Source: an uncultured Eubacteriales bacterium
Lineage (GTDB): Bacteria > Bacillota > Clostridia > Lachnospirales > CAZQDT01
Direction of reading: 5' to 3'
Assembly: GCA_964638835.1 (NCBI GenBank)
Contig: CAZWZB010000002.1
Location: 19,785 to 83,784 of the forward strand
DNA: 64,000 bases
Under the pieces are notes generated by a model. The model saw only the letters and a program-made list of their open reading frames with translations. It was not told the origin of the DNA and did not search any database. Numbering within the stretch: the first letter of the stretch is position 1; every line of letters begins with the position of its first letter. Of the stretch, positions 1 to 64,000 are shown one piece after another. The position numbers and the translations under genes are program-made.

Positions 1-303
1 ATTTATAGTTAATATATTAGCACCTGCTTCCGCTATTAAATTAAGTACATTTGATAATAAACCAGCTATATCTTCAATTTGTAATGAAATAGTAATTGTT
101 TTACCTCTTGTATTTTCGTAAAACGGAAAAATATAATCGCGATATTTATAAAAAGCACTTCGACTTATACCAACTTGATTAACTGCTTCTTGTATTGTTT
201 TAATTTCACCTTTTTCTAAAATCTTTTTAGCTTCTACTACTTTTATAAATACTTCTGGAAGAACACTTTTGTCTATTATAAAAAAATTATCTTTTTCTTT
301 CAT
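1..303 (-). CDS. ACT domain-containing protein (UPF0735/PheB-like), truncated by the window edge
   Basis: My own reverse-strand translation. ATG at 303, with a GGAGGAG RBS (rc of 311-317). Sequence MKEKDNFFIIDKSVLPEVFIKVVEAKKILEKGEIKTIQEAVNQVGISRSAFYKYRDYIFPFYENTRGKTITISLQIEDIAGLLSNVLNLIAEAGANILTIN... is an HTH-like N-terminus followed by the start of an ACT fold. Absent from the ORF track because it is partial. Confidence 0.6.
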   Translation of the reverse strand, partial: MKEKDNFFIIDKSVLPEVFIKVVEAKKILEKGEIKTIQEAVNQVGISRSAFYKYRDYIFPFYENTRGKTITISLQIEDIAGLLSNVLNLIAEAGANILTIN

Positions 304-458
304 TATTGAACTCCTCCAATGTATTTAAACAATATACATTTGTGTTTACTACAAGGATATTACCATAATACAAATTTAATTTCAAGCTTTTTTTAATTTT
401 TATTTCTAAATTTATATTAAAAATAAATTAATATTTATTTTACATTAATAAAAAGATA

Positions 459-487
459 TTGACAAACTAACTCTACGTATGTAGAAT
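459..487 (+). promoter_or_regulatory. Sigma-A-type promoter with overlapping BlaI/CopY-type TACA/TGTA dyads
   Basis: TTGACA (459-464), 17-nt spacer, TAGAAT (482-487). The spacer and -10 carry the dyad CTACGTATGTAG, and TACACTATAATTGTA lies just downstream. These resemble TACAnnTGTA-type operators of the BlaI/MecI/CopY family. Confidence 0.55.
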
Positions 488-524
488 ATAAATATACACT
501 ATAATTGTAGAGTGGAGGAATATT

Positions 525-902
525 ATGAATAAGGAAAATAAAATTTCAGAAACTGAACTTGAAGTTATGAAAATTGTATGGAGAAACAATAAACAAACAA
601 CAAGTTCAGATATTGTAAAAGAGTTAAAAGTACTAAAAGGTTGGAAAGATACAACTATCTATACATTAATAAGTCGACTTGTAGAAAAAGGATTTTTAAT
701 ACAAGAAAAACAAAAACAAATTTCTTGTTATTCTCCAACTATATTTGAACATGAATACACACTTGAACAAACACAAGAAATGATTGATAAATTGTTTGGA
801 GGTGACGCAACTCAGTTGGTTTCTATGCTTTATAAGAATAAAAAAATCAAATCTAAAGATATAGATAATTTGAGAAAATATTGGGAGGAAAAAAATGAAT
901 AA
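525..902 (+). CDS. BlaI/MecI/CopY-family winged-helix transcriptional repressor
   Basis: 125 aa. The N-terminus 'SETELEVMKIVW...TSSDIVKEL...WKDTTIYTLISRLVEKGFL' is typical of the Penicillinase_R family. It overlaps the downstream M56 gene (ATGAATAA junction). Confidence 0.85.
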   Translation: MNKENKISETELEVMKIVWRNNKQTTSSDIVKELKVLKGWKDTTIYTLISRLVEKGFLIQEKQKQISCYSPTIFEHEYTLEQTQEMIDKLFGGDATQLVSMLYKNKKIKSKDIDNLRKYWEEKNE

Positions 903-1890
903 TGTTTTTATAAAATTTGTTTCTCTATCGTTTTCAGGCTCTATTATAGCGTTTATTTTATTCGCTATAATATCATTTTTTAAATTTAAAATATCTAAAG
1001 TGTGGCAGTATTATATTTGGATTATAGTTATTTTAAGATTAATAATTCCATTTTCACCCAAGAGTAATTTAATAAGCTATTTATATAATTTATTTGACAG
1101 TAATTTTACAACAGATATTTTATTAAATAATAAAAATATTTTTTTACTTAATATTCAAAAATATTTATGGGTTGGATGGTTATTTATTGCTTTTATATTA
1201 TTACTAAAAAAAATAATTAGTTATAATATTTATATTTATTTTATAAAACTAAACAGAAAAATTATAACTGATAAAAATATTATACAAATTTATTATACAA
1301 TATGTAATCAAATGGGTATTAAGAGAAAACCTTGTCTTTACTCATATAAGAGAATAAATTCACCTATGTTAGTAGGATTTTTTAAACCATATATTCTATT
1401 ACCTGAGGAATTACTTACAACAGCTGATAACCTACAATATATTTTATTACATGAATTAACTCACTATAGAAGATTAGATTTCATTTATAAATGGTTTACT
1501 CAATTAATTGCTTGTATACACTTTTTTAATCCTTTTATTTTTATTATTACAAATATGATTAATACATATTGCGAATTATCATGTGATGAAATAGTTATTA
1601 GAAACTTAGATGAACATAACAGAAAAAAATATGGTTCGGTGTTAATTGATAGTTTAGAGCTTAATATAAAACATAATCAACATCCTATACCATTTAAATT
1701 TTATAATGATATAAAACAAATAAAAGAAAGGCTTGAAGCTATTATAAGATATAAAAAGAGTTCTAATTTTATAATTATATTTACTATAATACTAACCATA
1801 ATAATTTGTTCTAGTGCTATTTACGTAGGTTCGTATAAAAGTAATTCATATTATTGTTGTTATAAAGCAATTATGTATTATATCAAATAA
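895..1890 (+). CDS. M56-family (BlaR1-like) membrane metallopeptidase, lacking a penicillin-binding sensor domain
   Basis: Multi-TM protein with the zincin motif 'LLHELTHYRRLD'. It is translationally coupled to the BlaI-like gene. At 331 aa it is too short to carry the BlaR1 C-terminal sensor. Confidence 0.8.
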   Translation: MNNVFIKFVSLSFSGSIIAFILFAIISFFKFKISKVWQYYIWIIVILRLIIPFSPKSNLISYLYNLFDSNFTTDILLNNKNIFLLNIQKYLWVGWLFIAFILLLKKIISYNIYIYFIKLNRKIITDKNIIQIYYTICNQMGIKRKPCLYSYKRINSPMLVGFFKPYILLPEELLTTADNLQYILLHELTHYRRLDFIYKWFTQLIACIHFFNPFIFIITNMINTYCELSCDEIVIRNLDEHNRKKYGSVLIDSLELNIKHNQHPIPFKFYNDIKQIKERLEAIIRYKKSSNFIIIFTIILTIIICSSAIYVGSYKSNSYYCCYKAIMYYIK

Positions 1891-1923
1891 CTTAATAATA
1901 TTATACTGAAATGGAGTGATGAT

Positions 1924-2949
1924 ATGTTGGAAACAGAAAGTAAAAAAGAATTATTTATAAACGGTATGACATGTCAAGGTTGTGAACTTAAAATAGAGAA
2001 TAAACTCAAGAGTTTATTAGGAGTAATAGATGTAAATGCAAACTATACACAGGGAAGTATTGATATTAAATTTAATTCTAATCAAATAAGTATTTCAGAA
2101 ATTATTAAAACTATAGAAAGTATTAATTATACAGTAAAATCTATAAATGAACAAAATATCAATGTACATAGTAAAAGTAATAAAAAATATTTTCAGATTA
2201 TACAATTATCAATAATTACAATTATTATACTTATGATTATTTTTCTTATAAGAAATTCTGTTGAATTTAATTCTCAATCACTAATTAATTCAAATATGAC
2301 ATATGGTATTTTATTTGTTAGTGGATTAATTAATTCTTTACATTGTATAGCAATGTGTGGTGGAATTAACTTATCAATATGTATGGCTCATAAATCTGAA
2401 AACGAAAACAAATTTTCTAATTTATTACCAAGTATATTTTATAATTGTGGAAGAGTTATCTCTTATACACTTATTGGTGGAATTGTAGGCATAATAGGTT
2501 CTGTAATTAATATAAGTTCAGGAATTAAAGGAATAGGAGCTATTATATCTGGTATTTTTATGATTTTAATGAGTTTAAATATGTTAAATATTTACCCAAT
2601 ATTAAATAAATTAATTCCTATGTTTCCTAAAATACTTGGAAACAAATTATATAATAAAATTGGTAAAAGTAGTCCATTTATTATAGGATTATTAAATGGT
2701 TTTATGCCATGTGGACCATTACAAAGTATGCAGATATATGCTTTAGGTACAGGAAGTTTTATATCAGGTGCATTAGCAATGCTTATTTTTAGTTTAGGCA
2801 CAGTTCCTTTAATGTTTGGATTTGGTGCTATTAGTTCATTATTAAGTAATACATTTACTAATAAAATAATGAAAGTTTGTTCAATATTAATAATGATTTT
2901 AGGAGTTACTATGCTTATACTTGGAATAAATTCAGCAACTCAATATTAG
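1924..2949 (+). CDS. Heavy-metal-associated (HMA) domain fused to a TauE/SafE / DsbD_2-like polytopic membrane protein
   Basis: N-terminal 'GMTCQGCELKIENKL' is the HMA metal-binding motif. The membrane part carries the conserved Cys motifs 'HCIAMCGGINLS' and 'MPCGPLQSMQ'. Confidence 0.7.
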   Translation: MLETESKKELFINGMTCQGCELKIENKLKSLLGVIDVNANYTQGSIDIKFNSNQISISEIIKTIESINYTVKSINEQNINVHSKSNKKYFQIIQLSIITIIILMIIFLIRNSVEFNSQSLINSNMTYGILFVSGLINSLHCIAMCGGINLSICMAHKSENENKFSNLLPSIFYNCGRVISYTLIGGIVGIIGSVINISSGIKGIGAIISGIFMILMSLNMLNIYPILNKLIPMFPKILGNKLYNKIGKSSPFIIGLLNGFMPCGPLQSMQIYALGTGSFISGALAMLIFSLGTVPLMFGFGAISSLLSNTFTNKIMKVCSILIMILGVTMLILGINSATQY

Positions 2950-2986
2950 AATTTAATTTGTAAATACATAAAAGGAGTATACTATT

Positions 2987-3553
2987 ATGATTAAGAAGAT
3001 AAAAAAATATTTTATTATAATATCAAGTATAATTGTATTAGGAGTTGTAATAATATCAATATTAAAATTTATAGATAATAGAAATACAACAAAAGTTGAA
3101 AATTTAATTATTACAAGTGAAGCTTTTAAAAATGGAGGAACAATACCAATTCAATATACAGGTAGGGGTGAAGATATTTCACCTGAATTAAAATTATCTC
3201 AACTTTCAGAAGAAGCCAAAACAATTGCTATAATAATGGACGATATTGACTATCCTTTTAAAATATTTACTCACTGGGTAATCTGGAACATTCCAGCACA
3301 GAATATTATACCAGAGAAAATACCATATGGAGATGTTGTTGAGTCTTTAGGAAATGCAATACAAGGAATTTCATATGGGAAACATAAATATAGAGGCCCA
3401 AAACCTCCTTTTGGAAGTCATCGTTATAAATTTAATGTATATGTTTTGGATTGTGAATTAAATTTAAATAGCACTTCTGGTAAAAAGGAATTATTAAAAA
3501 GCATGGAAGGGCATATTATTCAATATGGTTCTATAATAGGAAGGTTTAAATAA
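2987..3553 (+). CDS. YbhB/YbcL-family PEBP (Raf-kinase-inhibitor-like) protein with an N-terminal membrane anchor
   Basis: 'GGTIPIQYTGRGEDISPEL', 'HWVIWNIP' and 'PPFGSHRYKFNVYVLD' are PEBP signatures. The N-terminus is hydrophobic. Confidence 0.8.
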   Translation: MIKKIKKYFIIISSIIVLGVVIISILKFIDNRNTTKVENLIITSEAFKNGGTIPIQYTGRGEDISPELKLSQLSEEAKTIAIIMDDIDYPFKIFTHWVIWNIPAQNIIPEKIPYGDVVESLGNAIQGISYGKHKYRGPKPPFGSHRYKFNVYVLDCELNLNSTSGKKELLKSMEGHIIQYGSIIGRFK

Positions 3554-3555
3554 AA

Positions 3556-3597
3556 AGTAAGTGTATTTACAAAACGTTGTAAATACACTTACTTTTT
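3556..3597 (+). terminator. Intrinsic terminator after the PEBP gene
   Basis: 17-bp perfect stem AGTAAGTGTATTTACAA/TTGTAAATACACTTACT followed by TTTTT. Confidence 0.75.
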
Positions 3598-3631
3598 CTC
3601 TTATAATTACCTCATTGTTTTTTGTTTACTA

Positions 3632-3659
3632 TTGATTTTACCAAAAAGTGTGATATAAT
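3632..3659 (+). promoter_or_regulatory. Sigma-A-type promoter for the AI-2E transporter gene
   Basis: TTGATT (3632-3637), 16-nt spacer, extended -10 TGATATAAT (TATAAT at 3654-3659). Confidence 0.55.
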
Positions 3660-3708
3660 CGAAAGGATTATTTAGTTTCATTAAAAATAAATTATAGGTG
3701 GTTGAAAA

Positions 3709-4848
3709 ATGAGTCATGAACAACTTGATAAACAAATATTAAAATATTTATTTTATGCAACAGGATTTATACTTTTTATAATATACTTTAGCTCAATTAT
3801 GAATATAGTTACATTGTTATTTAGTATTACATTTCCTTTAATTTTAGGTTTTGTTATTGCTTATATATTGAATATAATTATAACTAAGGTTGAAAAAGTT
3901 TATTTTCCAAAATCAAGGAACAAAATTATAAATCAAACAAAAAAAATAATGGTGTTTCTTCTATCTATTATTATAATATTACTTACCTTAATTGCTATTA
4001 TAAATATTGTTTTACCTGAAATATTTAAAACTTTTTCTACAATAACATCTAGTTTGCCTGAATTTATTGATAATATCAATAAATTGATTATTAAGTATGA
4101 AAATTATTTTCCTGCTATTGCAGAACAAATATGGTCACTTGATATAGATTGGAGCAGTATAGGTAAAAATATTGCTGATTATGCTTCAAAAGGTATTAGT
4201 AGCTTATTTAATTCTTCATTTACGATTGTTTCTAGTATAACGGGAGGTATATTTGACTTTGTAATGGCATTTGCTTTTGCAATTTACTTAGTTTTTGGTA
4301 AAGAAAGATTAATAGGTCAACTTAAATGTTTGCAAAAGGCTTATATGAAAAAATCTTGGATAGATAAATTTAATATGGTTTTGTCATTAGCTAATGAATC
4401 ATTTTCAAATTATATAATAGGACAGGTTACAGAAGCTGTTATATTGGGAACGCTCTGTAGTCTTGGCATGTGGATATTAAGATTTCCTTATGCTCTTACA
4501 ATTGGTGTATTTGTTGGTATTACAGCTTTAATACCTATTGTAGGTGCATATTTAGGTGCAGGTGTTGGTGTATTTCTTATTTTGATGATTGACCCAATAA
4601 AAGCTTTATTTTTTCTTATATTTATTTTAATACTTCAACAACTTGAAAATAATTTAATTTATCCAAGAGTAGTTGGTACATCAATTGGACTTCCGGGTAT
4701 GTGGGTGCTTGCAGCAGTTGTTGTTGGAGGAGGTTTATTTGGAGTTATTGGTATGATAATTGGTGTTCCATTTGCAGCAACAGTTTATAAATTAATACAA
4801 ATAGATGTAAGAAAAAGATTAAATTATAAAAAGAAAAGATTTAACTAA
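3709..4848 (+). CDS. AI-2E family transporter (PerM/YhhT-like permease)
   Basis: 379-aa polytopic membrane protein. The C-terminal conserved block 'LQQLENNLIYPRVVGTSIGLPGMWVLAAVVVGG' is typical of the family. Confidence 0.8.
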   Translation: MSHEQLDKQILKYLFYATGFILFIIYFSSIMNIVTLLFSITFPLILGFVIAYILNIIITKVEKVYFPKSRNKIINQTKKIMVFLLSIIIILLTLIAIINIVLPEIFKTFSTITSSLPEFIDNINKLIIKYENYFPAIAEQIWSLDIDWSSIGKNIADYASKGISSLFNSSFTIVSSITGGIFDFVMAFAFAIYLVFGKERLIGQLKCLQKAYMKKSWIDKFNMVLSLANESFSNYIIGQVTEAVILGTLCSLGMWILRFPYALTIGVFVGITALIPIVGAYLGAGVGVFLILMIDPIKALFFLIFILILQQLENNLIYPRVVGTSIGLPGMWVLAAVVVGGGLFGVIGMIIGVPFAATVYKLIQIDVRKRLNYKKKRFN

Positions 4849-5099
4849 AAATCAAGCTACTTTATATTTTTTTATAAATTAAAATTAATATGGATAAGGG
4901 CTGTTAACTATATTATAACTTGATTTATAAAAATTATTGCATTTGTAATATTTTTATGTTATATTAACTTATTATTATATATTAATGCATTAAAGACTAA
5001 ATATTTAACTTTTATGACAATCAATATTTAATATAATACAGGGATTAATGAAAACTAGATTGATAGTAAATTATAAATATGACAGATGCTATATAAAAT

Positions 5100-5131
5100 A
5101 AGAATATCTACAAAATTTTGTAGATATTCTT
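5100..5131 (-). terminator. Hairpin downstream of abrB
   Basis: AAGAATATCTACAAAA/TTTTGTAGATATTCTT perfect palindrome, T-rich on the minus strand. Confidence 0.5.
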
Positions 5132-5176
5132 ATAACTTAAGTTCTTAAAAGAAACTATATTTTAATATAGTTAAAA

Positions 5177-5440
5177 TTATTCGTTGATTTTTAAGCCGGC
5201 TACTCTAGCCATATCAAGTATAGAAGCTTTAGATACTTTTTTACCTTTATAATCTATAAGGTCATCCATACTACCACTGAAAATATCAGCTGGTTCGTAT
5301 TTTTTAAGTATAATTCTTTCATCATCAACAAAGATTTCTAATGCATCTTTTTCTTTGATGTCAAGATTTCTTCTTAATTCGATTGGTAATACCACTCTTC
5401 CTAATTCATCAACTTTTCTAACTATTCCTGTAGATTTCAT
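5177..5440 (-). CDS. abrB: AbrB-family transition-state regulator
   Basis: 'MKSTGIVRKVDELGRVVLPIELRRNLDIKEKDALEIFVDDERIILKKYEP' is the canonical AbrB/SpoVT swapped-hairpin N-domain. 87 aa. Confidence 0.9.
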   Translation of the reverse strand: MKSTGIVRKVDELGRVVLPIELRRNLDIKEKDALEIFVDDERIILKKYEPADIFSGSMDDLIDYKGKKVSKASILDMARVAGLKINE

Positions 5441-5821
5441 TTAATATTCCTCCTAAATTTTATAATTAATTTTTTTGAATGTTCCTTTTAATTAATAAGG
5501 AAAATTCATATAAGATATTTTTCTATGAGAAATTTATCTTAATAGTATTTATTAAGTATTACTAAGTATTATTCTCACATTTAATTAAATAAAAAGATTT
5601 ATATGTCTAATATATAAATTTAAGTCTCTACTAAGATTAAATAGATTTAAATTATCTTTTATCTATTTAATTATTTTAGTTAGTATCTCTAACGAAAATA
5701 TACAATTTATTTATATAAATAGAGAATTATTAATTTAACTTTATTGAATATTTTAATAACTGAATAAAATTTTTAATTATTTGCAATTCAATTTGATTTA
5801 AATTAATATCTTGATACATAT

Positions 5822-5828
5822 TTCGACA
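5822..5828 (-). promoter_or_regulatory. Spo0A-box-like heptamer (TGTCGAA) upstream of abrB
   Basis: The plus strand reads TTCGACA, so the minus strand reads TGTCGAA, which fits the 0A-box consensus TGNCGAA. It lies about 385 nt upstream of the abrB start. It is a single copy, and its position relative to the unknown promoter is unverified. Confidence 0.25.
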
Positions 5829-6059
5829 TTTTTCTTCGTTTCTATAATACCATTCCTTACAATATAAGTCAAACCTTTTTTTAATAAAATTAAAATTTTT
5901 TTATATTTTATTTTAATTTTTACACATGTCAAAAATAAACAATCCCATATATAATTGATATTTCAAGCATTTAAGCATTAAATAAGAATAAAAAGAGTAT
6001 ATTATATAATTAATGTTAATATATAATTTAATCAAAATATAATTAGAAAATCGGAAGAT

Positions 6060-6122
6060 ATTTAAAATATTTCTGAAATTATTTAAAATGTTTCTGAACT
6101 ATTTTAAATATATTCCTGATTA
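6060..6122 (+). repeat. Three tandem ~21-nt imperfect repeats directly upstream of the spmA RBS
   Basis: ATTTAAAATATTTCTGAAATT / ATTTAAAATGTTTCTGAACTA / TTTTAAATATATTCCTGATTA. Confidence 0.7.
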
Positions 6123-6139
6123 AAAAGGAGGTTTTTTTA

Positions 6140-6721
6140 ATGCTAAATTATATTTGGGGATTTATGATAATAATTGGAGTATTAGTGGGAATATTTACAG
6201 GTAAAACGGCTGAAATAACACAATCTATTATAAGTTCATCTAAAGATGCTGTACAATTGTCCATAACAATGCTTGGAATAGTATCTACTTGGATGGGCAT
6301 TATGAAAATAGCAGAAAAAGCAGGAATTATAGATGATTTATCTAAAAAGATGAGACCAATATTAAAATTCTTATTTCCTGATATACCAACAGAACACGCT
6401 GCTAATAAATATATAGCAACAAATATTATTGCAAACTTATTAGGACTTGGTTGGGCTGCTACCCCTGCTGGTCTTATGGCTATGAAAGAAATGCAGAAAC
6501 TTAATAAGATTAAAGATACTGCTAGTAATTCTATGTGTATGTTTTTAATAATAAATATTTCTTCAATACAATTAATATCAATTAACATCATAGCTTATTG
6601 TACACAATATGGAGCTAAAAATGCTACAGATATAATATTACCTACTCTTATAGCTACATCTATTTCAACATTTATAGGAATTATATATGCTAAGCTTAAA
6701 GAGAGGGGATATAAACAATGA
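6140..6721 (+). CDS. spmA: Spore maturation protein A (nucleoside-recognition-domain membrane protein)
   Basis: 193 aa, with an AAAGGAGG RBS. It overlaps the next gene by 4 nt. The pairing and sizes match the SpmA/SpmB pair. Confidence 0.75.
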   Translation: MLNYIWGFMIIIGVLVGIFTGKTAEITQSIISSSKDAVQLSITMLGIVSTWMGIMKIAEKAGIIDDLSKKMRPILKFLFPDIPTEHAANKYIATNIIANLLGLGWAATPAGLMAMKEMQKLNKIKDTASNSMCMFLIINISSIQLISINIIAYCTQYGAKNATDIILPTLIATSISTFIGIIYAKLKERGYKQ

Positions 6722-7248
6722 ATTTTATAAATACATTTTCAACCATATTAATACCAGTAATATTTGTAGCAATTCTTTTATATGGATACTCTAATAAAAT
6801 AAATGTATATGACACTTTTATTGATGGTGCTAAAGACGGAATAGGTGTTGTACTTAATATTTTACCTACACTTATAGGGCTTATGTTAGCAGTTGGAGTT
6901 TTAAGAGCTTCAGGAGTTTTAGATATATTAACTAAACTTATAGAACCAATAGCAAAATTAATTCATTTTCCATCTGAAGCAATACCAATAACTTTAATGA
7001 AACCAATTTCCTCATCTGCTGCTACAGGATTATTTATAGATATATTAAAAAAGTATGGAGGAGATGCATTTATAAGTAAATACATAGCTGTTATGCTTGG
7101 AAGTACAGAAACAATATTTTATACTATGTCTGTATACTTTACAAGTGTAAATATTATTAAAACAAGACATACTCTAAAAGGTGCATTAATATCAAATATA
7201 GCAGGAATATTTGTAGCATTATACATATCTTTATTATTTTTTTCTTAA
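6718..7248 (+). CDS. spmB: Spore maturation protein B
   Basis: 176-aa membrane protein translationally coupled to spmA. 'MKPISSSAATGL' is an SpmB-like block. Confidence 0.75.
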   Translation: MNFINTFSTILIPVIFVAILLYGYSNKINVYDTFIDGAKDGIGVVLNILPTLIGLMLAVGVLRASGVLDILTKLIEPIAKLIHFPSEAIPITLMKPISSSAATGLFIDILKKYGGDAFISKYIAVMLGSTETIFYTMSVYFTSVNIIKTRHTLKGALISNIAGIFVALYISLLFFS

Positions 7249-7266
7249 AACAAATTCTTTATAAAC

Positions 7267-7319
7267 GGAATATAAAATGAGTTCGATAAAATTAACTTAT
7301 CGAACTCATTTTATATTCC
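7267..7319 (+). terminator. Long hairpin terminator after spmB
   Basis: 23-bp stem GGAATATAAAATGAGTTCGATAA/TTATCGAACTCATTTTATATTCC followed by ATTTATATTTT. Confidence 0.65.
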
Positions 7320-7326
7320 ATTTATA

Positions 7327-7608
7327 TTTTGAAATATTTTAGAAATTCGTCAAAATATTTTATTTTATTTACAATTCTATCTTAACCCTGTAATTTTCAA
7401 GCTCTAAAAGCATTCATTACTTTCACACTATTTTTTAAGTATAAATGCTCTCATGTTTAATTATTTATTTATAATCTGCGAATCCATTGTAAAACCAATA
7501 AAAATAACATCAACGAAAAAATATTAAGAGGCAAAATCTCTTTACACTTTTGCAAAAGTGTAAAGAGATTTTAAATTTAATTTTATAAAATCTATCTTTA
7601 TAAACACT
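7327..7608. repeat. Dispersed ~280-nt intergenic repeat, copy A
   Basis: Aligns by eye with 17421-17697 and 56688-56963. Shared blocks: TTCGTCAA..TTTTATTTTATTT, AACCCTGTAATTTTCAAGCT, TTACACTATTTTTTAAGTATA, CTGCGAAT.CATTGTAAAA.CAATAAAAATAA, and the terminal hairpin AAAATCTCTTTACACTT..AAGTGTAAAGAGATTTT (7533-7572). Confidence 0.85.
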
Positions 7609-7741
7609 AAATAATATTTTAAATGAATTATGTTATTTTTTTTTATATGATTTTTAAATTTGGATATAGTAAATTGATTAGATTTGAGTTAAAATATATT
7701 AAAGAATATATAATAAATAATCTAAATTGGAGTGAATTTTA

Positions 7742-8209
7742 ATGACTGTATGGATAGATAATCAAACAGATAATTGTATTTTTGAAGATTATGAAAATCT
7801 TTTAAGGGAAATAGTTTTTTTATGTATTAAAGAAGAAAAATATTCTGAAAATATTGAAGTAAGTATATCTATAGTATATAATGAACAAATACAAGCTTTA
7901 AACAAAGAATTTAGAAATATAGATAAACCTACAGATGTACTTTCTTTTCCTATGATTGAATTTGAAAATAATAATTTTAATTTAAACATAGATACAAATG
8001 AAATTATATTAGGAGATATAATAATATCTATAGAAAAAGCTATTGAACAAGCTATTGAATTTGGGCACTCATTACAAAGAGAAATAGCATTTCTAACAGC
8101 TCATAGTATGTTTCATTTAATGGGATATGACCACCAAAATGATAAAGATGAATATATAATGAAACAAAAGCAAGAAAAAATCTTAACAAGTATTAATTTG
8201 ACTAGATAA
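7742..8209 (+). CDS. ybeY: rRNA maturation endoribonuclease YbeY
   Basis: 155 aa with the metal-binding motif 'HSMFHLMGYDH'. It sits in the ybeY-cdd-era synteny block. Confidence 0.9.
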   Translation: MTVWIDNQTDNCIFEDYENLLREIVFLCIKEEKYSENIEVSISIVYNEQIQALNKEFRNIDKPTDVLSFPMIEFENNNFNLNIDTNEIILGDIIISIEKAIEQAIEFGHSLQREIAFLTAHSMFHLMGYDHQNDKDEYIMKQKQEKILTSINLTR

Positions 8210-8223
8210 TAGGGGGTCTTATC

Positions 8224-9405
8224 TTGGTTGGTAACAACAATAATAACAGTAATAAAAAGAGAAAAAATTATAAAGCACCATTAATAATTTTAACTACATT
8301 ATGGGGTGTAGTAGTTTTGATTTCAATAAGTTTTTTTATTGTTTCACTTAAGTCTAATAATCAATTAAATAGTTTTAAAGAAGTAGAAAGCACACAAAAT
8401 ATTACAATCCAGAGTACAGAACAGCAAACTACACAAGAAGTTATAGAAGAAACAACAGAAGAATTAATTGTAGAAGAAATTTTAAATTTTAAAGTTAAAA
8501 GTTTACTTACTGGTTTATACATAGATGAAGATATTGCAGATAAAAGACCATTTGCAGTGACTATAAATAACCTTCCTAAAGCATTACCTCAAAGTGGAAT
8601 ATCTCAAGCAGATATTTATTATGAAGTATTAGCAGAAGGTGGAATAACTAGATTAGTAGCTATATTTCAAAATGCGGATGCTACTAAACTTGGTCCTGTA
8701 AGAAGTGCTAGAGATTATTTTTTAGATTTTGCACTTGATAATGATGCTATTTATATACATCATGGTGGAAGTCCTCAAGCTTATGCTAATTTAAAAGATT
8801 TAAGAATTAATAATTTTGATGGTATGAAAGAAGAAAGATTTTTCTTTCGTGACTCAGAACGTTTAAAACAAAAAGGAATGTATGAACACAGTTCATACAT
8901 AGATGCTATAAAATTTTATAATACACTAGAACAATCAGGATATAGAAAAGAAAATAGTGGTTCATCAATGTTTAGATTTTCAGACGAACCTGTAATTTTA
9001 AAGTCTGAAACACAAGCAAATAAAATAACATTACCTTTTTCAAATGAACAAATCTCTGTTTATGAATATGATGAAGAAAATAATATATACAATAGATTTC
9101 AAAATTCACAAGTACATATAGACGAGTTAACAGGAGAACAACTTTCTGTAACAAATGTTATAGTTCAATTTACAGATATAAAAGTACTACCATCTGATGA
9201 TGCTGGAAGACGTGAAGTAAAGCTTATAGGAGAAGGAAAAGGATTATATATAACAGGTGGTAAGGTAGTAGAAATAAAGTGGAATAAGGAAAGTCATAGT
9301 TCAAAAACTGTTTGGACTGATTTAGATGGAAATATATTAAAACTTAATCCGGGCAAAACATGGATAAATGTTTTTTCTAAAGATACACAAATTATTATTG
9401 AATAG
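8224..9405 (+). CDS. DUF3048 (YerB-like) exported protein
   Basis: TTG start after an AGGGGG RBS, with an N-terminal TM anchor. 'PFAVTINNLPKALPQSGISQADIYYEVLAEGGITRLVAIFQ' is the hallmark N-terminal block of DUF3048. Confidence 0.7.
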   Translation: MVGNNNNNSNKKRKNYKAPLIILTTLWGVVVLISISFFIVSLKSNNQLNSFKEVESTQNITIQSTEQQTTQEVIEETTEELIVEEILNFKVKSLLTGLYIDEDIADKRPFAVTINNLPKALPQSGISQADIYYEVLAEGGITRLVAIFQNADATKLGPVRSARDYFLDFALDNDAIYIHHGGSPQAYANLKDLRINNFDGMKEERFFFRDSERLKQKGMYEHSSYIDAIKFYNTLEQSGYRKENSGSSMFRFSDEPVILKSETQANKITLPFSNEQISVYEYDEENNIYNRFQNSQVHIDELTGEQLSVTNVIVQFTDIKVLPSDDAGRREVKLIGEGKGLYITGGKVVEIKWNKESHSSKTVWTDLDGNILKLNPGKTWINVFSKDTQIIIE

Positions 9406-9416
9406 GAGTTGATAAC

Positions 9417-9800
9417 ATGGAACTTATTGAATTAGCTAAACAAGCAATGAAAAATTCATATTCTCCATACTCAAATTTTGCTGTTGGTGCTGTTGTTGTA
9501 ACAACAGATGGAAAAATATATAGTGGTTGTAATATAGAGAATGCTTCTTATGGTGTTACAAATTGTGCTGAAAGAACAGCATTATTTAAAGCTATATCTG
9601 AAGGAGAAAGAAATTTTGAAAAAATAGTAATTGTAAGTTCATCAAATGATTTTACATTTCCTTGTGGACTATGCTTACAAGTTATGGTAGAATTTATGCC
9701 AGAGGGTGAAGTAATCTTATACAATGAAAAAGAAATTAAAACTTATAAAGTAAAAGAACTATTACCAAATGCTTTTACAAATAAAAATTTTAGTGGGTGA
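9417..9800 (+). CDS. cdd: Cytidine deaminase
   Basis: 'CAERTALFKA' and 'PCGLCLQVMVEF' are the zinc-ligand motifs (C/H-A-E ... PCxxC). 127 aa. Confidence 0.9.
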   Translation: MELIELAKQAMKNSYSPYSNFAVGAVVVTTDGKIYSGCNIENASYGVTNCAERTALFKAISEGERNFEKIVIVSSSNDFTFPCGLCLQVMVEFMPEGEVILYNEKEIKTYKVKELLPNAFTNKNFSG

Positions 9801-9804
9801 TTTT

Positions 9805-10368
9805 ATGCGTCAGTGGGAAGAATTAGAATATGCCTGCTATACTTGTGATAAATGTGATTTATGTAAAACTAGAAATAATGTTGTAATTGGAGTTGGAAAT
9901 AAAAATGCCAATATAATGTTTATAGGAGAAGGTCCGGGAGAACAAGAAGATTTACAAGGAATACCTTTTGTTGGACCAGCAGGTCAATTACTAGATAAAA
10001 TGCTTCAATCAATAGATATAAAAAGAGAAGATGTATATATAGCAAATATAGTTAAGTGTAGACCTCCTTATAATAGAGACCCCAAACAAGAGGAAATGGA
10101 TGCTTGTATAAATTATTTAAGATATCAATTTTTATTAATTAAACCTAAAATTATAGTATGTCTTGGTAGAATAGCAGCACAAATGATAATATCACCTACT
10201 TTTAAAATAACAAAAGAACATGGTAATTGGTATGAAAAAAAAGGTTATCTTATGACAGCAATATATCACCCATCAGCACTTTTAAGAGATGAAAGTAAAA
10301 AAAGACCAACATACGAAGACTTAAAAGTTTTAAAACAAAAATATGAAGAAATGAGGAAAGAAATTTGA
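9805..10368 (+). CDS. Uracil-DNA glycosylase, family 4
   Basis: 'CDKCDLC' is the Fe-S Cys cluster, and 'GEGPGEQEDLQGIPFVGPAGQLLDKML' is the family-4 UDG motif. I moved the start to the ATG at 9805, because the track start at 9769 overlaps cdd. Confidence 0.85.
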   Translation: MRQWEELEYACYTCDKCDLCKTRNNVVIGVGNKNANIMFIGEGPGEQEDLQGIPFVGPAGQLLDKMLQSIDIKREDVYIANIVKCRPPYNRDPKQEEMDACINYLRYQFLLIKPKIIVCLGRIAAQMIISPTFKITKEHGNWYEKKGYLMTAIYHPSALLRDESKKRPTYEDLKVLKQKYEEMRKEI

Positions 10369-11264
10369 AATTTAAATCAGGATTTGTAACAATAATAGGT
10401 AGACCTAATGTAGGAAAATCAACATTAATGAACCAAATAATAGGTGAAAAAATAGCAATTATGTCAAATAAGCCACAGACAACTCGTAATCGTATACAAA
10501 GTATATTAACTAAAGAAGATTATCAAGTAATATTCATAGACACACCTGGTATACACAAAGCAAAAAACAAACTAGGTGAATATATGATAAAATCTGTGGA
10601 GACTACACTTAATCAAGTAGATATGATATTGATGTTGATTGAACCAGTCGAAAAAGTATTACAATCTGATATGTATGTTATAGAACAATTGAAAAATGTC
10701 AAGACACCAGTAACATTAGTAATTAATAAAATAGATACTGTAGATAAATCTAAGTTACTTAAAACAATAGATATCTATAAAGAGCTTTATAACTTTAGTA
10801 GTTATATCCCTATATCAGCATTAGAGGGTGAAAATGTAAATAACTTATTAGAAAATATAAAAGAAACTTTACCAGAAGGACCGCAATATTTTCCTAGTGA
10901 TATGATAACTGACCAACCAGAAAGACAAATTGTATCTGAACTTATACGTGAAAAAGCACTCCAATTACTAGAAAATGAAATACCACATGGTATTGCTATT
11001 GAAATAATGTCTATGAAACAAAGAAAGGATAGAGATTTAATTGATATAGAAGCAAATATTTATTGTGAAAGAGAAAGTCACAAAGGAATTATAATAGGAA
11101 AACAAGGAAGTAAATTAAAAATAATTGGAACAAAAGCAAGAATAGACATTCAAAATCTTTTAGGCTCACAAGTAAATATAAAGTTATGGGTTAAAGTAAA
11201 AAAAGATTGGCGTGATAGTGACTTTTTATTAAAAAATTTCGGTTACAATATAAAAGAAATATAA
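10365..11264 (+). CDS. era: GTPase Era
   Basis: G1 motif 'GRPNVGKST', G3 motif 'DTPG', 'NKID', and a C-terminal KH domain. TTG start. Confidence 0.95.
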   Translation: MKFKSGFVTIIGRPNVGKSTLMNQIIGEKIAIMSNKPQTTRNRIQSILTKEDYQVIFIDTPGIHKAKNKLGEYMIKSVETTLNQVDMILMLIEPVEKVLQSDMYVIEQLKNVKTPVTLVINKIDTVDKSKLLKTIDIYKELYNFSSYIPISALEGENVNNLLENIKETLPEGPQYFPSDMITDQPERQIVSELIREKALQLLENEIPHGIAIEIMSMKQRKDRDLIDIEANIYCERESHKGIIIGKQGSKLKIIGTKARIDIQNLLGSQVNIKLWVKVKKDWRDSDFLLKNFGYNIKEI

Positions 11265-11389
11265 AGTTTATTTAATAGATTTTAAAAAATTTGTTGACTA
11301 TACTCTGTGTTGGTAAGTTTTATATAACATATAAAATTTAGATTAGGAAAACATAATGAAATAAACAAAATATTTTAGGGGGTTTTGTT

Positions 11390-11518
11390 ATGTTAGAAAA
11401 ATTAGCATGGAATACATTTGAAAGTACAGGAAGTATAGAAGCATATATAATTTATAAAGAATTAGAAGAAGTATTAACTATAGATATAGAAAAAGATGAA
11501 TTTTTATCAGAAAGTTGA
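11390..11518 (+). CDS. YqzL-family small protein (42 aa)
   Basis: Not in the ORF track because it is under 60 aa. ATG at 11390 follows a TAGGGGG RBS. 'MLEKLAWNTFESTGSIEAYIIYKELEE...'. It occupies the conserved era-yqzL-recO position seen in Firmicutes. Confidence 0.6.
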   Translation: MLEKLAWNTFESTGSIEAYIIYKELEEVLTIDIEKDEFLSES

Positions 11519-11523
11519 ATTGT

Positions 11524-12273
11524 ATGAGTATAATAAAATTAAGAGGATTAGTATTAAGAGAAGCAAATTCAAAAGATATAGATAAAATTATAACTGTTCT
11601 AACTAAAGAAAAAGGTAAAAAAACAATGAGTGCAAAAGGAGCAAGAAGACCTAAAAGTTCACTTATAGCAGGAACTCAGCAATTTGCATATTGTGATTTT
11701 TATATATATGATGGAAATATAGCTAATATAAATCAAATAGAATTAATTGAGAGTTTTCATAATATAAGAAATGATATAATTAAACTTTCATATGCAACTT
11801 ATTTTATGGAATTAATTGAAAATACAGTTTTAGAAGGAGAATCATCGGAAGAATTATTAAAGTTCACACTAAAAGCATTACAAATTTTAAATAAAACAGA
11901 ATACGACCAAAAACTTCTATCTAAAATATATGAACTAAAATTAATGCAATTAATTGGATATATGCCAGAAACAACTATGTGTGTTAATTGTGGTAACTCA
12001 ATTGAAGATAATATATATTTTAGTGCAGAAGTCTGTGGCATATTATGTAGTAAGTGTAAAGAACTTAATAATAATATTATAAAAATTTCTCATGGTTCTT
12101 TAAGTGCTATACAATATATATTGTCTGCTGACTTATCTAATATTTTTAATTTTTCTGTATCAGAACAAGTATTAAATGAATTATCTAAAATAACAAAAGC
12201 TTATATTTCCATACATATAGAACATAAATTTAAATCACTAGATTTTTTAAAAAAATTAACGAATTTAAATTAG
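11524..12273 (+). CDS. recO: DNA repair protein RecO
   Basis: N-terminal OB-fold 'IIKLRGLVLRE' and the zinc motif 'CVNCG...CSKC'. I moved the start to the ATG at 11524. Synteny with era supports the call. Confidence 0.85.
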   Translation: MSIIKLRGLVLREANSKDIDKIITVLTKEKGKKTMSAKGARRPKSSLIAGTQQFAYCDFYIYDGNIANINQIELIESFHNIRNDIIKLSYATYFMELIENTVLEGESSEELLKFTLKALQILNKTEYDQKLLSKIYELKLMQLIGYMPETTMCVNCGNSIEDNIYFSAEVCGILCSKCKELNNNIIKISHGSLSAIQYILSADLSNIFNFSVSEQVLNELSKITKAYISIHIEHKFKSLDFLKKLTNLN

Positions 12274-12307
12274 TAAGATAAATAAAAATAATGCTAATTA
12301 AATGAGA

Positions 12308-12352
12308 ATGAAAGTAGGGGCGACCGTAGGTCGCCCCTACTTTCATTTGTTT
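12308..12352 (+). terminator. recO terminator, a GC-rich 18-bp palindrome
   Basis: ATGAAAGTAGGGGCGACC-gta-GGTCGCCCCTACTTTCAT followed by TTGTTTT. Confidence 0.8.
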
Positions 12353-12421
12353 TGATACACAACCAAATTAAGAATAATGATATTTGTTTACATTATTATT
12401 GTTCAATAGAATAATTTATAA

Positions 12422-12451
12422 TTGCTATATATGTAATTTATATGTTATAAT
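12422..12451 (+). promoter_or_regulatory. Sigma-A-type promoter
   Basis: TTGCTA (12422-12427), 18-nt spacer, extended -10 TGTTATAAT (TATAAT at 12446-12451). Confidence 0.45.
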
Positions 12452-12483
12452 GTTGTAATAAAAAATAGAAGGGAGATAAACTT

Positions 12484-13560
12484 TTGAACAAAAAGAAATT
12501 AGAAAAACCCAAAAATTTTTTAATTATATTTTTAATCCCAACTACAATATTATTTGCAATTATATTTTATTTAAGTTCTGTAAAAGAAGTGTATACCGAA
12601 GGAATAACAATAGATATAAGTAAACAAAAGGAATGGGTAAAATCACAAGATGAACAAAAAATATATGGCTTATATGAAGTAAATACAGATAAACTATTAA
12701 AATCATTTAAAGAATTAAATGAAGCTATAGATTTTGGTGATTTATATAAAAATAGTGAAATTTACATAAAGGAAAAAGATAAAACAGAATGGTTATGGGA
12801 CAACATTCCTAAATACCATGTTTATGATGGTGATAAACTTAAAAAGAAATTTAAAACATATAGTGATTCTGTAAAATTAGCCAAAGAATATTCAAATGGA
12901 AAAGTATATGATTCCAAGCAAAGTATAACCGTTTGGAGTAATATAGAAATTGAAAAAACTATATTGCTAAGTGTACCTTTTATACACCAATTACCCGAAT
13001 TACTTAGAGGTTGTGAAGTAACAAGTCTTACTATGTTATTACAATATATAAATATAAATGTAGATAAAATGACATTAGCAGAGCAAATAGAAAAAGATAT
13101 GACACCTTATAGGATTGTTGATGGTGTTATATATTTTGGTGACCCAAGTTTTGGGTTTTTGGGAAGTATGACTGATAAAAATAAAACAGGTTATGGAGCA
13201 AATCATGCCCCAATATATAGATTATTACAAAAATATATTAAAGATAGAGCTATTGATATAACAGGCTCAGAATTTGAAGATATATATTATTTTCTTAATG
13301 AAAATGCTCCTGTATGGGTTATAACTAATACTGATTTAAAAAAGTTGAATTCATCTGAATTTTATACATGGCAAACCCCTTCTTCCAAAACTATAACTGC
13401 TACTAATAAAGAACATTCTGTATTGATAGTAGGTTATGATGAACAATATATATATATAAATGACCCTTTATATAGTAATGCTAATCGAAAAGTTAATAAA
13501 AAAGATTTTATAGAAGCTTGGGAGCAGATGGGGCATCAAGCAGTTACTTATATACCATAA
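12484..13560 (+). CDS. Membrane-anchored peptidase C39-like (YvpB-like) protein
   Basis: TTG start after a GGGAG RBS, with an N-terminal TM. The C-terminal half has 'RGCEVTSLTMLLQY' (a candidate catalytic Cys) and '...HSVLIVGYD' (His), as in the C39_2/YvpB family. Confidence 0.55.
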   Translation: MNKKKLEKPKNFLIIFLIPTTILFAIIFYLSSVKEVYTEGITIDISKQKEWVKSQDEQKIYGLYEVNTDKLLKSFKELNEAIDFGDLYKNSEIYIKEKDKTEWLWDNIPKYHVYDGDKLKKKFKTYSDSVKLAKEYSNGKVYDSKQSITVWSNIEIEKTILLSVPFIHQLPELLRGCEVTSLTMLLQYININVDKMTLAEQIEKDMTPYRIVDGVIYFGDPSFGFLGSMTDKNKTGYGANHAPIYRLLQKYIKDRAIDITGSEFEDIYYFLNENAPVWVITNTDLKKLNSSEFYTWQTPSSKTITATNKEHSVLIVGYDEQYIYINDPLYSNANRKVNKKDFIEAWEQMGHQAVTYIP

Positions 13561-13718
13561 TTAAATGCTGTTTTAAGTATGAAAAAGACAAGTTTATCAA
13601 CAGAATGTATGTTTTGTAATCTAATTTTTGAATTAGGGAAATATAGAAGTGAAGATTGAAAAATTTTGTTATCATATACACTGATAAATTAAATTTTAAT
13701 TAACTTAGGAGGAATATT

Positions 13719-14492
13719 ATGAATTTATTTAACGCTAGTTCATTATTTAATGAAAATACAATAAAAGAAATATTAAATATTATAAATAATCCAGAAGAAT
13801 TAAGAAATAGATTAACTGAAGGAAAGAAAATGATTTTAAAAGCTTATAATTTTAAAGCTTATAATTTACCAGAAGATTTTACTACTACTTCTTATATAAT
13901 AGCAACTAATCATTTAACTGATTCAGATGCACCACTAATAGCAAGTTATTATTATGAGATTATGCATCAAGTTATAGATACTTATCCTGAGCTATTTGTT
14001 TTCGCTAAAGAAAATTGCTTTAATGGTGTTTCTATACCTAAAGAATTAATACCAATATTAGAATTAGAAAAAGTTTTTGCAGTTGACCGTAAAAGTTTTG
14101 CTGGGTCAATGACAGCAATAAAAGCTGCTCAAAAGTGGTTTGCTGAAGGTAAAAAACCTAAGCATTTTCTAATATTTTCTCAAGGAACAATTTTTGATAT
14201 AAATAAAGATAAAATAGAAGATATTGAACGAGGAACATTCTGGTTAGCTAAATTACTTGGTATTCCTGTTTTACCCGGTTTTATTGAACAAGCTGTTGAA
14301 GGAAGTGAGAATCGTTTAATATTTGGAAAACCAATTTTTATACCAAAAGATTGTCGCGATTTTGATAATCACAAACAATTATGGTTAGAAAGAGTAATTG
14401 AAGCACAAAACGAACTAGTGACACTTACAGGAATTCCTGCAAGAGAAACTATACTTGATGAAGAACATCAAATAAGAAAAAAATTTAAGTAA
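13719..14492 (+). CDS. Lysophospholipid acyltransferase (PlsC-like) family protein
   Basis: 'NHLTDSD' fits the H(x)4D acyltransferase block, and 'FSQGT' fits the FPEGT-like block. Confidence 0.5.
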   Translation: MNLFNASSLFNENTIKEILNIINNPEELRNRLTEGKKMILKAYNFKAYNLPEDFTTTSYIIATNHLTDSDAPLIASYYYEIMHQVIDTYPELFVFAKENCFNGVSIPKELIPILELEKVFAVDRKSFAGSMTAIKAAQKWFAEGKKPKHFLIFSQGTIFDINKDKIEDIERGTFWLAKLLGIPVLPGFIEQAVEGSENRLIFGKPIFIPKDCRDFDNHKQLWLERVIEAQNELVTLTGIPARETILDEEHQIRKKFK

Positions 14493-14496
14493 AATT

Positions 14497-14524
14497 AAAA
14501 CCACCAGTTACGCTGGTGGTTTTA
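14497..14524. terminator. Bidirectional terminator between convergent genes
   Basis: AAAACCACCAG-ttacg-CTGGTGGTTTT. Confidence 0.7.
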
Positions 14525-14551
14525 ATTTTATTATAAGTATCAGTAATAATC

Positions 14552-14812
14552 TTATTTTGATAATTTATCAATAATTTGCATAATTTCTTCAATTTTCTTT
14601 CTTTCTTTATCATCTAATACTTCACTAACACAATGCTCTAAATGAGCATTAAGTATATCTTTATTTATATTTTTTAAAATAGCTATAGTAGCCATAAGTT
14701 GATTAGAAATATCTATACAATAACGGTTTTCATCAACCATTTTAATAATTCCATCAACCTGCCCTCTAGCAGTTTTTAAAAGTCGAGTAGTTTTGTCTTT
14801 GTCTGCTTTCAT
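14552..14812 (-). CDS. csoR: CsoR-family metal-sensing repressor
   Basis: '[24 protein letters not shown]...AHLEHCV' carries the C-H-C ligand pattern of CsoR/RcnR. ATGA overlap with the copA stop. Confidence 0.85.
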
Positions 14813-17115
14813 ACATTATCTCCCATATGTTTAACTATATTAGTTGGTTTGAAAAATTTTAACCTTAATGCATTTAATACAACGCATATTGAACTTAAAC
14901 TCATTGCCGCTGCACCATACATTGGGCTAAGTTTCCAACCAAGTAATGTAAAAAATACACCTGATGCAAGAGGAATACCTATACTATTATAAAAAAATGC
15001 CCAAAATAAATTTTGCTTTATATTTCTCATAGTTACATGGCTTAATTGAATAAAGTCAACAGCATCTATAAGAGTACTTTTCATAAGCACAACATCTGCT
15101 GATTCAATTGCAATATCTGTTCCAGCACCAATAGCAATCCCTACATCAGCTCTTACTAAAGCTGGAGCATCATTGATGCCATCTCCAATCATTGCAACAC
15201 GTTTTCCGTTTTGTTGAAGCTTTTGAATCTCGCTTTCTTTATCTTGTGGTAAAACTTCTGCTACAACTCTATCTATAGGTAATTCTTTTTTGATTGCTTC
15301 TGCTGTTTTTAAATTATCACCTGTAAGCATAATAACTTCGCATCCAATTTTTTTAAATAATTTAATTGCTTCATAACTAGATGGTTTTATAACATCAGCT
15401 ACTGCAATAACACCAAGTAAATTTTCTCTATCTGCAAAATATAATGGTGTTTTTCCATTTTCAGCAAATTCATTTGCTATAGCTTGTAATTTAGATACAT
15501 CAATATTTTTTTCAATCATCATTGCTAAATTACCTGCTATATATTGTTTTTCATCAATTATAGCTTCAATACCTCTACCAGAGATAGCTTTAAATTTATT
15601 GATATCTTTTAATAATATTTGTTCATTTTTAGCTTTTTGTACAATAGCTTCAGATAAAGGATGTTCTGATGGTTTTTCAATAGATGCAGCAACTTCTAAA
15701 AGTTGTATTTCAGATATACCTTCTACTGGTATTATATTTGTAACTACTGGTTTACCTTCAGTAATTGTACCTGTTTTGTCAAGCACAATCGTATTTACAC
15801 TATGTGCTATTTCAAGAGCTTCTGCTGATTTTATAAGAATTCCATTTGTTGCACCTTTACCAGTTCCCACCATAATAGCTACAGGAGTTGCAAGTCCTAA
15901 TGCACAAGGGCAAGAAATAACAAGAACTGCTATACCAATTGAAAGTGCAAATTCAAATGATTGACCTACTAATAACCAAGTGATAGTTGATATTATAGCA
16001 ATAACAATTACAATAGGTACAAAAACACCACTAATTTTATCTGCAAGTTTAGAAATAGGTGCTTTTGAAGCATTAGCATTTTCAATTAATTGTATAATTT
16101 GTGCTAGTGTTGTATCATTTCCAACGCATTGAGCTTTAAATTCAAAAAACCCTGTTTTATTTACTGTAGCAGCAATAACTTTATCTCCAACTTGCTTTTC
16201 AACAGGTATACTCTCACCTGTAAGCATTGATTGGTCAATAGAAGAACTTCCTTTTGTAATAACTCCATCTACTGGTATACGTTGTCCCGGTCTAACTATT
16301 ACTATATCACCAATATTAACTTCTTCAATAGGAATTTCTATTTCTTGCCCATCTCTTAAAATAGTTGCAACTTTTGGAGCTAAATCCATTAACTTTGTGA
16401 TGGCTTCTGAAGTTTTTCCTTTAGCTCGTATTTCTAAAAATTTTCCTAAGGTAATAAGTGTTAAAATGGTAGCTGCTGATTCAAAATATAAATCCATTAC
16501 ATATTTCATGACAATGTCCATATTATTTGTTCCTAAACCATAGCCAATTTTATAAATAGCAAAAATTCCATAAATTAATGCAGCAGATGAACCAATCGCT
16601 ATTAATGAGTCCATATTAGGAGATTTTTGAAAGAATGCTTTAAATCCAACTTTAAAATATTTTCTATTTACATATACAATTGGTAATGTTAAAAGAAATT
16701 GAGTGAATGAAAAAGTTATTGTATTATGCATTCCATGAAGCCAACTTGGTAACGGAAATTCCCACATATGTCCCATTGATATATAAAGTAGAGGAATTAA
16801 AAAAATAAAAGAGATAATTAGTCTTTTCTTCATTTCTTTTATTTCTTGTATCATAGGATTTTCAGTATTCGTAGTTTTAGTTTTTATAGATGGATTAGAA
16901 GCATTTTCATGTAATGAAGCACCATATCCTAGATTAGTTACAAATTTAATAATTGTTTCTATATCAATTATTTTAGGTTCATACTCAATCATCATACTAT
17001 TTGTTAATAAATTTACTGTTACATTTAAAACCCCTTCTTTTTTTCCTATCACTTTTTCAATCCTTGCAGAACAAGCAGAACAAGTCATGCCAGTTATATT
17101 AAATTTTTGTTTCAT
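14809..17115 (-). CDS. copA: Copper-translocating P1B-type ATPase
   Basis: N-terminal HMA motif '[12 protein letters not shown]', TM6 'CPC' motif, 'DKTGTIT', 'HP' motif and 'GDGINDAP'. Confidence 0.95.
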
Positions 17116-17135
17116 AATATCACCTCTTAATATTA

Positions 17136-17162
17136 ATACCTACACCCCTGAGGGAGTGTTAT
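17136..17162 (-). promoter_or_regulatory. Candidate CsoR operator upstream of copA
   Basis: ATACCTACACCCCTGAGGGAGTGTTAT is a GC-cored pseudo-palindrome (CCC-ctga-GGG) 20-45 nt upstream of the copA start. It resembles C/G-tract CsoR operators. Confidence 0.4.
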
Positions 17163-17290
17163 TAGTATATAAAAAAAATTACTTTCTGTCAAGTGATTAA
17201 TAATTAAATTTTAAGAGTGGTTATTTAAAGATATATAAAAAAATATTTGAGGGTGTTTACTATAGAATGATTCAAAAATAATTGTAGAGA

Positions 17291-17352
17291 AATGTAGGGG
17301 CGACCTGCGGTCGCCCTGTTTTTTTTAGGACGTTTTCGCACACCCCTACATT
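17291..17352 (+). repeat. Second copy of the GC-rich palindrome, with its right arm displaced
   Basis: AATGTAGGGGCGACC-tgc-GGTCGCCC, then TGTTTTTTTTAGGACGTTTTCGCACA, then CCCCTACATT. It shares the core TAGGGGCGACC...GGTCGCCC with 12308-12346. Confidence 0.75.
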
Positions 17353-17420
17353 CAATAATAATTTAAATTTACTTTTTATATTAAATTATAAAAATATTAT
17401 TCTTTACTTAACACTCTCAA

Positions 17421-17697
17421 ATATTTTTAAATATTCTTAAAACTTCGTCAAATAATTTTATTTTATTTATATTCTTTGGTTAACCCTGTAATTTTCAAGC
17501 TTTAAAATCACCTATTCCTTTTACACTATTTTTTAATATACATTTTAATTCCTTATTTAAGAACTGCGAATTACTTGTAAAATCAATAAAAATAAAATAA
17601 TATTTGAGTTCAAAATCTCTTTACACTTGCGTTGCAAGTGTAAAGAGATTTTGAACGTAATTTTATAAAAACCTATCTACATGTAATCACTCTCAAA
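17421..17697. repeat. Dispersed ~280-nt intergenic repeat, copy B
   Basis: See copy A. The hairpin at 17611-17653 plus the following 25 nt (68 nt in all) are identical to copy C. Confidence 0.85.
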
Positions 17698-17788
17698 ATT
17701 TTTGAAATATCTATATTTTTGTGTTATAATTATATTAAGTCAAATCATCTTAATAAAAATGTAATTGTAAAATAGGAGTGATTATAAA

Positions 17789-17989
17789 ATGAAAAAAATA
17801 CAATATATAAAAATGTGGGCAATTAGTTTAATTATAATATCTTTGATATCAATTATTATTGCATTATGCAACATGATGGGAATAACTATTACTGATGTAA
17901 TTATTAGAATTTTAGGCTGCATTGAGATTATTTCCCTACCATTTTTCGTATTTAGTTCTGTAAAAGTATTATCTATAAAAAAGAAATAA
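17789..17989 (+). CDS. Small two-TM membrane protein (hypothetical)
   Basis: 66 aa, AGGAGTG RBS, two hydrophobic helices, followed by a terminator at 18001-18028. Confidence 0.4.
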   Translation: MKKIQYIKMWAISLIIISLISIIIALCNMMGITITDVIIRILGCIEIISLPFFVFSSVKVLSIKKK

Positions 17990-18000
17990 TCTCATAAACA

Positions 18001-18028
18001 AAAGGACGGTTGAATGCCGTCCTTTTTA
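18001..18028 (+). terminator. Intrinsic terminator
   Basis: AAAGGACGG-ttgaatg-CCGTCCTTTTT. Confidence 0.7.
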
Positions 18029-18089
18029 ATTTTATCTTAATGGCTGTTTAAATAAATATTAAAAACTGCACTTAAAAATTAAATATTCG

Positions 18090-18118
18090 TTGACAAAATA
18101 TTTTGCTTTGTGTAGAAT
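18090..18118 (+). promoter_or_regulatory. Near-consensus sigma-A promoter for the P-type ATPase
   Basis: TTGACA (18090-18095), 17-nt spacer ending in TG, TAGAAT (18113-18118). It leaves an AT-rich leader of about 190 nt. Confidence 0.6.
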
Positions 18119-18312
18119 TAGAAAATAAAATGTTAGTTTTTAAAAAATATACGTTACTTTTATAAATAATTAATTTTATTTTATACTTGTAGAATTGTAT
18201 TTAAATTACCAAAGTAAATAAGTATACTTGTTAAAATATTTGTAAAGAATATATTAGTATTTATACTTAATTTAAAACTACATTTAGATTAATGGAAGGT
18301 GTGTTAAATTTT

Positions 18313-20958
18313 ATGAAAGTGGGTTTAAACGATAGGGAAGTAGTAGAACAGAGGCAGAAGTATGGTTCTAATATGCTAAGCGAAGTTAAATCTGAAAGTT
18401 TTTGGGACAAATTAAAAGGCAACTTTGGTGACCCAATGATAAAAATTCTTTGTGTAGCTCTTGCTATAAATGTTGTATTTGCTTTTCTTGGTCAAACGGA
18501 GTGGTATGAACCTGTTGGAATTGCTGTAGCTGTTATACTTGCAACATTTGTATCAACATTTTCTGAGTATAGGAATGAAAATGCTTTTCAAAAATTACAA
18601 GAAGAAGCTTCTAAAATTAAAGTTAAAGCTCATCGTAATGGTGATATTACAGAGATTGCTATCGAAGATGTTGTTGTGGAAGATTGTATTTTACTTCAAT
18701 CTGGTGATAAAATACCTGCTGATGGTATTTTAATTGAAGGTAGTATAAAAGTTGACCAATCTGTATTAAATGGCGAAAGCAAAGAAGCTACTAAAAAAGC
18801 AATACCTAAAGATTATGTAGAAGAAAATACAGCAATGGACTTTTTGAATGAATATAAAGTTTTTCGTGGAACTATAGTTTGTTCTGGTAATGCTACTATG
18901 AAAGTTACTACTGTAGGTGATAAATCAGTATATGGTAAAATTGCTAGTGAACTACAAATTAATGATGAAAGAGATTCTCCTCTTAAAGTAAAATTAGGGA
19001 AACTTGCAGAACAAATAAGTAAATTTGGGTACATAGGTGGTTTATCAATTGCAATTGCATTTTTACTACAAAAAATTGTAATTCACAATAGTTTTGATAT
19101 GTCACTAATTGTACAATATTGTTCAAATTGGACTAATATAGTAAAAGATATTGTTGATGCAATAATCCTTGCAGTAATAATTATTGTTATGGCAGTTCCT
19201 GAAGGACTACCACTTATGATTGCAATAGTTTCTTCTTTGAATATGGGTAAAATGTTAAAAGACAATGTTCTTGTTCGTAAAATTGCAGGAATAGAAACAG
19301 CAGGTAGTTTAAATATACTTTTTAGTGATAAGACAGGAACCATTACAAAAGGACAATTAGAAGCAGTTGTATTTGTAGATGGGGAAGGTAAAAACCACAA
19401 CAAATACTCAGATATTAAAGTTGGGCTTAGAAAAATACTGTCACTTAGTATACAAGAAAATACAAATGCTGTAATCACCCATGAAAAAGGAAACAGAAAA
19501 ATAATTGGTGGTAATGCTACTGAAAGAGCAGTAGTTGGTTTTATTACTGACTCAGAAAATAGTATTAATGTAAAGAAAGGTGTTTCTATTCCATTTAATA
19601 GCGAAAATAAATATTCTGCTACTTACGTTTATGGTGATTATAACTTTACGCTTATTAAGGGAGCTCCTGAAAAAATTATTTCAAAATGTACAAGTTATTT
19701 TGATTTAGATGGTAATAAGCAACAAGTTTCAAATTTTAATGAGCTTGAAAAGCAAATTGATATTTTAGCTAATAGAGCAATTAGAGTTTTAGCAATTGCT
19801 GTTACAGATAAAGAACTTGATGAAAATTCATTACCAGATGGTGAATGGACTTTAGTTGGAGTTTTAGGAATAAGAGATGAAGTAAGACCAGAATCTATTA
19901 CAGCTATTTCAGAAGTTCAAAATGCTGGGGTTCAAGTAGTTATGATAACTGGAGATAGAAAAGATACAGCAGTTGCAATTGCAAAAGAAGCAGGTTTATT
20001 AAAAAATTCAGATGACATTGTTTTAACATCTGATGAACTGCAAGAAATACCAGATGAAAAATTAAAAACTATGTTATCTAAAATACGAGTAATTTCAAGA
20101 GCTTTACCAAGTGATAAAAGTAGACTTGTTAGGGTTGCTCAAGAAAACAATTTAGTAGTTGGTATGACAGGTGATGGCGTAAATGACTCACCAGCACTTA
20201 AAAAAGCAGATGTTGGTTTTGCTATGGGTGGAGGAACAGAAGTTGCAAAAGAAGCAAGCGATATCGTTATAATGGATGATAACTTTAGCTCTATTGACAA
20301 AGCTATTTTATATGGAAGAACTATTTTTAATAGTATACGTAAATTTATAATATTCCAATTAACAATAAATGTTTCAGCGGTTCTTGTTTCATTTATATCA
20401 CCATTAGTGGGTATAGAACATCCTTTAACTATAACTCAAATTTTATGGATTAACTTAGTTATGGATACTTTAGCAGCATTAGCTTTTGGTGGAGAGCCGG
20501 CATTAAAAAGATTTATGCATGAAAAACCAAAACGTCGTGATGAAAATATAGTAAGTAGTTATATGTGGGGTGCCATATTAACAGGTGGTATATGGATTTT
20601 AATATTAAGTATGTTTATGTTACTTTCACCATTTATTAAAACAATATTTAGAGCAAGTTCTGATAATGAATATTTATTAACTGGATATTTTACATTCTTT
20701 ATATTTGCAGCAGTATTTAATGCTTTTAATGCTAGAACAGATAGTATTAATATTTTTGATAACATTAATAAAAATACTGGTTTTATAAAGATAATTTTAA
20801 TAATTATTGTTGTTCAAGTTATTTTAACTCAAATTGGTGGAGCAGTATTAAGATGTTATGGTCTTGTTTTAAATGAATGGATTTTAGTAATTTTAATGGG
20901 TATTACAATTATCCCAATTGATTTAATAAGAAAATTCTTTCAAAGAAAAAAAAGTTAA
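18313..20958 (+). CDS. P2-type cation-transporting ATPase, probably calcium-translocating (PMCA/SERCA-like)
   Basis: 'DKTGTITKG', M4 motif 'VPEGLPLMIAIV', 'TGDGVNDSPALKKADVGFAMG', ten predicted TM helices. I prefer the ATG at 18313, because GGAAGGTG lies upstream and the track start at 18292 falls inside that RBS. Confidence 0.8.
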   Translation: MKVGLNDREVVEQRQKYGSNMLSEVKSESFWDKLKGNFGDPMIKILCVALAINVVFAFLGQTEWYEPVGIAVAVILATFVSTFSEYRNENAFQKLQEEASKIKVKAHRNGDITEIAIEDVVVEDCILLQSGDKIPADGILIEGSIKVDQSVLNGESKEATKKAIPKDYVEENTAMDFLNEYKVFRGTIVCSGNATMKVTTVGDKSVYGKIASELQINDERDSPLKVKLGKLAEQISKFGYIGGLSIAIAFLLQKIVIHNSFDMSLIVQYCSNWTNIVKDIVDAIILAVIIIVMAVPEGLPLMIAIVSSLNMGKMLKDNVLVRKIAGIETAGSLNILFSDKTGTITKGQLEAVVFVDGEGKNHNKYSDIKVGLRKILSLSIQENTNAVITHEKGNRKIIGGNATERAVVGFITDSENSINVKKGVSIPFNSENKYSATYVYGDYNFTLIKGAPEKIISKCTSYFDLDGNKQQVSNFNELEKQIDILANRAIRVLAIAVTDKELDENSLPDGEWTLVGVLGIRDEVRPESITAISEVQNAGVQVVMITGDRKDTAVAIAKEAGLLKNSDDIVLTSDELQEIPDEKLKTMLSKIRVISRALPSDKSRLVRVAQENNLVVGMTGDGVNDSPALKKADVGFAMGGGTEVAKEASDIVIMDDNFSSIDKAILYGRTIFNSIRKFIIFQLTINVSAVLVSFISPLVGIEHPLTITQILWINLVMDTLAALAFGGEPALKRFMHEKPKRRDENIVSSYMWGAILTGGIWILILSMFMLLSPFIKTIFRASSDNEYLLTGYFTFFIFAAVFNAFNARTDSINIFDNINKNTGFIKIILIIIVVQVILTQIGGAVLRCYGLVLNEWILVILMGITIIPIDLIRKFFQRKKS

Positions 20959-20973
20959 TAAAATAAAATTCAA

Positions 20974-21010
20974 ATTTCGCACTTCATTTTGGAGTGCGAA
21001 ATTCATTTTT
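20974..21010 (+). terminator. Terminator after the ATPase gene (CGCACT...AGTGCG hairpin family)
   Basis: ATTTCGCACT-tcattttgg-AGTGCGAAAT followed by TCATTTTT. Confidence 0.7.
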
Positions 21011-21061
21011 ATTTAAATTAATAAATCCAAGAGTAAATTAATAAAAAATATCTAAAAAACA

Positions 21062-21098
21062 GTTACACTTTTTGAAAAAGTGTAACTGAAAATTGAAG
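21062..21098 (+). other. Hairpin + AAAATTGAA motif (H1), left of the terD array
   Basis: GTTACACTTTTT-g-AAAAAGTGTAAC followed by TGAAAATTGAAG. Related to 25407-25444 and 25508-25546. Confidence 0.7.
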
Positions 21099-21193
21099 CT
21101 ATGGATAATAAATTATTTTATATATATGATTGACAATTAATTTGAATTATATGAATAGAGTTGCACTTTTTTTAATAGAATTGCATATGTTAC

Positions 21194-21221
21194 TTGTTTT
21201 TTTATTTTACATTCTTATAAT
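21194..21221 (+). promoter_or_regulatory. Promoter of terD copy 1
   Basis: TTGTTT (21194-21199), 16-nt spacer, TATAAT (21216-21221). Homologous to the promoters of copies 2 and 3. Confidence 0.5.
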
Positions 21222-21299
21222 AAAATTTATAGTAACTAAAATTTTTAATAATAAAATATTTTTAAAAATTAATTCAAATAATGAAGGGAGAAATTTAAA

Positions 21300-21881
21300 A
21301 TGGCTGTTAATTTAAAAAAGGGGCAGAAAGTAGATTTAACAAAAACAAATCCGGGTTTAACTAAATTAATTGTTGGATTAGGTTGGGACTTAAACAAATA
21401 TGATGGTGGTTTTGATTTCGATTTAGATGTTTCGGTTTTTTTATTATCTGAAACAGGTAAAGTTTTAAGCGATAGTGATTTTATATTTTATAATAACAAA
21501 AAGCACCCAAGTGATTCTGTTATTTATCATGGTGATGATTTAACAGGTGAAGGTGATGGTGATGATGAAATAGTGACTGTTGATTTATCAAAAGTACCTC
21601 CTAATATTTCAAAAATAAGTTTTACTGTTACAATTAATGAAGCTGACACTAGAAAACAAAACTTTGGTATGGTTTCTAATGCTTATATTCATGTATTAAA
21701 TGAAGATAAAAAAGAAGAACTTATAACATATGATTTAGATGAAGATTTTTCAATAGAAACAGCAGTTATTATTGCTGAATTATATAGAAATGGCTCCGAA
21801 TGGAAGTTTAATGCTATAGGTAGTGGTTTTGAAGGTGGTTTGGCTGCTCTTTGTAATAATTTTGGTATATCAACTAATTAG
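21300..21881 (+). CDS. TerD-domain stress protein, paralogue 1
   Basis: '[12 protein letters not shown]', 'GLGWD', 'DFDLD', '[13 protein letters not shown]', '[11 protein letters not shown]'. Confidence 0.9.
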
Positions 21882-21925
21882 TTATATACTTAAAATTTAA
21901 TATTTTTAAACAATATATATATTAC

Positions 21926-21953
21926 TTGTATTTTTATTTTAAAATGATATAAT
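21926..21953 (+). promoter_or_regulatory. Promoter of terD copy 2
   Basis: TTGTAT (21926-21931), 16-nt spacer, extended -10 TGATATAAT (TATAAT at 21948-21953). Confidence 0.55.
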
Positions 21954-21993
21954 AAAATTGTAATAATTAAATTTATTCAAAGGAGAGATACAA

Positions 21994-22575
21994 ATGGCTA
22001 TTAGCTTACAAAAAGGACAAAAAGTAGATTTAACAAAAACAAATCCGGGTTTAACTAAATTAACTATTGGTTTAGGCTGGGATATAAATAAATATGATGG
22101 TGGTTTTGATTTCGATTTAGATGCTTCTGTTTTTTTATTATCTGAAACAGGCAAAGTTTCAAGTGAAGCTGATTTTGTATTTTATAATAATAAAGAACAT
22201 TTAAGTGGTTCTGTTATTTATCAAGGAGATAATTTAACAGGTTTAGGCGATGGTGATGATGAGGTTGTTAATGTTGACTTATCAAAAGTACCTGCTAACA
22301 TTTCAAAAATAAATTTTACAGTTACAATTAATGAAGCTAATACTAGAAAACAAAATTTTGGTATGGTTTCTAATGCTTATATTCGTGTTGTAGATGAAAC
22401 TAAAAATGAAGAACTTATACGTTATGATTTAGGTGAAGATTTTTCAATAGAAACAGCAGTTATTATTGCTGAATTATATAGAAATGGTTCTGAATGGAAA
22501 TTTAATGCTATAGGTAGTGGTTTTGAGGGTGGTTTAGCTGCTCTTTGTAACAATTTTGGTATATCAACTAATTAA
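21994..22575 (+). CDS. TerD-domain stress protein, paralogue 2
   Basis: Same hallmarks as paralogue 1. The last 46 residues are identical to paralogue 1, although the DNA differs at synonymous sites. Confidence 0.9.
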
Positions 22576-22592
22576 TATAAATTAATTATATA

Positions 22593-22624
22593 TTGCTTGT
22601 TTTTTTACCTTAAAATGATATAAT
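22593..22624 (+). promoter_or_regulatory. Promoter of terD copy 3
   Basis: TTGCTTGTTT region plus extended -10 TGATATAAT (TATAAT at 22619-22624). The -35 spacing is ambiguous. Confidence 0.45.
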
Positions 22625-22667
22625 AAAGTTGTAATAACTAAACTTATTTTATAAAGGAGAAATACAA

Positions 22668-23246
22668 ATGGCTATTAGTTTACAAAAAGGACAAAAAGTA
22701 GATTTAACAAAAACAAATCCTGGACTAGCTAAATTAATTATTGGTTTAGGCTGGGATACAAATAAATATGATGGTGGCTTTGATTTTGACTTAGATGCAG
22801 CAGCTTTTTTACTTGGTGAAAATACTAAAGTTTCAACTGAAGCTGATTTTATATTTTATAATAATAAAGAACATTCAAGTGCTTCTGTTATTCATCAAGG
22901 AGATAACTTAACAGGTTTAGGTGATGGTGACGATGAAATAATATTAATTGATTTATCAAAAGTACCTGCAAATATTCATAAAATAGACTTTACTGTAACA
23001 ATTCATGAAGCTGATTCTAGAAAACAAAATTTTGGTATGATTTCTAATGCTTATATTCGTGTTATAGATGAAGCAAAAAACGAAGAACTTTTACGCTATG
23101 ATTTAGGTGAAGATTTTTCTGTAGAAACAGCAGTTGTTGTTGGGGAATTATATAGAAATGGCTCTGAGTGGAAATTTAATGCTATAGGTAGTGGTTTTCA
23201 AGGTGGCTTAGCAGCTCTTTGTAATAATTTTGGTATTCAAATTTAA
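22668..23246 (+). CDS. TerD-domain stress protein, paralogue 3
   Basis: '[12 protein letters not shown]', 'DFDLD', '[13 protein letters not shown]', '[11 protein letters not shown]'. Confidence 0.9.
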
Positions 23247-23256
23247 TAATCTTTTT

Positions 23257-23285
23257 AAGGAACGCTATTAGCGTTCCTTATCTAT
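23257..23285 (+). terminator. Weak hairpin after terD copy 3
   Basis: AAGGAACGC-tatta-GCGTTCCTT. The T-run is poor. Confidence 0.4.
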
Positions 23286-23343
23286 TTAACATAATATAAG
23301 TAAAATTTTGGAAGTTTGATTAAATTTATGAGGTGGGTATTTT

Positions 23344-24030
23344 ATGAGTTACGAAATATTATACGAAGGTGCATTTCCTATTATTAAATATAATTTACAA
23401 AAAGGAGAACAATTAAAAGCAGAATCTGATGCAATGGTTGCTATGTCAGGTACACTTGATGTAACAGGTGGAGTTGAGGGTGGATTTCTTCGTGGACTAA
23501 CTCGAATGTTATCAGGTGAAAATTTTTTCTTTCAATATATTACAGCATCACGTGGTAATGGTGAAGTTTTGTTAGCTCATGCATTACCTGGTGGTATATT
23601 AGATATAGAACTTGATGGCAGCTATGGTTTAAATATTCAAAAAGATGGTTTTTTAGCTGCTACTTCCGGTATTGAAATTGATACTAAAATGCAAAATTTA
23701 ATGCAAGGTATATTTTCAAGAGAAGGTCTTTTTATATTAAAAGCTTCTGGAAAAGGAACAATATTTGTTAGTAGCTATGGAGCAATACACCCTATTAATT
23801 TAGAACAGGGTGAAGAATTTATTGTTGATAATGGGCATTTAGTTGCTTGGGCTGACTATATGGAGTATAAAATAGAAAAAGCGTCTAATGGTTGGATATC
23901 AAGTTTTATGTCAGGAGAATGTTTAGTTTGTAGATTTAGAGGACCTGGTGTTGTATTAATACAAACAAGGAATCCAAATGGACTTAAAGGTTGGTTAATG
24001 AAATTAGGTTTTTCTTTAAATAATAAATAA
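23344..24030 (+). CDS. AIM24 / TIGR00266 (DUF124) family protein
   Basis: 'LQKGEQLKAESDAMVAMSG..', 'SGENFFFQ', 'GEVLLAHALPGGI', 'FLAATSGIE', 'GLFILKASGKGTIFVSSYGAI', 'VDNGHLVAW'. The repetitive beta-rich pattern is typical of AIM24. It is a recurrent partner of TerD clusters. Confidence 0.8.
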   Translation: MSYEILYEGAFPIIKYNLQKGEQLKAESDAMVAMSGTLDVTGGVEGGFLRGLTRMLSGENFFFQYITASRGNGEVLLAHALPGGILDIELDGSYGLNIQKDGFLAATSGIEIDTKMQNLMQGIFSREGLFILKASGKGTIFVSSYGAIHPINLEQGEEFIVDNGHLVAWADYMEYKIEKASNGWISSFMSGECLVCRFRGPGVVLIQTRNPNGLKGWLMKLGFSLNNK

Positions 24031-24044
24031 TTAAGGAGTTTTTT

Positions 24045-24668
24045 ATGTCAGTAAATTTACAAAAAGGACAAAAAGTGGACTTAACAAAAGGAAATTCAAG
24101 TTTAAAAAATTTAATAATTGGACTAGGGTGGAATAACAATAAAGAAACAAATAGCCAAAAAAAAGGTTTTTTTGCTTCAGTTTTTTCATCTGATAATTAT
24201 GATTTTGACTGTGATTCATCTGTATTTTTATGTGATACTAATGGTAAAATAGCTAATAATGAAGATATAATTTATTTTGGTAGATTAAAACATTCAACAG
24301 GTTGCGTACAACATATGGGTGATAATTTAACTGGTTCAGATAGCAATAATACTAAAGATGATGAACAAATCCATATTAAATTACTTGAAGTGCCACAAAA
24401 CTATAGTAAACTTGTTTTTGTAGCTAATATATATAATGCTATCAAAAGAAAACAAGATTTTGGAATGATTAGTAGTGCATTTATTAGGATAGTTGATGGT
24501 GATACTAATAAAGAACTTTGTAGATATAATTTAACTGAAAGCTATGCCGGAAAAATAGCAATGATTTTTGGTGAGGTATATCGACATAATAATGAATGGA
24601 AATTTCAAGCAATAGGTGAAGGAACAAGTGATGAGAGTGTGTCTGATATGGCAAAAAGATATAAATAA
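24045..24668 (+). CDS. Divergent TerD-domain protein, paralogue 4
   Basis: '[12 protein letters not shown]', 'GLGWN', 'DFDCD', 'GDNLTGSDSNNTKDDE', 'EWKFQAIGEG'. It has an extra ~20-aa insert after GLGWN and a degenerate acidic loop. Confidence 0.8.
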   Translation: MSVNLQKGQKVDLTKGNSSLKNLIIGLGWNNNKETNSQKKGFFASVFSSDNYDFDCDSSVFLCDTNGKIANNEDIIYFGRLKHSTGCVQHMGDNLTGSDSNNTKDDEQIHIKLLEVPQNYSKLVFVANIYNAIKRKQDFGMISSAFIRIVDGDTNKELCRYNLTESYAGKIAMIFGEVYRHNNEWKFQAIGEGTSDESVSDMAKRYK

Positions 24669-24793
24669 AATTAATATTTAGAAATAACTTTGGTAAGATA
24701 ATTACTTATTATGAATAATATAAAGTTGAAATTTTGTACAAACTCTATTTATACATTTTTTTACTTTATTAAATATACAAATAGGAGGAATTA

Positions 24794-25381
24794 ATGATGG
24801 GTGTAAATTTATCAAAAGGACAAAGAGTAAGTTTAGATAAGTCAATGAAAATGGCATTAATAGGTTTAGGTTGGGATACTAACCAGTATGATGGTGGATG
24901 TGATTTCGATTTAGATGCATGTGCCTTTTTAGTTGGTCAAAACGGTAAAGTATCTAATGATGATGATTTTATATTTTATAATAATTTAACTTCAAGAAAT
25001 GAAGCAGTTATTCATACAGGTGATAATTTAACAGGCGAAGGTGAAGGCGATGACGAAATTATTTTAATTAATTTTGAAAAAGTGCCAGCAGATGTACAAA
25101 AAATTGCAATTACTGTTACTATTCATGAAGCAATGACACGTAGACAAAATTTTGGTATGGTTAAAAACGCTTATGTAAGAGTTGCTAAAATGCAAAGTGA
25201 AAATGATACAATTGGTGTTGAAGCGTTACGTTATGATTTAGGTGAAGATTTTTCTGTAGAAACAGCAATCGTTGTTTGTGAAATTTATAAATACGGTAGT
25301 GAATGGAAATTTAGTGCTGTAGGTTCAGGATATCAGGGTGGACTCAGTTCACTATGCCAAAGCTTTGGAGTTAATGTATAA
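24794..25381 (+). CDS. TerD-domain stress protein, paralogue 5
   Basis: '[10 protein letters not shown]', 'GLGWD', 'DFDLD', '[13 protein letters not shown]', '[11 protein letters not shown]'. It has its own AGGAGG RBS. Confidence 0.88.
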
Positions 25382-25406
25382 GTGTTTTATAGTTTATTAA
25401 AAATAT

Positions 25407-25444
25407 GTTGACACTTTTTAAAAAGTATCAACAAAAATTCAAGG
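25407..25444 (+). other. Hairpin + AAAATTCAA motif (H2)
   Basis: GTTGACACTTTTT-a-AAAAGTATCAAC followed by AAAAATTCAAGG. Confidence 0.7.
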
Positions 25445-25507
25445 CCTATAAAATCCCAATTAATATGATAAATTCAAGAAAAAATTAATAAAATATATGT
25501 AAAAAAT

Positions 25508-25546
25508 CTTGACACTTTTTTAAAAGTGTCAAGAAAAATTCAAATC
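25508..25546 (+). other. Hairpin + AAAATTCAA motif (H3)
   Basis: CTTGACACTTTTTT-AAAAGTGTCAAG followed by AAAAATTCAAATC, 101 nt after H2. Confidence 0.7.
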
Positions 25547-25597
25547 AACTTAAAAGAATCTAAATTAGATTTGCAAACAAAAGAAAGGAATTCATAT

Positions 25598-26404
25598 ATG
25601 AAAAACAAATTGATGAGTTTAAAAGTAGACTTTGCTTTTAAAGAAATAATGAATGATGAAATAGTGAGAAATAGTTTTATATCTGCTGTATTAAAAATAC
25701 CAATGGAAGATATTAAATCCACACAAATTTTAAATACATATTTGAGAAAAGAACATATAGAAGATAAACAAGGAATATTAGATGTAAGAGTAACTTTAAA
25801 CAATATGGAAATAGATATAGAAATACAAGTTGAACCTTTTAAACATTGGGAAGATAGAACTTTATTTTATACTTCAAAAATGTATATTGAATCGATAGAA
25901 GCAGGAGATAGTTATAATGTATTAAAAAAGATAGTAAATATAAGTATATTGGATTTTAATTTATTAAAAGAAGAAAATTTCCATAATTCATTCCATATAC
26001 GAAATGATGAAAGTCATACAATTTATACAGATAAGATGGAGTGGCATACAATCGAATTACCTAAAATACCAAAAAACACAAATACAATAAATGATTTATT
26101 AGAATTATGGGCAAGTTTTATACAAAACTCTGAAAATGAGGAGGTCGTTCAAGTGTTAGCTAAAAAAAGTGAATATATAGACACTGCATATAATGTGTTG
26201 CAAAAAATATCTACTGATAAAGAAAAAAGAATGGAATATGATGCACGACAAAAAGCAATTTACGACCAGAACACCTTAAAGATACAACATAAAGAGGAAG
26301 GCGGAAAAGAAAAAGCATTAAAATTAGGATTACTTATTGAACAAATTTCTGAAATAACAGAATTAACTATAGAAGAAGTAGAAGCTTTAAAAATAAATAA
26401 CTAA
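25598..26404 (+). mobile_element. Rpn-family recombination-promoting nuclease / putative transposase (PD-(D/E)XK, TIGR01784/YhgA-like)
   Basis: N-terminal 'LKVDFAFKEIMNDE..' and the 'GILDVRV...MEIDIEIQV' D...ExQ/K core. The C-terminal tail is 'ELTIEEVEALK'. I moved the start to the ATG at 25598 (AAAGGAA RBS), because the track GTG at 25526 lies inside hairpin H3. Confidence 0.8.
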
Positions 26405-26439
26405 TAAACTTTAAAGTTATCGAAAATAAAGGAGATGTT

Positions 26440-26835
26440 CAAATGTCATTGCAAAAAATATCTTAGGATAAACAAAAAAAGATGGAAGAAGATGCAAGAC
26501 TTAAAGCTTTTTATGATTTTAATACTTTAAAAATACAATATAAAGAAGAAGGTTATATAGTAGGTGCAGCAATTGCTGTAGGTGAAGCAATCATTAGGTG
26601 TAAAGGTGAAGAAATAGAATTTACTTTAGGTGATACTTTAGGTGAAGAAATAGAATTTACTTTAGGTGATACTTTAGGTGAAGAAATAGAATTTATTTTA
26701 AGAGAAATGAATTCAGAAGTCATTAAAAATTTTCTTAATTTATTAAATGAGTTAAACATATCTGAGCTAGACACCTTAGCTTCAGAGTTCAAATTAAACC
26801 AAAAAGAAATAGAAGCTTTAAAAGAATTAATGTAA
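26440..26835 (+). pseudogene. Decayed duplicate of the Rpn-gene 3' end
   Basis: 'MSLQKIS*DKQKKMEEDARLKAFYDFNTLKIQYKEEG' (in-frame TAG at 26464-26466) parallels 'VLQKISTDKEKRMEYDARQKAIYDQNTLKIQHKEEG' in the intact gene. It ends '..NQKEIEALKELM', compared with 'TIEEVEALKINN'. Confidence 0.6.
26605..26700 (+). repeat. 36-nt tandem repeat (about 2.6 copies) inside the Rpn fragment
   Basis: GGTGAAGAAATAGAATTTACTTTAGGTGATACTTTA occurs twice perfectly plus one partial copy. It encodes GEEIEFTLGDTL. Confidence 0.9.
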
Positions 26836-26951
26836 AAATTTATCACAATATTGCCTTTAATCATAAAGAGAGTATTCAAGTCGTTAGGAAATTAAAAGAA
26901 TACTTTCTTTAATTTTAATATTTAGTTTTTAAAAGAAGGACAGGTTTTATA

Positions 26952-27968
26952 ATGAAATATGACTTAGAAAATTTATATTTACAAGGAATAGAGTGGAATA
27001 AAAATTCCAATAAAGAAATATTACAATATGCAATAGGTGCTTTATTATATACTCCAGCTACTAATAAAAGTATAGTAGATAAAACAATTCAAAATTTAAA
27101 ATCAATAGCACTTTGTCTTGAAGATGCTATAATGGAAAATTTGGAGTATGCTGAAGAAGTACTATCTAATAGCATTTCTAAAATATATAACAATTTATCT
27201 CAAAATAAAATTTCAATTAATGAGTTACCTTTAATTTTTATTAGAATTAGAAATGTAGAACAATTAAAAAGAATATTTAATAAATTAAATTCTTTTAAAG
27301 AAGTATTAACTGGTTTTATAATACCTAAATTTAATTCTAAAAATGCAAAAGAATACTTGAATGAATTTGAAATTATTTTAAATAAAACAAACAATATTTA
27401 TATTATGCCAATAATAGAGAGTGATAATATAATACATATTGAAACTCGAATTGACGAATTAATTAAAATTCAGAACATATTAAAACCAATATCAAATTAT
27501 GTTTTAAATATAAGAGTTGGTGGAAATGACTTTTGTAATTATTATGGATTTAGGAGAAATATATCACAAACCATATATGATATAAATGTTGTATCAAATG
27601 TACTTACAGATATTATAAATGTTTTTGGAAGAGATTATATAGTTTCAGCACCAGTATGGGAATACTTTGAAGATAGTAAAATTAAAACAAATTGGGCTGA
27701 GGGATTGAAAAGAGAATTAACTTTAGACAAGTTAAATGGTTTTATTGGTAAAACTTGTATTCATCCTTCACAACTTAAGGCTATACAAAATTCATTGATT
27801 GTAAATTATAATGATTATCAAGATGCGAAAAATATTTTGGGGTGGAAAGATGATATTTTAGGCGTTCAAAAAGGAAGTAATGGAAGAATGAATGAAGTTA
27901 AAGCTCATAAAAATTGGGCTGAAAAAACAATAAATCTAGCAAAAATTTATGGAGTGGAAAATTTATGA
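26952..27968 (+). CDS. HpcH/HpaI-aldolase / citrate-lyase-beta-like C-C lyase (Ter-linked type)
   Basis: 338-aa TIM-barrel-sized protein and first gene of the Ter-linked operon. 'ALCLEDAI' and 'IRVGGNDF' blocks are consistent with the CitE/HpcH fold. The assignment rests largely on context plus these blocks. Confidence 0.6.
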   Translation: MKYDLENLYLQGIEWNKNSNKEILQYAIGALLYTPATNKSIVDKTIQNLKSIALCLEDAIMENLEYAEEVLSNSISKIYNNLSQNKISINELPLIFIRIRNVEQLKRIFNKLNSFKEVLTGFIIPKFNSKNAKEYLNEFEIILNKTNNIYIMPIIESDNIIHIETRIDELIKIQNILKPISNYVLNIRVGGNDFCNYYGFRRNISQTIYDINVVSNVLTDIINVFGRDYIVSAPVWEYFEDSKIKTNWAEGLKRELTLDKLNGFIGKTCIHPSQLKAIQNSLIVNYNDYQDAKNILGWKDDILGVQKGSNGRMNEVKAHKNWAEKTINLAKIYGVENL

Positions 27969-28981
27969 AAAGAATAGTAAGAGTTTGGTTTAATCATTGG
28001 TTTAGTTCAGCATATCACATTATTAATCTGTTAAAACAAGATGAAAATATTAATTTTCATGTTATAGGTACAAATCAAAACATTAATTCAGTAATAAAAT
28101 TAGCTTGTGATGAGTGGTATGAAGAACCTGTATTTGAAACAGATGAAGAATATATAGAATATTGTATTAATTTTTGTAAAACAAATCAAGTAGAAGTTTT
28201 TGTACCAAGAAGAAGAATGATTGCAGTTTGTAAAAATTTAAACTTATTTAAAGAATTAAATGTAAAAGTTCTTGTTGACAATAACTATGAAAAGTTATGT
28301 ATATTAAATGATAAAGAAAAAACTTATAACTTATTTGAAAAGTTAAATATAAATGTAATTCCTGAAAGATATATAATTGATAATGTAGAAGATTTTTGTA
28401 AAGCTTATAAGTTAATTACTGCTAACTTTGAACGTGCATGTATTAAAATTACAAATGATGAAGGTGCAGTTAGTTTTAGAGTAATTGATGATAGTATAGA
28501 AGGTTATAAAGGTCTAAGAAGAGATTTAGGCTCAAAAATTACTTTTGAATATGCTAAAAAAATTTTAAGTGAACAAAAAATTTTTGAAAATATTATGGTA
28601 ATGCCTTATTTAACAGGAATAGAAGCAAGTATTGATTGTTTAAAAACAAATAGTGGATTAATTATTGTACCAAGGTTAAAAACTGGTGGTAGAGTTTCTG
28701 AAATAGTGTATGATAATAAATTAATTGAGTTATGTAATGAATTTTTTGAAAAGATTAGTTTAAATAATCCTTGTAATATACAGTTTAAATATTATGGTGA
28801 AAATCCATTTTTATTAGAAATAAATACAAGGATGTCAGGTGGTATCCCATACTCTTGTTTAGGAGCTAATGTTAATATTCCTAATATAGCAATAAATCAA
28901 CTTTTAGGAATTAATAAACCATGGGAAATTAATAAAATCTCAAGAAAGGTTGCTTATATTGAAATGCCAATATTAGTATAA
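27965..28981 (+). CDS. ATP-grasp enzyme (Ter-linked type)
   Basis: 4-nt overlap with the upstream gene. 'PFLLEINTRMSGG' is the ATP-grasp E-x-N Mg/ATP motif. The size and the 'CIKITNDEGAVSFRVI' central domain fit. Confidence 0.7.
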   Translation: MKRIVRVWFNHWFSSAYHIINLLKQDENINFHVIGTNQNINSVIKLACDEWYEEPVFETDEEYIEYCINFCKTNQVEVFVPRRRMIAVCKNLNLFKELNVKVLVDNNYEKLCILNDKEKTYNLFEKLNINVIPERYIIDNVEDFCKAYKLITANFERACIKITNDEGAVSFRVIDDSIEGYKGLRRDLGSKITFEYAKKILSEQKIFENIMVMPYLTGIEASIDCLKTNSGLIIVPRLKTGGRVSEIVYDNKLIELCNEFFEKISLNNPCNIQFKYYGENPFLLEINTRMSGGIPYSCLGANVNIPNIAINQLLGINKPWEINKISRKVAYIEMPILV

Positions 28982-28987
28982 AATATT

Positions 28988-30118
28988 ATGAAGATAATTG
29001 AGAATAAAACTAAATTTGAAGTATCAGATATAATACAAATAGGCAAGCGTTACAATAATAATAAAAGAACTCATTTATTAATAAACCCAATGCAAGCTAA
29101 ACATATTCCTGTATTACCAAGTAAACCACTTGAATTATTTTCAGCACTTGGTGAACTTTTAGTTAAAGATTTTAAAGATAAAAATAATTTTGTAATTGGA
29201 TTTGCAGAAACAGCTACTGCAATTTCAGCACAAGTTGCAACTATGTTAGGTGAAAATACTTTTTATGTTCATACAACACGAGAGAAAATGAATACATTAA
29301 ATATTGCCAAATTTGAAGAAGAACATAGCCATGCAGTAGAACAAAATTTGTTTTGTAATAATCCATATGAAACAATATTAAAGTCAGATACAATTATTTT
29401 TATTGAAGACGAAATTACTACAGGAAAAACAATAGTAAATTTTATAAATGCTTTAAAAAAGAATAATTATATAAAATCACATAAAATTGTTGTAGCTTCA
29501 ATCATAAATGCAATGGATAATTTAAATTTATTTAAAAATATGAATATAGAATGCAAATATTTATTAAAAATAAAATATGAACATGATAATAATAGTTTTT
29601 GTAATTTAACTTTAAACCAACACCAACAAGTTTTAGATAAAGAAATAAAATTTAACAATATCATTATTAATGGAAAATTAGAACCTCGTGTATGTGTTAG
29701 GGCAAATGATTATAAAAATTCATGTGAAAAATTTACTAAACTTCTACTTTCAACTTATAATTTGGAAGAATTTAAAAATAAAAGTGTATTAGTATTAGGA
29801 ACAGAAGAATTTATGTATGCATCTATTTTGGTAGCTAATAAAATACTGGACTATACAAACAATGTTAAAGTTCATTCAACTACAAGAAGTCCAATTACAG
29901 CTTATAAAGAAAAAGTTTACCCAATCAATAACTATTCTAAATTAGTAAGTTTTTATTGTGATGATAGAGAAACATTTTTATATAATTTAACTAAATATGA
30001 TAAAGTTTTAGTAATAACAGATGCAAATAATGGATTAAATTTAGGAGTTCAAAGTTTAACAAGACAACTAAGCTTATATGGTTGTGAAAATATTGATATA
30101 ATTAGGTGGGTTGAATAA
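28988..30118 (+). CDS. Phosphoribosyltransferase-domain protein with a C-terminal extension (PRTase_2+TRSP-like)
   Basis: 'DTIIFIEDEITTGKTIVNFI' is the classical PRPP-binding loop. A C-terminal domain of about 170 aa follows. Confidence 0.7.
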   Translation: MKIIENKTKFEVSDIIQIGKRYNNNKRTHLLINPMQAKHIPVLPSKPLELFSALGELLVKDFKDKNNFVIGFAETATAISAQVATMLGENTFYVHTTREKMNTLNIAKFEEEHSHAVEQNLFCNNPYETILKSDTIIFIEDEITTGKTIVNFINALKKNNYIKSHKIVVASIINAMDNLNLFKNMNIECKYLLKIKYEHDNNSFCNLTLNQHQQVLDKEIKFNNIIINGKLEPRVCVRANDYKNSCEKFTKLLLSTYNLEEFKNKSVLVLGTEEFMYASILVANKILDYTNNVKVHSTTRSPITAYKEKVYPINNYSKLVSFYCDDRETFLYNLTKYDKVLVITDANNGLNLGVQSLTRQLSLYGCENIDIIRWVE

Positions 30119-31168
30119 ATGCAATCATCATATTTAAAAGAAGATGTAGAAATATTATTAAAAGATATTACTAATATGGTAAAGCCACTTTCTACAGAAG
30201 AAAGAGAAAAAAGAATACAACAAGGTGTTCATTATTCTGAAATGTTACCTATTGAGTATAAACCATCTGATGAATATAAAAAAATATATAATGATTCATT
30301 AATAGAAAATGCAGATATTATGGCTGATGCAGTATCAATAGTATCAGAAAAAATATTTAAACTTAAACAAGAACAACTCGTATTAATATCTTTAGCTCGT
30401 GCAGGAATACCAATAGGTATTTTAATAAAAAGATATTTAAAAAACAAATATAAGATAAATATTCCTCACTATGCTATATCTATAATTAGAGGTAGAGGGA
30501 TTGACAATGTAGCAATGGAATATATATTAAATCTTCATCCTGCTAGCTCATTACAATTTGTAGATGGTTGGATAGGAAAAGGTGCAATTTTAAATGAATT
30601 GAAAAAAGAATTAAATAACTATGAAAATATTTCAAATGAAATGGCTGTAGTATCAGACCCAGCAGGAGTTACTAAATTATATGGAACTCAAGAAGATTTT
30701 TTAATTCCAAGTTCATGTTTAAATGCTACAGTATCAGGTTTAATAAGTAGAACATTTCTTAATAAAGAAATTATTTTTGAAAATGATTTTCATGGAGCAG
30801 CATTTTATAAAGAATTATTAAACGAAGATGTTTCTTATGAATTTATTAACATTGTAGAAAGCAAATTTAATTATAATATACACTATAATGAAGTATCTAA
30901 TAATCAGCAAGGATTAAAAGAAGTTGAAGGTATAGCAAAAAAATTTAATATAAAAAATATTAACTTTGTTAAACCGGGAATTGGTGAAACAACGAGAGTA
31001 TTATTAAGGCGAGTACCTCATTTAGTGCTTGTTAAAAACTTAAATGATACTAAGAATATTAAACATATATTAAGATTATCAAAAGAAAAACAAGTAAAGG
31101 TAATTGAATATCCACTTATAAATTATAAAACTTGTGGTTTAATTAAAGATTTGAATGCAGATGTGTAA
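30119..31168 (+). CDS. PELOTA-like + PRTase_1-like protein (annotated in databases as the 'StiP' family)
   Basis: Abuts the upstream stop (TAAATG). 'ISLARAGIPIGIL', 'FVDGWIGKGAI' and 'AVVSDPAG' blocks are as I recall them from the Ter-linked PRTase family. Context is strong. Confidence 0.55.
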   Translation: MQSSYLKEDVEILLKDITNMVKPLSTEEREKRIQQGVHYSEMLPIEYKPSDEYKKIYNDSLIENADIMADAVSIVSEKIFKLKQEQLVLISLARAGIPIGILIKRYLKNKYKINIPHYAISIIRGRGIDNVAMEYILNLHPASSLQFVDGWIGKGAILNELKKELNNYENISNEMAVVSDPAGVTKLYGTQEDFLIPSSCLNATVSGLISRTFLNKEIIFENDFHGAAFYKELLNEDVSYEFINIVESKFNYNIHYNEVSNNQQGLKEVEGIAKKFNIKNINFVKPGIGETTRVLLRRVPHLVLVKNLNDTKNIKHILRLSKEKQVKVIEYPLINYKTCGLIKDLNADV

Positions 31169-31178
31169 GAAAGGTTGA

Positions 31179-31805
31179 ATGCTAATGAATAAAATAATAT
31201 TAATGTCTGTTATATTATTATTTAATATAACATTTACTACAGGTGATAAAGTATCAAATATAAATACATTTTTAACAAAACAAAACTTAAACAATAATAT
31301 TGAACTTATCAAAGAAACTACTGCAAATATTCCACAATCTAATATTGTATTAAATACAGATAATAAAAACTATTACACAGATATCAATTTAACTTCTTAT
31401 GCAAAAAAATTAGATGTTCAAAATGATAACGAAAATTATTTTTCATTTAATAGAATTGATATAGTTGATAATAATGGTTATGAACATCAAGCAGTTGTGG
31501 TTATTTGTGATGGTTCAAATGATTTTACAAAACCATTTAATGAATTTGTTGAAAACTTAAAAATTGCTTATTCGGACGATTATGGTTACATTGTAGGATA
31601 TTTAGATTTAGTACGTGATAATCGTATAAGAACTTATTCTACAATGATAATTGATTTCTTTAAAATACAAAATGTTTCTATAACTGATAAAAATGATAAA
31701 GTATATAATGCAGTTGTTATTGCTATTGATGGCACTGAAGATTTTACAAAAAGTTATGAAGAACTTTTCTCAGAATTTTTCACTCTATATAAATCTAAAA
31801 AATAA
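31179..31805 (+). CDS. Exported/anchored protein with an internal duplication (unknown function)
   Basis: N-terminal hydrophobic helix 'IILMSVILLFNITF'. Two related modules: '..YEHQAVVVICDGSNDFTKPFNEFVENL' and '..VYNAVVIAIDGTEDFTKSYEELFSEF'. Confidence 0.5.
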   Translation: MLMNKIILMSVILLFNITFTTGDKVSNINTFLTKQNLNNNIELIKETTANIPQSNIVLNTDNKNYYTDINLTSYAKKLDVQNDNENYFSFNRIDIVDNNGYEHQAVVVICDGSNDFTKPFNEFVENLKIAYSDDYGYIVGYLDLVRDNRIRTYSTMIIDFFKIQNVSITDKNDKVYNAVVIAIDGTEDFTKSYEELFSEFFTLYKSKK

Positions 31806-31827
31806 TTTATTTAATAAAGGAGAAGCT

Positions 31828-32589
31828 ATGATACTTTTTGCATCAGACTTAGACAACACTCTTATATTTTCATATAAAAAAGCAATTGAAAATTCAATAT
31901 GTGTTGAAGTAAAAGATGATAAAGAATTATCTTTTATGACTTATAAAGCATATAACACATTACAAGATATAATAAATAAATTTGTCTTTGTACCTATAAC
32001 TACACGTTCTATTGAACAATATAAAAGAATTAAACTTTTAAAAAATAACTATCCAAAATATGCTTTAGTATGTAATGGAGGAGTACTATTAGTTAATAAT
32101 GAAGTAGATTCAAAATGGCATAAAGAAACATTAGACTTAATTTCTATAAGTATTTCAGAGTTAAATAAAGGGATAAAACTTTTAGATAATGATAAAAACA
32201 TTTATTTAAAACCAAGATGTGTTGATGATGTATTTGTATTTGCTAAAACATCTAACATAGAAGAAACAACTAACATTTTAAATAATAACTTAGACTTAAA
32301 TAAAGTAACTATTAAAAATATTCTCGATAAAATTTACATATTACCTAAAAATTTAACTAAAGGAAATGCTTTAGACAGATTAAAAAATCTATTAGAAATT
32401 GATTATACTATATGTTCAGGTGATAGTGATTTTGATATATCTATGCTACAAAAAGCAGATATAGCTATTATACCAAAAGAAAATGATATTTACAGTTATT
32501 TAAAACATCATAAAAACTTATTAGTCAGTAGTTTAGAAGGTATGTATTTTTCAGAAGAAATATTTTCAATACTATCAAAGTTATACTAA
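31828..32589 (+). CDS. HAD-superfamily (IIB-like) phosphatase
   Basis: 'FASDLDNTLIF' is motif I (DxDxT) and 'GDSDFDISML' is motif IV. I moved the start to the ATG at 31828 (AAAGGAGAAG RBS). The track start at 31693 overlaps the previous gene. Confidence 0.8.
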   Translation: MILFASDLDNTLIFSYKKAIENSICVEVKDDKELSFMTYKAYNTLQDIINKFVFVPITTRSIEQYKRIKLLKNNYPKYALVCNGGVLLVNNEVDSKWHKETLDLISISISELNKGIKLLDNDKNIYLKPRCVDDVFVFAKTSNIEETTNILNNNLDLNKVTIKNILDKIYILPKNLTKGNALDRLKNLLEIDYTICSGDSDFDISMLQKADIAIIPKENDIYSYLKHHKNLLVSSLEGMYFSEEIFSILSKLY

Positions 32590-32596
32590 AAAAAGT

Positions 32597-32631
32597 AAAC
32601 CCTAGATTGTATAATTACAGTCTAGGGTTTT
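32597..32631. terminator. Bidirectional terminator between the HAD gene and gdhA
   Basis: AAACCCTAGA-ttgtataattacag-TCTAGGGTTTT. Confidence 0.7.
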
Positions 32632-32636
32632 TAGTT

Positions 32637-33989
<1,353 letters not shown>

Positions 33990-34449
33990 TTAAAATTTGC
34001 AAGTAATAGTTTCATAACTTGCAATAAATATAATACTACAAAATAGATAATTATTCAAGTATTTTATCACACATATTTTTAACAAAAAAATTAATATTGA
34101 TTTATCAAAAATAATAAATTTTCATAAATCAATATTAGAGTGTTTATAGATAGAATAATTTATAATATTCTTTTTAAATCATTTTTATATAACTACGCTC
34201 AATGATTTTTAAAAAATTTTTAACTTTGGAGGGAATTATAATAATTTAATGTAAAAAAAGAAACAGATAAATCTGTTCCCTACAATCAATTTATTATATT
34301 CTTATATAACCACTCTCAAAATTTAAAATGCAATTTCTCGAAACACTTAAAAAAAAGTGTTCGATGTTTTTAAGGAAGTATACACATCATTATTTTAAAC
34401 AATTGAAATTTTATGCTCTTACTATATTTATTAAAGTTGAAAAATATTA

Positions 34450-34480
34450 AAGAGTATACAAACAATGTTTATATACTCTT
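34450..34480 (-). terminator. Terminator of the CODH operon
   Basis: AAGAGTATA-loop-TATACTCTT, T-rich on the minus strand. Confidence 0.55.
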
Positions 34481-34503
34481 TTGAAATAATCTTCAATTTT
34501 AAT

Positions 34504-35733
34504 TTATATTACCCATTTAAATAATCCATCTTTATCATCAATTCCATAAAAATCAGCAAATGATAAATCAAATAAAGATTTCTTAATATTAGTTACTTTT
34601 ATTTTGTTTTTAATAATGTATTGCCATATACCACTGTTAGAAATATCACCTTGTAAAATTACACCTACAACATAACCATCATGCAATACAATTTTTTTAT
34701 AGTTATTTTTATCTTCCCTTATTAATTCAGTATAGCTATCATCTTTTGGATTAACTTCACCTATTGAAAGAGAAACTAAAGAAAAGAAATTAACTGTATT
34801 TTTCATAGCATATCTGTCTTCATATTTAACTTCTAATCCACACATATTTTTACCAGCAATTTCACCTTGTTTCATAGCATTAGGCCATATACCAGAAAGT
34901 CCAGCAACATCACCAGCAGCATAAATATTTTTAACATAAGTTTGTAAATAATCATCAACAACTATAGAACGTTCTATTTTAATTTCGCTATTTTCTAAAA
35001 ATGATATAGCAGGTCTAACACCTGCAGCAACAATAACAAAATCACAATCTAATTTTTCACCATTAGAAATAGAAATATTTATAATATCCCCATTAGAATT
35101 AACTTCAGAAGAAACTGCTTTTTCAGATAATTTAAATTTACAACCTGCTTTTTCAAATCTAGTTTGATATTCTTTAGCTGATATTTTATCCATTTGTAGT
35201 GGCATTACTTTGTCTGCCATTTCTATAACAGTACAGTCTACACCTCTTTCTAAAAGTGCATAAACAGCATCCAAACCAACCAAACCAGAACCAACTATAA
35301 CTGCTTTACTACCCTTTTTTACTGCTTTGTCAATTGCTATAGCATCAGATAAATCTCTTAAACCATATACATTTTTAGCTGTTTTAAAATTAGGTAAAGG
35401 AGGTATTACAAAATTAGCACCTGTTGCTATTAATAATTTATCAAATGGTATGAAAGCTCCACATTCTAATAAAACTTTATTTTCTGTAGTATCAATTGAT
35501 ACTACTTTCTCACCTTTTACCCAATTAATATTATTTACTTCAAAAAAGTTTTGAGGGATAAAATTAATTTCTTCTTCCGAACGTTCATGGCTCATAAATT
35601 TATGTAACATACATCTTGAATGAACCATTTCATCTATAGAAATTAAAGTAATTTCATCATTAGGTTCAAATAAACGAATTGTTTTTGCTGCATTAATTCC
35701 AGCAGGACCTGCTCCAATAATAACATGTTTCAT
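34504..35733 (-). CDS. FAD/NAD(P)-dependent pyridine-nucleotide-disulfide-type oxidoreductase (CODH-associated)
   Basis: 'VIIGAGPAGINAA' and 'VIVGSGLVGLD' are two Rossmann GxGxxG motifs. 'AAGDVAG' is also present. Follows cooF. Confidence 0.8.
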   Translation of the reverse strand: MKHVIIGAGPAGINAAKTIRLFEPNDEITLISIDEMVHSRCMLHKFMSHERSEEEINFIPQNFFEVNNINWVKGEKVVSIDTTENKVLLECGAFIPFDKLLIATGANFVIPPLPNFKTAKNVYGLRDLSDAIAIDKAVKKGSKAVIVGSGLVGLDAVYALLERGVDCTVIEMADKVMPLQMDKISAKEYQTRFEKAGCKFKLSEKAVSSEVNSNGDIINISISNGEKLDCDFVIVAAGVRPAISFLENSEIKIERSIVVDDYLQTYVKNIYAAGDVAGLSGIWPNAMKQGEIAGKNMCGLEVKYEDRYAMKNTVNFFSLVSLSIGEVNPKDDSYTELIREDKNNYKKIVLHDGYVVGVILQGDISNSGIWQYIIKNKIKVTNIKKSLFDLSFADFYGIDDKDGLFKWVI

Positions 35734-35735
35734 GA

Positions 35736-36182
35736 TTACACCTCCAAAACGTATATAGCTTCTTTAGGGCAAGCATCAACACAACTTGGTTTTTCATTTT
35801 TATCTTTACAAAAATCACATTTTATAACTTTTGTTTTTGTTTTATAATCTGGTTTTAAAACACCATAAGGGCAGTTCATAACACACATAAAACAAGAACC
35901 ACATTTGTTAGCGTCATATTCAACTAAACCATTTTCCATATTTTTATTTAATGCTCCACTCATACAAGACCCGGCACATTCCGGAACATTACAATGTCTG
36001 CAAAATATAGGTTTATAATTTCCATCACTATCAAGCTGTATGAAATTTCTAGTTTCATTATCTAAATCACTTAAATCCATATCATAAACAGTTCCTTGTT
36101 CTTTTCTATGTGCATTCATACAAGCAATATTACAATTTAAACAACCATCACATTTATTAGCATCAATGAAAATTCGTTTCAT
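35736..36182 (-). CDS. cooF: 4Fe-4S ferredoxin-type electron-transfer protein (CooF-like)
   Basis: Several CxxCxxCxxxC(P) clusters ('CDGCLNCNIAC', 'CRHCNVPEC', 'CGSCFMCVMNCP', 'CDFC...CVDACP'). Confidence 0.8.
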   Translation of the reverse strand: MKRIFIDANKCDGCLNCNIACMNAHRKEQGTVYDMDLSDLDNETRNFIQLDSDGNYKPIFCRHCNVPECAGSCMSGALNKNMENGLVEYDANKCGSCFMCVMNCPYGVLKPDYKTKTKVIKCDFCKDKNEKPSCVDACPKEAIYVLEV

Positions 36183-36198
36183 ATGCTTTCCACCTTTC

Positions 36199-38082
36199 TT
36201 ATATATTTAAGGCTGAACGTTTTTCTAATATAATCGCCTCTAAAATATCGGCAGATTGTTTTGCATCACTATTTATTATAACTTGACCTCCAGTTAAAGC
36301 TTTCATATCTTCAGTAAGAACTTTTGTAACAAGTTTACTTCCTGTAACGAAAGGTGGTAATCCTAAGTGTAATGGTAAACCTAAGGCTAAACCAAAAGCA
36401 CCATCTGCAAGTGCTTGTTCTTCTAACCATTGAGCAGCTGATAATACAAGAGGAAGTTGTGGTATATCTATACCAATTGCTTCTGCTAATTCAGTAGCAA
36501 CTATTTCTAAACGTCCTATTGCTAAACATGGACCAAAGTTTAATACAGGAGGAATACCTAGTTTTTCACAAATAGCTCTTAATTTTGGACCTGCAAATTT
36601 ACTTGCCTCTTTAGTCATTAAACCACAATTTTCTAAACCACCTGATGAACAACCAGCAGAGAGTACTAAAATATCTCTAGATATTAATTCTTTTGTTAAT
36701 TCTACTGTAAGAACATCATGTCCACCTGCTGTAAGATTTGAACAACCAACTACACCAGCAACCCCCTTTATTTCTCCTGATACAATTAAATCAATAAGAG
36801 GTTTCCAAGTATTGCCTAAAAATTGTTTTAATGAAGTTTCACTAACTCCAGTAAGTGTATTTTTATTTCCGTGGTCTTCAAGTAAATTAAGTGGTACATT
36901 TCCACGTCTTTCCTTATATGCTTCAATAATTTCATCTATTATTTCATTACTAAGTTGTTCTCTGTTTTCAAATACAAATGGTTTAAGTGTAGCATTTTGT
37001 TTTTTAGCAACATCATCTAAACAAATTTGTTTTATTTTTAATTCATCACAAATTGGTTCAATACCTGGAAGTGTACAATTAAATTCAGATAATACAGCAT
37101 CAATTGCACCAGTTGCTAAAACTGCTTCACTTGTATAGTTATTGCCAGCATGACCATCAAATATTTCTGTGTAATGTGTTCCTCTAAGTTGTAAATCTTG
37201 TCCGACACAAGTACAACCAACTAATTTAAATCCTTTTGCACCAACTGCTTTTGCTTTTTCAATAACATCTTTATCTATTAACCTATCTTGTAGGTGGGCA
37301 AACATTGAGTGTTGATGACCAGTAATCATAATATTTATGTAATCAGGATTAATAACATTTAATCCTACAGGAGCTTCTCTTAATTCTGGTTCGCCTAATA
37401 ATACATCATTTAAAAGATTAGTTAAAGTTAAACCATATACTCCAGTAGAAATACCAAGTTTTAAACAATTTAATAACATATCAACAGGGTCTGAATTTAA
37501 ATTTGTAGAACATTTAACAACTCCTGCAAATACTTCAGACTTAGCTCCACCCGGCAATATACCTAATTCTTGCCACTTTTTAAAACGAGGAGCATAAACT
37601 ATTTTTTCAAGTAACTCCATTTTTTCATATTCTGGTTTGTATAAATCTTTTAAAACCAAATCAGCAACTAAAAGTGCTTTTTCATATTTATCAGTAGCTT
37701 TTATATCAAATAATTCACATAAATGATTAAGAGCATTTTCTCCTTTAATATTTCCTTTTGCTAAAGCAGTATTTTTTAAATTTAGGGCAGTGTTTTCAAT
37801 TACATGAATATAACAACCAGAACCTGATGCAACAGCTCTTAAAAAGTTTCTAGCTACTATAGTATCTGCTGTAGCTCCACATATTCCCCTTGGTGCGTTA
37901 GGTGTTATACGGCATGGGCCATTTGAACATAAACGACAACAAACACCTTGAAGTCCAAAACCACATTTTGTACTTTGAGTTGAAACTCTATGGTGAGATG
38001 TTTCCATATCAAGTGATGCAATAAAATTTTCTAAAGGTTTGTCTGCACTTTTGCAAGTAACACAATTACTACAAGTATTCAT
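36199..38082 (-). CDS. cooS: Anaerobic Ni-Fe carbon-monoxide dehydrogenase, catalytic subunit
   Basis: N-terminal 'CGFGLQGVCCRLCSNGPCR' holds the B/D-cluster cysteines. 'ITGHQHS', 'GCTCVG' and 'GPCLAIGRL' blocks are typical of CooS. Confidence 0.93.
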   Translation of the reverse strand: MNTCSNCVTCKSADKPLENFIASLDMETSHHRVSTQSTKCGFGLQGVCCRLCSNGPCRITPNAPRGICGATADTIVARNFLRAVASGSGCYIHVIENTALNLKNTALAKGNIKGENALNHLCELFDIKATDKYEKALLVADLVLKDLYKPEYEKMELLEKIVYAPRFKKWQELGILPGGAKSEVFAGVVKCSTNLNSDPVDMLLNCLKLGISTGVYGLTLTNLLNDVLLGEPELREAPVGLNVINPDYINIMITGHQHSMFAHLQDRLIDKDVIEKAKAVGAKGFKLVGCTCVGQDLQLRGTHYTEIFDGHAGNNYTSEAVLATGAIDAVLSEFNCTLPGIEPICDELKIKQICLDDVAKKQNATLKPFVFENREQLSNEIIDEIIEAYKERRGNVPLNLLEDHGNKNTLTGVSETSLKQFLGNTWKPLIDLIVSGEIKGVAGVVGCSNLTAGGHDVLTVELTKELISRDILVLSAGCSSGGLENCGLMTKEASKFAGPKLRAICEKLGIPPVLNFGPCLAIGRLEIVATELAEAIGIDIPQLPLVLSAAQWLEEQALADGAFGLALGLPLHLGLPPFVTGSKLVTKVLTEDMKALTGGQVIINSDAKQSADILEAIILEKRSALNI

Positions 38083-38092
38083 AAAATTCCTC

Positions 38093-38500
38093 CTAGTTTT
38101 TTTTATTAAGAATATTATATAAAGAATTATTAGATAATTCTTTAATTAATATATTTTGTACTCTATTTAATTCTTTGTTGACTCTACATCTATTTGAATT
38201 ACAATTGTTTGGACATTTATAATTTATATCCATACATTCATTTATCCAAAGTTTATCTTCAACAGCTTTAATTATATCAAGCAAATAAGTTTTTTTTAAA
38301 TCGCAAGATAAACTATAACCACCATTCACACCTCTTGTAATTTCAACAATATTATTTTTGCTTAGTTTTTTTAAAATTTTGTAAGTAAATTGTGAAGGAA
38401 TATTCTCTATTTCACAAATTTGCTTTACATTTAATTTATTATGAATAAACAAAGCTCTTATCATACGTAACGCATAATCTGTTTCTCTATTAATTAACAA
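38093..38500 (-). CDS. Rrf2-family transcriptional regulator with a Cys-rich C-terminus
   Basis: TTG start. 'RETDYALRMIRAL' and the wHTH 'ITRGVNGGYSL'. Five Cys lie in 'NECMDINYKCPNNCNSNRCRV'. Confidence 0.85.
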   Translation of the reverse strand: MLINRETDYALRMIRALFIHNKLNVKQICEIENIPSQFTYKILKKLSKNNIVEITRGVNGGYSLSCDLKKTYLLDIIKAVEDKLWINECMDINYKCPNNCNSNRCRVNKELNRVQNILIKELSNNSLYNILNKKN

Positions 38501-38655
38501 TTACTCACAACTCCTAATTAAATATTGTTAAGTGTATTATAACAATACTAGATAAAAATTGTCAAGTATTCTTTATATTAATTTTTATATATTGCTAACA
38601 AAAGAATTAAAATAAAAATGATAAATATTTAAAAAAGTTAGTTTAAAAATAAAAG

Positions 38656-38687
38656 TTGGTTCGCACTTAAAATTAAGTGCGAACCAA
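38656..38687 (-). terminator. Terminator of the TPR-TPR-AAA operon (CGCACTT...AAGTGCG family)
   Basis: TTGGTTCGCACTT-aaaatt-AAGTGCGAACCAA, T-rich downstream on the minus strand. Confidence 0.7.
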
Positions 38688-38720
38688 TATTAATTTCTAA
38701 TAACTCAATATAAAATAATT

Positions 38721-39968
38721 TTATAAAAATTTTTTATTATCAAGTAAATATTTTTCTACATCATCATAATAACTAGCTTGATTAGAATATTTTACATATG
38801 TAGAAATAGTACGAAGCCATTCAATAGTAGTAGGATTAAAATTTTTTAATGTTTCCATTAATACTTTTTGATTTATTTTCAAATTTTCATTTCCTGTGTT
38901 TATAATTTCTTCTAAAACAATTTCTGTAGCATGTTCTACTACGTTTTCAATATCTGCTCCTGAAAAAAATTCACTTTCTTGTGCAAGTTTTTTATAATCA
39001 ATATTTTCACAAGGTCTATCTTCCATTTTTAATTTAAATATAATTTCTCTTGCTTTTACATCAGGTGGATGAACGAAGATTGAACGGTCAAATCTTCCCG
39101 GACGTCTTAATGCATTATCAACATCCCAAGGCATATTTGTTGCTCCAATAATAAGAATTTTATCTGTGTTAGAATCGATGCCTTCTATTTCTGTTAAAAG
39201 AGTATCCACAATTGAATGAACACTATTAACAGAAGTTTTACTACGATTATAGCCTAAAGTATCTATTTCATCAAAAAATAATATACAAGGTTTTTTTTGA
39301 CGAGCTGTATCAAAAATATTTTTTAGATTCTGTTCACTTTGTCCAAAATAAGGGTCAAGTATGTCCGATATTTTAACAGAACGAAAAAAAGCATTACATT
39401 CTCCAGCTGTAGCTTTAGCAATAAAAGTTTTACCACAACCCGGAGGACCAAAAAGTAAAAGACCTCCTCCTGCTTTTTTCTTAAATTTTAGAAATAATTC
39501 AGGATTAGTGAATGGTTTTATAATTTTCATAGAAATAATATTTTTTATATTTTCAAGTCCACCAACATCTTTAAAACTAATGATATCTTTTTCTTCTTTA
39601 TAAGAATTAGAACTAGAATTAAGTCCACCAGATAAAACTTTAAAATTACCTTTTTCTATTTGCACATCTTCTTTTACATCTTCAATATTATCAAATTGTT
39701 CATCTTCTTCTATATCTTCAATATCATCAAATTGTTCATCTTCGTTTATATCTTCATTAGTTTTTACTAGAAAAGAAGTAATTTCTGAAATTTCTTTTAA
39801 AATCACATTTGCCAAATCACTTTCAGCAAATGGAAGAGCTTTTGTTAAAGTTTCTAAAGATTTTTGGTGCATATTTAATTTTTTATATTCAGATGCTAAT
39901 AAAAATAATGTTTTGCTATCATTAGGCGAATGCATTAATATTCGTTCTAAAAGTGTAATTGCATCCAT
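38721..39968 (-). CDS. Classical-clade AAA ATPase with a short N-terminal TPR/MIT-like helical domain and an acidic repeat linker
   Basis: Walker A 'GPPGCGKTF', Walker B 'ILFFDEID', pore loop 'PYFGQSE', SRH 'ATNMPWDVDNALRRPGRFDR'. The N-terminal 70 aa are helical, followed by 'EDEQFDDIEDIEEDEQFDNIEDVKED'. AAGGAG RBS 13 nt after the upstream stop. Confidence 0.85.
   Translation of the reverse strand: MDAITLLERILMHSPNDSKTLFLLASEYKKLNMHQKSLETLTKALPFAESDLANVILKEISEITSFLVKTNEDINEDEQFDDIEDIEEDEQFDNIEDVKEDVQIEKGNFKVLSGGLNSSSNSYKEEKDIISFKDVGGLENIKNIISMKIIKPFTNPELFLKFKKKAGGGLLLFGPPGCGKTFIAKATAGECNAFFRSVKISDILDPYFGQSEQNLKNIFDTARQKKPCILFFDEIDTLGYNRSKTSVNSVHSIVDTLLTEIEGIDSNTDKILIIGATNMPWDVDNALRRPGRFDRSIFVHPPDVKAREIIFKLKMEDRPCENIDYKKLAQESEFFSGADIENVVEHATEIVLEEIINTGNENLKINQKVLMETLKNFNPTTIEWLRTISTYVKYSNQASYYDDVEKYLLDNKKFL
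39678..39743 (-). repeat. 36-nt tandem duplication encoding the acidic linker
   Basis: ATCTTCAATAT(T/C)ATCAAATTGTTCATCTTC occurs twice, spaced by TTCTAT. Confidence 0.85.
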
Positions 39969-39981
39969 ATTTTATACTCCT

Positions 39982-41580
39982 TTATTTTAATAATTTTAAT
40001 ATTTTTTGTAACCATGAAAGACTTTTAGTTTCTTTAAAAGAATTTTTTGCATAATTTATACATTCTTTTAATTCTTCATCATTAGGGTTTATTTTTAAAG
40101 CTTTATTAAAAAATTCAATAGCCATTTTATAATCATTATACTTTGTATATGTATGACCTAAAAAAGTATATACTTTTAATGTTTCAGCTTTATTGTTTTC
40201 AAATTGTAATACATTGTTTAATAAGTTCACTTCTTTATTTTTGTCATTTGATTTTACTGTATATGCATAACCTAAAGAAGTAGATACTTTTGATATTTCA
40301 ACTTCATTGTTTTGAAGTTTTAATATATTGTTTAATAAGTTCACTTCTTTATCTTTATCATTTGAAAATGTATGAATAACAAAATAAAATTCCCATAATG
40401 TATTAGTATTCTCTGGTTCAAGTTCTATGGCTTTATTAAGATTATCCATACCTTCTTCCTTATTGCCCAAAGCATATAAAGTTTTACCATATCCCGAAAT
40501 ACCTTCAATATCATTAGGTTTATTTTTAAGATAATTTTCATACACTACTTTAGCTTTTATATATTCTTTTCTATTAAAATGTATTTTAGCTATTAAATTT
40601 ATTATTCTACTAAAGTAAGAAAAAGATATATTTTCTCCTTTATTATTTACTATAATACCTATATGATCATTTATGGATAAATGGCTTACTAATTCATTAG
40701 CTATTTTTAAAGCTTTATCATAATAATCATCCAAATTAGAACCTAATATAAAATAACTATATGCTAAATAATATTTTGCATATATATCACTAGGTATTGT
40801 TTTTAATATTTCTAAACATATATTAATTATTTCATTATAATTACCATTAATTTGATGAAACATAATAAGTTCTATTTTTTCTTTTTTTTCTTTAGAATAA
40901 TTTATTGCTACAATTAATCTATCTATATGTTCGATTAATGACTTATTTGTAGGATTTATTTGAATTGCTTTTTTATAAAACTCTAGTGCATTTTCATAAT
41001 CTAAATATTTAGAATAAGTGTTTGCAAAATAGATATACATTTTAAATAAATGCTGTCCAAATCCTAACATTTTGTTAAGTAAACTTAATTCATATTCTTT
41101 ATTCATTGAAAATTCACTAAAACCTATGTAAACATCAGATAATATATAATAGTTATTTGGTTCGAGTTCCATAGCTTTTTCATATTGAATTTTAGCTTCT
41201 TTTTCTTGTCCCAATCCATATAACGCCTTACCATATCCAGAAATAGCTTTTGCATAATTTGGTTCTTTGGAAAGCAAGTCTTCATATATTAATTTTGATT
41301 TTAAATATTCGCCTTGTTCAAAATATATATTCCCCATTAAATCCATAATATTTTTACTAAATTTACTATTTATTAATTCATAACATAATTCAAGAGATTT
41401 ATTATTGTAATCTGTGTAATCTAAATTATAATAAAGAGATGCTAATAAATATTTAGCATTAATATCTTCTGGATATTCTGATAATATTTCAAAACAAATA
41501 TCTATTGCTTTTTGATAATTTTGTATTCCTTCATAATGTTGAGCAAGAGCATATTTTTTATTTAGTGCTTCTTCGTTCAT
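39982..41580 (-). CDS. All-TPR repeat protein, paralogue 1 (532 aa)
   Basis: Repeated 34-aa TPR-like units (e.g. 'GNIYFEQGEYLKSKLIYEDLLSKEPNYAKAISGYGKALYGLGQEKEAKIQYEKAMELEPNN'). No signal peptide or TM helix. Confidence 0.8.
   Translation of the reverse strand: MNEEALNKKYALAQHYEGIQNYQKAIDICFEILSEYPEDINAKYLLASLYYNLDYTDYNNKSLELCYELINSKFSKNIMDLMGNIYFEQGEYLKSKLIYEDLLSKEPNYAKAISGYGKALYGLGQEKEAKIQYEKAMELEPNNYYILSDVYIGFSEFSMNKEYELSLLNKMLGFGQHLFKMYIYFANTYSKYLDYENALEFYKKAIQINPTNKSLIEHIDRLIVAINYSKEKKEKIELIMFHQINGNYNEIINICLEILKTIPSDIYAKYYLAYSYFILGSNLDDYYDKALKIANELVSHLSINDHIGIIVNNKGENISFSYFSRIINLIAKIHFNRKEYIKAKVVYENYLKNKPNDIEGISGYGKTLYALGNKEEGMDNLNKAIELEPENTNTLWEFYFVIHTFSNDKDKEVNLLNNILKLQNNEVEISKVSTSLGYAYTVKSNDKNKEVNLLNNVLQFENNKAETLKVYTFLGHTYTKYNDYKMAIEFFNKALKINPNDEELKECINYAKNSFKETKSLSWLQKILKLLK
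40138..40365 (-). repeat. 2 x 114-nt tandem duplication within TPR paralogue 1
   Basis: Encodes 'SNDKDKEVNLLNNILKLQNNEVEISKVSTSLGYAYTVK' followed by 'SNDKNKEVNLLNNVLQFENNKAETLKVYTFLGHTYTKY'. Paralogue 2 has a single unit. Confidence 0.85.
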
Positions 41581-41653
41581 ACTAAACTATCCTTTCTTAA
41601 TATAATAAAGTAATACTATATTTAAACTCAAAAAACTATTAGTAAATGTAAAG

Positions 41654-43153
41654 TTATCTTAATAAGTTTAATATTTTCCTAAATATTGAAAAACCCTTAG
41701 GTTTATCAGAATAATTTTTCATATTACTTTTAGCATAATTCATACAATTTTTTAATTCTTCATTATCAGGGTTTATTTTTAAAGCTTCATTAAAAAATTC
41801 ACTAGCCATTTTATAATCCTTATATTTTGTATATGTATGACCTAAATAAGTATATACTCTACATATTTCAAATTTATTACTTTCAAGTTTTAATATAGTA
41901 TTCAATAATTCTATTTCCTTATCTTTATCATGTGAAAAGAAATAAATAGTAGAATAAAAATCCCATAATATAGTAATATTATCAGACTCAAGTTCTAGTG
42001 CTTTATTAAGATTAATTATTCCCTGCTCTTTATTACCTAAAGCATATAATACTCGACCATATCCTGCAATAGATTCAACATCATTAGGATGATTTTTGAG
42101 ATGATTTTCATAAAGTATTTTAGCCTCTGTATATTCTTCTTTATAAAAGTTTATTCTGCCTATTAAATTTATAATTCTATTGAAATAAAAAAATTCACTC
42201 TGTTCTACCCCATTAACTATTTCAATGCCTGTCTGAGTAAGTATTGAAGTATTATTTACTAAATCATTAGCTATTTCCATAGCTTTGTCATAATAATCAA
42301 AACCTAATGCAAAATAACTATACATTAAACAATATCTTATATGAATATCATCAGGTATTATTTCCAACATTTTTAAACATATATTAATTATTTCAGCATA
42401 ATTATTATTTTTTTGATAATATACAATAAGTTTTCTTTTTTCTTCTATCTCTTTAGAATGATTCATTTGTATAATTATTCTATCTGCAGCTTCAATTAAT
42501 GGTTTATATGTAGGATTTATTTGAATTGCTTTTTTATTAAATTTTAGTGCATTTTCATAATCTAAATATTTATAATAAGTATTTGCAAAATGCACATATA
42601 TTCTAAACAAATCTCCTCCAAATTCCAATATTCTACTAAGTAAATTTAGTTCATATTCTTTATCCATTGAAAACTTATGAAATCCTATATAAATATCAGA
42701 TAATATAAAATAACTATTGGGTTCAAGTTCCATAGCTTTTTCATATTGAATTTTAGCTTCTTTTTCTTGTCCTAATGCATGTAATGCTTTACCATATGAA
42801 GAAATAGCTTCAGCATAATTTGGTTCTTTAGAAAGCAAATCTTCATATGTTAATCTGGATTTTAAATATTCACCTTGTTCAAAATATATATTTCCCATTA
42901 AATTCATGATGTTTTTACTATATTTACTATTTATTAATTTACAACATAATTCAAGAGATTTATTATAATAATCTTTTGTAGTATCTGTATAATGTAAATC
43001 ATAATAAACAAATGCCAATACACATTTAGCATAGAGGTCTTCTGGATATTCTGATAATATTTCAAAACAAACATCCATTGCTTTTTGATAATTCTGTATA
43101 TTTTGATAATGCTCAGCAAGTTTATATTTTTTATTTAATATATCTTCTTCCAC
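41654..43153 (-). CDS. All-TPR repeat protein, paralogue 2 (499 aa)
   Basis: GTG start after an ATGAGGAA RBS. Collinear with paralogue 1, and well over half the residues are identical by eye. Confidence 0.8.
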   Translation of the reverse strand: MEEDILNKKYKLAEHYQNIQNYQKAMDVCFEILSEYPEDLYAKCVLAFVYYDLHYTDTTKDYYNKSLELCCKLINSKYSKNIMNLMGNIYFEQGEYLKSRLTYEDLLSKEPNYAEAISSYGKALHALGQEKEAKIQYEKAMELEPNSYFILSDIYIGFHKFSMDKEYELNLLSRILEFGGDLFRIYVHFANTYYKYLDYENALKFNKKAIQINPTYKPLIEAADRIIIQMNHSKEIEEKRKLIVYYQKNNNYAEIINICLKMLEIIPDDIHIRYCLMYSYFALGFDYYDKAMEIANDLVNNTSILTQTGIEIVNGVEQSEFFYFNRIINLIGRINFYKEEYTEAKILYENHLKNHPNDVESIAGYGRVLYALGNKEQGIINLNKALELESDNITILWDFYSTIYFFSHDKDKEIELLNTILKLESNKFEICRVYTYLGHTYTKYKDYKMASEFFNEALKINPDNEELKNCMNYAKSNMKNYSDKPKGFSIFRKILNLLR

Positions 43154-43344
43154 AATAATCGTTCCTCATTTATAAATTTATTTTAATTATATCATATTTT
43201 AATTAAAACTACTATACTAAACGATATCTTAGATAATTAAAAGTGAAAATATTATATACTTAAAAAATTGGAGGGTTTATAAAAAGATAGATTTTGTTAT
43301 AAAATTAATGGTTATATATTAAATCAGATAAAAAATTTAAAATT

Positions 43345-43384
43345 AAAGTTGTGTCGCACTTCGTACGAAGTGCGACACAACTTT
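43345..43384. other. 19-bp perfect hairpin (GTTGTGTCGCACT family) upstream of the TPR operon
   Basis: AAAGTTGTGTCGCACTTCG-ta-CGAAGTGCGACACAACTTT. The same 13-bp stem core recurs at 51008-51047. Confidence 0.8.
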
Positions 43385-43571
43385 AAATTAAAAAATACTA
43401 ATAAAAAATATTTTTTTACTATTATAAAAACTCTCACATTTCAAAATAATTTCTTAATATATGTTTAATTTTAATTAATCACTCTCAAAAAGTTTATTTT
43501 ACTATTGTAATATAGAAAATAATGTTATAAAATATATAAGGTTATATTATAAATTGTAAAGGAGAGTTTTT

Positions 43572-44621
43572 ATGGAAATTCTTAAAGAAAATTTCGGAAA
43601 GACAAATGAAGGTTTAGATGTAAGTTTATTTACTTTGAGTAATTCAAGCATGAAAGTTAAAATTATTAATTATGGAGGTATAATAGTTTCATTGTTAGTA
43701 CCTGATAAAACAGGTAAATTAATAGATGTAGTTTTAGGATATGATTCTATGGAACAATATAGCAAAAATACGCCATACTTTGGTGCATTAATAGGACGCT
43801 TTTGTAACAGAATTAAATCAGGTAAATTTTTAATTGATGGAGTAGAATATCAAGTAGCACTTAATGATAATGGTATAAATCATTTACATGGAGGAATTAA
43901 AGGTTTTAACGCTAAATTATGGAATGCTGAAATAATCGAAAAAGGATTAGAACTTACATACTTTAGTAAAGATGGTGAAGAAAATTATCCGGGAAATGTT
44001 AATGTTAAAGTTATATATTCTTTATCTGATGATAATGAATTAAAAATAGAATATTTTGCTGTTTCGGATAAAGCAACTTTAATAAACTTAACAAACCATT
44101 CTTATTTTAATATTAATGGACATAATTCAGGTAATGTATTAAATCAAAAAGTATGGATTGATGCAGATAGTTTTACAAGAACAGATGAAACTAGTATACC
44201 TACTGGTGAATTTACAAATGTAAAAGGAACACCTTTTGACTTTACAACCGAAACAAATATAGGTGCTAGAATAAATAATAATTATGACCAATTACAATGG
44301 GCGAGAGGATATGACCATAATTTTGTTTTAAATAAAAATAAAGATGAATTAAAAAAGGTTGCCTCTGTATATTCAGATGAAACAGAAATAGTTATGGAAG
44401 TATCAACAACTTCATTAGGACTTCAATTATATACAGCTAATTATTTAAATGGTGATTTAGGAAAAGAAAAGGCTGTATATAACAAAAATCAAGCAGTGTG
44501 TTTTGAAACTCAATATTTTCCTAATTGTATAAACATACCTCAATTTGAAAGTTGTTTATTTAAAGCTAATGAAGAATATAATCATACTACTATATATAAG
44601 TTTTCACTTAGAAAAAATTAA
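43572..44621 (+). CDS. galM: Aldose 1-epimerase (galactose mutarotase)
   Basis: 'GRFCNRI', 'NHLHGGIKGF', 'TNHSYFNI' and 'CFETQYFPN' are the mutarotase signature blocks. Confidence 0.9.
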   Translation: MEILKENFGKTNEGLDVSLFTLSNSSMKVKIINYGGIIVSLLVPDKTGKLIDVVLGYDSMEQYSKNTPYFGALIGRFCNRIKSGKFLIDGVEYQVALNDNGINHLHGGIKGFNAKLWNAEIIEKGLELTYFSKDGEENYPGNVNVKVIYSLSDDNELKIEYFAVSDKATLINLTNHSYFNINGHNSGNVLNQKVWIDADSFTRTDETSIPTGEFTNVKGTPFDFTTETNIGARINNNYDQLQWARGYDHNFVLNKNKDELKKVASVYSDETEIVMEVSTTSLGLQLYTANYLNGDLGKEKAVYNKNQAVCFETQYFPNCINIPQFESCLFKANEEYNHTTIYKFSLRKN

Positions 44622-44640
44622 TTTAATATAATTAAAATAA

Positions 44641-44668
44641 AAAAAGGCTTAGATAAGCCTTTTTTTTA
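44641..44668. terminator. Bidirectional terminator between convergent genes
   Basis: AAAAAGGCTTA-gat-AAGCCTTTTTTTT. Confidence 0.75.
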
Positions 44669-47602
44669 TTCATAAATTATGTTGTATAGTCGATTAAGTC
44701 TTACTAAAGCTAATTGTCCTGTAATTTTTTTATCAGCATTATAAACATTATTTCCATCTTTCTCTATTACATTGTTATCTAAGTATACTTCTATAATGTC
44801 ATTAGGATTATCATATTTTTTTACTAATTGTGGGTCTGCTATAAAAATAGTATTGTACATGATTATACCAGCTTCTAGTTCAGTTAAATTACCATTTGGA
44901 TTGAATCTACCATTTGGTGCATCCATAAGCCCTAATTTAACCATAAGAAATTGGTCAAAATCATCATTACCGCAATCTGTAACAATACCTTCTTCATAAT
45001 CAGGATTTTTAGAACCTTCTTCCCAAACATCATAATAAAGACCTGCCATAAGTGTTGCAAATCTGCCTCTAGTAATAGCAGAATTTATATCATTAAGAGG
45101 AGCAACGAAACCATTTGAAAGAGCTTCTTTTATTTCTTCTTTTGACCAATCATTTGGCAGTGCTGACTCATCATTAATAATTCTAAAATTATAATCTTTA
45201 GATGAACTTATACCTTCTGAATTAGTAGCTTTTACAGTAAGTGTATGTTCTCCTGGTGCAACTTCGTATGGCCAAATCCATAACATAGAACCTGTCATAA
45301 ATTCACGACCATCTAACAACCATTGTACATCATCATAAATCCAACCATCTTGAATATCATATATATCTATATCTAAAAATATTTCATCTGTTATTTTATA
45401 ATCAATTATTTCATCTTGTATGTAAAGTATTTCAGGTGCTTTGTAGTTAACTTGAATAGTAGGACTATCTATTTCAGAAGTAAGTATACCATCCGTTGCA
45501 TAAAGATAAAAATAACCATCTTTTGTTCCTGGATATTCTGAAAAATTAACTTCTATAGAAGTAGATGTAATATTTGTTGCAACATTTATAAAATCATCTT
45601 CATTTGGACAATACCATAATTCATAATAAATAGTATCGTCATCAGCATCTACACCTTTCCAAGATATAGTTGCTATATCATCTAATTTTTGATTTTCATT
45701 AAGGTTTATAAATTCAATTTGAGGTGTATTTTTAGAAACATTTTCGCTATATATTTCTTTATCACCTTTTTTAATTACAATCTTAGATGTATTTTGTGGA
45801 TAACGTGTAGTAATATTAACAGGTGATTTATCAATCTTTCTAGGAGGATTTGAATTAGCTATAAAGTTCATATCAAAGAAAGTTTTTGAAAGTTGATTTC
45901 CATTACTATCAAGCATAGAAACTTCATATTCACCCTTGTTAGTCACTGTTAAATTGGTTTTATCTGTTTCATAAATATACCAAGGTGTTTTTGTAAATAC
46001 TCCAGCTTCTGTTATAACACCTGTAATATCTATAGCTGTAATATCTGTTTGAGTTTGTTTACCTTGATATTCGTCTTCATATAAAGAAACATAATACATA
46101 AGTTCTTCGCAACTTTCACATTCAATAACTACATTTTCTTCTATAATGTCATTTTCTTCATCACAGTAGTCGCAAATAAAAGGTTCTAATCCATATATTT
46201 CGGTTAGTTCCTCACATTCAAAACATTCACCATAAATAGTAGGTTCATATATTTCTTCATAACAATAAATACAAGTACCTATACTTTCATCTGAATCATC
46301 TGAAGCATTTGAATTATTATTTTGATTATTTGCTTTAATTTGAGTTGAAGCATTTGGGTCAACATTTACACCAGTAAAAGCTTTAAAAAGCTGATTCCAT
46401 ATATCTGATGTAGTCCAAAAATCCCATGAATTTGATAAACCTGAACCCATATAACTAGTAACATTAGTAAGATTTTTTTGTCCTAAAACATAAAAAGGTC
46501 TTTGATTATCATTAATAACAGAGCCTGAACCATCTAATCCAACAGAATTACCACCTACTACAGCTTCTTTGCTTCCTTCAACTTTTCCACCATTCCACCC
46601 ACTGCCTTTCATTTTGTAAGGTGGTTCATTAGTATTAGGATTCATAGTACCACCAGGATATTCATCTCCAACTTTATAACAGTGTGCTACTTCATGTGCT
46701 ACTGTAGCTTGCATATCACCATCTGATTCAGTAACAATATTTGCTGGTAAACCATATGTATATCCTGCAAGACTTCCATCAAGTGGATTATTTCTTACAA
46801 AACCTATTATTAATTCATAATCTTTAGATTTTGTTTGTAAATTGGCAAGAGCTTCCCAAACATTATACATTCCATCTTCACTATTGAGGTCATACATATC
46901 ATCAGATAAATCTAATTCAGGAGCTAAAATATATTCTAAATTGTTTTTACCTAAAGGATATGTTGCATAAAGAAATTCTGAACTCTTTTTATAATCTCCG
47001 CTACAACGAATAACTTTACCTGAATAATTTGCAATAACTGGAACAGCTAACACTTTAATATTTTTAGATGGATAAAAATTTGTTTGGCGTGTTGCGGTAC
47101 CAAGATTACTTTTAAATTCAAATGAATAACCACCCATTTGCCAATTTTTAACGTCAGCCATATTACGTGGATAAAAATATGCATAATTTTGATTTCCACT
47201 ATTTGAAGGCAATAAATCTGTAATAATATTACCATCTTTTGAAATAGTTAAAGTCATACTTCCATCTTGAGGAATATTAACTTTATTTTTAAACGTAACA
47301 AATACTGCTGTTTCTTTTCCTGCAACAAAGTTTTCGATAGGATAATAAGAACCATCATTAGAATTTTTACCATAACTTAATACTTGATTTACTTCAATAG
47401 CCGTTATATCTGGATTATCTGTATTAAAGTTTAATGGTAATACTTTAAAAGAAGAATTTTGGTCTGAAGATATAAATTCAGAGCCTTCTACTGGAGATAT
47501 TGCTACTATTTCATCCTCATCATCAATTGAACATGAAAGTAGTGCAAAGCCTAAAATACAAATAAGTGCAAAACTTATAGATATTTTAAAAAATTTTTTC
47601 AT
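44666..47602 (-). CDS. Large lipoprotein with a zincin (HExxH) peptidase domain, a 4xCxxC insert, Ig-like repeats and a degenerate SLH-like C-terminus
   Basis: I set the start at the ATG at 47602 (AGAGGTG RBS). 'MKKFFKISISFALICILGFALLSCS' is a lipobox. 'ATVAHEVAHCYKVGDEY' lies near 46683-46700. The Cys cluster is at 46100-46290. The C-terminus reads 'WSKEEIKEALSNGFVAP...ITRGRFATLMAGL'. Confidence 0.7.
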   Translation of the reverse strand: MKKFFKISISFALICILGFALLSCSIDDEDEIVAISPVEGSEFISSDQNSSFKVLPLNFNTDNPDITAIEVNQVLSYGKNSNDGSYYPIENFVAGKETAVFVTFKNKVNIPQDGSMTLTISKDGNIITDLLPSNSGNQNYAYFYPRNMADVKNWQMGGYSFEFKSNLGTATRQTNFYPSKNIKVLAVPVIANYSGKVIRCSGDYKKSSEFLYATYPLGKNNLEYILAPELDLSDDMYDLNSEDGMYNVWEALANLQTKSKDYELIIGFVRNNPLDGSLAGYTYGLPANIVTESDGDMQATVAHEVAHCYKVGDEYPGGTMNPNTNEPPYKMKGSGWNGGKVEGSKEAVVGGNSVGLDGSGSVINDNQRPFYVLGQKNLTNVTSYMGSGLSNSWDFWTTSDIWNQLFKAFTGVNVDPNASTQIKANNQNNNSNASDDSDESIGTCIYCYEEIYEPTIYGECFECEELTEIYGLEPFICDYCDEENDIIEENVVIECESCEELMYYVSLYEDEYQGKQTQTDITAIDITGVITEAGVFTKTPWYIYETDKTNLTVTNKGEYEVSMLDSNGNQLSKTFFDMNFIANSNPPRKIDKSPVNITTRYPQNTSKIVIKKGDKEIYSENVSKNTPQIEFINLNENQKLDDIATISWKGVDADDDTIYYELWYCPNEDDFINVATNITSTSIEVNFSEYPGTKDGYFYLYATDGILTSEIDSPTIQVNYKAPEILYIQDEIIDYKITDEIFLDIDIYDIQDGWIYDDVQWLLDGREFMTGSMLWIWPYEVAPGEHTLTVKATNSEGISSSKDYNFRIINDESALPNDWSKEEIKEALSNGFVAPLNDINSAITRGRFATLMAGLYYDVWEEGSKNPDYEEGIVTDCGNDDFDQFLMVKLGLMDAPNGRFNPNGNLTELEAGIIMYNTIFIADPQLVKKYDNPNDIIEVYLDNNVIEKDGNNVYNADKKITGQLALVRLNRLYNIIYE

Positions 47603-47843
47603 GACATCACCTCTACACATATAATTAAGCACATTTCACACATAATAAATTTACTATGTGTGAAAATCTAAAATGATTAAAACAATTTGCTAATTATATT
47701 TCGTAAAATTGAAAATGATATAAAAGTATACAAATACGGCTTGTATATTTATTATAAAATTCAATTTTGCACCTTATAAATTTAGGCATCAAACTTTTTA
47801 AGGTTGGTAATTATATTTGTTTACTAAGTAATTTATTTATCAC

Positions 47844-48302
47844 TTATTGTTGTGATAGTTTTTTTGCTGTATTAATAATTAATGTATCCAATCCAGGTAT
47901 TTTATCAGCATTATTAATCCAATATTCAGCTGTAGTAATTACACCTTTTTTAACTAAAATATCAACAGCATCTTTAAGTTCCATTGCACCTACTGGAATA
48001 CTATTTGTTGCTTTTTTGTTTTCGGAAAGCTTATTACTAATATTAATAAGTAGCATATCTAAATATTGAAGATTATTATATGATTGGTTCCAAGTATCAG
48101 AAGAAGCAGAATTAATAACACCATTTTTAACAAGAACTTTTATCGCATCTTTAACAGTCTTTTCATTAATTGTATCAACTTTTGTAGACTCATTTTTTTG
48201 ATTTTTTAAAGAATTTAAGCCTCCACTCCCTTGGGCTGTAGTATTACTTTTATTATCTTTGTCATCTTTATTGTTTTTATTTCCAAATAAATTGTTTAGC
48301 AT
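47844..48302 (-). CDS. Small protein with a low-complexity N-terminus and two ~50-aa repeats (unknown function)
   Basis: Repeats: 'VKDAIKVLVKNGVINSASSDTWNQSYNNLQYLDMLLINISNKL' and 'LKDAVDILVKKGVITTAEYWINNADKIPGLDTLIINTAKKL'. AGGAGG RBS (rc of 48308-48313). Confidence 0.5.
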   Translation of the reverse strand: MLNNLFGNKNNKDDKDNKSNTTAQGSGGLNSLKNQKNESTKVDTINEKTVKDAIKVLVKNGVINSASSDTWNQSYNNLQYLDMLLINISNKLSENKKATNSIPVGAMELKDAVDILVKKGVITTAEYWINNADKIPGLDTLIINTAKKLSQQ

Positions 48303-48502
48303 TATTATTCCTCCTAATTTTTGTATTTTTGAAGTTTTACTCCTATGAACTTATTTTAATCATTAATAGAATTGTGCCTAGTAAGTATTGTATTATAAAT
48401 TTTTAAATTTGGCAATAACTTAATAGAATTTTTTAATATTAAATTAATACAAATAATTGCTTTTTAATGTTATAATAAAATAAAAAACAGAAAGGTTATA
48501 TT

Positions 48503-49387
48503 ATGAAAATTAAGGTTGGAAGTAGAGATAGTTTACTTGCTATAACGCAAACAAATTTAATTATAGATAGTATAAAAAATTTTTATCCTAATATAGAGTT
48601 TGAAATAATACCAATAAAGACTAAAGGAGATAAAATTTTAGATGTTTCACTTGATAAAATAGGTGGTAAAGGTTTGTTTATAAATGAACTTGAAGTTGCA
48701 TTAGCTAACAATAACATAGATATGGCAGTGCATAGCATGAAAGACATTCCTATAAATTTAGGAAAAGATTTAATTATATCTGCTTATTTTAAAAGAGAAG
48801 ATAGTAGAGATGTTTTTATATCAAATAAATATAATTCACTTAAAGATATGCCCACTAATTCAATTTTAGGTACAAGTAGTTTAAGACGACAAGTTCAAAC
48901 ATTAAATATAAATCCAAATTTAAATATAAAGCTTTTAAGAGGAAATGTAATAACAAGAATAAATAAGCTTGAAATGAATGAATATGATGGAATAATATTA
49001 GCTATGGCAGGAATAAAGCGTTTAGGTTTAGAAAATAAAATAAAATATATATTTTCAATTGATGAAATTGTACCAGCAGTATGTCAAGGTATACTAGGAG
49101 TTGAAACACATAAAGACAATTTATTAAATGAAATATTAACTTGTATAGATGATAAAGAAGCTAGATTATGTGCTACTATTGAAAGAACCTTTATGAAAAC
49201 AATTTGTGGTAGTTGTACAACTCCTATGGGGGCATATGCTGAAGTTAATAATAATCAAATTAATATAACGGGTTTTTATTCACTAAAAGAAAATATTATT
49301 ATAAAAAAATCAATCAACGGAAATCTAAATGAGGGGGATAACTTAGCAATAAAATTAGCTAATTATTGTAAAGGAGAAAATTTATGA
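48503..49387 (+). CDS. hemC: Hydroxymethylbilane synthase (porphobilinogen deaminase)
   Basis: 'KVGSRDSLLAITQT', 'KTKGDKILD', 'AVHSMKD' and 'LRGNVITRI..' are conserved HemC blocks. Confidence 0.9.
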   Translation: MKIKVGSRDSLLAITQTNLIIDSIKNFYPNIEFEIIPIKTKGDKILDVSLDKIGGKGLFINELEVALANNNIDMAVHSMKDIPINLGKDLIISAYFKREDSRDVFISNKYNSLKDMPTNSILGTSSLRRQVQTLNINPNLNIKLLRGNVITRINKLEMNEYDGIILAMAGIKRLGLENKIKYIFSIDEIVPAVCQGILGVETHKDNLLNEILTCIDDKEARLCATIERTFMKTICGSCTTPMGAYAEVNNNQINITGFYSLKENIIIKKSINGNLNEGDNLAIKLANYCKGENL

Positions 49388-50853
49388 AAGGAAAAGTATA
49401 TATAATAGGAGCCGGTCCAGGTGATGTTGAATTATTAACTTTAAAAGCAAAAAAATATATAGAGCAAGCAGATATTATAGTTTATGATAGATTAATAAAC
49501 AGTTCTTTATTAATGTTAGCAAATGATTATGCAGAGTTTATATATGTAGGTAAAAAACCTAATGCACATACTGTACCACAAGATGATATTAATAAAATTC
49601 TTGTAGAGAAAGCTTTAGAAGGAAAAATAGTTGCACGATTAAAAGGTGGTGACCCATTCGTATTTGGTCGTGGTGGTGAAGAAATTGAAGAATTAATAAA
49701 ATACAATATATATTATGAAGTTGTGCCGGGAATAACTTCTGCTATTTCTGTGCCTGCTTATTTAGGAATACCAGTAACACATAGAAATTATTCTTCTTCA
49801 TTTCATGTAATAACTGGTCATCAAAAAGATGAAAATAAAAATATAGATTACACACAATTATCAAAATTAGATGGGACTTTAATATTTTTAATGGGAATGT
49901 CAAATTTAAAACAAATAATAGAACAACTTATAGAAGGTGGTAAATCTATTGATACACCTGTTGTTATTATAGAAAACGGTACAACCAATAAGCAACGACA
50001 AGTTTATGGAAGTTTAGAAACTATATATGATTTAGCACAAACTAATAATATTAAGTCTCCATCAATTATAATAGTGGGTAAAGTAGTAGAATTAGGTGTT
50101 AAATTAAATCAACAAAAATATAAACCTTTGTTTGGTAAGAAAATTCTTATTACAAGAGCAAAAGAACAATCAAATACTTTAGTAGATATATTAAATTCCT
50201 ATGGTGCAGATATTGTTCAATGTCCTACTATAAAAATAACTAATATAGAAGATTATTCTCAAGTAGATAATGAACTTTTAAATATAGAAAAATACCAATG
50301 GATTGTATTTTCAAGTGTTAATGGAGTTTATCATTTTTTTGAAAGAATGAAAATACTTAAAATTGATATAAGAAGAATAAATGCAAAAATAGCAGTAGTA
50401 GGTGAAATAACAAAAAAAGCTGTGGAAGATAAAGGATTTATTGTTGAATTAATGCCTAAGAATTATACTTTACTTGATTTAACTGAAGAATTACTAAAGG
50501 TTATAAATTGTAATGATAATATCTTACTACCAAAAAGTAATTTAAGCGATAAAAAAATATTAGACAAACTAAAAGGACATTGTAGAGTTACTGACTTAGT
50601 AATTTATAATACTACACTAGATACTAGATATAAGCAAATACTTTTAAATGAAAGTAATTTTGATTATATCATATTTACAAGTCCTTCAACCGTTGAAAAC
50701 TTTATTATACTTTTAGAAAATAAAAATTTATCAGCTACAAAAATAATTTGCATAGGTAATACAACATATGAAAAAGCTAAAAGCTATAATTTAGAAAATT
50801 TAATGGTGTTAGCTAGTATAGATAAAGTTATAGAAACTATAATTTATTTATAA
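49384..50853 (+). CDS. Bifunctional uroporphyrinogen-III C-methyltransferase / uroporphyrinogen-III synthase
   Basis: 'VYIIGAGPGDVELLTLKA', 'KGGDPFVFGRGGEE' and 'VPGITSA' give the SUMT (CobA) domain. The C-terminal ~240 aa are HemD-like. 4-nt overlap with hemC. Confidence 0.88.
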   Translation: MKGKVYIIGAGPGDVELLTLKAKKYIEQADIIVYDRLINSSLLMLANDYAEFIYVGKKPNAHTVPQDDINKILVEKALEGKIVARLKGGDPFVFGRGGEEIEELIKYNIYYEVVPGITSAISVPAYLGIPVTHRNYSSSFHVITGHQKDENKNIDYTQLSKLDGTLIFLMGMSNLKQIIEQLIEGGKSIDTPVVIIENGTTNKQRQVYGSLETIYDLAQTNNIKSPSIIIVGKVVELGVKLNQQKYKPLFGKKILITRAKEQSNTLVDILNSYGADIVQCPTIKITNIEDYSQVDNELLNIEKYQWIVFSSVNGVYHFFERMKILKIDIRRINAKIAVVGEITKKAVEDKGFIVELMPKNYTLLDLTEELLKVINCNDNILLPKSNLSDKKILDKLKGHCRVTDLVIYNTTLDTRYKQILLNESNFDYIIFTSPSTVENFIILLENKNLSATKIICIGNTTYEKAKSYNLENLMVLASIDKVIETIIYL

Positions 50854-51007
50854 TACTAATTATTTTAAATTCATTATCTAAAAGTATTATTAAGTCTTCA
50901 CAAATGATTTTTATATTATTTGAAATATGTTTATTTTACTGTTATAAAATCCTTTAAATCTTTTAAAATTCTGATATAATGTTTATTAAAACTTTTTATT
51001 TTTATTT

Positions 51008-51047
51008 AATGTTGTGTCGCACTCATTAATGAGTGCGACACAACATT
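51008..51047 (+). terminator. 20-bp perfect palindrome after cobA/hemD (GTTGTGTCGCACT family)
   Basis: AATGTTGTGTCGCACTCATT/AATGAGTGCGACACAACATT. Confidence 0.7.
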
Positions 51048-51277
51048 GATTTATATTTAAAAAAATTAAAGAACGTCTATATAAGAAATGATAAAAATAT
51101 TGAAATTAATATTGTTTATATTAAATTACAGAATTATCATTCTTCATTTTACACTCCAATTTAAGTTTTAACTTATAATAATTAAAACTTAACAGACAAA
51201 TCATTAAAAGCAGAATAATCCTATAAATATTTTAGTATATATAGTAATAAATAATCAAGAAAGGATTTGATATTATT

Positions 51278-51925
51278 ATGAAAAAATTTATAGCAATTCT
51301 TATGATTTGTGCAGCTATTTTTAGCTTTACTAGTTGTAAAAAATCAGAAAGTCCCAAAGATGAAACATTATCTGATATGGAAAGAATACAAAAACAGTTA
51401 TTAACTATGGAAAACTATGCATGTATTAGTACTGTAGAACATATTTCAGATAACAATACAAAAACATATGAAATGAAACAATATTATAAAAAAACAGGGG
51501 AATATCGTTTAGAAATGATAGAACCTGAAAGTGTTAAAGGGATAATAACTGTATATGATGGTAAAACTATATCCCAGTATAATCCAAGGATTAAAGGAGA
51601 AATAAAGAAAGATATAGAACCTTCTATATATGTAGATGAAATGTTTTTAGGTGCTTTTGTAAAAAATTATTTTAAATCTGAAGATACAGTAGTTACAACA
51701 TCTAAATTTGATGCTTCAAAATGTACAATATTAGAAACTACAATACCTGGTGAACATAAATATTTATCTACAGAAAAACTTTGGGTAGATAATGAAACTT
51801 TAATACCAAAGCAACTTATAATATATGATGTTGATGGAAAAGAAAGAGTAAAAGTAACTTATGGTGAATTTAAATATAATGTAAAATTTACAGATAATAT
51901 TTTTAATATTTCCAAGGAGGAATAA
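51278..51925 (+). CDS. LolA-like sporulation lipoprotein (YdcC-like)
   Basis: Lipobox 'AIFSFTSC'. Its position immediately upstream of alr matches the B. subtilis ydcC-alr-ndoAI-ndoA order. Confidence 0.55.
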   Translation: MKKFIAILMICAAIFSFTSCKKSESPKDETLSDMERIQKQLLTMENYACISTVEHISDNNTKTYEMKQYYKKTGEYRLEMIEPESVKGIITVYDGKTISQYNPRIKGEIKKDIEPSIYVDEMFLGAFVKNYFKSEDTVVTTSKFDASKCTILETTIPGEHKYLSTEKLWVDNETLIPKQLIIYDVDGKERVKVTYGEFKYNVKFTDNIFNISKEE

Positions 51926-51927
51926 AG

Positions 51928-53088
51928 TTGACCGAATACAACAGAGTAGTATCAGAAATAAATCTCGATGCTATAGCACACAATGTTAGACAAATAAGAG
52001 AAATTACAAATAAAAATTCAGAAATTATGGCAATTGTTAAAGCTGATGGTTATGGGCATGGAGCTGTTGAAGTTGCAAAAGTTGCTCTTTATAATGGAGT
52101 TTCTGCTTTAGGGGTTGCTATAAGTGATGAAGGAATACAACTTAGAGAACATAATATTCATGTGCCAATATTAATATTAGGATATACACCCGAACTTAAA
52201 ATAGAAGAAGCTGTGAAATATAATTTAATTCAAACTGTATTTACATATCAAATGGCTTGTGCAATATCAAAATCTGCAAAAAAATTAAATAAGATAGCTC
52301 AAATACATATAAAGCTTGATACTGGTATGGGTAGAATAGGTTTCCTACCAAATGAAGAAAGTTTAGATATTATTAAAGCTATAGCTAAACTTGATAATAT
52401 AGAGGTTAATGGTATATTTACTCATTTTGCTACATCAGATGAAGAAGATAAAACTTTTACATATAAACAAGCTGAATTATTCCAAGATTTTATAAATAAA
52501 CTTGAACAATCAAATATACATATACCTATTAAACATATATCTAATAGTGGTGCTATAATAGATTTACCACAGTTTTCATTTAATATGGTAAGAGCAGGGA
52601 TAATAATATATGGTATGTATCCATCAGAACAAGTTAATAAAAATGAATTAAATTTAAAACCAGCTATGGGCTTAAAAACTCAAATAAGTTATATAAAGTA
52701 TGTTTCCAAAGATACATCTATAAGTTATGGAAGAAAATATTATACTAAGGAAAATGCAAAGATAGCAACTGTTCCAGTTGGTTATGCTGATGGATATTCA
52801 AGGCTATTATCTAATAAAGGAAGAGTTATAGTTAATTCTGAATATGCACCTATAGTAGGTACAATATGTATGGATCAATTCATGATAGATGTAACACATA
52901 TAAAAAATGTATCAATAGGTGATGATGTAATTCTTATAGGAAATCAATTGGATAAAGTTATAACAGCAGAAGAAATTGCTAGTATTATAGGTACAATAAA
53001 TTATGAGGTAGTTTGTATGATAGGTAAAAGAATACCAAGAGCATACATAAAAAATAATTCAATACTAAAAACTATATCATATATTTAA
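51928..53088 (+). CDS. alr: Alanine racemase
   Basis: TTG start after an AAGGAGG RBS. 'AIVKADGYGHG' holds the PLP lysine, and 'VGYADGY' is also present. Confidence 0.95.
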   Translation: MTEYNRVVSEINLDAIAHNVRQIREITNKNSEIMAIVKADGYGHGAVEVAKVALYNGVSALGVAISDEGIQLREHNIHVPILILGYTPELKIEEAVKYNLIQTVFTYQMACAISKSAKKLNKIAQIHIKLDTGMGRIGFLPNEESLDIIKAIAKLDNIEVNGIFTHFATSDEEDKTFTYKQAELFQDFINKLEQSNIHIPIKHISNSGAIIDLPQFSFNMVRAGIIIYGMYPSEQVNKNELNLKPAMGLKTQISYIKYVSKDTSISYGRKYYTKENAKIATVPVGYADGYSRLLSNKGRVIVNSEYAPIVGTICMDQFMIDVTHIKNVSIGDDVILIGNQLDKVITAEEIASIIGTINYEVVCMIGKRIPRAYIKNNSILKTISYI

Positions 53089-53100
53089 AAATACAAAAGG

Positions 53101-53132
53101 AATCGTACTTTAAATTTAAAGTACGATTTTTC
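53101..53132 (+). terminator. alr terminator
   Basis: AATCGTACTTTA-aatt-TAAAGTACGATT followed by TTTTC. Confidence 0.7.
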
Positions 53133-53294
53133 TGTTTAATAGTTTTTCTCCTTAATCTTTGATTAAGGAGTTATATTTTATAAAAATATACAAGTATAAC
53201 AAAGTTAAAATAGGGGATACTAAAAAAGTAAATTACATAGGTGGGAACAGAATTTTAATTTTTGTTACAACCAAGACAGCGGAGAGTGAAAAGC

Positions 53295-53639
53295 GTGATT
53301 GTAAAAAGAGGTGACATATTCTATGCTGACTTAAGTCCTGTTATTGGTTCGGAGCAGGGTGGAGTCAGACCGGTACTTATAATTCAAAATGATATAGGAA
53401 ATAAACATAGTCCAACCATTATATGTGCAGCTATAACATCTCAAATAAATAAAGCTAAATTACCAACACATATAGAAATTACAACGGAACAATATCCACT
53501 TGTAAAGGATTCTGTTATTTTATTGGAACAAGTAAGAACAATAGATAAAAAAAGACTTAAAGAAAAAATATGCCATTTAGATGACCAAACAATGAAAAGA
53601 GTAAATAAAGCATTAGAAATTAGCCTTGGATTGTTATAG
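53295..53639 (+). CDS. mazF: MazF/EndoA (PemK-family) mRNA interferase toxin
   Basis: '[60 protein letters not shown]' is nearly canonical EndoA. I set the start at the GTG at 53295 (GGAGAG RBS), giving 114 aa. Confidence 0.9.
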
Positions 53640-53645
53640 TAAAAT

Positions 53646-53682
53646 AAAAAACATCTTTAACATATTAAAAAGATGTTTTTTA
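53646..53682 (+). terminator. mazF terminator
   Basis: AAAAACATCTTT-aacatatt-AAAAGATGTTTTTT. Confidence 0.7.
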
Positions 53683-53759
53683 TAGTGAATTAATTAGAGA
53701 TTTTATAATTTAAATACATAGAAAATATCTATTGGTTTTGTAACTAATAGATATTTTTA

Positions 53760-54188
53760 TTATAAAAATACTTTTAATCTTTCGATATTATTTTCTTCAA
53801 ACTTTTGAAGTTTTTCCATTAGCTGAAGTGTTGTACTATCTACACTTCTATATTTATGAATATTTTTAATTGCATCTACCATTCCCATAGTACTACCAAT
53901 TATCATCATTTCAGCTAAATTTGTAGATGATTTATCTTTTAAAGTTTGTAAATTTATCATTAAGTAAGTTTTTATTTGAGTTAATTTACTAAGACCTTTT
54001 TCATCATGTCCTTTTTGTTGTAACATTGTTTTAGCTGATGAATTTATTTGTGCATATTCATTTAATTGAGCTGTTAAATGTGTTTTAAAATTTTCTTCAT
54101 TGGTAATACCAACTAATTGATTTATTGTATCAACACCCATTTGGGAGTTTTGGTAAACGAAATTTAAAAGTTCTACTTCTGCATCCAT
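53760..54188 (-). CDS. Hypothetical helical protein
   Basis: I set the start at the ATG at 54188 (AAAGGAGTG RBS). The 142-aa sequence looks all-alpha. I do not recognise a family. Confidence 0.45.
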   Translation of the reverse strand: MDAEVELLNFVYQNSQMGVDTINQLVGITNEENFKTHLTAQLNEYAQINSSAKTMLQQKGHDEKGLSKLTQIKTYLMINLQTLKDKSSTNLAEMMIIGSTMGMVDAIKNIHKYRSVDSTTLQLMEKLQKFEENNIERLKVFL

Positions 54189-54332
54189 TAAATTCACTCC
54201 TTTTATAATAGTATTTGTTATAAGTAAAATTATATTCACAGTTAATATTGTAATAAGTTTTAAATCTGATATAATTATTAGAATATTACATTTAGAAAAT
54301 ATAAAATTATATACATTTTAGGAAGTGAAATT

Positions 54333-54812
54333 TTGAAAATTACAATAATAAGTGTAGGTAAACTAAAAGAAGATTATTTACATATGGCATTAAATGAATA
54401 TAGTAAACGACTAGGTAAATATGTAAAGCTTAAATTAATAGAAGTATTAGATGAGAAAACTACTGAAAAAATGAGTGTAGCAGAAGAAAATATTATTAAA
54501 CAAAAAGAGGGTCAAAGAATATTATCTAATATAAAAAGTGGAATGTATTTAATTGGATTGTGTATTGGTGGTAAACAATTATCTAGTGAAAATTTAGCAA
54601 AATTTTTACAAACTAATATGACAAATAATATAAATAATATTGCATTTATAATCGGTGGAAGTATTGGATTATCAGATGAAGTTTTAGAAAAAGTTGATTA
54701 TAAATTAAGCTTTTCTAATATGACATTTCCTCATCAATTAATTAGAATAATTCTTTTAGAACAAATATATAGAAGTTATAAAATAATAAATAATGAACCA
54801 TATCACAAATAA
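54333..54812 (+). CDS. rlmH: 23S rRNA (pseudouridine1915-N3)-methyltransferase RlmH
   Basis: 'KITIISVGKLKE.Y', 'IIGGSIGLSDEV' and 'LSFSNMTFPHQL.R..L.EQIYR' form the SPOUT RlmH signature. 159 aa. Confidence 0.9.
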   Translation: MKITIISVGKLKEDYLHMALNEYSKRLGKYVKLKLIEVLDEKTTEKMSVAEENIIKQKEGQRILSNIKSGMYLIGLCIGGKQLSSENLAKFLQTNMTNNINNIAFIIGGSIGLSDEVLEKVDYKLSFSNMTFPHQLIRIILLEQIYRSYKIINNEPYHK

Positions 54813-54833
54813 ACTCCCTTAAGGGAGTTTATT

Positions 54834-55082
54834 TTAACCATTTTTAATTTTATATGTTAGTATTATTGATGCAAATATTAATGTAATAGCATTTGCTATT
54901 CCTATAGCTAATTCACCATTAAAAAAACCATAAAACATCCATATAATTACACCAAGCACAAACATACAATACATACTAAGTGATATACCTTCTGTATTTT
55001 TTGTTTTTATAACCTGCACTGCTTGTGGAATAAATGAGCTGGTAGTGAGAATTGCAGCAACATAACTTAAAATTGTCCACAT
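54834..55082 (-). CDS. SemiSWEET (PQ-loop) sugar transporter
   Basis: 82 aa with three TM helices. 'SFIPQAVQVIKTKNTEGISL' contains the PQ motif. Confidence 0.8.
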   Translation of the reverse strand: MWTILSYVAAILTTSSFIPQAVQVIKTKNTEGISLSMYCMFVLGVIIWMFYGFFNGELAIGIANAITLIFASIILTYKIKNG

Positions 55083-55087
55083 TTAGA

Positions 55088-56569
55088 TTACTTCTCCTTC
55101 TTAAATGTTACCTTTCTTAAAATAGTATTTCCAATAGGTATCATTGCTTTATTTAATTTTTTATCACCATTTTTAAATATACCATCTATACTAACAGAAG
55201 TCCATAAATTTTCATTTAAATTTCTTTTAAACTTAAATGATGATAAATCACTTTGACATATACTTAAATTTTCATATTCCCTGCTTAAAGGCAAATATAC
55301 TTTTTCTGTAAATGGTTTTAAATCAAATTCTTTTGTAACTTTTTCTATATGTTCTATTGGTAAAGCATATAATAATGCTCCTCTTTTTATATATATATCA
55401 CCAACAAAATCCGTATGAAACTGTATATCACATTCAAATTCAATATTAATTACTTCTTTTTGTACCCATTCTTTCTTTATAATATATTCATTTTGATTTT
55501 TATGTAAGTTTACTTTATTTGAATTTATAATTAAACCTTTTGCCCATTTAGGACATCTTATATAAAGTGAAAATATAATTGGTTTAGAAACTTCAATTTC
55601 TAATGATATTTTTTCTTCAAAAGGATAATTCGTTATTTGTTTTATACATATATCTACTTCATTTATAGTATCTTTTAATTCACATTCTCCAAACAAAGCA
55701 ACTTTTATTCCATCTTCCACTTTTAAAAACATAGATTTTATAAAATAAGGTGTAATTCTCCCTGAATTAGGTACGCAACAAACAGCAGCTTCTTGATGTG
55801 TAGGAGAATATTTATACCTTTGGTCGTATTGTTCATCAGGATGCTTTCTTTCATTAGCCTCATAACAATTATCTGTTTTAATGTCTTCTTCGCAAACATT
55901 ATTATTAGAATAATTTTCATATAACCAAACTGCATATTCTATATATTCTTTTTTATTTGTTAGTTCATACAATCTATTAAATACATCTACTATTGAAAGT
56001 CCATGACATTGACCACAAAATGTATTGTTACCACCAAAAGGTTCTTTGTAATTATCCATTAAATCTTTAACTGATTTTTCTATTTTATATAATAAGTCTT
56101 TATTATTTGTAGCTTCATAAATTCCAAGTAGTACACGATATAGCGTAGCTTTAGCCCAAAGCTCTCCATTTTCAGAAGTGAATTTATACCTTAATTCTTT
56201 ATCATAAATACCCAAATATCCATTTTCGTCTTGGGTTTTAAGAATAGAGTTTAAATATTCAGAAACATCTTCACCAAGTAATAATTGGCTTCTACAATAA
56301 GCATCTTTCCAATTAGATTGTGTTTCACTATTCCACCACATATATTGAGATTCTAAATCATTAATATCAGATTCTTCATTTTTTTTTATTCCTAAATCTC
56401 TCGTTGTAGAGTTTAATTTTATTCTATCTTTACCATATATATCATGTTCAGTAATTAATGAAGGTACTAATTTATCTAAGTTACCAATACAACCTTTTAT
56501 ATCTTTTTCCAATATATTTTTTAAAAATCCTTTAGGTTTTATAGCCCCAAATTTTATAATATTATTCAT
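55088..56569 (-). CDS. GH127/DUF1680-like (beta-L-arabinofuranosidase-family-like) protein
   Basis: 'AAVCCVPNSGR' resembles the CCxPN catalytic/zinc motif of GH127. Alpha/alpha-barrel-like helical repeats are present. It is adjacent to a SemiSWEET gene. It is shorter than characterised GH127 enzymes. Confidence 0.4.
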   Translation of the reverse strand: MNNIIKFGAIKPKGFLKNILEKDIKGCIGNLDKLVPSLITEHDIYGKDRIKLNSTTRDLGIKKNEESDINDLESQYMWWNSETQSNWKDAYCRSQLLLGEDVSEYLNSILKTQDENGYLGIYDKELRYKFTSENGELWAKATLYRVLLGIYEATNNKDLLYKIEKSVKDLMDNYKEPFGGNNTFCGQCHGLSIVDVFNRLYELTNKKEYIEYAVWLYENYSNNNVCEEDIKTDNCYEANERKHPDEQYDQRYKYSPTHQEAAVCCVPNSGRITPYFIKSMFLKVEDGIKVALFGECELKDTINEVDICIKQITNYPFEEKISLEIEVSKPIIFSLYIRCPKWAKGLIINSNKVNLHKNQNEYIIKKEWVQKEVINIEFECDIQFHTDFVGDIYIKRGALLYALPIEHIEKVTKEFDLKPFTEKVYLPLSREYENLSICQSDLSSFKFKRNLNENLWTSVSIDGIFKNGDKKLNKAMIPIGNTILRKVTFKKEK

Positions 56570-56687
56570 GTTTTAACTCCTTTATTTTTATTACTTAAAC
56601 GATTAACTTATATTAAGTTTACTACTCTAGTTTAAATCTGTCAAGAGTAAAATTATTGAGAGTAGTTAATTAAAATAGATAAGAAAG

Positions 56688-56963
56688 TATTTTTTAATAT
56701 TCTAAAAATTCGTCAACTTATTTTATTTTATTTAAAATCTTCACTTAACACTGTAATTTTAAAGTTCTAAGGCTATCCATTCCTTTTACACTATTTTTTA
56801 AGTATAAATTTTAATTATTTATTTAAGCCTGAGAATTCATTGTAAAATCAACAAAAATAAAATACTATCATGAGTCAAAATCTCTTTACACTTGCGTTGC
56901 AAGTGTAAAGAGATTTTGAACGTAATTTTATAAAAACCTATCTTTATAATAATCACTCTCAAA
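56688..56963. repeat. Dispersed ~280-nt intergenic repeat, copy C
   Basis: See copies A and B. Hairpin at 56876-56918. Imperfect inverted ends: AAATTATTGAGAGTAGTTA (56650-56668) versus TAATCACTCTCAAATTATT (56949-56967). Confidence 0.85.
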
Positions 56964-57012
56964 TTATTTCATAGCTAATGAATTGAAAATAATTAAGCAA
57001 CGCATAAAATAA

Positions 57013-57034
57013 AAAACCACCCAAAGGTGGTTTT
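57013..57034 (-). terminator. Terminator after the MBL-fold gene
   Basis: AAAACCACC-caaa-GGTGGTTTT. Confidence 0.7.
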
Positions 57035-57036
57035 AA

Positions 57037-57672
57037 TTAATCCCAAAAATTATCTTTTAAACATAGATTATATTTTTTTTCTTTACCTATTGTTGTTACA
57101 TCTCCATGCCCTGAAAATACTTTTGTTTCATTAGGTAATAAAAATAATTTATTTTTTATTGAATTTACTAATTCTTGATAATTACCATATGGAAAATCTG
57201 TACGCCCCATTGAATTCAAAAATAATGTATCTCCTGAAAATAATATATGTTCTTTTTCATAATAATAACAAACTCCACCCGGAGTATGTCCGGGAGTAAA
57301 TATAATTTTTAATACTATATCTCCAAAAGTTAATGTTTCATTTAATAACCTATCTGCTTTTAACTCAAGTTTGTTTTGTGAAAATACACTTGAAAGATTA
57401 TAATTAGAGTTTTCCATTATAATTTGTTCTTTTTCATGTATATATACTGGAATATGCAATTCATTTTTTAGTTGTTCAACTGCTCCTATATGGTCAAAGT
57501 GTCCATGTGTTAAAAGAATTGCTTTAGGTTTAAAATTATTTTTACTTAATTCTTCTAAAATATAAATTTCATTACTTCCGGGGTCTATTATTAAAGCTTC
57601 TTTTGTTATTTCATCTGCAAATATATAACAATTTGTTTCTAAAGCACCTACTACTAAAGTTTTTATTATCAT
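57037..57672 (-). CDS. MBL-fold metallo-hydrolase (glyoxalase II-like)
   Basis: 'THGHFDHIG' and downstream His/Asp ligands ('TPGHTPG', 'SGDTLF', 'GHG'). Confidence 0.85.
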   Translation of the reverse strand: MIIKTLVVGALETNCYIFADEITKEALIIDPGSNEIYILEELSKNNFKPKAILLTHGHFDHIGAVEQLKNELHIPVYIHEKEQIIMENSNYNLSSVFSQNKLELKADRLLNETLTFGDIVLKIIFTPGHTPGGVCYYYEKEHILFSGDTLFLNSMGRTDFPYGNYQELVNSIKNKLFLLPNETKVFSGHGDVTTIGKEKKYNLCLKDNFWD

Positions 57673-57698
57673 TGCAAAACCTCCTGTTTTAATTTATT

Positions 57699-58799
57699 TT
57701 ATGCTCTAAATACTTCAAATAATTTGTTATTTGGTCTATTATATTTTTTATTTACTTTTATTTTTAATTTTTTCATTTTATTATCATAATATATTTTGGT
57801 ATAAAAATCAAACCACATTTTTAATACATTTTCTTTTGAATAAAATTTATGCCCTTTCCAAGAATTATCACAACATTGTTTGTAAAAATCTTTATTATAA
57901 TTTAACTGTTGTAATAAAGTCTTAAATTCATTATTATTTTTTCCTTTTAAATAGAAATCAAATAAAATTTCAGGATATATATCTAAATCTCTAAGTAATA
58001 TAGGAATTTTACAATTCATTGCTTCAAGTATAGTCATTGGAAACAATTCAGAGTATGAGGGAAGAAACATAACATCAGCAATGTTATATAACTCGTTCAT
58101 TTTTTTACGTTCTACTATACCTAAAAATTTTACGTTTTCAGGTGGATTGTCCATAATATCTTTAAAATGTTTATATCCATCTGTTATAAGTCCAAAAGAA
58201 AATCCACCAACCCAAATAAATTGAATATCAGGTAAACTTTTTGCTATTTCTATAAAGTCATGAATCCCTTTTCTGTTTTGTACCTGCCCAACTCCTAATA
58301 CAACAAATTTTTTATCTACACCAAATTTATTTTTGTTTATAATTTTTTGTTCTTTTGTAAATGGATAAAATTTTTCACTTGAAACATAGTTGGGTATATA
58401 AGTTATTTTACTAGTATCTATATTGTACTTTGAAAGTTTTTGAATAAAATAAGGATTTACTGTAACTAAATAATCCATACTTTTGTAAAAATGTATTATA
58501 TAATTGTAAAAATTTTTTTTAGCTATATTAGGTAAATCTAAACTTTCTTCAATAGTTTCTGGTAGAAAATGAACATAACCAACGGTTACACCATTTACTT
58601 TTGAAATAGGTAATCCTATATAATGATTTAAATCTATAGTATGATAGTGCATTATATCACATCTTTCCAAACTGTTTATTTTTATATCAAATGAACCCTT
58701 TAAACCTCCTTTAACTAAATCTACTTGTTCTGTGTATGCTGATGATACTCCTTGACCTTTAATTTTATCAGCAGAAGAAAGCATATTTATAGTTATCAT
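57699..58799 (-). CDS. Family-4 glycosyltransferase (glycolipid-synthase-like)
   Basis: I set the start at the ATG at 58799 (GGGAGG RBS). N-terminal 'INMLSSADKIKGQGVSSAY' and the C-terminal EX7E-type region 'FLPSYSELFPMTILEAM'. Confidence 0.8.
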   Translation of the reverse strand: MITINMLSSADKIKGQGVSSAYTEQVDLVKGGLKGSFDIKINSLERCDIMHYHTIDLNHYIGLPISKVNGVTVGYVHFLPETIEESLDLPNIAKKNFYNYIIHFYKSMDYLVTVNPYFIQKLSKYNIDTSKITYIPNYVSSEKFYPFTKEQKIINKNKFGVDKKFVVLGVGQVQNRKGIHDFIEIAKSLPDIQFIWVGGFSFGLITDGYKHFKDIMDNPPENVKFLGIVERKKMNELYNIADVMFLPSYSELFPMTILEAMNCKIPILLRDLDIYPEILFDFYLKGKNNNEFKTLLQQLNYNKDFYKQCCDNSWKGHKFYSKENVLKMWFDFYTKIYYDNKMKKLKIKVNKKYNRPNNKLFEVFRA

Positions 58800-58926
58800 A
58801 TTAATAATTCCTCCCAAATTTATACTTATTATGATTAAAAAACATTAGTTACATAAATATTATTTAAAAAATAGTATATCCAAATGTATATACTATTAAA
58901 AACCATATAAAAGTTTAAAAATAATA

Positions 58927-58955
58927 TTGAAAAATTTAATATTATATATTATAAT
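58927..58955 (+). promoter_or_regulatory. Consensus-like sigma-A promoter for the large SLH protein gene
   Basis: TTGAAA (58927-58932), 17-nt spacer, TATAAT (58950-58955). Confidence 0.55.
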
Positions 58956-59020
58956 TTTCTTGTATATAAATTACAAATTCATATGTTTTTATATACAAAA
59001 AAATATGAAAGAGGTGTATA

Positions 59021-62000
59021 ATGTATAAGAAATTGTTAAGTATTTTTATTACAATTGTTATGTGTTTGCCTAATTTACCTACAGTTAGCGTATTAGCAAA
59101 TACAGAACAAAGTTGGACCAATGAAGGAACTTATAATACTGAATGGTTCAATGGTAATGGTACTAGTACTGAACCGTATATAATCAGTAATGCTTCTGAT
59201 TTGGCAGGATTATCTGTATTAGTAAACAAAGGAAATGATTTTTCTGGCAAATACATAAGATTAGAAGATGATATAGACTTATCAGGTAAGCAGTGGATGC
59301 CTATAGGTAATTCTAATAACAACTTCAGAGGAATTTTTGATGGAAACAACCACATAATAAAAAATCTCACTATAGGAAGTGAAATAGAAAAAAGTGACAT
59401 TGATTGTGCAGGATTATTTGGTTCTGTAGATAATAGTGAACTTTTAAATATTGGTCTTATAGATTTAGAAATTTTTATTAATGCTGGAAATGTAGGAGGA
59501 CTTGTTGGTGATAATAGTGGAGATATTAAAAACTCATATGCTATAAACACAATAACAGGAACTACAACAGGAGGGCTTGTTGGAAATAATAGTGGTAACA
59601 TATTAAATTCATATGCTATAACTAATATTTCAGGAATTATAACAGGAGGACTTGTTGGAAATAATAGTGGTAATATATTAAATTCATATGCTATAACTAA
59701 TATTTCAGGAACTACTGCTGGTGGATTTGTTGGAAACAATAGTGGTAATATTAAAAACTCATATGCTACTACGAATACTACAAACAACAATGCAAGTGGA
59801 TTTATTAGTAATAATAGTGGTAATATTAAAAATTCATATTGGGATACGGATAAAATATCTACAGGTATATCTACAGGAAATGATAGTGGATTAACTGGAT
59901 TAAATACTAATCAGATGAAAGGTATTGATACAGATAAAACTGATTGGGTTAATATTACTATAGACGAACTTGATAAAGGAGATATTTCTCTTGTTGAAGC
60001 TTTAAATTTAGGATTAGAATCAAAATATTTAGATTGGATGAATGATACTCAAAATACACAACAAGGTTATCCAAAACATTCTAATTTATCTAAAGTGTCA
60101 ATTGAAAGCATTAGCTTAAATGTAACAGAAACACAATTAAGTGTTGGTGAAACTCTAGACTTAGAAGCTATCATCTTACCTTACAATGCTACTAATAAAT
60201 TAATTAACTGGAGTGTAGATACTGAAGGTGTAGTGGATATTGTTTATAACAATTCAAATGATACATATGCAAAAATATCTGCAATACAAGAAGGCACTGC
60301 TATTGTTACAGCAACCACACAAGATAACAATTTAACTGCTTCTTGCAAAATTACAGTTAATTCTGAATTGCAATCTTCTTTTACAGTAACTTATGATTCT
60401 AATGGTGGTATTGGTGATATTCAAAGTGTTCAAGTAAAAGAAAATGCAAAAATTACAATAAAACAAAACTCCTTTGAAAAAGATGGTTATAAATTTATAG
60501 GATGGTTATATGATGGTAAAGTTTATCAACCAAATGAAACTATAGCTGTAAATTCAGATATAACTTTCATTGCTCAATGGGGAATACCAGTAACAAGTAT
60601 AACTTTAGATATAAGAAAAATTCAATTAAATGTTGGTGAAATCTTAAATTTAGAAGCAATTATATCACCTATAAATGCTACTAATACTAATGTTTTATGG
60701 AATGTAAAAGATTCAAGTATTGTAAACATAGTATCTAATAAATTACAAACAACTGTTACTGGAATTTCAGAAGGCACTACTACTATTACAGCTAAAACAG
60801 AAGATGGTAATTTTATAGCTTCTTGTCAAATAACAGTTGTGAAAAATAGTGGTCCTAAAGATAGATATTCTGTTACTTATGAAGGTGATGGCGGTACAGG
60901 AAGTAACTTCCCGGTACAATATTTTAAAACAGGAACCAAAATTAAATTAAAAACAAATCACTTTACAAAACCGGGATATAAATTTGTAGGATGGTTATAT
61001 AATGGCAAAATTTATCAACCTAAAGATGTTTTCACTGTAGAATCTGATACAATTTTTGTGGCTAAGTGGGAAGAACTTACTACTCCAGAAAAACCGGTTG
61101 AAACAAAAGTTAAAGGCGTAAATTTAAGTATAATAAAAGTTGTTTTAGGTATAGGAGAAGAATTAGACTTAGATGCGATTATTTCACCTAATACTGCTGT
61201 TAATAAAAATGTAGTATGGTCTAATAGTAATTCAAGTGTAGTAGATATTGTATATGATACAGTTTCTGATTCTGTATATGGTTCTGTATATAACGCTGTA
61301 TATTCAAAAATAACAGGTCTTTCTGTAGGTACTGCTAAAATTACAGTTACTACTGAAGATGGTGGATTTACTGCTTCTTGTGATGTAGAAGTTGTAAATG
61401 ATTCAAATGGTAATGGAAATGGCAATAGATTTGTAGTATCATATGATGCTAATGGTGGTATTGGAACTGCTCCAAATACTAAACCTTTGAGAGCTGGTAC
61501 TATAATTACAATAAGACCTAATCCATTTATAAAATATGGTTATTATTTTGATAAGTGGTTATACAATAATCAATCTTATCTACCTTTACAACCGTTTGAA
61601 ATAACATCAGATGCTACTTTTACTGCTCAATGGAGTGAAGTTCCACCTGCAAGAGTAGAAGATGTAGAACTAGATTTAGTTGAAATTAGATTAGATGTTA
61701 ATGAAATGATAGAATTAGAAGCAACTATTTATCCTTATTATGCTGCTAATAAAAATGTTTCTTGGTCTTCTAGTAATGATGGTATAGTAAATTTAGTTCC
61801 TAGTAAACAAGGAGTAATAATAACTGGAATGAAAGAAGGTACTACTACAATTACAGTTACAACTGAAGATGGTGGATTTATTGCTTCTTGTGATGTAGTA
61901 GTTGAAAATACACAAGCTGAAGATAAATTTACAGTATCATATGATGGTAATGGTGGTATTGGAACTGTTCCAAATGTTCAAACTTTAAAGAGCGGAACTG

Positions 62001-63808
62001 AAATTACAGTAAAACCTAATCCATTTACAAAAGATGGTTATGTATTTGCAGGATGGTTATATGATAATAAAATTTATCAACCTAACCAAACTATAGTGGT
62101 ACAAAAAGATATAACATTCATTGCTCAATGGCGTGGAGAATTTGATACACCAGTAACAGATGTAAATTTAAGTGTGGCAGAGATTAAATTAAAAGTGGGC
62201 GAAAGTGCAAACTTAGAAGCTATTATTTCTCCTGATAATGCTACAAATAAAACTGTATTCTGGAGTGTAGATGATTCAAACGTTGCAGGTATTGTTTATA
62301 AGGATAATGTATATGTAACTATATCTGCTATTTCAGAAGGTATTACAACAATAATGGTTACAACTGAAGATGGATACCTTACAGCTTCTTGTAACATTAT
62401 AGTTGATAATAATAATGAAGATGATAACTTTACAGTAACTTATGATGCTAATGGTGGTATTGGAGATGCTATTGAAATTGAAAAATTTAAAGATGGAACT
62501 GAAATTACAGTAAAATCAAATCCATTTAGAAAATATGGTTATAGATTTTCAGGATGGTTATATGATGGTAAAATTTATCAACCTAACCAAACTGTAATTA
62601 TAGATAAAAATATAACTTTTGTTGCTCAATGGAAAGTTATTGATGATGAAGGTTCTAATAATGGAAATAATTCAAATTCTAATAATAATGAATCTAAAAA
62701 AGATAAAACTTTATATATTACAATAGGTAGTATAACAATTCCTTATACTATATCTGGTGTTAATATAAAAATTGAAATTAATGATGAACTTTTAGAAAAA
62801 TTATTAGAAAATGCAAAAGAAACTAATACTATTTTAATTGATTTATCAAATATAGATGGTATTAAAAATATTAAGCATATCAGTTTTAAAACTAAAGGTA
62901 AATTATTTAAAGATAATAAAGTAATAGTAAAAGGTATTAGTACTGTAACAGTAGGTTCTAGTATGTTTAAAAATTTAAATTTAGATTCAACTGATATTAT
63001 AGAAATGTCAATAGCAAAGGGAAGTATTTCTGTAGATTTTAAAGTTAATGAAAAAGATATAACAAGTAATAAGCATATAGATTCATTGAAAGTTAACTAT
63101 GAAGTTAATGATATAACAGATAATACTGTAATAGTTAAGCTAGAAGATAATAAACAAACTATAGTACCATTTAGTATAGCTAGTGAAGATGAAATGATAT
63201 TTAAAACAGAATTATTAGGAAGATTTGAAGCAGTGGAAAGAGCATTTAATTTTTCTGATATATCATCACATTGGGGAGAAAAGTATATCAATTTCATGGC
63301 AGCTAGAAACATAGTACATGGAAAAGAAAATAATGTTTTCAAACCAGATGATAATATAACAAGAGCAGAATTTGTAACATTACTTTTTGGGTTCTATGGA
63401 ATAGATGACAAAGAACTTGATAAGTATAAATATACAAGTTTTAAAGACGTTAAAGAAGATGATTGGTTTGCACCATATATAAATTTTGCAGTGCAAAACA
63501 AAATAGCAACTGGAACGGGAGATAATTATTTCTCACCAAATGAACAAATTACAAGGGAACAAATGGCAACAATGCTTTTAAACTTTTCACAAAACAATAG
63601 CTTTGTTATAACAACAAATGGAACTAATAAATCATTTGCAGATAGCAATAATATAAGTTATTGGGCAACAAACGCAGTAAATACTATGCAAAATGCAAAT
63701 ATAATAAGTGGAAGAGCAGATAATATATTTGAACCAAAATCATTGGCAACAAGAGCAGAAGCGTGTTCTATTGTTCAAAGATTTGTAGAAAATATAGTAT
63801 CAAATTAA
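59021..63808 (+). CDS. 1595-aa cell-surface protein: signal peptide, GLUG repeats, 5 x (Big_2 + InlB-B/Listeria-Bacteroides repeat) modules, 3 x SLH
   Basis: Signal peptide 'LSIFITIVMCLPNLPTVSVLA'. 'GGLVGNNSGNI.NSYA' occurs five times. 'L.VGE.L.LEAII.P.NATN..V.W' Big_2 units alternate with 'Y..NGG.G....(K/R).G..I.....F.K.GY.F.GWLY....YQP....V....TF.AQW'. Three canonical SLH modules lie at the C-terminus. Confidence 0.85.
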   Translation: MYKKLLSIFITIVMCLPNLPTVSVLANTEQSWTNEGTYNTEWFNGNGTSTEPYIISNASDLAGLSVLVNKGNDFSGKYIRLEDDIDLSGKQWMPIGNSNNNFRGIFDGNNHIIKNLTIGSEIEKSDIDCAGLFGSVDNSELLNIGLIDLEIFINAGNVGGLVGDNSGDIKNSYAINTITGTTTGGLVGNNSGNILNSYAITNISGIITGGLVGNNSGNILNSYAITNISGTTAGGFVGNNSGNIKNSYATTNTTNNNASGFISNNSGNIKNSYWDTDKISTGISTGNDSGLTGLNTNQMKGIDTDKTDWVNITIDELDKGDISLVEALNLGLESKYLDWMNDTQNTQQGYPKHSNLSKVSIESISLNVTETQLSVGETLDLEAIILPYNATNKLINWSVDTEGVVDIVYNNSNDTYAKISAIQEGTAIVTATTQDNNLTASCKITVNSELQSSFTVTYDSNGGIGDIQSVQVKENAKITIKQNSFEKDGYKFIGWLYDGKVYQPNETIAVNSDITFIAQWGIPVTSITLDIRKIQLNVGEILNLEAIISPINATNTNVLWNVKDSSIVNIVSNKLQTTVTGISEGTTTITAKTEDGNFIASCQITVVKNSGPKDRYSVTYEGDGGTGSNFPVQYFKTGTKIKLKTNHFTKPGYKFVGWLYNGKIYQPKDVFTVESDTIFVAKWEELTTPEKPVETKVKGVNLSIIKVVLGIGEELDLDAIISPNTAVNKNVVWSNSNSSVVDIVYDTVSDSVYGSVYNAVYSKITGLSVGTAKITVTTEDGGFTASCDVEVVNDSNGNGNGNRFVVSYDANGGIGTAPNTKPLRAGTIITIRPNPFIKYGYYFDKWLYNNQSYLPLQPFEITSDATFTAQWSEVPPARVEDVELDLVEIRLDVNEMIELEATIYPYYAANKNVSWSSSNDGIVNLVPSKQGVIITGMKEGTTTITVTTEDGGFIASCDVVVENTQAEDKFTVSYDGNGGIGTVPNVQTLKSGTEITVKPNPFTKDGYVFAGWLYDNKIYQPNQTIVVQKDITFIAQWRGEFDTPVTDVNLSVAEIKLKVGESANLEAIISPDNATNKTVFWSVDDSNVAGIVYKDNVYVTISAISEGITTIMVTTEDGYLTASCNIIVDNNNEDDNFTVTYDANGGIGDAIEIEKFKDGTEITVKSNPFRKYGYRFSGWLYDGKIYQPNQTVIIDKNITFVAQWKVIDDEGSNNGNNSNSNNNESKKDKTLYITIGSITIPYTISGVNIKIEINDELLEKLLENAKETNTILIDLSNIDGIKNIKHISFKTKGKLFKDNKVIVKGISTVTVGSSMFKNLNLDSTDIIEMSIAKGSISVDFKVNEKDITSNKHIDSLKVNYEVNDITDNTVIVKLEDNKQTIVPFSIASEDEMIFKTELLGRFEAVERAFNFSDISSHWGEKYINFMAARNIVHGKENNVFKPDDNITRAEFVTLLFGFYGIDDKELDKYKYTSFKDVKEDDWFAPYINFAVQNKIATGTGDNYFSPNEQITREQMATMLLNFSQNNSFVITTNGTNKSFADSNNISYWATNAVNTMQNANIISGRADNIFEPKSLATRAEACSIVQRFVENIVSN
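59495..59845 (+). repeat. 75-nt tandem coding repeats (GLUG units), about 5 copies
   Basis: Two central units are nearly identical at the DNA level (59566-59715). Confidence 0.85.
60095..62636 (+). repeat. Five tandem ~510-nt coding modules (Big_2 + B-repeat)
   Basis: Periodic recurrence of the 'ATNxxVxW ... TTEDG.F.ASC...V' and 'GWLYDGK.YQPN' blocks. Confidence 0.8.
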
Positions 63809-63840
63809 AAAAAAGAGCAGATTCTATCTGCTCTTTTTTT
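63807..63840 (+). terminator. Terminator after the SLH protein gene
   Basis: AAAAAAGAGCAGAT-tct-ATCTGCTCTTTTTTT. Confidence 0.8.
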
Positions 63841-64000
63841 ATGAAAAAAACTTTCTTAGTTTATATTTGATTAACTATTATCAAAAAATTAAATAATAGT
63901 TGCTTAAATAAATTTGTTATGTTAGATTATAATTAGTTTTGAATTTATACTCAATAAACTTTAAAAAAGTGTACTGAATGTGAATTTAAAGTTAACTAAG

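Follow-up and report, generated by a model that had tools for sequence, protein, structure and literature searches.

The three same-orientation repeats of about 280 bases found in the window (the whole 64-kb stretch of DNA analysed here) are very probably copies of a MITE, a non-coding DNA transposon of ~303-305 bp that is incapable of autonomous movement. Prokaryotic MITEs are defined as elements shorter than 500 bp with inverted repeats of 4-30 bp and direct repeats in young copies, and they are known to occupy AT-rich intergenic sites, to form stable stem-loops, to persist as truncated old copies and to insert into one another (PMC10969869). The repeats were assigned to this class because their terminal inverted repeats, target duplications, nested insertion and decayed old copy fit the published definition. 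Three copies of the element, here termed type-1, were recognised within the 64 kb (A, B and C), together with three related elements (M1, Z and X). At 303-305 nt, type-1 is non-coding and below the 500-bp limit; inverted repeats with the motif TGAGAGTGNTTA facing inward at both ends were present in B, C, M1 and Z; and target duplications accompanied the younger insertions (C, M1 and B), being absent from A and Z and matching at 6/8 positions in X. The type-1 family is previously undescribed, although the kind of element that it represents, selfish DNA in the form of a prokaryotic MITE, is already well known.

Copies A, B and C aligned pairwise at 76-86% identity (mean column identity of the three-way alignment 82-86%), and an nhmmer profile built from them recovered its own copies with E values of 1e-78 to 1e-92 and no fourth type-1 copy in the 64-kb window. 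Alignment and nhmmer thus both confirmed the three same-orientation copies proposed in the initial annotation (A, 7327-7608; B, 17421-17697; C, 56688-56963). The claim that these align along their full length stands as far as the alignment goes, but the coordinates cover the shared core alone; the complete units of C and B, the latter with M1 nested inside it, are those listed in Table 1. The full element is bounded by imperfect terminal inverted repeats of ~25-30 nt (TGAGAGTGnTTA... / ...TAAnCACTCTCA) with the end consensus 5'-(T)GAGAGTGnTTA... and ...TAAnCACTCTC(A)-3', and type-1 similarity ceases abruptly at the ends of these repeats. Its target is an AT-rich intergenic site with the consensus AAAWWWTT, duplicated over 8 bp in the complete copies B and C (6 bp if the terminal T/A is assigned to the element). 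As first proposed, no conserved ORF was detected in type-1: stops occur in every frame, the longest stop-free stretch is 43 aa, and a protein-database search with its translation returned 0 relatives, so no copies emerged via miscalled genes.

Table 1. Positions of type-1 copies, nested and related elements, and associated sites in the 64-kb window
Feature	Position	Strand	Remarks
Copy A, older truncated type-1 relic	7327-7612	+	76-78% identity to B/C
Copy B, complete type-1 interrupted by M1	17212-17695	+	Own sequence 17212-17248 and 17427-17695
Flanks of copy B	17205-17212 (TAAATTTT); 17695-17702 (AAAATTTT)		7/8 identical; AAATTT 6/6
M1, 170-nt MITE nested in B	17249-17418	+	Same ends, different core
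Target duplication of M1 (AAATATTT)	17241-17248; 17419-17426		8/8 identical
Copy C, complete type-1, 305 nt	56657-56961	+	Termini, inverted repeat
Target duplication of C (AAATTATT)	Left 56650-56657; right 56961-56968		8/8 identical
Z, related element, 184 nt	34135-34318		Termini 34135 (+), 34307-34318 (-)
X, related element, ~219 nt	43269-43487	- (opposite orientation)	Right terminus TGAGAGTGATTA, 43476-43487
Internal perfect hairpin	B 17610-17654; C 56875-56919; A 7533-7572		
TTGACGAA, putative '0A-box / -35-like' site	B 17444-17451; A 7346-7353; C 56709-56716	-	

Copy C is intact; its termini (TGAGAGTAGTTA at 56657 on the + strand and TGAGAGTGATTA at 56950-56961 on the - strand) face inward and its left and right arms form an imperfect inverted repeat of ~25-30 nt, the termini pairing in the predicted fold. 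The imperfect GAGAGT/ACTCTC repeats noted earlier around C are real, and if they are counted as the ends the element runs from 56658 to 56960 (303 nt). The corresponding termini of copy B lie at 17212 (+, TAAGAGTGGTTA) and 17684-17695 (-), with an outer GAGAGT...ACTCTC pair at 17213-17694; after subtraction of M1 and of one copy of its duplication, B measures 306 nt and matches C over its whole length at 85.8% identity, with a left arm that lies outside the initially annotated coordinates. M1 has termini of its own at 17248 (+) and 17408-17419 (-), an inverted repeat of ~25 nt, and a core in which T8 follows a GC-rich hairpin (17297-17325); this hairpin is terminator-like on the + strand and has no + strand gene upstream. 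Copy C aligns through the point at which M1 is inserted and therefore represents a paralogous empty site for M1. The check for target-site duplications recommended in the initial annotation thus yielded matches of 8/8 for C, 8/8 for M1 and 7/8 for B. Copy A has lost ~45 nt on the left, and with them the inverted repeat on that side; on the right, decay has reduced the terminus to CACT---A, and no target duplication was found around the copy. M1 is accordingly younger than B, and A is the oldest of the insertions.

Two observations concern the M1 hairpin separately. The terminator hairpin at 12307-12347 (GTAGGGGCGACC..GGTCGCCCCTAC), which follows the gene at 11515-12273, is 92% identical to it over 26 nt. 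The pair TGTAGGGG / CCCCTACA surrounding it belongs to M1 itself and is not a CsoR operator.

Identification of the elements hinges on the ACTCTCAAA strings, which are the right termini of type-1 and of the related elements. Exact occurrences of CACTCTCAAA numbered five (17412, 17688, 34311, 43480 and 56954), all on the + strand and all intergenic, against ~0.1 expected in the window from base composition. Those at 34311 and 43480 bear out related end strings reported there previously, whereas the string reported near 43432 is a degenerate version (ACTCTCACA). With at most one mismatch allowed, the terminus motif TGAGAGTGNTTA was found at 10 sites in the window, every one of them intergenic. 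Eight of these make up four inward-facing pairs (17212/17695, 17248/17419, 34135/34318 and 56657/56961), and the remaining two (43425-43436 and 43476-43487) are right ends, both left-facing, within X.

The target duplications were compared with chance in two ways. Twenty cross-pairings of flanks between different elements matched at 6/8 positions at best, and for random intergenic 8-mers the probability of an 8/8 match was 4e-4 and that of a match of at least 7/8 was 0.0044. The window and 87 fetched loci, 1.41 Mb in all, were also scanned blindly for GAGAGTG motifs in inverted pairs separated by 80-700 nt and having flanks identical at 7/8 positions or better; exactly three elements, C, M1 and B, were recovered, and no others.

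The related elements Z and X carry TGAGAGTG...CACTCTCA termini as in type-1 and have different cores. Z has an inverted repeat of ~30 nt with an arm similar to that of M1, and a T-run follows its internal hairpin; no target duplication was found at its ends (flanks 3/8). X has arms homologous to those of type-1 around a different core, a perfect palindrome of 44 nt (43343-43386; hairpin -32 kcal/mol). The left end of X is degenerate, its flanks match at 6/8 positions, and its left arm resembles an inverted type-1 right arm (7577-7646 and 17658-17733 against 43233-43308 by BLAST); a second, internal terminus-like string at 43425-43436 indicates that X may be composite. In every element type the shared termini enclose a strong hairpin, which is followed by a T-run in M1, Z and X. 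The presence of one set of termini across families suggests a single mobilising enzyme.

The palindromic core of X also belongs to a second family of perfect palindromes (38656-38687, 43343-43386, 51008-51047 and 20973-21003) with the common arm (G)TTG(T/G)(G/T)TCGCACT. Palindromes X and Y differ in the central 8 nt alone (TCGTACGA vs CATTAATG) and are both still perfect, and TCGCACTT is common to this family and to the Ca-ATPase terminator at 20973. In the region 50921-51047, between hemD/cobA and the next gene, a promoter-like TTGAAA-17-TGTTATAAA precedes palindrome Y by about 60 nt and could be the sign of a small RNA or a leader sequence. Elsewhere, direct repeats of ~80% identity (21013-21090 and 25460-25536) flank a cluster of TerD genes; each is made up of a segment similar to the left arm of type-1 (CAAGAGTAAATTAATAAAAAATATC), a run of A and a ACACTTTT..AAAAGTGT hairpin, and the two may be MITE relics.

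The perfect 20-bp hairpin reported in each type-1 copy proved stable by folding. In B and C it has a stem of 20-23 bp and a 3-nt loop (-33 to -35 kcal/mol, z = -9.6 to -11), and in A it is a perfect 40-nt palindrome (-21 kcal/mol); two compensatory pairs distinguish A from B/C at the apex, and the hairpin was called terminator-like on the + strand in 3/3 copies. An identical run shared by B and C does extend across the hairpin and the sequence beyond, as described in the initial annotation, with a length of 69 nt rather than 68 (17610-17678 = 56875-56943); given 14% overall divergence between B and C, the probability of such a run was calculated as roughly 0.006. The hairpin arms are identical at 35/35 positions in copy A, which is otherwise ~76% identical, and this conservation suggests some constraint beyond selfish spread. 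Situated ~45 nt from the right end, the hairpin would most simply be a terminator-like module; it might also be a remnant of the 3' end of the parent element, or a sequence required for propagation.

Loop-proximal cores of the form CACTT-N6-8-AAGTG were found in eight intergenic hairpins from different repeat families (0.66 expected), at 7544, 17623, 21065, 25512, 34343, 38664, 43357 and 56888, the families being type-1 (A/B/C), X, W, the 21.06-kb and 25.5-kb repeats, and 34343; CACTT stands beside the loop in 9 of the 28 perfect hairpins of the window. Directly after the hairpin of the 25.5-kb repeat comes a 292-aa ORF (25526-26404) matching PF12784, a PD-(D/E)XK nuclease family 'transposase' (Rpn-like), with E = 8e-44. 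It is conceivable, though unlikely, that such hairpins are not passive cargo and that a dedicated hairpin- or palindrome-recognising protein mobilises or maintains them, or that they are transposon-spread bidirectional terminators or insulators co-opted by the host. If this were true, protein-recognised hairpins would constitute a REP/RAYT-like system with a different enzyme in a Clostridial lineage. Interpretation of the hairpin as a fossil of abutted ends (a circle junction) was rejected, since its two TGTAAA motifs are just 13 nt apart.

The window has a G+C content of 25.7% and carries ordinary chromosomal genes. Copy A is located between spmB, which has a terminator hairpin of its own (7267-7319), and ybeY. 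Copy B separates the divergent copA-csoR operon from a 66-aa ORF with Ca-ATPase behind it. Copy C has the terminator of a metallo-beta-lactamase-fold gene on one side and a GH127-like gene on the other, these two genes being encoded on the minus strand. These flanking genes are unrelated, and the orientation of the element relative to its neighbours is inconsistent. Regulatory signals of the neighbours were predicted outside the repeats, including the promoters of copA (TTGACA-17-TATACT, 17192-17164), of the 66-aa ORF/Ca-ATPase (TTGAAA-17-TGnTATAAT, 17702-17730) and of the GH127-like gene (TTGACA-17-TAAACT, 56644-56616), as well as terminators at 7271-7315 and 57034-57013. The composite of B and M1 sits between the -35 boxes of the back-to-back copA and Ca-ATPase-operon promoters, which were originally ~20 bp apart and are now separated by about 510 bp, its insertion having pushed them apart by about 490 bp. 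Any effects on neighbouring genes would be a by-product of the repeat and not the cause of its existence.

Other repetitive regions were recorded in the same window. Downstream of Ca-ATPase, positions 21300-25381 encode five TerD-domain paralogues and an AIM24-family gene; the first three paralogues share 80-93% DNA identity and have repeated upstream regions (21166-21245, 21898-21977 and 22569-22648), and the Ca-ATPase/TerD arrangement is conserved in two related contigs (L084 and L085). A 1595-aa surface protein with Big_2, Listeria-Bacteroides repeat and SLH domains is encoded at 59021-63808, and within its gene lie DNA repeats of ~500 nt (60.1-62.6 kb) as well as a 75-nt tandem array (59494-59868), where Logan contig L086 breaks.

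Besides a MITE-like mobile element, which the inverted repeats, target duplications and nested insertion have upheld, the initial annotation named a family of small structured RNAs as a candidate, with Rfam and covariation analysis as checks. That the repeats are paralogous small-RNA genes, each with a + strand promoter (TCGTCA-17-TAnAAT), a hairpin terminator and an RNA product of ~180 nt, is quite unlikely in light of these analyses. The + strand promoter-like pair is retained in 3/3 copies despite a differing -10 (TACAAT, TATATT and TAAAAT), but the matches are just 9/12, which is common in such AT-rich sequence; likewise, the terminator-like character of the hairpin in every copy is offset by a weak U-tract after the stem (TTTTGAACG). 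Compensatory change is confined to the two pairs at the hairpin apex: consensus folding of both strands revealed no covariation outside the hairpin and an unfavourable covariation term, and the other predicted pairs were invariant or weak A-U/G-U. Searches against Rfam gave 0 matches for the whole window at the gathering threshold, and for positions 17100-17800 at E<=10 only chance hairpin matches far below gathering scores. RNA genes, moreover, are not characterised by inverted repeats, by duplications or by a nested insertion. Small RNAs derived from MITEs are known (PMC10969869), and small-RNA production would at best be a secondary property of this MITE.

The remaining candidate of the initial annotation, a portable promoter/terminator cassette with emphasis on Spo0A, found no support either. 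It would require TTGACGAA to act as a Spo0A box or as an outward -35 for the left-hand gene (copA, GH127-like), which is very improbable. The string given as TTCGTCAA is indeed kept in every copy, at the positions of the TTGACGAA site, it faces the minus-strand gene in B and C, and the organism possesses the sporulation genes spmA/spmB. However, this conservation is by descent; TGNCGAA is a low-information motif with 8 occurrences in the window; and the promoter-like match (TTGACG-16/17-(C/A)AAAAT) reaches 9/12 only, the associated -10, (C/A)AAAAT, being poor, whereas copA and the GH127-like gene have better matches of 11/12 and 10/12 located between the element and the gene, nearer the latter. 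In B, the 170-nt M1 separates TTGACGAA from copA, and the site in copy A is directed into spmB in the antisense sense of that gene. Spo0A-controlled promoters carry the 0A box at the functional promoter of a gene, and judging from the predicted promoters the gene-proximal ones lie elsewhere. Chance, a segmental duplication or a duplicated UTR of one gene family, the last having been named beforehand as an outcome that would count against a mobile element, is extremely improbable: apart from the similarity itself, nothing speaks for it, whereas the flanking genes come from unrelated families, similarity is lost abruptly at the inverted-repeat ends, and orientation relative to the neighbours varies among the copies.

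Several narrower interpretations were also rejected. For a type I toxin, a minus-strand peptide (QRKCKEIL...LFLLILQ) has a loosely kept frame, with both indels being 9 nt, but its start codon lies inside the hairpin, no ribosome-binding site is present and the stop positions differ. The idea that B and C are the att sites of a 39-kb island bounded by them was rejected, as they share only 86% identity and both possess inverted repeats and a duplication of their own. Neither TTTACACT nor the palindrome was accepted as a DnaA-box, CodY, NrdR or CRP-like site, the spacing being wrong or the match only partial.

With the MITE interpretation retained, the shared ends would be bound in trans by a transposase of the DDE type, supplied by an insertion sequence at another place in the genome; this enzyme would cut the target with an 8-bp stagger and insert the element there. 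A loose connection to the IS256 family might be seen in the duplication of 8 bp and in the GAG termini. IS256-family ends begin G(A/G), and 8-bp duplications are also made by the ISL3, IS6 and IS1595 families. Within the IS256 family, ISCth4 of Clostridium thermocellum exemplifies the combination of 8-bp duplications, inverted repeats of ~30 bp and a host among the Clostridia (PMC7780238), all of which are paralleled here: an 8-bp target duplication was found for type-1 and M1, together with ~30-bp inverted repeats in a Clostridial host. Unlike in that family, where a subterminal TGTAAA within each inverted repeat is a hallmark, the right arm of type-1 has TATAAA and the left arm TTAAAA, and GTGTAAA occurs three times inside each full copy, as AGTGTAAA, in the internal hairpin and in two internal blocks. 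Membership of type-1 in the IS256 family is thus unproven. No transposase with matching ends was detected by Pfam among 30 scanned ORFs of the window, including those flanking the repeats; the sole 'transposase'-named Pfam match, the PD-(D/E)XK Rpn-like protein at 25526-26404, has no matching inverted repeats.

Type-1 shares with described prokaryotic MITEs (Correia of Neisseria, ERIC, Chunjie and QMITE1/2) the short, non-coding, inverted-repeat structure, the AT-rich target and the stem-loop, and no sequence similarity to any of these was seen. Correia elements duplicate TA, whereas type-1 duplicates 8 bp of AAAWWWTT. Unlike in these MITEs, the strong hairpin of type-1 lies inside the element, apart from the inverted repeats, and has arms that are better conserved than the repeats. 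Older copies of QMITE2 lose ~40 nt at the 5' end (PMC10969869), a parallel to copy A with its one lost end. SPRITE, a small interspersed repeat of a Firmicute with a terminator-like hairpin, belongs to a class of intergenic repeats that insert into one another (PMC10969869); the position of M1 inside B recalls this pattern, as do the cores resembling terminators in M1, Z and type-1, although such repeats occur in a different host lineage and probably differ from type-1 in sequence. Nor does type-1 resemble REP/RAYT elements, being ~300 nt long with inverted repeats and duplications and having no GTAG head. REP/RAYT hallmarks comprise palindromes of 20-40 nt, a conserved GTAG head and a Y1 (RAYT) transposase gene; no Y1 (RAYT) transposase was detected among the window ORFs scanned with Pfam.

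As far as seen, the family is lineage-restricted within the collections searched (species genomes, viral contigs, metagenomes, plasmids and phages). The hairpin pattern CTCTTTACACTT-N4-10-AAGTGTAAAGAG had 0 matches in 185,579 species genomes, 0 in viral contigs and a single one in metagenomes, a GC-rich hisF/hisA palindrome on contig L082. This palindrome (3880-3930, GGGGTCAACTCTTTACACTTGACAGGTGTCAAGTGTAAAGAGTTGACCCC) contains the 12-nt arm core of the type-1 hairpin and again ACACTT..AAGTGT; as a type-1 copy it was rejected, being unrelated and GC-rich, and was judged a chance match. BLAST searches of plasmids and phages revealed no relatives of the core, the inverted repeats, M1, X or Z (chance AT-rich matches in Staphylococcus recombinase genes or nothing). 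The best relatives of CopA in a genome scan showed only 69-72% identity, as would fit a gene that moves horizontally, and none of them carried the type-1 element. The nearest Ca-ATPase relatives, on L084 and L085 (42 kb in total), showed ~82-83% identity and a different synteny; neither contig contained the element, paired termini with a target duplication, or an orthologous empty site. Isolated terminus motifs with one mismatch occurred in these relatives at chance level, L085 having four on the same strand.

Exact look-ups of flanking proteins, aimed at empty-site strains, returned short Logan contigs of the same organism only. One of these (L001) stops 30 nt after 17246, a position 2 nt before the M1 terminus, as a k=31 assembler would do if a further occurrence of the M1 arm were followed by other sequence; the break hints at further M1-arm copies outside the window. 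Other Logan contigs break inside the 69-nt run of B/C (L083 and L086) or inside the palindrome of A (L087), and since the known repeats explain these breaks, they are uninformative on copy number.

Taken as a MITE family, these repeats account for long intergenic regions and repeat-induced assembly breaks in a poorly sampled, AT-rich, Clostridium-like lineage. The results supply exact element boundaries, a target preference for AAAWWWTT and the relative timing of insertions, and the shared termini around different cores, along with the unusually conserved hairpin, offer a route to the mobilising transposase.

Follow-up and report, generated by a model that had tools for sequence, protein, structure and literature searches.

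The 64-kb stretch of DNA analysed here, referred to as the window, carries at 18.3-32.6 kb a chromosomal, clostridial-type Ter stress-response/defence cluster, which consists of a Ca2+ pump, an array of TerD and AIM24 genes and a five-enzyme Ter-associated module, all encoded on the + strand. The ORFs named in an initial annotation were all found at its coordinates, its domain assignments (TerD, AIM24, PRTase and others) were upheld by profile-HMM searches against Pfam, and we regard the identities of all parts as established. The cluster is an ordinary clostridial version of a poorly understood Ter stress/anti-phage gene cluster, and the membrane partner that it seemed to lack is probably the Ca2+-exporting pump encoded directly upstream.

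The pump gene (18292..20958) encodes a PMCA-type Ca2+-translocating P-type ATPase with a complete set of P-type ATPase Pfam domains and a score of 629.7 bits against the TIGR01517 equivalog for PMCA-type Ca2+-ATPases (cut-off 507), and the catalytic and Ca-site residues (DKTGT, PEGL, TGDGVND and N721/D725 of TM6) were invariant in an alignment of orthologues. Its context was determined in a lyase-anchored survey of 80 related loci, among them 44 Firmicute loci for which the flanking ±10 kb were complete (full-flank loci). Orthologues with 43-75% identity adjoined TerD genes in 47 of the 80 loci and were present in 33 of the 44 full-flank loci, and the median gap to the nearest TerD gene was 100 nt (44 of 48 gaps were ≤300 nt). 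The pump, a conserved member of the cluster and tightly linked to its other genes, is more than a neighbour, and it travels with these Ter genes in many bacteria and in viral-classified contigs. On four such contigs (67-355 kb), 2-4 TerD genes come immediately after the pump gene; no further Ter gene was detected there, nor was the enzyme module. A phage-like Alkaliphilus megaplasmid carries the module, two TerD genes, AIM24 and the pump. The pump is not obligatory, because both it and TelA are missing from 7 of the 44 full-flank relatives. Since the pump gene has promoter-like and terminator-like signals of its own, the latter a pattern match to a 14-bp stem followed by a T-run (20973..21003), its transcription may be separate from that of the TerD genes. 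The initial description of a soluble, TerD-only array does not hold in view of this membrane component; the pump, placed merely next to the locus, does adjoin it but is part of the system.

Downstream of the pump, five TerD proteins each cover the 187-position Pfam model fully (E 2e-68 to 2e-84): TerD1 (21300..21881, 8e-82, canonical TerD/TerE type), its canonical tandem duplicates TerD2 (21994..22575, 6e-84) and TerD3 (22668..23246, 2e-84), the TerZ-like paralogue TerD4 (24045..24668, 2e-68) and the canonical TerD5 (24794..25381, 1e-73). Between TerD3 and TerD4 lies an AIM24/TIGR00266 gene (23344..24030, Pfam AIM24 6e-70), the product of which scored 179 bits against the TIGR00266 cut-off of 96.6 and has 1pg6 and 1yox, both hypothetical proteins, as closest solved structures. 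TerD3 matches the Ca2+-binding structure of Klebsiella TerD (2kxt) with E 5e-65, and the acidic loop GDNLTG.GDGDDE was found in four of the proteins, the exception being TerD4, which in the alignment has an insert and a diverged C-terminus and whose acidic loop is degenerate. The window TerDs are predicted Ca2+-binding paralogues, and ion specificity, for them as for the pump, is assigned by homology. TerD1 and TerD2 share 85% identity, and TerD1-3 are a triplication, the three being copies of the first TerD of relatives. TerD4 is the positional orthologue of the 211-215 aa TerD located after AIM24 in relatives, and TerD5 is 72-74% identical to their 194-aa TerD. A further terminator-like hairpin lies 3' of TerD3.

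The enzyme operon begins with a TIM-barrel, HpcH/CitE-like C-C bond lyase (26952..27968, PF15617 C-C_Bond_Lyase 7e-103; weak PDB similarity to CLYBL/malyl-CoA lyase), followed by a Ter-associated ATP-grasp ligase (27965..28981, PF15632 ATPgrasp_Ter 1e-35), a family present in 22 of the 80 loci, and a PRTase_2 + TRSP phosphoribosyltransferase (28988..30118, PF15609 5e-41, PF12500 2e-21) with the canonical PRPP loop IIFIEDEITTGKT. Next comes StiP, the former PRTase_1, with a PELOTA_1 domain (30119..31168, PF11202 2e-102, PF15608 2e-29). Its AlphaFold model (pLDDT 91.7) suggests a PRTase fold, as the top Foldseek matches in the PDB were nearly all type-I PRTases or related PyrR/PurR proteins, with no protease among them. 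The last gene encodes a HAD-IIB (Cof/S6PP-like) phosphatase (31828..32589, Hydrolase_3/S6PP, TIGR01484/TIGR00099), for which the most likely start is 31828, giving 253 aa, and not 31693; the gene call in locus L001 is 253 aa. The genes are as tightly packed as first described (the first two overlap by 4 nt, and gaps of 6, 0, 10 and 22 nt follow), and a terminator-like hairpin (32597..32630, 15-bp stem then T-run, pattern match only) is common to the operon end and the convergent gdh gene. The operon does correspond, as proposed, to the biosynthetic module that Anantharaman, Iyer and Aravind (Mol Biosyst 2012) associated with Ter genes. Of the six genes counted in the module, only five are canonical enzymes. 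The sixth, orf208 (31179..31805), encodes a signal-peptide protein with two internal repeats and no Pfam match, and a search of 5.8e9 proteins returned only itself; it has nine distant relatives, among them the C-terminal domain of BlaR1/M56 proteins, and the closest lies in a non-Ter gene context. It is lineage-specific cargo within the enzyme operon.

A lineage-specific insertion divides the cluster in two. Between the TerD array and the operon there is indeed an Rpn-family PD-(D/E)XK nuclease gene (25526..26404, PDDEXK_2 8e-44, TIGR01784), found at this junction in the window alone among the fetched loci and lying outside the Ter component set. It is followed by orf117 (26482..26835), which has no Pfam match and contains three copies of a 36-nt tandem repeat, a copy number that differs in an independent assembly. 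A direct repeat (26198-26301 / 26449-26552, 78% identity) marks orf117 as a diverged copy of the C-terminal tail of Rpn, possibly a free-standing RpnS-like gene or a remnant. Relatives have two further TerDs at this position, one of 191 aa and a TerA-like one of 414 aa. The window has three traits of its own: the TerD1-3 triplication, the loss of two TerDs at the Rpn site and the ORFan secreted-protein gene in the operon. The Rpn insertion and TerD loss could be harmful to cluster function. The Rpn/orf117 segment alone has the look of an insertion; the GC content of the 11.5-kb block matches that of its flanks, the flanking genes are core genes in the Pfam scan of the window, and neither gave a sign of mobility, so that the word island is not warranted. 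CsoR and Cu-type P-ATPase genes lie directly upstream of the locus.

Every plausible ORF of about ≥80 aa in the window was compared with Pfam, and, as first reported, none matched TerB, TerC, TelA, vWA or TerY_C; six ORFs had no Pfam match at all and count as uncharacterised, not as free of these domains, and a TerC-family gene may exist elsewhere in the genome. This absence, however, is not unusual. TerC and TerB were found in 0/44 full-flank Firmicute loci and in none of seven neighbourhoods that had been labelled independently with Pfam, which makes their absence a feature of the clade surveyed. TelA occurred in 25 of the 44, and 18 had TerD without TelA, TerC or TerB. With these counts, the window configuration is the standard clostridial form. 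Anaerobacterium chartisolvens and numerous Clostridia MAGs have the same gene order (pump, TerD, AIM24, TerD(n), lyase, (ATP-grasp), PRT2, StiP, HAD), and the synteny of pump, TerDs, AIM24 and module is conserved across Clostridia. The closest syntenic relatives, A. chartisolvens QPJT01000007 and metagenome contig L098, the latter nearly a gene-for-gene copy of the window layout, show this order without TelA, TerB or TerC; their StiP is 63-64% identical to that of the window, and the A. chartisolvens pump is 73.5% identical. They differ from the window in having one TerD before AIM24 instead of three, the two extra TerDs at the Rpn + orf117 site and no orf208, and A. chartisolvens lacks the ATP-grasp.

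Compared with the Ter-dependent stress-response systems delineated in 2012, for which summaries in PMC11994780 and PMC7824862 describe a proposed nucleoside-like-metabolite module, the window shares the TerD paralogue array with an AIM24 neighbour and five enzyme families (C-C_Bond_Lyase, ATPgrasp_Ter, PRTase_2+TRSP, PRTase_1/StiP+PELOTA and HAD), again in a conserved neighbourhood, but lacks TerB and TerC and has a PMCA-type pump as its conserved membrane partner. The AIM24-containing class is termed 'group I' in PMC5822837. In the IncHI2/R478-type terZABCDEF + terWXY cluster of E. coli pABW_A19a, the five enzyme families likewise adjoin TerD-family genes, with StiP 33% identical; that cluster has TerB, TerC, TerA, TerF (vWA), TerW, TerY (vWA), TerY-C, PP2C and kinase genes, none of which the window has, and lacks the pump and AIM24. 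In both proteobacterial plasmid clusters inspected, TerB/TerC were present and the pump absent. Firmicute YceG-TelA-TerD clusters (Bacillus yceCDEFGH type; Streptococcus sanguinis, Fusobacterium, Ruminococcus; L004, L007 and L029 in the survey) share arrays of three TerDs, the enzyme module and mostly also the pump, but carry TelA and a large YceG_bac protein (25/44 full-flank loci), both missing here, and AIM24 is rarer where TelA is present (5/25). By functional analogy only, the genetic coupling of a PMCA-type pump with small, soluble proteins that bind Ca2+ recalls the eukaryotic PMCA-calmodulin pair. TerD, however, has a beta-sandwich fold with no relation to the EF-hands of calmodulin, a TerD-pump interaction is hypothetical, and no autoinhibitory or TerD-binding segment was identified in the window pump.

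From genes and homology we infer a mechanism that we consider slightly better than an even bet. Upon envelope damage by phage entry, pore-formers or xenobiotics, Ca2+ or another divalent cation would leak in and be bound by abundant TerD paralogues via their acidic loops; TerD and AIM24 would be at the membrane, acting on or alongside the pump, which would restore low cytosolic Ca2+. As exporter of divalent cations, the pump would stand in for TerC, which has this role in the clusters of proteobacteria and Bacillus. At the same time, the module would make a ribonucleoside-like compound: a PRTase would couple PRPP with a base, the HAD enzyme would take off the 5'-phosphate, and the ATP-grasp and lyase would decorate the product. 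This compound would be the signal or effector of the response. The stress-induced synthesis of TerD in C. difficile (PMC6262375) accords with this mechanism. TerB, in the 2012 model the proposed sensor of the metabolite and its link to TerD/TerC (PMC9240799), is missing, which leaves the metabolite-TerD link in the window unexplained.

It is also conceivable, at clearly lower probability, that the cluster is a dedicated anti-phage, abortive-infection-like system, in which infection prompts the module to make a nucleoside analogue that is toxic or terminates chains, and TerD, AIM24 and pump do no more than sense or gate the trigger. Phage inhibition is established for classical ter operons (PMC7824862), an Rpn anti-phage toxin gene is inserted here, PRT2 is weakly similar to retron type III-A PRTase effectors, TerY-C/PP2C/kinase genes carried by relatives recall the TerY-P defence triad, and the TerD/pump sets on phage-classified contigs and the phage-like megaplasmid would be expected for superinfection exclusion; those viral-classified contigs, however, lack the module. 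Apart from these weak PRTase matches, PADLOC fitted no model to the system. Moreover, the locus is surrounded by housekeeping genes without a defence island, and its wide conservation in stable synteny differs from the patchy distribution of typical defence systems.

About equally doubtful is a role in divalent-cation and chemical-stress homeostasis only, with TerD buffering Ca2+ (or Mn2+), the pump exporting it and, as part of the same reading, the module making a metabolite for metal or xenobiotic tolerance of the tellurite-resistance type; on this reading the locus would play no part in biological conflict. The Ca2+-binding fold of TerD, the nearby CsoR and Cu-type P-ATPase genes and the annotation of TerC family members as metal-homeostasis proteins are consistent with such a role, as are the induction of TerD synthesis by metronidazole stress in C. 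difficile (PMC6262375) and the tellurite sensitivity reported for an A. baylyi stiP mutant, as cited in PMC11994780. It would leave unexplained both the pump-TerD pair on large phages and a phage-like megaplasmid and the need for a five-enzyme nucleoside-type pathway. That a housekeeping pump for Ca2+, an array of TerD genes and a metabolic operon unrelated to them lie together by chance is very improbable: the terminator-like hairpin behind the pump gene, the separate one behind TerD3 and the Rpn insertion between array and operon would fit such a chance juxtaposition, but TerD lies within 10 kb in 43 of the 44 lyase-anchored full-flank loci, the two halves being co-located as first supposed, and the same order, with the pump in three quarters of these loci, recurs across many genera at a divergence that speaks against near-identical copies of one mobile element. 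With the pair found again on viral-classified contigs, the synteny survey effectively refutes chance.

The proposed Ter stress-response/defence cluster of pump, TerD/AIM24 array and enzyme module is of a kind already known through comparative genomics, and calling it functionally undescribed overstated the case, although its product and mechanism are, as first stated, experimentally unsolved. The window adds a further example, and the pairing of the Ca2+ pump with TerD is the most useful lead from this analysis.

The cluster lies among core chromosomal genes, with ybeY, cdd, a UDG-family glycosylase gene, era, recO and genes for CsoR and a Cu-type P-ATPase on its left, and gdh, the gene for an hcp-type prismane protein, hemC/hemD, alr, mazF and rlmH on its right. 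G+C content is ∼25% across the entire window, and the composition of the 11.5 kb bears no mark of foreign origin relative to the rest. Every ORF named in the initial annotation is present, and Pfam bore out the domain assignments (TerD, AIM24, PDDEXK_2/Rpn and the module families). Downstream of the TerD array and the Rpn nuclease gene lies a single tightly packed operon, with one 4-nt overlap and remaining gaps of 0-22 nt, encoding a C-C_Bond_Lyase protein (26952), an ATPgrasp_Ter protein (27965), PRT2 with PRTase_2 and TRSP domains (28988), a StiP (former PRTase_1) protein with PELOTA_1 (30119), a 208-aa protein without Pfam match (orf208, 31179-31805) and a HAD-IIB phosphatase; the five module families (5/5) all score above their own Pfam cut-offs. 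For the HAD gene, 31828 is the most likely start (253 aa), because both the gene call of an independent assembly and the positions where profile matches begin point there. The locus is a Ter-type system of the kind delineated by comparative genomics.

The absence of TerB, TerC and TelA partners claimed for the window is real: when every plausible ORF in the 64 kb was scanned against Pfam, no match was obtained for TerB, TerC, TelA (PF05816), YceG_bac (PF14266), vWA or TerY_C, and the TerY vWA protein, PP2C phosphatase and Ser/Thr kinase of the TerY-P triad were likewise not found. In the survey of relatives the lyase was used as anchor, since its central position lets ±10 kb span the whole cluster. 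The search brought up 80 loci in GTDB representative genomes (Clostridia MAGs, Ruminococcus, Oscillospiraceae, Lachnospiraceae, Selenomonadaceae and Streptococcus sanguinis/cristatus), 44 of them with full flanks, and their ORFs were classed by profiles seeded from the window, from TelA/YceG-containing loci and from the annotated ter cluster of an E. coli IncHI2 plasmid. TerD was found within 10 kb of the lyase in 43 of the 44 full-flank loci, TelA in 25, YceG in 24 and AIM24 in 15, while TerC and TerB were each found in none (0/44) and TerD occurred without any of TelA, TerC or TerB in 18. The E. coli TerC and TerB seeds recover Pseudomonas proteins (550 and 118 bits, the latter from the proteobacterial locus L090), a control confined to Proteobacteria; therefore seven neighbourhoods with precomputed Pfam labels were also inspected, and neither TerB nor TerC was present in them. 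Thus TerB (PF05099), the proposed metabolite link, is absent from the window, from the seven Pfam-labelled relatives and, by the E. coli seed, from all 44 loci. Because only 39 unassigned ORFs of at least 120 aa lie inside the cluster spans of 86 loci, mostly in a few loci, there is little room for a hidden partner.

From these counts, TerD genes plus enzyme module, without further partners, are a standard clostridial form, and the lack of usual partners, which the initial annotation had called unusual, is typical for the clade; its observations were confirmed, and of its interpretation the gene identities stood and this point fell. The closest syntenic relatives, a metagenome contig (L098) and Anaerobacterium chartisolvens (L002), match the window nearly gene for gene, and at least 7,974 homologues share the architecture of the StiP/PELOTA protein. 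The locus in itself is not exceptional; it belongs to a compact clostridial form.

Among the named systems, the nearest is the Ter system with a biosynthetic module (Anantharaman 2012), with which the window shares TerD proteins, the five enzyme families and the co-location of TerD and module in relatives, but whose proposed metabolite link, TerB, it misses. In the classical terZABCDEF operon (IncHI2), TerB and the integral-membrane TerC lie amid TerD-family genes; the window has neither, in contrast to the E. coli pABW_A19a cluster (L088) and L090, and is therefore not a member of this type. The YceG-TelA-TerD cluster (Bacillus/Streptococcus type) differs by TelA and YceG_bac adjoining the TerD array, both of which are present in 24-25 of the 44 relatives, and the TerY-P triad defence system by its TerY vWA protein, PP2C and Ser/Thr kinase, all absent here.

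The membrane component that is present is the pump encoded at 18292-20958, immediately before the array. It scores 629.7 bits against TIGR01517 (PMCA-type Ca2+-translocating P-type ATPase, an NCBIfam equivalog with a cut-off of 507). The motifs D346-K-T-G-T, P303-E-G-L-P (with the TM4 glutamate) and N721/D725 (TM6) are invariant in the aligned pumps of five Ter clusters, and the TGDGVND motif is likewise invariant across orthologues. By these features it is a PMCA-type (P2B) Ca2+ P-type ATPase, with Ca2+ as its predicted substrate. Full-length orthologues, 43-75% identical, occur in 47 of the 80 loci and in 33 of the 44 with full flanks; the closest pumps reach 75% identity, compared with 55% for the closest lyase and 66% for the closest StiP. 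The median gap between pump and nearest TerD gene is 100 nt (≤300 nt in 44 of 48 gaps), and AIM24 almost always accompanies the pump (13 of 15 AIM24-bearing full-flank loci). In view of this synteny and linkage, we count the pump as a conserved member of Firmicute clusters, a feature to which the initial annotation had given too little weight, and as the “missing” membrane partner it is the evident candidate. The proteobacterial plasmid clusters inspected (E. coli IncHI2, P. putida) have TerZ-A-B-C-D-E and the module without a pump, and a Bacillus altitudinis cluster has TerB/TerC with no pump listed (PMC11994780).

The same association is found on an extrachromosomal element and on viral-classified contigs. 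Alkaliphilus sp. B6464 carries on pB6464, a 436-kb “plasmid” rich in phage-like genes (L089), the module, two TerD genes, AIM24 and the pump, an entire cluster of the clostridial type outside the chromosome. The genes there (10678-21741) are those for lyase, PRTase, StiP, HAD, TerD (two), AIM24 and P-type ATPase, in a region with many hypothetical and phage-like genes (thymidine kinase, RecD-like helicase, NucS). Scanning IMG/VR with the pump alignment gave four full-length matches on contigs of 67-355 kb (L093, L094, L095 and L096), and in all four the pump is directly followed, at ∼10000-15600, by two to four TerD genes; other Ter components, TelA, TerC and the enzyme module included, were not detected on them. 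The “viral” status of L095 is the IMG/VR classification, and a PHROGs scan of its flanks returned just one methyltransferase and one amidase. On large phage-classified contigs, pump and TerD genes seem to move together as a pair. In the accessible literature we found no statement of a pump-TerD link, and an earlier description in the 2012 comparative-genomics paper is possible. The sole paper found to contain both, a study of Jug phages, describes phages that have TerD genes together with a Ca2+ P-type ATPase but treats the two separately (PMC12880540).

All five TerD proteins are full-length PF02342 matches (E 2e-68 to 2e-84). TerD1, TerD2 and TerD3 (21300, 21994 and 22668) share 76-85% identity and are a lineage-specific triplication, because each finds its best match in the one TerD that comes first in the syntenic relatives. 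TerD4 (24045), the TerZ-like paralogue, carries an insert at the TerZ position and the loop GDNLTGSDSNNTKDDE and diverges at its C-terminus; it is orthologous to the 211-215-aa TerD that follows AIM24 in relatives; TerD5 (24794) is orthologous to their 194-aa TerD. The next two TerDs of the relatives (191 aa, and a TerA-like protein of 414 aa) have no counterpart or remnant in the window, and tblastn for a remnant of the 414-aa protein near the Rpn insertion returned the five intact TerDs only. A TerD protein of ∼400-450 aa lies directly upstream of the lyase in L002 (6447-7691), L098 (5169-6413) and equivalents and is absent from the window; its ∼245-aa N-terminal part has no Pfam match (TerA-like architecture). 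For AIM24 (23344), the nearest structures are two structural-genomics “hypothetical proteins”.

The place of the two missing TerDs is occupied by an Rpn-family PD-(D/E)XK nuclease gene (25526-26404; TIGR01784, 134 bits against a cut-off of 52) and orf117 (26482-26835), a diverged duplicate of the Rpn gene 3′ end (104 nt, 78% identity). Since Rpn proteins are anti-phage toxins neutralised by their own separately translated C-terminal domains (bioRxiv 10.1101/2023.05.02.539157), orf117 may by analogy be a free-standing RpnS-like (antitoxin) gene, or else a remnant. It carries a 36-nt tandem repeat, and the independent assembly (L001, SRA run SRR10912416) is identical to the window over 8.3 kb save for one fewer repeat copy, a difference that may reflect either true polymorphism or collapse of the repeat during short-read assembly.

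The protein encoded by orf208, counted by the initial annotation in a six-gene module, has a signal peptide and two internal repeats. It matched nothing but itself among 5.8 billion proteins; exhaustive search added nine distantly related sequences, three of them C-terminal domains of BlaR1/M56 membrane proteins, and the nearest relative is encoded on an integrase/ParAB element outside any Ter context. It was considered as a YceG fragment or a conserved seventh component, and both were rejected, its relatives being small secreted proteins and BlaR1/M56 C-termini. Essentially an ORFan, orf208 is lineage-specific cargo rather than a sixth module enzyme. The BlaR1/M56 relatives are ∼780 aa long and their matching C-terminal domain is presumably extracellular, the other relatives being small proteins. 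A short BlaR1 of 331 aa without any sensor domain is encoded at 895-1890 of the window.

Within the module, PRT2 has a canonical PRPP loop (IIFIEDEITTGKT). StiP (30119-31168) has an atypical loop (FVDGWIGKGA) relative to the PRPP loop, and its AlphaFold model (pLDDT 91.7, pTM 0.92) was compared with the PDB. Nearly all top matches are type-I PRTases (HGPRT, PyrR, OPRT), at weak similarity (best E 4.6e-4, TM ≤0.55 on target), and no protease is among them. Therefore the predicted fold supports the original PRTase_1 assignment, and any PRTase activity of StiP is putative. The NCBI label “cysteine protease StiP family protein” conflicts with this mainly phosphoribosyltransferase-type prediction; a cysteine protease is unsupported by it, although invariant Cys and His residues (C200, C339, H117, H225) are nonetheless present. 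The name “StiP” goes back to an A. baylyi study that PMC11994780 cites. The lyase showed weak similarity only, to CLYBL, malyl-CoA lyase and CitE structures, and structure comparison found no solved relative of the ATP-grasp protein.

Pattern matches place terminator-like hairpins after the pump (20973), TerD3 (23256) and the HAD gene (32597), and promoter-like sites ahead of the pump (18090) and TerD1 (21206), which suggests that the cluster comprises more than one transcription unit. For regulatory RNAs, 14-35 kb was scanned with Rfam by E-value, and the matches were all sub-threshold chance ones. Four intergenic sites (7544-7561, 21065-21083, 25411-25428 and 25512-25529) carry the palindrome ACACTTTT(1-3 nt)AAAAGTGT, with none expected by chance. 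The copy at the start coordinate given in the initial annotation (21060-21088) was considered as an island operator; this was rejected, since its recurrence at 7544 upstream of ybeY, at 25411 and at 25512 means that it is genome-wide and not island-specific. Candidate roles are a bidirectional terminator and a repeated regulatory/REP-like element of the genome. No long ORF lies in the 1.2 kb (17116-18291) that separate the Ca2+ pump from the divergent Cu-type ATPase gene; three terminator-like hairpins (at 17297, at 17610 with a 20-bp stem, and at 18000) and a very hydrophobic 66-aa ORF (17789-17989) occur there. This position is often taken in relatives by TerY-C, PP2C and kinase genes, which 8-10 of the 44 relatives carry upstream of the pump and which are absent in the window. 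On the minus strand, an AAA+ ATPase gene (38721-39968) and genes for two large TPR proteins (39982-41580 and 41654-43153) are found, and beyond them one for a 988-aa protein with no Pfam match (44666-47632).

The analysis shows the composition of the cluster, its conserved synteny and a pump-TerD pairing that persists on viral-classified contigs. We propose that envelope damage would let Ca2+ enter, that the TerD paralogues would bind it, and that TerD and AIM24 would act with or on the pump, which would restore cytosolic Ca2+ and so may take the role of TerC, whose family is annotated as divalent-cation exporters. The module would meanwhile produce a ribonucleoside-like signal or effector, as in the 2012 proposal that PMC7824862 and PMC11994780 summarise. 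A stress role fits with the stress-induced production of TerD paralogues seen in C. difficile (PMC6262375). There are rival readings: the locus may be a dedicated anti-phage system that makes a toxic nucleoside, or a pure homeostasis locus for cation and chemical stress. PADLOC found no known defence system, save a weak retron-type PRTase similarity on PRT2. That the pump, TerD array and module stand together by chance is contradicted by the synteny survey and effectively excluded.

Our proposal can be carried further, to a reading that we hold tentatively and think rather unlikely. The pump and TerD array would constitute a new two-part module for sensing and extruding Ca2+, in which TerD, much like calmodulin, would sense Ca2+ or regulate the pump; in Clostridia, Streptococcus, Fusobacterium and relatives the module would stand in for the TerB/TerC half that classical Ter systems have, and the pair would be mobile enough for huge phages and a megaplasmid to carry it alone.

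Ter clusters are widespread, occur on clinically important plasmids and pathogen islands, and have been tied for decades to tellurite, colicin and phage resistance; to our knowledge, there is no accepted mechanism and no identified metabolite. The present locus corrects the view of TerB and TerC as “usual” partners outside Proteobacteria and Bacilli, and its conserved Ca2+-pump/TerD(/AIM24) unit is a useful lead, giving the Ter problem a concrete, assayable membrane component. The clostridial form is more tractable, being compact and having as its sole membrane component a well-understood pump type whose substrate (Ca2+) can be predicted. The activity of the pump is directly assayable in the presence or absence of TerD and Ca2+, the pump and TerD pair of the viral-classified contigs is a minimal testable unit, and the five-enzyme operon is of a size that suits heterologous expression and LC-MS. 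If the two-part reading were true, the phage and colicin resistance of Ter systems would in essence come down to answering the Ca2+ that enters where the envelope is damaged.

Follow-up and report, generated by a model that had tools for sequence, protein, structure and literature searches.

Which ATPase family does an operon serve when it joins a single-module AAA+ protein to two proteins built of TPRs, and what might such genes do? The operon lies in a 64,000-nt stretch of DNA (hereafter, the window) from an uncultured Eubacteriales bacterium (GCA_964638835.1, contig CAZWZB010000002.1, positions 19,785-83,784 of the forward strand). Its three minus-strand genes, T1, T2 and AAA, are separated by 73 nt (T1-T2) and 13 nt (T2-AAA), as the initial annotation had it; each has a separate ribosome-binding site (GAGGA, AAAGGA and AAGGAG), and the GTG start of T1 is backed by alignment with T2. 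The three form one operon-like unit, with these genes and signals:

43343-43386, minus strand: upstream hairpin, a perfect 20-bp stem followed by a T-run (minus strand)
43186-43194, minus strand: extended -10 TGATATAAT upstream of T1, read from the sequence as a consensus match only
43163-43167, minus strand: GAGGA ribosome-binding site of T1, read from the sequence
41654-43153, minus strand: T1 gene, 499 aa, GTG start (ORF list)
39982-41580, minus strand: T2 gene, 532 aa (ORF list)
38721-39968, minus strand: AAA gene, 415 aa (ORF list)
38656-38687, minus strand: intrinsic terminator closing the operon, a 14-bp GC-rich stem with CTTTTATTTTT after it

The putative -10 TGATATAAT is likely the operon promoter. 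Both hairpins that had been claimed to flank the genes (43345-43384 and 38656-38687) were found, the first spanning slightly more than originally given. It separates the putative promoter from the divergent galM, about 190 nt 5' of the T1 start, and has -32.7 kcal/mol (z = -12.4); the downstream hairpin has -21.2 kcal/mol (z = -8.4). The two are homologous copies of a single element, and the region contains 4 terminator-like sites against 0.7 expected.

T1 and T2 match TPR families and nothing else in Pfam, and a Kyte-Doolittle scan detects no TM segment in either of them or in the AAA protein, which agrees with their description as two TPR-only paralogues lacking a TM helix or enzymatic domain. 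They share 61% identity (dS 0.37, dN/dS 0.53), and each is an internal duplication of a TPR module of about 230 aa, with the copies in T1 lying in tandem at residues ~1-235 and ~236-499 and T2 having the same two-module build. Three features lie within them:

41657-41698, minus strand: C-terminal amphipathic helix of T1, KGFSIFRKILNLLR
40201-40314, minus strand: insertion in T2 of 38 aa (residues 423-460)
39985-40026, minus strand: C-terminal amphipathic helix of T2, KSLSWLQKILKLLK

The insertion is a tandem duplication of the adjoining repeat unit (19/38 identical). The hydrophobic moment of the T1 helix is at the 99.6th percentile within that protein, and that of the T2 helix at the 96.9th; among the 52 ORFs of the window, only T1 and T2 have the amphipathic C-terminal pattern L-x3-L-x2-L-[KR].

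The third protein is a single-module, classic-clade AAA+ ATPase of 415 aa, in which Pfam recognizes AAA at residues 170-299 (136.5 bits) and AAA_lid_3 at residues 322-359:

39753-39968, minus strand: N-domain (residues 1-72), a four-helix TPR unit by model and fold search
39588-39752, minus strand: acidic disordered linker (residues 73-127), pLDDT <50
39666-39743, minus strand: acidic 12-aa repeat, two copies, in the linker (residues 76-101)
39624-39644, minus strand: linker motif FKVLSGG, family-conserved (consensus LRVIxGG)
39069-39587, minus strand: AAA large subdomain (residues ~128-300)
39426-39449, minus strand: Walker A GPPGCGKT (residues 174-181)
39336-39353, minus strand: pore loop 1 PYFGQS (residues 206-211)
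39261-39284, minus strand: Walker B ILFFDEID (residues 229-236)
39084-39143, minus strand: SRH ATNMPWDVDNALRRPGRFDR (residues 276-295), with Arg289 and Arg292
38841-39068, minus strand: AAA lid (small) subdomain (residues ~301-376)
38724-38840, minus strand: family-specific C-terminal tail (residues 377-415), two helices

All of the AAA motifs listed in the initial annotation are present at the mapped residues, and the catalytic ones (Walker A and B, the Tyr-x-Gly pore loop and both Arg fingers) are invariant among 23 family members. The structure model comprises a confident N-domain, a disordered linker, the AAA fold and two additional helices at the C-terminus; together with Pfam, it supports the proposed layout of a small helical N-domain, a flexible acidic linker and one classic AAA module. 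The N-domain had been called TPR/MIT-like, of which the TPR half holds by both profile and fold (pLDDT 92.9; TPR structures make up all of the best 50 fold matches, TMq ~0.8) and the MIT half does not, PF04212 being unmatched at E<=1. The operon encodes no effector, protease or TM part, as had been noted.

This ATPase belongs to a large and widespread bacterial family. Among 8,000 candidates scored, at least 7,994 matched at E<=0.001; the best 120 matches listed are mostly full-length at about 50% identity, and a profile of the C-terminal tail alone retrieved 474 clusters at 50% identity. Members have in common the N-terminal TPR, the acidic disordered linker, an intact classic AAA module and the family-specific tail (consensus KPSTIEWLRTIxNYVKYANQSGLYDDVExYL), which is kept from Firmicutes to Cyanobacteria and Bacteroidota. 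Among the matches listed, the closest relatives are 56-58% identical in the ATPase, with the partners down to 25-30%. The initial view that such a layout is foreign to the common bacterial AAA+ machines is not supported, and a paired ATPase and TPR protein is already in print (PMC11237479).

Nor could the protein be assigned to the Vps4 or CDC48 type, as had been proposed: Specific membership fails in profile tests. MIT (PF04212) and Vps4_C (PF09336) are unmatched at E<=1 in the window protein and in five relatives from other phyla; the CdvC model scores 166 bits (cutoff 650), below those for Cdc48-D2, FtsH and PAN; and TIGR01243 (Cdc48) scores 201 bits (cutoff 803). The protein has neither the TM helix nor the M41 protease domain of FtsH; IetA/IteA scores 119.6 (cutoff 510), with the IetS protease absent; EccA scores 36 bits (cutoff 467); and no SpoVK or CbbX model occurs among the NCBIfam matches at E<=0.01. 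The best matches to the AAA module are the classic-clade Cdc48-D2, FtsH and PAN (p97 D2 alone, 183 bits), and fold search does not separate Vps4, whose structures 6bmf and 5uie match well, from p97-D2, FtsH and Rix7. With the D2 module of Cdc48/p97/VAT, the most similar in sequence and fold, it shares the Walker A context GPPGCGKT..AKA.A.EC and the RPGRFD SRH, but it has one ring rather than two and a TPR N-domain in place of a double-psi-barrel.

The TPR partner, too, is a conserved part of this system. The AAA gene adjoins a TPR partner gene at about 41 of 84 sampled loci from at least seven phyla (genome-scan counts being samples, and locus totals lower bounds), which bears out the suggested pairing of TPR and AAA genes. 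A SpoVK/CbbX-type ATPase or a lack of co-conservation had been named in advance as grounds for abandoning the original reading; since the genes are co-conserved across phyla and the ATPase is not of that type, neither ground applies. The canonical partner is membrane-borne, with a cytoplasmic TPR domain of about 230-260 aa and, by a simple hydropathy scan, a first TM helix at residue ~215-285. One protein with 4-7 TM helices fills this role in many phyla, its gene lying 3' of the AAA gene and the pair commonly overlapping by 4 bp; the partner of Firmicutes and some Proteobacteria has two TM helices and is accompanied by a separate small 3-4-TM protein. Firmicute modules run in the order small TM protein, TPR-2TM, AAA, and the contexts in which they occur are otherwise unrelated. 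The halves of T1 and T2 match the TPR domain of this partner at E = 1e-9 to 1e-14, and matches to a partner TPR HMM built from four sequences have E = 5e-36 and 4e-33. The amphipathic helix of T1 falls where the TM hairpin of canonical partners begins.

A computational study (PMC11237479, 2024) noted a "Vps4-like AAA + TPR-6TM" dyad (e.g., Opitutus Oter_1429/ACB74714.1), annotated as MIT+Vps4-AAA followed by TPR+TM(s) and read as a 'membrane-proximal complex', without experiments and without Firmicutes; our literature search found no experimental study of any family member. The window operon has the same AAA family beside a homologous TPR partner, and its ATPase is 40-49% identical over residues ~126-408, tail included, to AAA genes preceding TPR-multiTM genes in Verrucomicrobiota, Cyanobacteria, Bacteroidota and Planctomycetota. 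Unlike that dyad, its partners are TM-less, internally doubled, tandemly duplicated and encoded first, its N-domain tests as TPR rather than MIT, and it comes from the Firmicutes, in which TPR-2TM plus a small 3-4-TM protein is usual. This form is rare (3 of ~15 Firmicute-type loci sampled): Two further lineages (L090 and L093) have a long soluble TPR partner. Another locus (L091) holds a decayed copy. Judged by sequence comparison, the window operon is a membrane-detached derivative of a widespread module of ATPase and TPR-membrane protein. Its history would include loss of the small membrane gene and of the TM parts as well as doubling of the TPR module within the partner, whose gene was then tandemly duplicated to give T1 and T2.

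We consider it probable that this derived module, encoded as one operon, pairs a classic single-ring AAA+ unfoldase or disassemblase with a cognate TPR partner; its most likely function is that of a TPR-guided protein unfoldase or disassemblase. The ATPase would act as a hexamer, using ATP to thread polypeptides through its pore. Its own N-terminal TPR unit, on the long acidic linker, may combine with the TPR solenoids of its partners into a recognition platform that either selects clients or is itself assembled or disassembled by the ATPase. Canonical systems would operate at the cytoplasmic face of the membrane; FtsH and the Msp1/ATAD1 extractases, classic AAA modules that work there too, offer an analogy, except that the canonical anchor comes in trans from the TPR-TM partner instead of being part of the ATPase. 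The window variant lacks such an anchor altogether, and T1 and T2 would be soluble or at most peripherally attached through their conserved C-terminal helices. IetA/IteA and EccA are likewise stand-alone bacterial AAA ATPases with a dedicated partner, and EccA, though of the CbbX clade, shares the TPR domain at the N-terminus. Because flanking genes are unconserved, with nothing recurring among 132 flanking proteins at 15 loci, they point to no substrate or process.

ESCRT-like membrane remodelling, suggested in PMC11237479, is an unlikely alternative. It would derive a bacterial Vps4 from archaea, with the TPR(-TM) protein functionally replacing ESCRT-III/Snf7 as the membrane-bound polymer that the ATPase disassembles, and it draws on the published annotation of the dyad. 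The layout of helical recognition domain, flexible linker, single classic AAA and extra C-terminal helices resembles that of Vps4/CdvC, as does the presumed threading of substrate, and the good fold matches include Vps4 structures. T1 and T2 would be the polymer, docked through the C-terminal L-x3-L-x2-L-[KR] helix, which we liken to MIM1. However, the profile tests above count against Vps4, the protein has no detected beta-domain, its N-domain matches TPR only, and fold similarity is not specific to Vps4. The window locus has no Snf7 or PspA gene nearby, the closest relative (L090) has a soluble partner that does not end in this pattern, and we know of no TPR solenoid that forms ESCRT-III-like polymers.

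A role in conflict with phages or other invaders appears improbable. Here the TPR protein would sense an invader protein, the AAA would transduce or reset the signal, and the TM domain of canonical partners would be a membrane-damaging effector, leaving the window with an effector-less or retooled derivative. The patchy distribution and unrelated flanks fit such a role, as do the decayed copy, the repeated duplication of TPR partners under moderate constraint, generic AAA matches to the IetA and TRIP13 defence models, and some loci adjoining polymorphic-toxin cassettes, WYL regulators or an integrase. Yet IetA/IteA falls well short of its cutoff, the partners have no meaningful PADLOC match, and defence matches in the sampled flanks are sparse, generic and non-recurrent. 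Phage matches are none, plasmid matches are to large non-mobilizable replicons only, and the window locus sits amid metabolic genes and carries no effector gene. Neither these flanks and searches nor the window gave a defence-island or mobile-element signal, and the sporulation or defence role initially suggested finds no support.

A dedicated SpoVK/CbbX/EccA-type chaperone for sporulation or secretion, with TPR genes adjacent by chance, is very improbable and effectively refuted: The TPR-AAA build of EccA and the generic JGI COG name 'SpoVK/Ycf46/Vps4 family' of some members are outweighed by the profile results, by the family's presence in non-sporulating phyla and by the conserved adjacency.

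For the favoured TPR-guided unfoldase or disassemblase, the dN/dS of T1 and T2 and the decayed copy imply only moderate constraint on the partners and a module that some lineages can do without, which also fits an accessory or conflict role. Loss of the membrane parts may mean that the function of the window system differs from that of the canonical ones, or that T1 and T2 are on their way to being lost.

The operon consists of three minus-strand genes, found exactly where the initial annotation had placed them and separated by gaps of 73 and 13 nt:

41654-43153, minus strand: T1, TPR-only protein of 499 aa, GTG start
39982-41580, minus strand: T2, its TPR-only paralogue, 532 aa
38721-39968, minus strand: AAA, the ATPase, 415 aa
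43186-43194: extended -10 element TGATATAAT, about 33 nt before the start codon of T1

A Shine-Dalgarno sequence precedes all three genes, and no convincing terminator was found between them, the sole internal terminator-like site (39806-39832) having only 3 GC pairs and lying within the AAA coding sequence. The strong flanking hairpins that had been described are both present, with free energies of -32.7 and -21.2 kcal/mol (z -12.4 and -8.4) that mark them as very stable, and the downstream one (38656-38687) is a textbook intrinsic terminator. This layout, i.e., the gaps, ribosome-binding sites, promoter element and terminators, argues for co-transcription of the three genes. All of the protein motifs quoted in the initial annotation are also present, and its reading of the proteins as free of transmembrane (TM) helices holds, in that a hydropathy scan found no TM segment in T1, T2 or AAA.

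The two hairpins (43343-43386 and 38656-38687) are homologous copies of one element, TTG..TCGCACTT[loop]AAGTGCGA..CAACTTT.ATTTT.AAA, which occurs twice in 64 kb, both times flanking the operon, against an expectation of 0. The pair could represent a duplicated terminator left by cassette insertion, or members of a genome-wide REP-like terminator family. The upstream copy looks like a minus-strand terminator without any gene to terminate; because a promoter-like site (TTTACA-18-TATATT, 43560-43531, minus strand) lies about 150 nt upstream of it, a short transcript or attenuating leader (43387-43560, minus strand) is possible. In an Rfam search of the window, nothing resembling a leader or riboswitch turned up ahead of the operon. 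Public Logan contigs from the window's species end at the upstream palindrome, and one of them, L092, begins about 200 nt before galM; a search for a cassette-free allele or other strains by way of the GalM and CooS neighbours recovered only short contigs, broken at the hairpin.

By its domain matches, AAA qualifies as a classic-clade AAA ATPase: PF00004 (136.5 bits, cutoff 21.2) and AAA_lid_3 (32.4 bits, cutoff 27.2) both score above the Pfam gathering thresholds. An AlphaFold2 model built with 23 homologues has a confident four-helix N-domain (residues 3-72), an acidic linker that is disordered (about 71-127, pLDDT <50), a normal AAA fold, and two extra C-terminal helices (380-394 and 399-410). 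The invariance, across a 23-member family alignment, of the Walker A (K180/T181), Walker B (D233/E234), pore-loop (Y207/G209) and SRH (R289/R292) residues points to an active, pore-threading type of AAA and not a degenerate one.

The initial annotation had described the N-domain as TPR- or MIT-like, and the profile and fold searches that it proposed for separating the two identify a TPR. The N-domain profile matches consensus TPR, Cdc27, MamA and PEX5 in the PDB, with no MIT chain among the top 60 matches, and the top 50 fold matches of the pLDDT-93 model are all TPR proteins (TMq about 0.8, rmsd 1.0-1.7 A). Even at E<=1, the window protein and the five relatives examined from other phyla matched neither PF04212 (MIT) nor Vps4_C, and we therefore reject an MIT N-domain. 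The domain holds roughly one TPR with flanking helices in the window protein, and 2-3 repeats in relatives outside the Firmicutes.

Assigning AAA to a named subfamily is less straightforward. NCBIfam scores rank Cdc48-D2 (201 bits) over FtsH (190), PAN (187) and CdvC (166), with IteA at 120 and EccA at 36, all of them far under their cutoffs; and Foldseek places p97-D2, FtsH, Vps4 and Rix7 together at E~1e-19 to 1e-21, such that they are not separable by fold. Cdc48/p97/VAT fares best, in that p97/Cdc48 D2 led the PDB sequence search and the RPGRFD and Walker A context presumably resemble Cdc48-D2, a resemblance that we take as a lead only; but AAA has a single AAA domain, matches TIGR01243 only over D2 (201 bits against 802.65), and carries a TPR in place of a double-psi barrel. 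FtsH membership is contradicted by the lack of a TM segment and of any Peptidase_M41 match, and by a TIGR01241 score of 190 bits against 600. The SRH segment N-M-P-W-D-V-D presumably resembles Vps4 and katanin (again a lead only), but with no MIT or Vps4_C domain, a CdvC score (NF041006) of 165.9 bits against 650, and neighbours that are TPR, CooS-operon and GalM genes, a Vps4/CdvC identity is not supported; ‘Vps4-like’ fits the layout of the protein only, with no demonstrated membership. For IetA/IteA of the IetAS system, NF042959 scores 119.6 bits against 510, the PADLOC IetA match (123 bits) covers only the AAA core, and the operon contains no IetS-type protease gene. The SpoVK/CbbX/EccA clade, membership of which would have refuted the reading in the initial annotation, is dismissed by an EccA score (TIGR03922) of 36.1 bits against 466.65 and by the 23 NCBIfam matches at E<=0.01, none of which is to a SpoVK or a CbbX model. 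Because all subfamily scores fall far under their cutoffs and the folds cannot be told apart, we treat AAA as a classic-clade AAA of its own family.

This family is large. In a homologue search, 7,994 of 8,000 scored candidates reached E<=0.001, and most of the best 120 listed align over their full length at about 50% identity. These come from Clostridia, Bacillus, Brevibacillus, Paenibacillus and Sporomusa; Clostridia supply the nearest named relatives, and the window itself is about 25% GC. Common to its members are the N-domain, an acidic linker that varies, an LRVIxGG motif conserved immediately before the AAA module, and a C-terminal tail that is distinctive (consensus KPSTIEWLRTIxNYVKYANQSGLYDDVExYL); a profile built on the 53-residue tail alone retrieves, out of 1.84 billion representatives, at least 474 clusters at 50% identity. 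A metagenome scan for very close relatives yielded nine loci, none above 60% identity.

In Firmicute-type loci, two genes lie ahead of AAA wherever the flanks are readable, in otherwise unrelated surroundings. Directly upstream is a partner of about 290 aa, comprising a TPR domain of about 230 aa and a C-terminal TM hairpin; upstream of this TPR-TM gene, and usually overlapping it, is a gene for a 150-190-aa protein with 3-4 TM helices. This arrangement recurs in 12 independent loci (L002, L006, L007, L008, L010, L012, L013, L096, L097, L100, L101 and the decayed L091). At the metagenomic Firmicute locus L091 (6800-9020), the TPR-TM gene is interrupted by an in-frame stop, the small-TM gene is disrupted and the AAA gene lacks its N-domain, a state that reflects either dispensability of the module there or assembly errors.

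Beyond the Firmicutes, a genome scan found the AAA core and tail at 40-49% identity over residues ~126-408, among the matches listed, in Actinomycetota, Planctomycetota, Verrucomicrobiota, Bacteroidota, Cyanobacteria and Proteobacteria. A same-strand TPR gene adjoins AAA in about 41 of 84 independent loci among the matches listed, a figure that is also a lower bound because only four Firmicute sequences went into the TPR detector; this and the other scans are samples and not censuses. The cross-phylum partner mostly lies directly downstream of AAA, often with a 4-bp overlap, and has its first TM helix at residue ~215-285 and 2-7 TM helices in all, as called by a simple hydropathy scan and, in high-GC loci, on crude ORF calls. 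In the proteobacterium Leucothrix (L036, 1623-3853), AAA is followed by a 136-aa 3-TM protein and a 310-aa TPR-2TM protein; two other proteobacterial loci, L032 and L034, show the same order. Since the same three parts occur in Firmicutes and Proteobacteria in a different order, the small TM protein plus TPR-2TM looks like the split equivalent of a fused TPR-multi-TM protein (4-7 TM). Pfam assigned no family to the membrane domains, partners or small TM proteins. In two Streptomyces loci (L074 and L083), the AAA-plus-tail module forms the C-terminus of proteins of about 1,470 aa with large N-terminal extensions (AAA match 7001-7850), and in L083 a 506-aa TPR-4TM protein begins 3 nt after this AAA protein. 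The genes are thus co-conserved, a TPR partner persistently adjoining AAA across phyla, and the module, whose layout had initially been considered unlike that of common bacterial AAA+ machines, is widespread in bacteria and is neither orphan nor foreign. Neither of the outcomes that the initial annotation had named as refuting it, a SpoVK/CbbX-type family or genes without co-conservation, was observed.

T1 and T2 match TPR families only, in both Pfam and NCBIfam. They are 61% identical to each other, and each is internally duplicated, its halves being 30-34% identical (E~1e-33). Each half matches canonical partners (BLAST E 1e-9 to 1e-14), and both proteins match the partner-TPR HMM (E 4e-33 and 5e-36), and T1 and T2 are thus homologues of the TPR domain of the canonical partner. 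Both lack the partner's TM hairpin, and a homologue of the small TM protein was found nowhere in the 64-kb window. T2, but not T1, contains a 38-aa tandem duplication of one TPR-like unit (residues 423-460; window 40201-40314), so that the partner has expanded at three nested scales: the repeat unit, the 230-aa module and the whole gene. With a dS of 0.37 and a dN/dS of 0.53, the duplication that separates T1 and T2 appears to be fairly recent and constraint only moderate. Where the chain of a canonical partner would pass into the membrane, T1 and T2 end in strongly amphipathic helices (KGFSIFRKILNLLR and KSLSWLQKILKLLK), whose hydrophobic moments fall in the 97th-99.6th percentile; the L-x3-L-x2-L-[KR] ending is found in T1 and T2 only, i.e., in 2 of 52 window ORFs. 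A homologue search with T2 returned, besides its paralogue, only generic TPR matches, and missed even the L090 partner.

Soluble partners also occur in the nearest relatives of AAA. In L090, where AAA is 58% identical to that of the window, a single 508-aa TPR gene without TM helices lies upstream, and in L093 (57% identity) the upstream TPR protein ends without a TM segment and matches that of L090 (E 4.5e-16). The window therefore belongs to a small clade whose partner has turned soluble and doubled, and in the window a tandem gene duplication, giving T1 and T2, followed. AAA has remained well conserved while the partners diverged to 25-30% identity.

The AAA/TPR pair has been noted computationally, in one line, as an AAA plus a TPR-membrane protein with the N-domain annotated as MIT (PMC11237479); that paper does not mention Firmicutes, the split form or the soluble form. 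The window AAA is orthologous (40-49% identity, residues ~126-408, with the family tail) to AAA genes that precede TPR-TM genes, and has an adjacent same-strand TPR partner homologous to those of the family. It differs from the published dyad in that its partners have no multi-TM domain, neither of the 6TM kind nor as 2TM with a separate small TM protein, and in that the window protein and five relatives show no PF04212 match at E<=1. On these comparisons, the window operon is best read as a rare offshoot, soluble and duplicated, of a widespread AAA/TPR-membrane module. Our survey adds Firmicutes, Actinomycetota and Proteobacteria to the phyla known to have the pair, and brings to light both the fused and split forms of the membrane part and the small clade, including the window, with a fully soluble partner. 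No experimental work on the dyad was found in the literature.

Enrichment in defence islands had been proposed as a check. Among 132 flanking proteins of 15 low-GC loci, no Pfam family recurs (at most 4 of 132), and PADLOC matches are sparse and generic (WYL regulators, cysteine desulfurase, a radical-SAM protein). The PADLOC matches of AAA to IetA and TRIP13 reflect the generic AAA core, and partners and small TM proteins gave no meaningful PADLOC match. There are no phage matches to the module, and plasmid matches cover the AAA core only, on large non-mobilizable Streptomyces replicons. The lack of recurrent flanks and phage matches, together with the core-only plasmid matches, argues, for the loci sampled, against a defence island or mobile element. 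At one locus only, in Clostridium (L002-L004, 400-2400), the canonical module is just downstream of polymorphic-toxin/immunity cassettes (WHH/Colicin-DNase, Ntox15, Imm48, GAD-like/Tdi1) and an IS110 transposase.

The neighbours in the window are ordinary chromosomal genes: P-type ATPases, NADP-GDH, an Rrf2-CooS CO-dehydrogenase operon, GalM, and haem/sirohaem genes. An Rrf2-family regulator gene (38093-38565) heads the downstream CooS (anaerobic CO dehydrogenase) operon, which is transcribed independently of the AAA operon given its own perfect sigma-70 promoter (TTGACA-18-TATAAT with TG, 38565-38536). Elsewhere in the window are a 988-aa predicted lipoprotein (44666-47632, minus strand) with an LLSC lipobox, an HExxH zinc-peptidase motif (HEVAH) and Cys-rich segments, which matched no NCBIfam model at E<=1e-10, and a 1,595-aa protein (59021-63808), probably a large surface protein, whose sole NCBIfam match is a Listeria/Bacteroides-type repeat (TIGR02543).

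The family pairs a classic AAA motor, intact in its motifs and bearing its TPR recognition unit on a long, flexible acidic tether, with at least one cognate TPR protein encoded beside it; this partnership persists across phyla, and even where the membrane anchor has been lost. The motor would form a hexamer and thread polypeptides, with recognition by TPR surfaces of both the ATPase and its partner; contacts may be made by the conserved LRVIxGG motif of the linker, by the tail of the ATPase, which is basic and conserved, and by the C-terminal helix of the partner. Canonical systems would work at the cytoplasmic face of the membrane. At this level of an AAA motor with its TPR partner, we consider the description somewhat better than an even bet. 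The partner may be adaptor, anchor, regulator or substrate; we favor an adaptor or scaffold, the ATPase acting on or through it, although any specific role is held with less confidence than the general description. It is quite improbable that T1 and T2, instead of being passive adaptors, are a soluble or peripherally membrane-bound, self-assembling TPR scaffold that the ATPase recognizes by its own TPR unit, via the conserved C-terminal amphipathic helix or LRVIxGG, and actively disassembles. If this scaffold reading were true, bacteria would possess an assembly/disassembly cycle analogous to that of ESCRT-III/Vps4 but built from unrelated TPR parts, and the window would hold a form of it that is membrane-free by nature and amenable to biochemistry, whereas the machine is otherwise membrane-embedded across bacterial phyla.

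Classic-clade AAA unfoldases other than FtsH have been thought to be mainly archaeal and eukaryotic; this family shows that a single-ring classic AAA, with a TPR partner of its own, is common across bacteria. A partner that serves as substrate or scaffold would define a new bacterial remodelling cycle, and one that serves as adaptor only would yield a useful but ordinary family annotation. Because all three of its proteins are soluble, the window operon would offer the easiest biochemical entry into the family, through complex formation, substrate trapping and structure, and its main value is as this naturally all-soluble entry point into a bacterial AAA family for which we found no experimental work.
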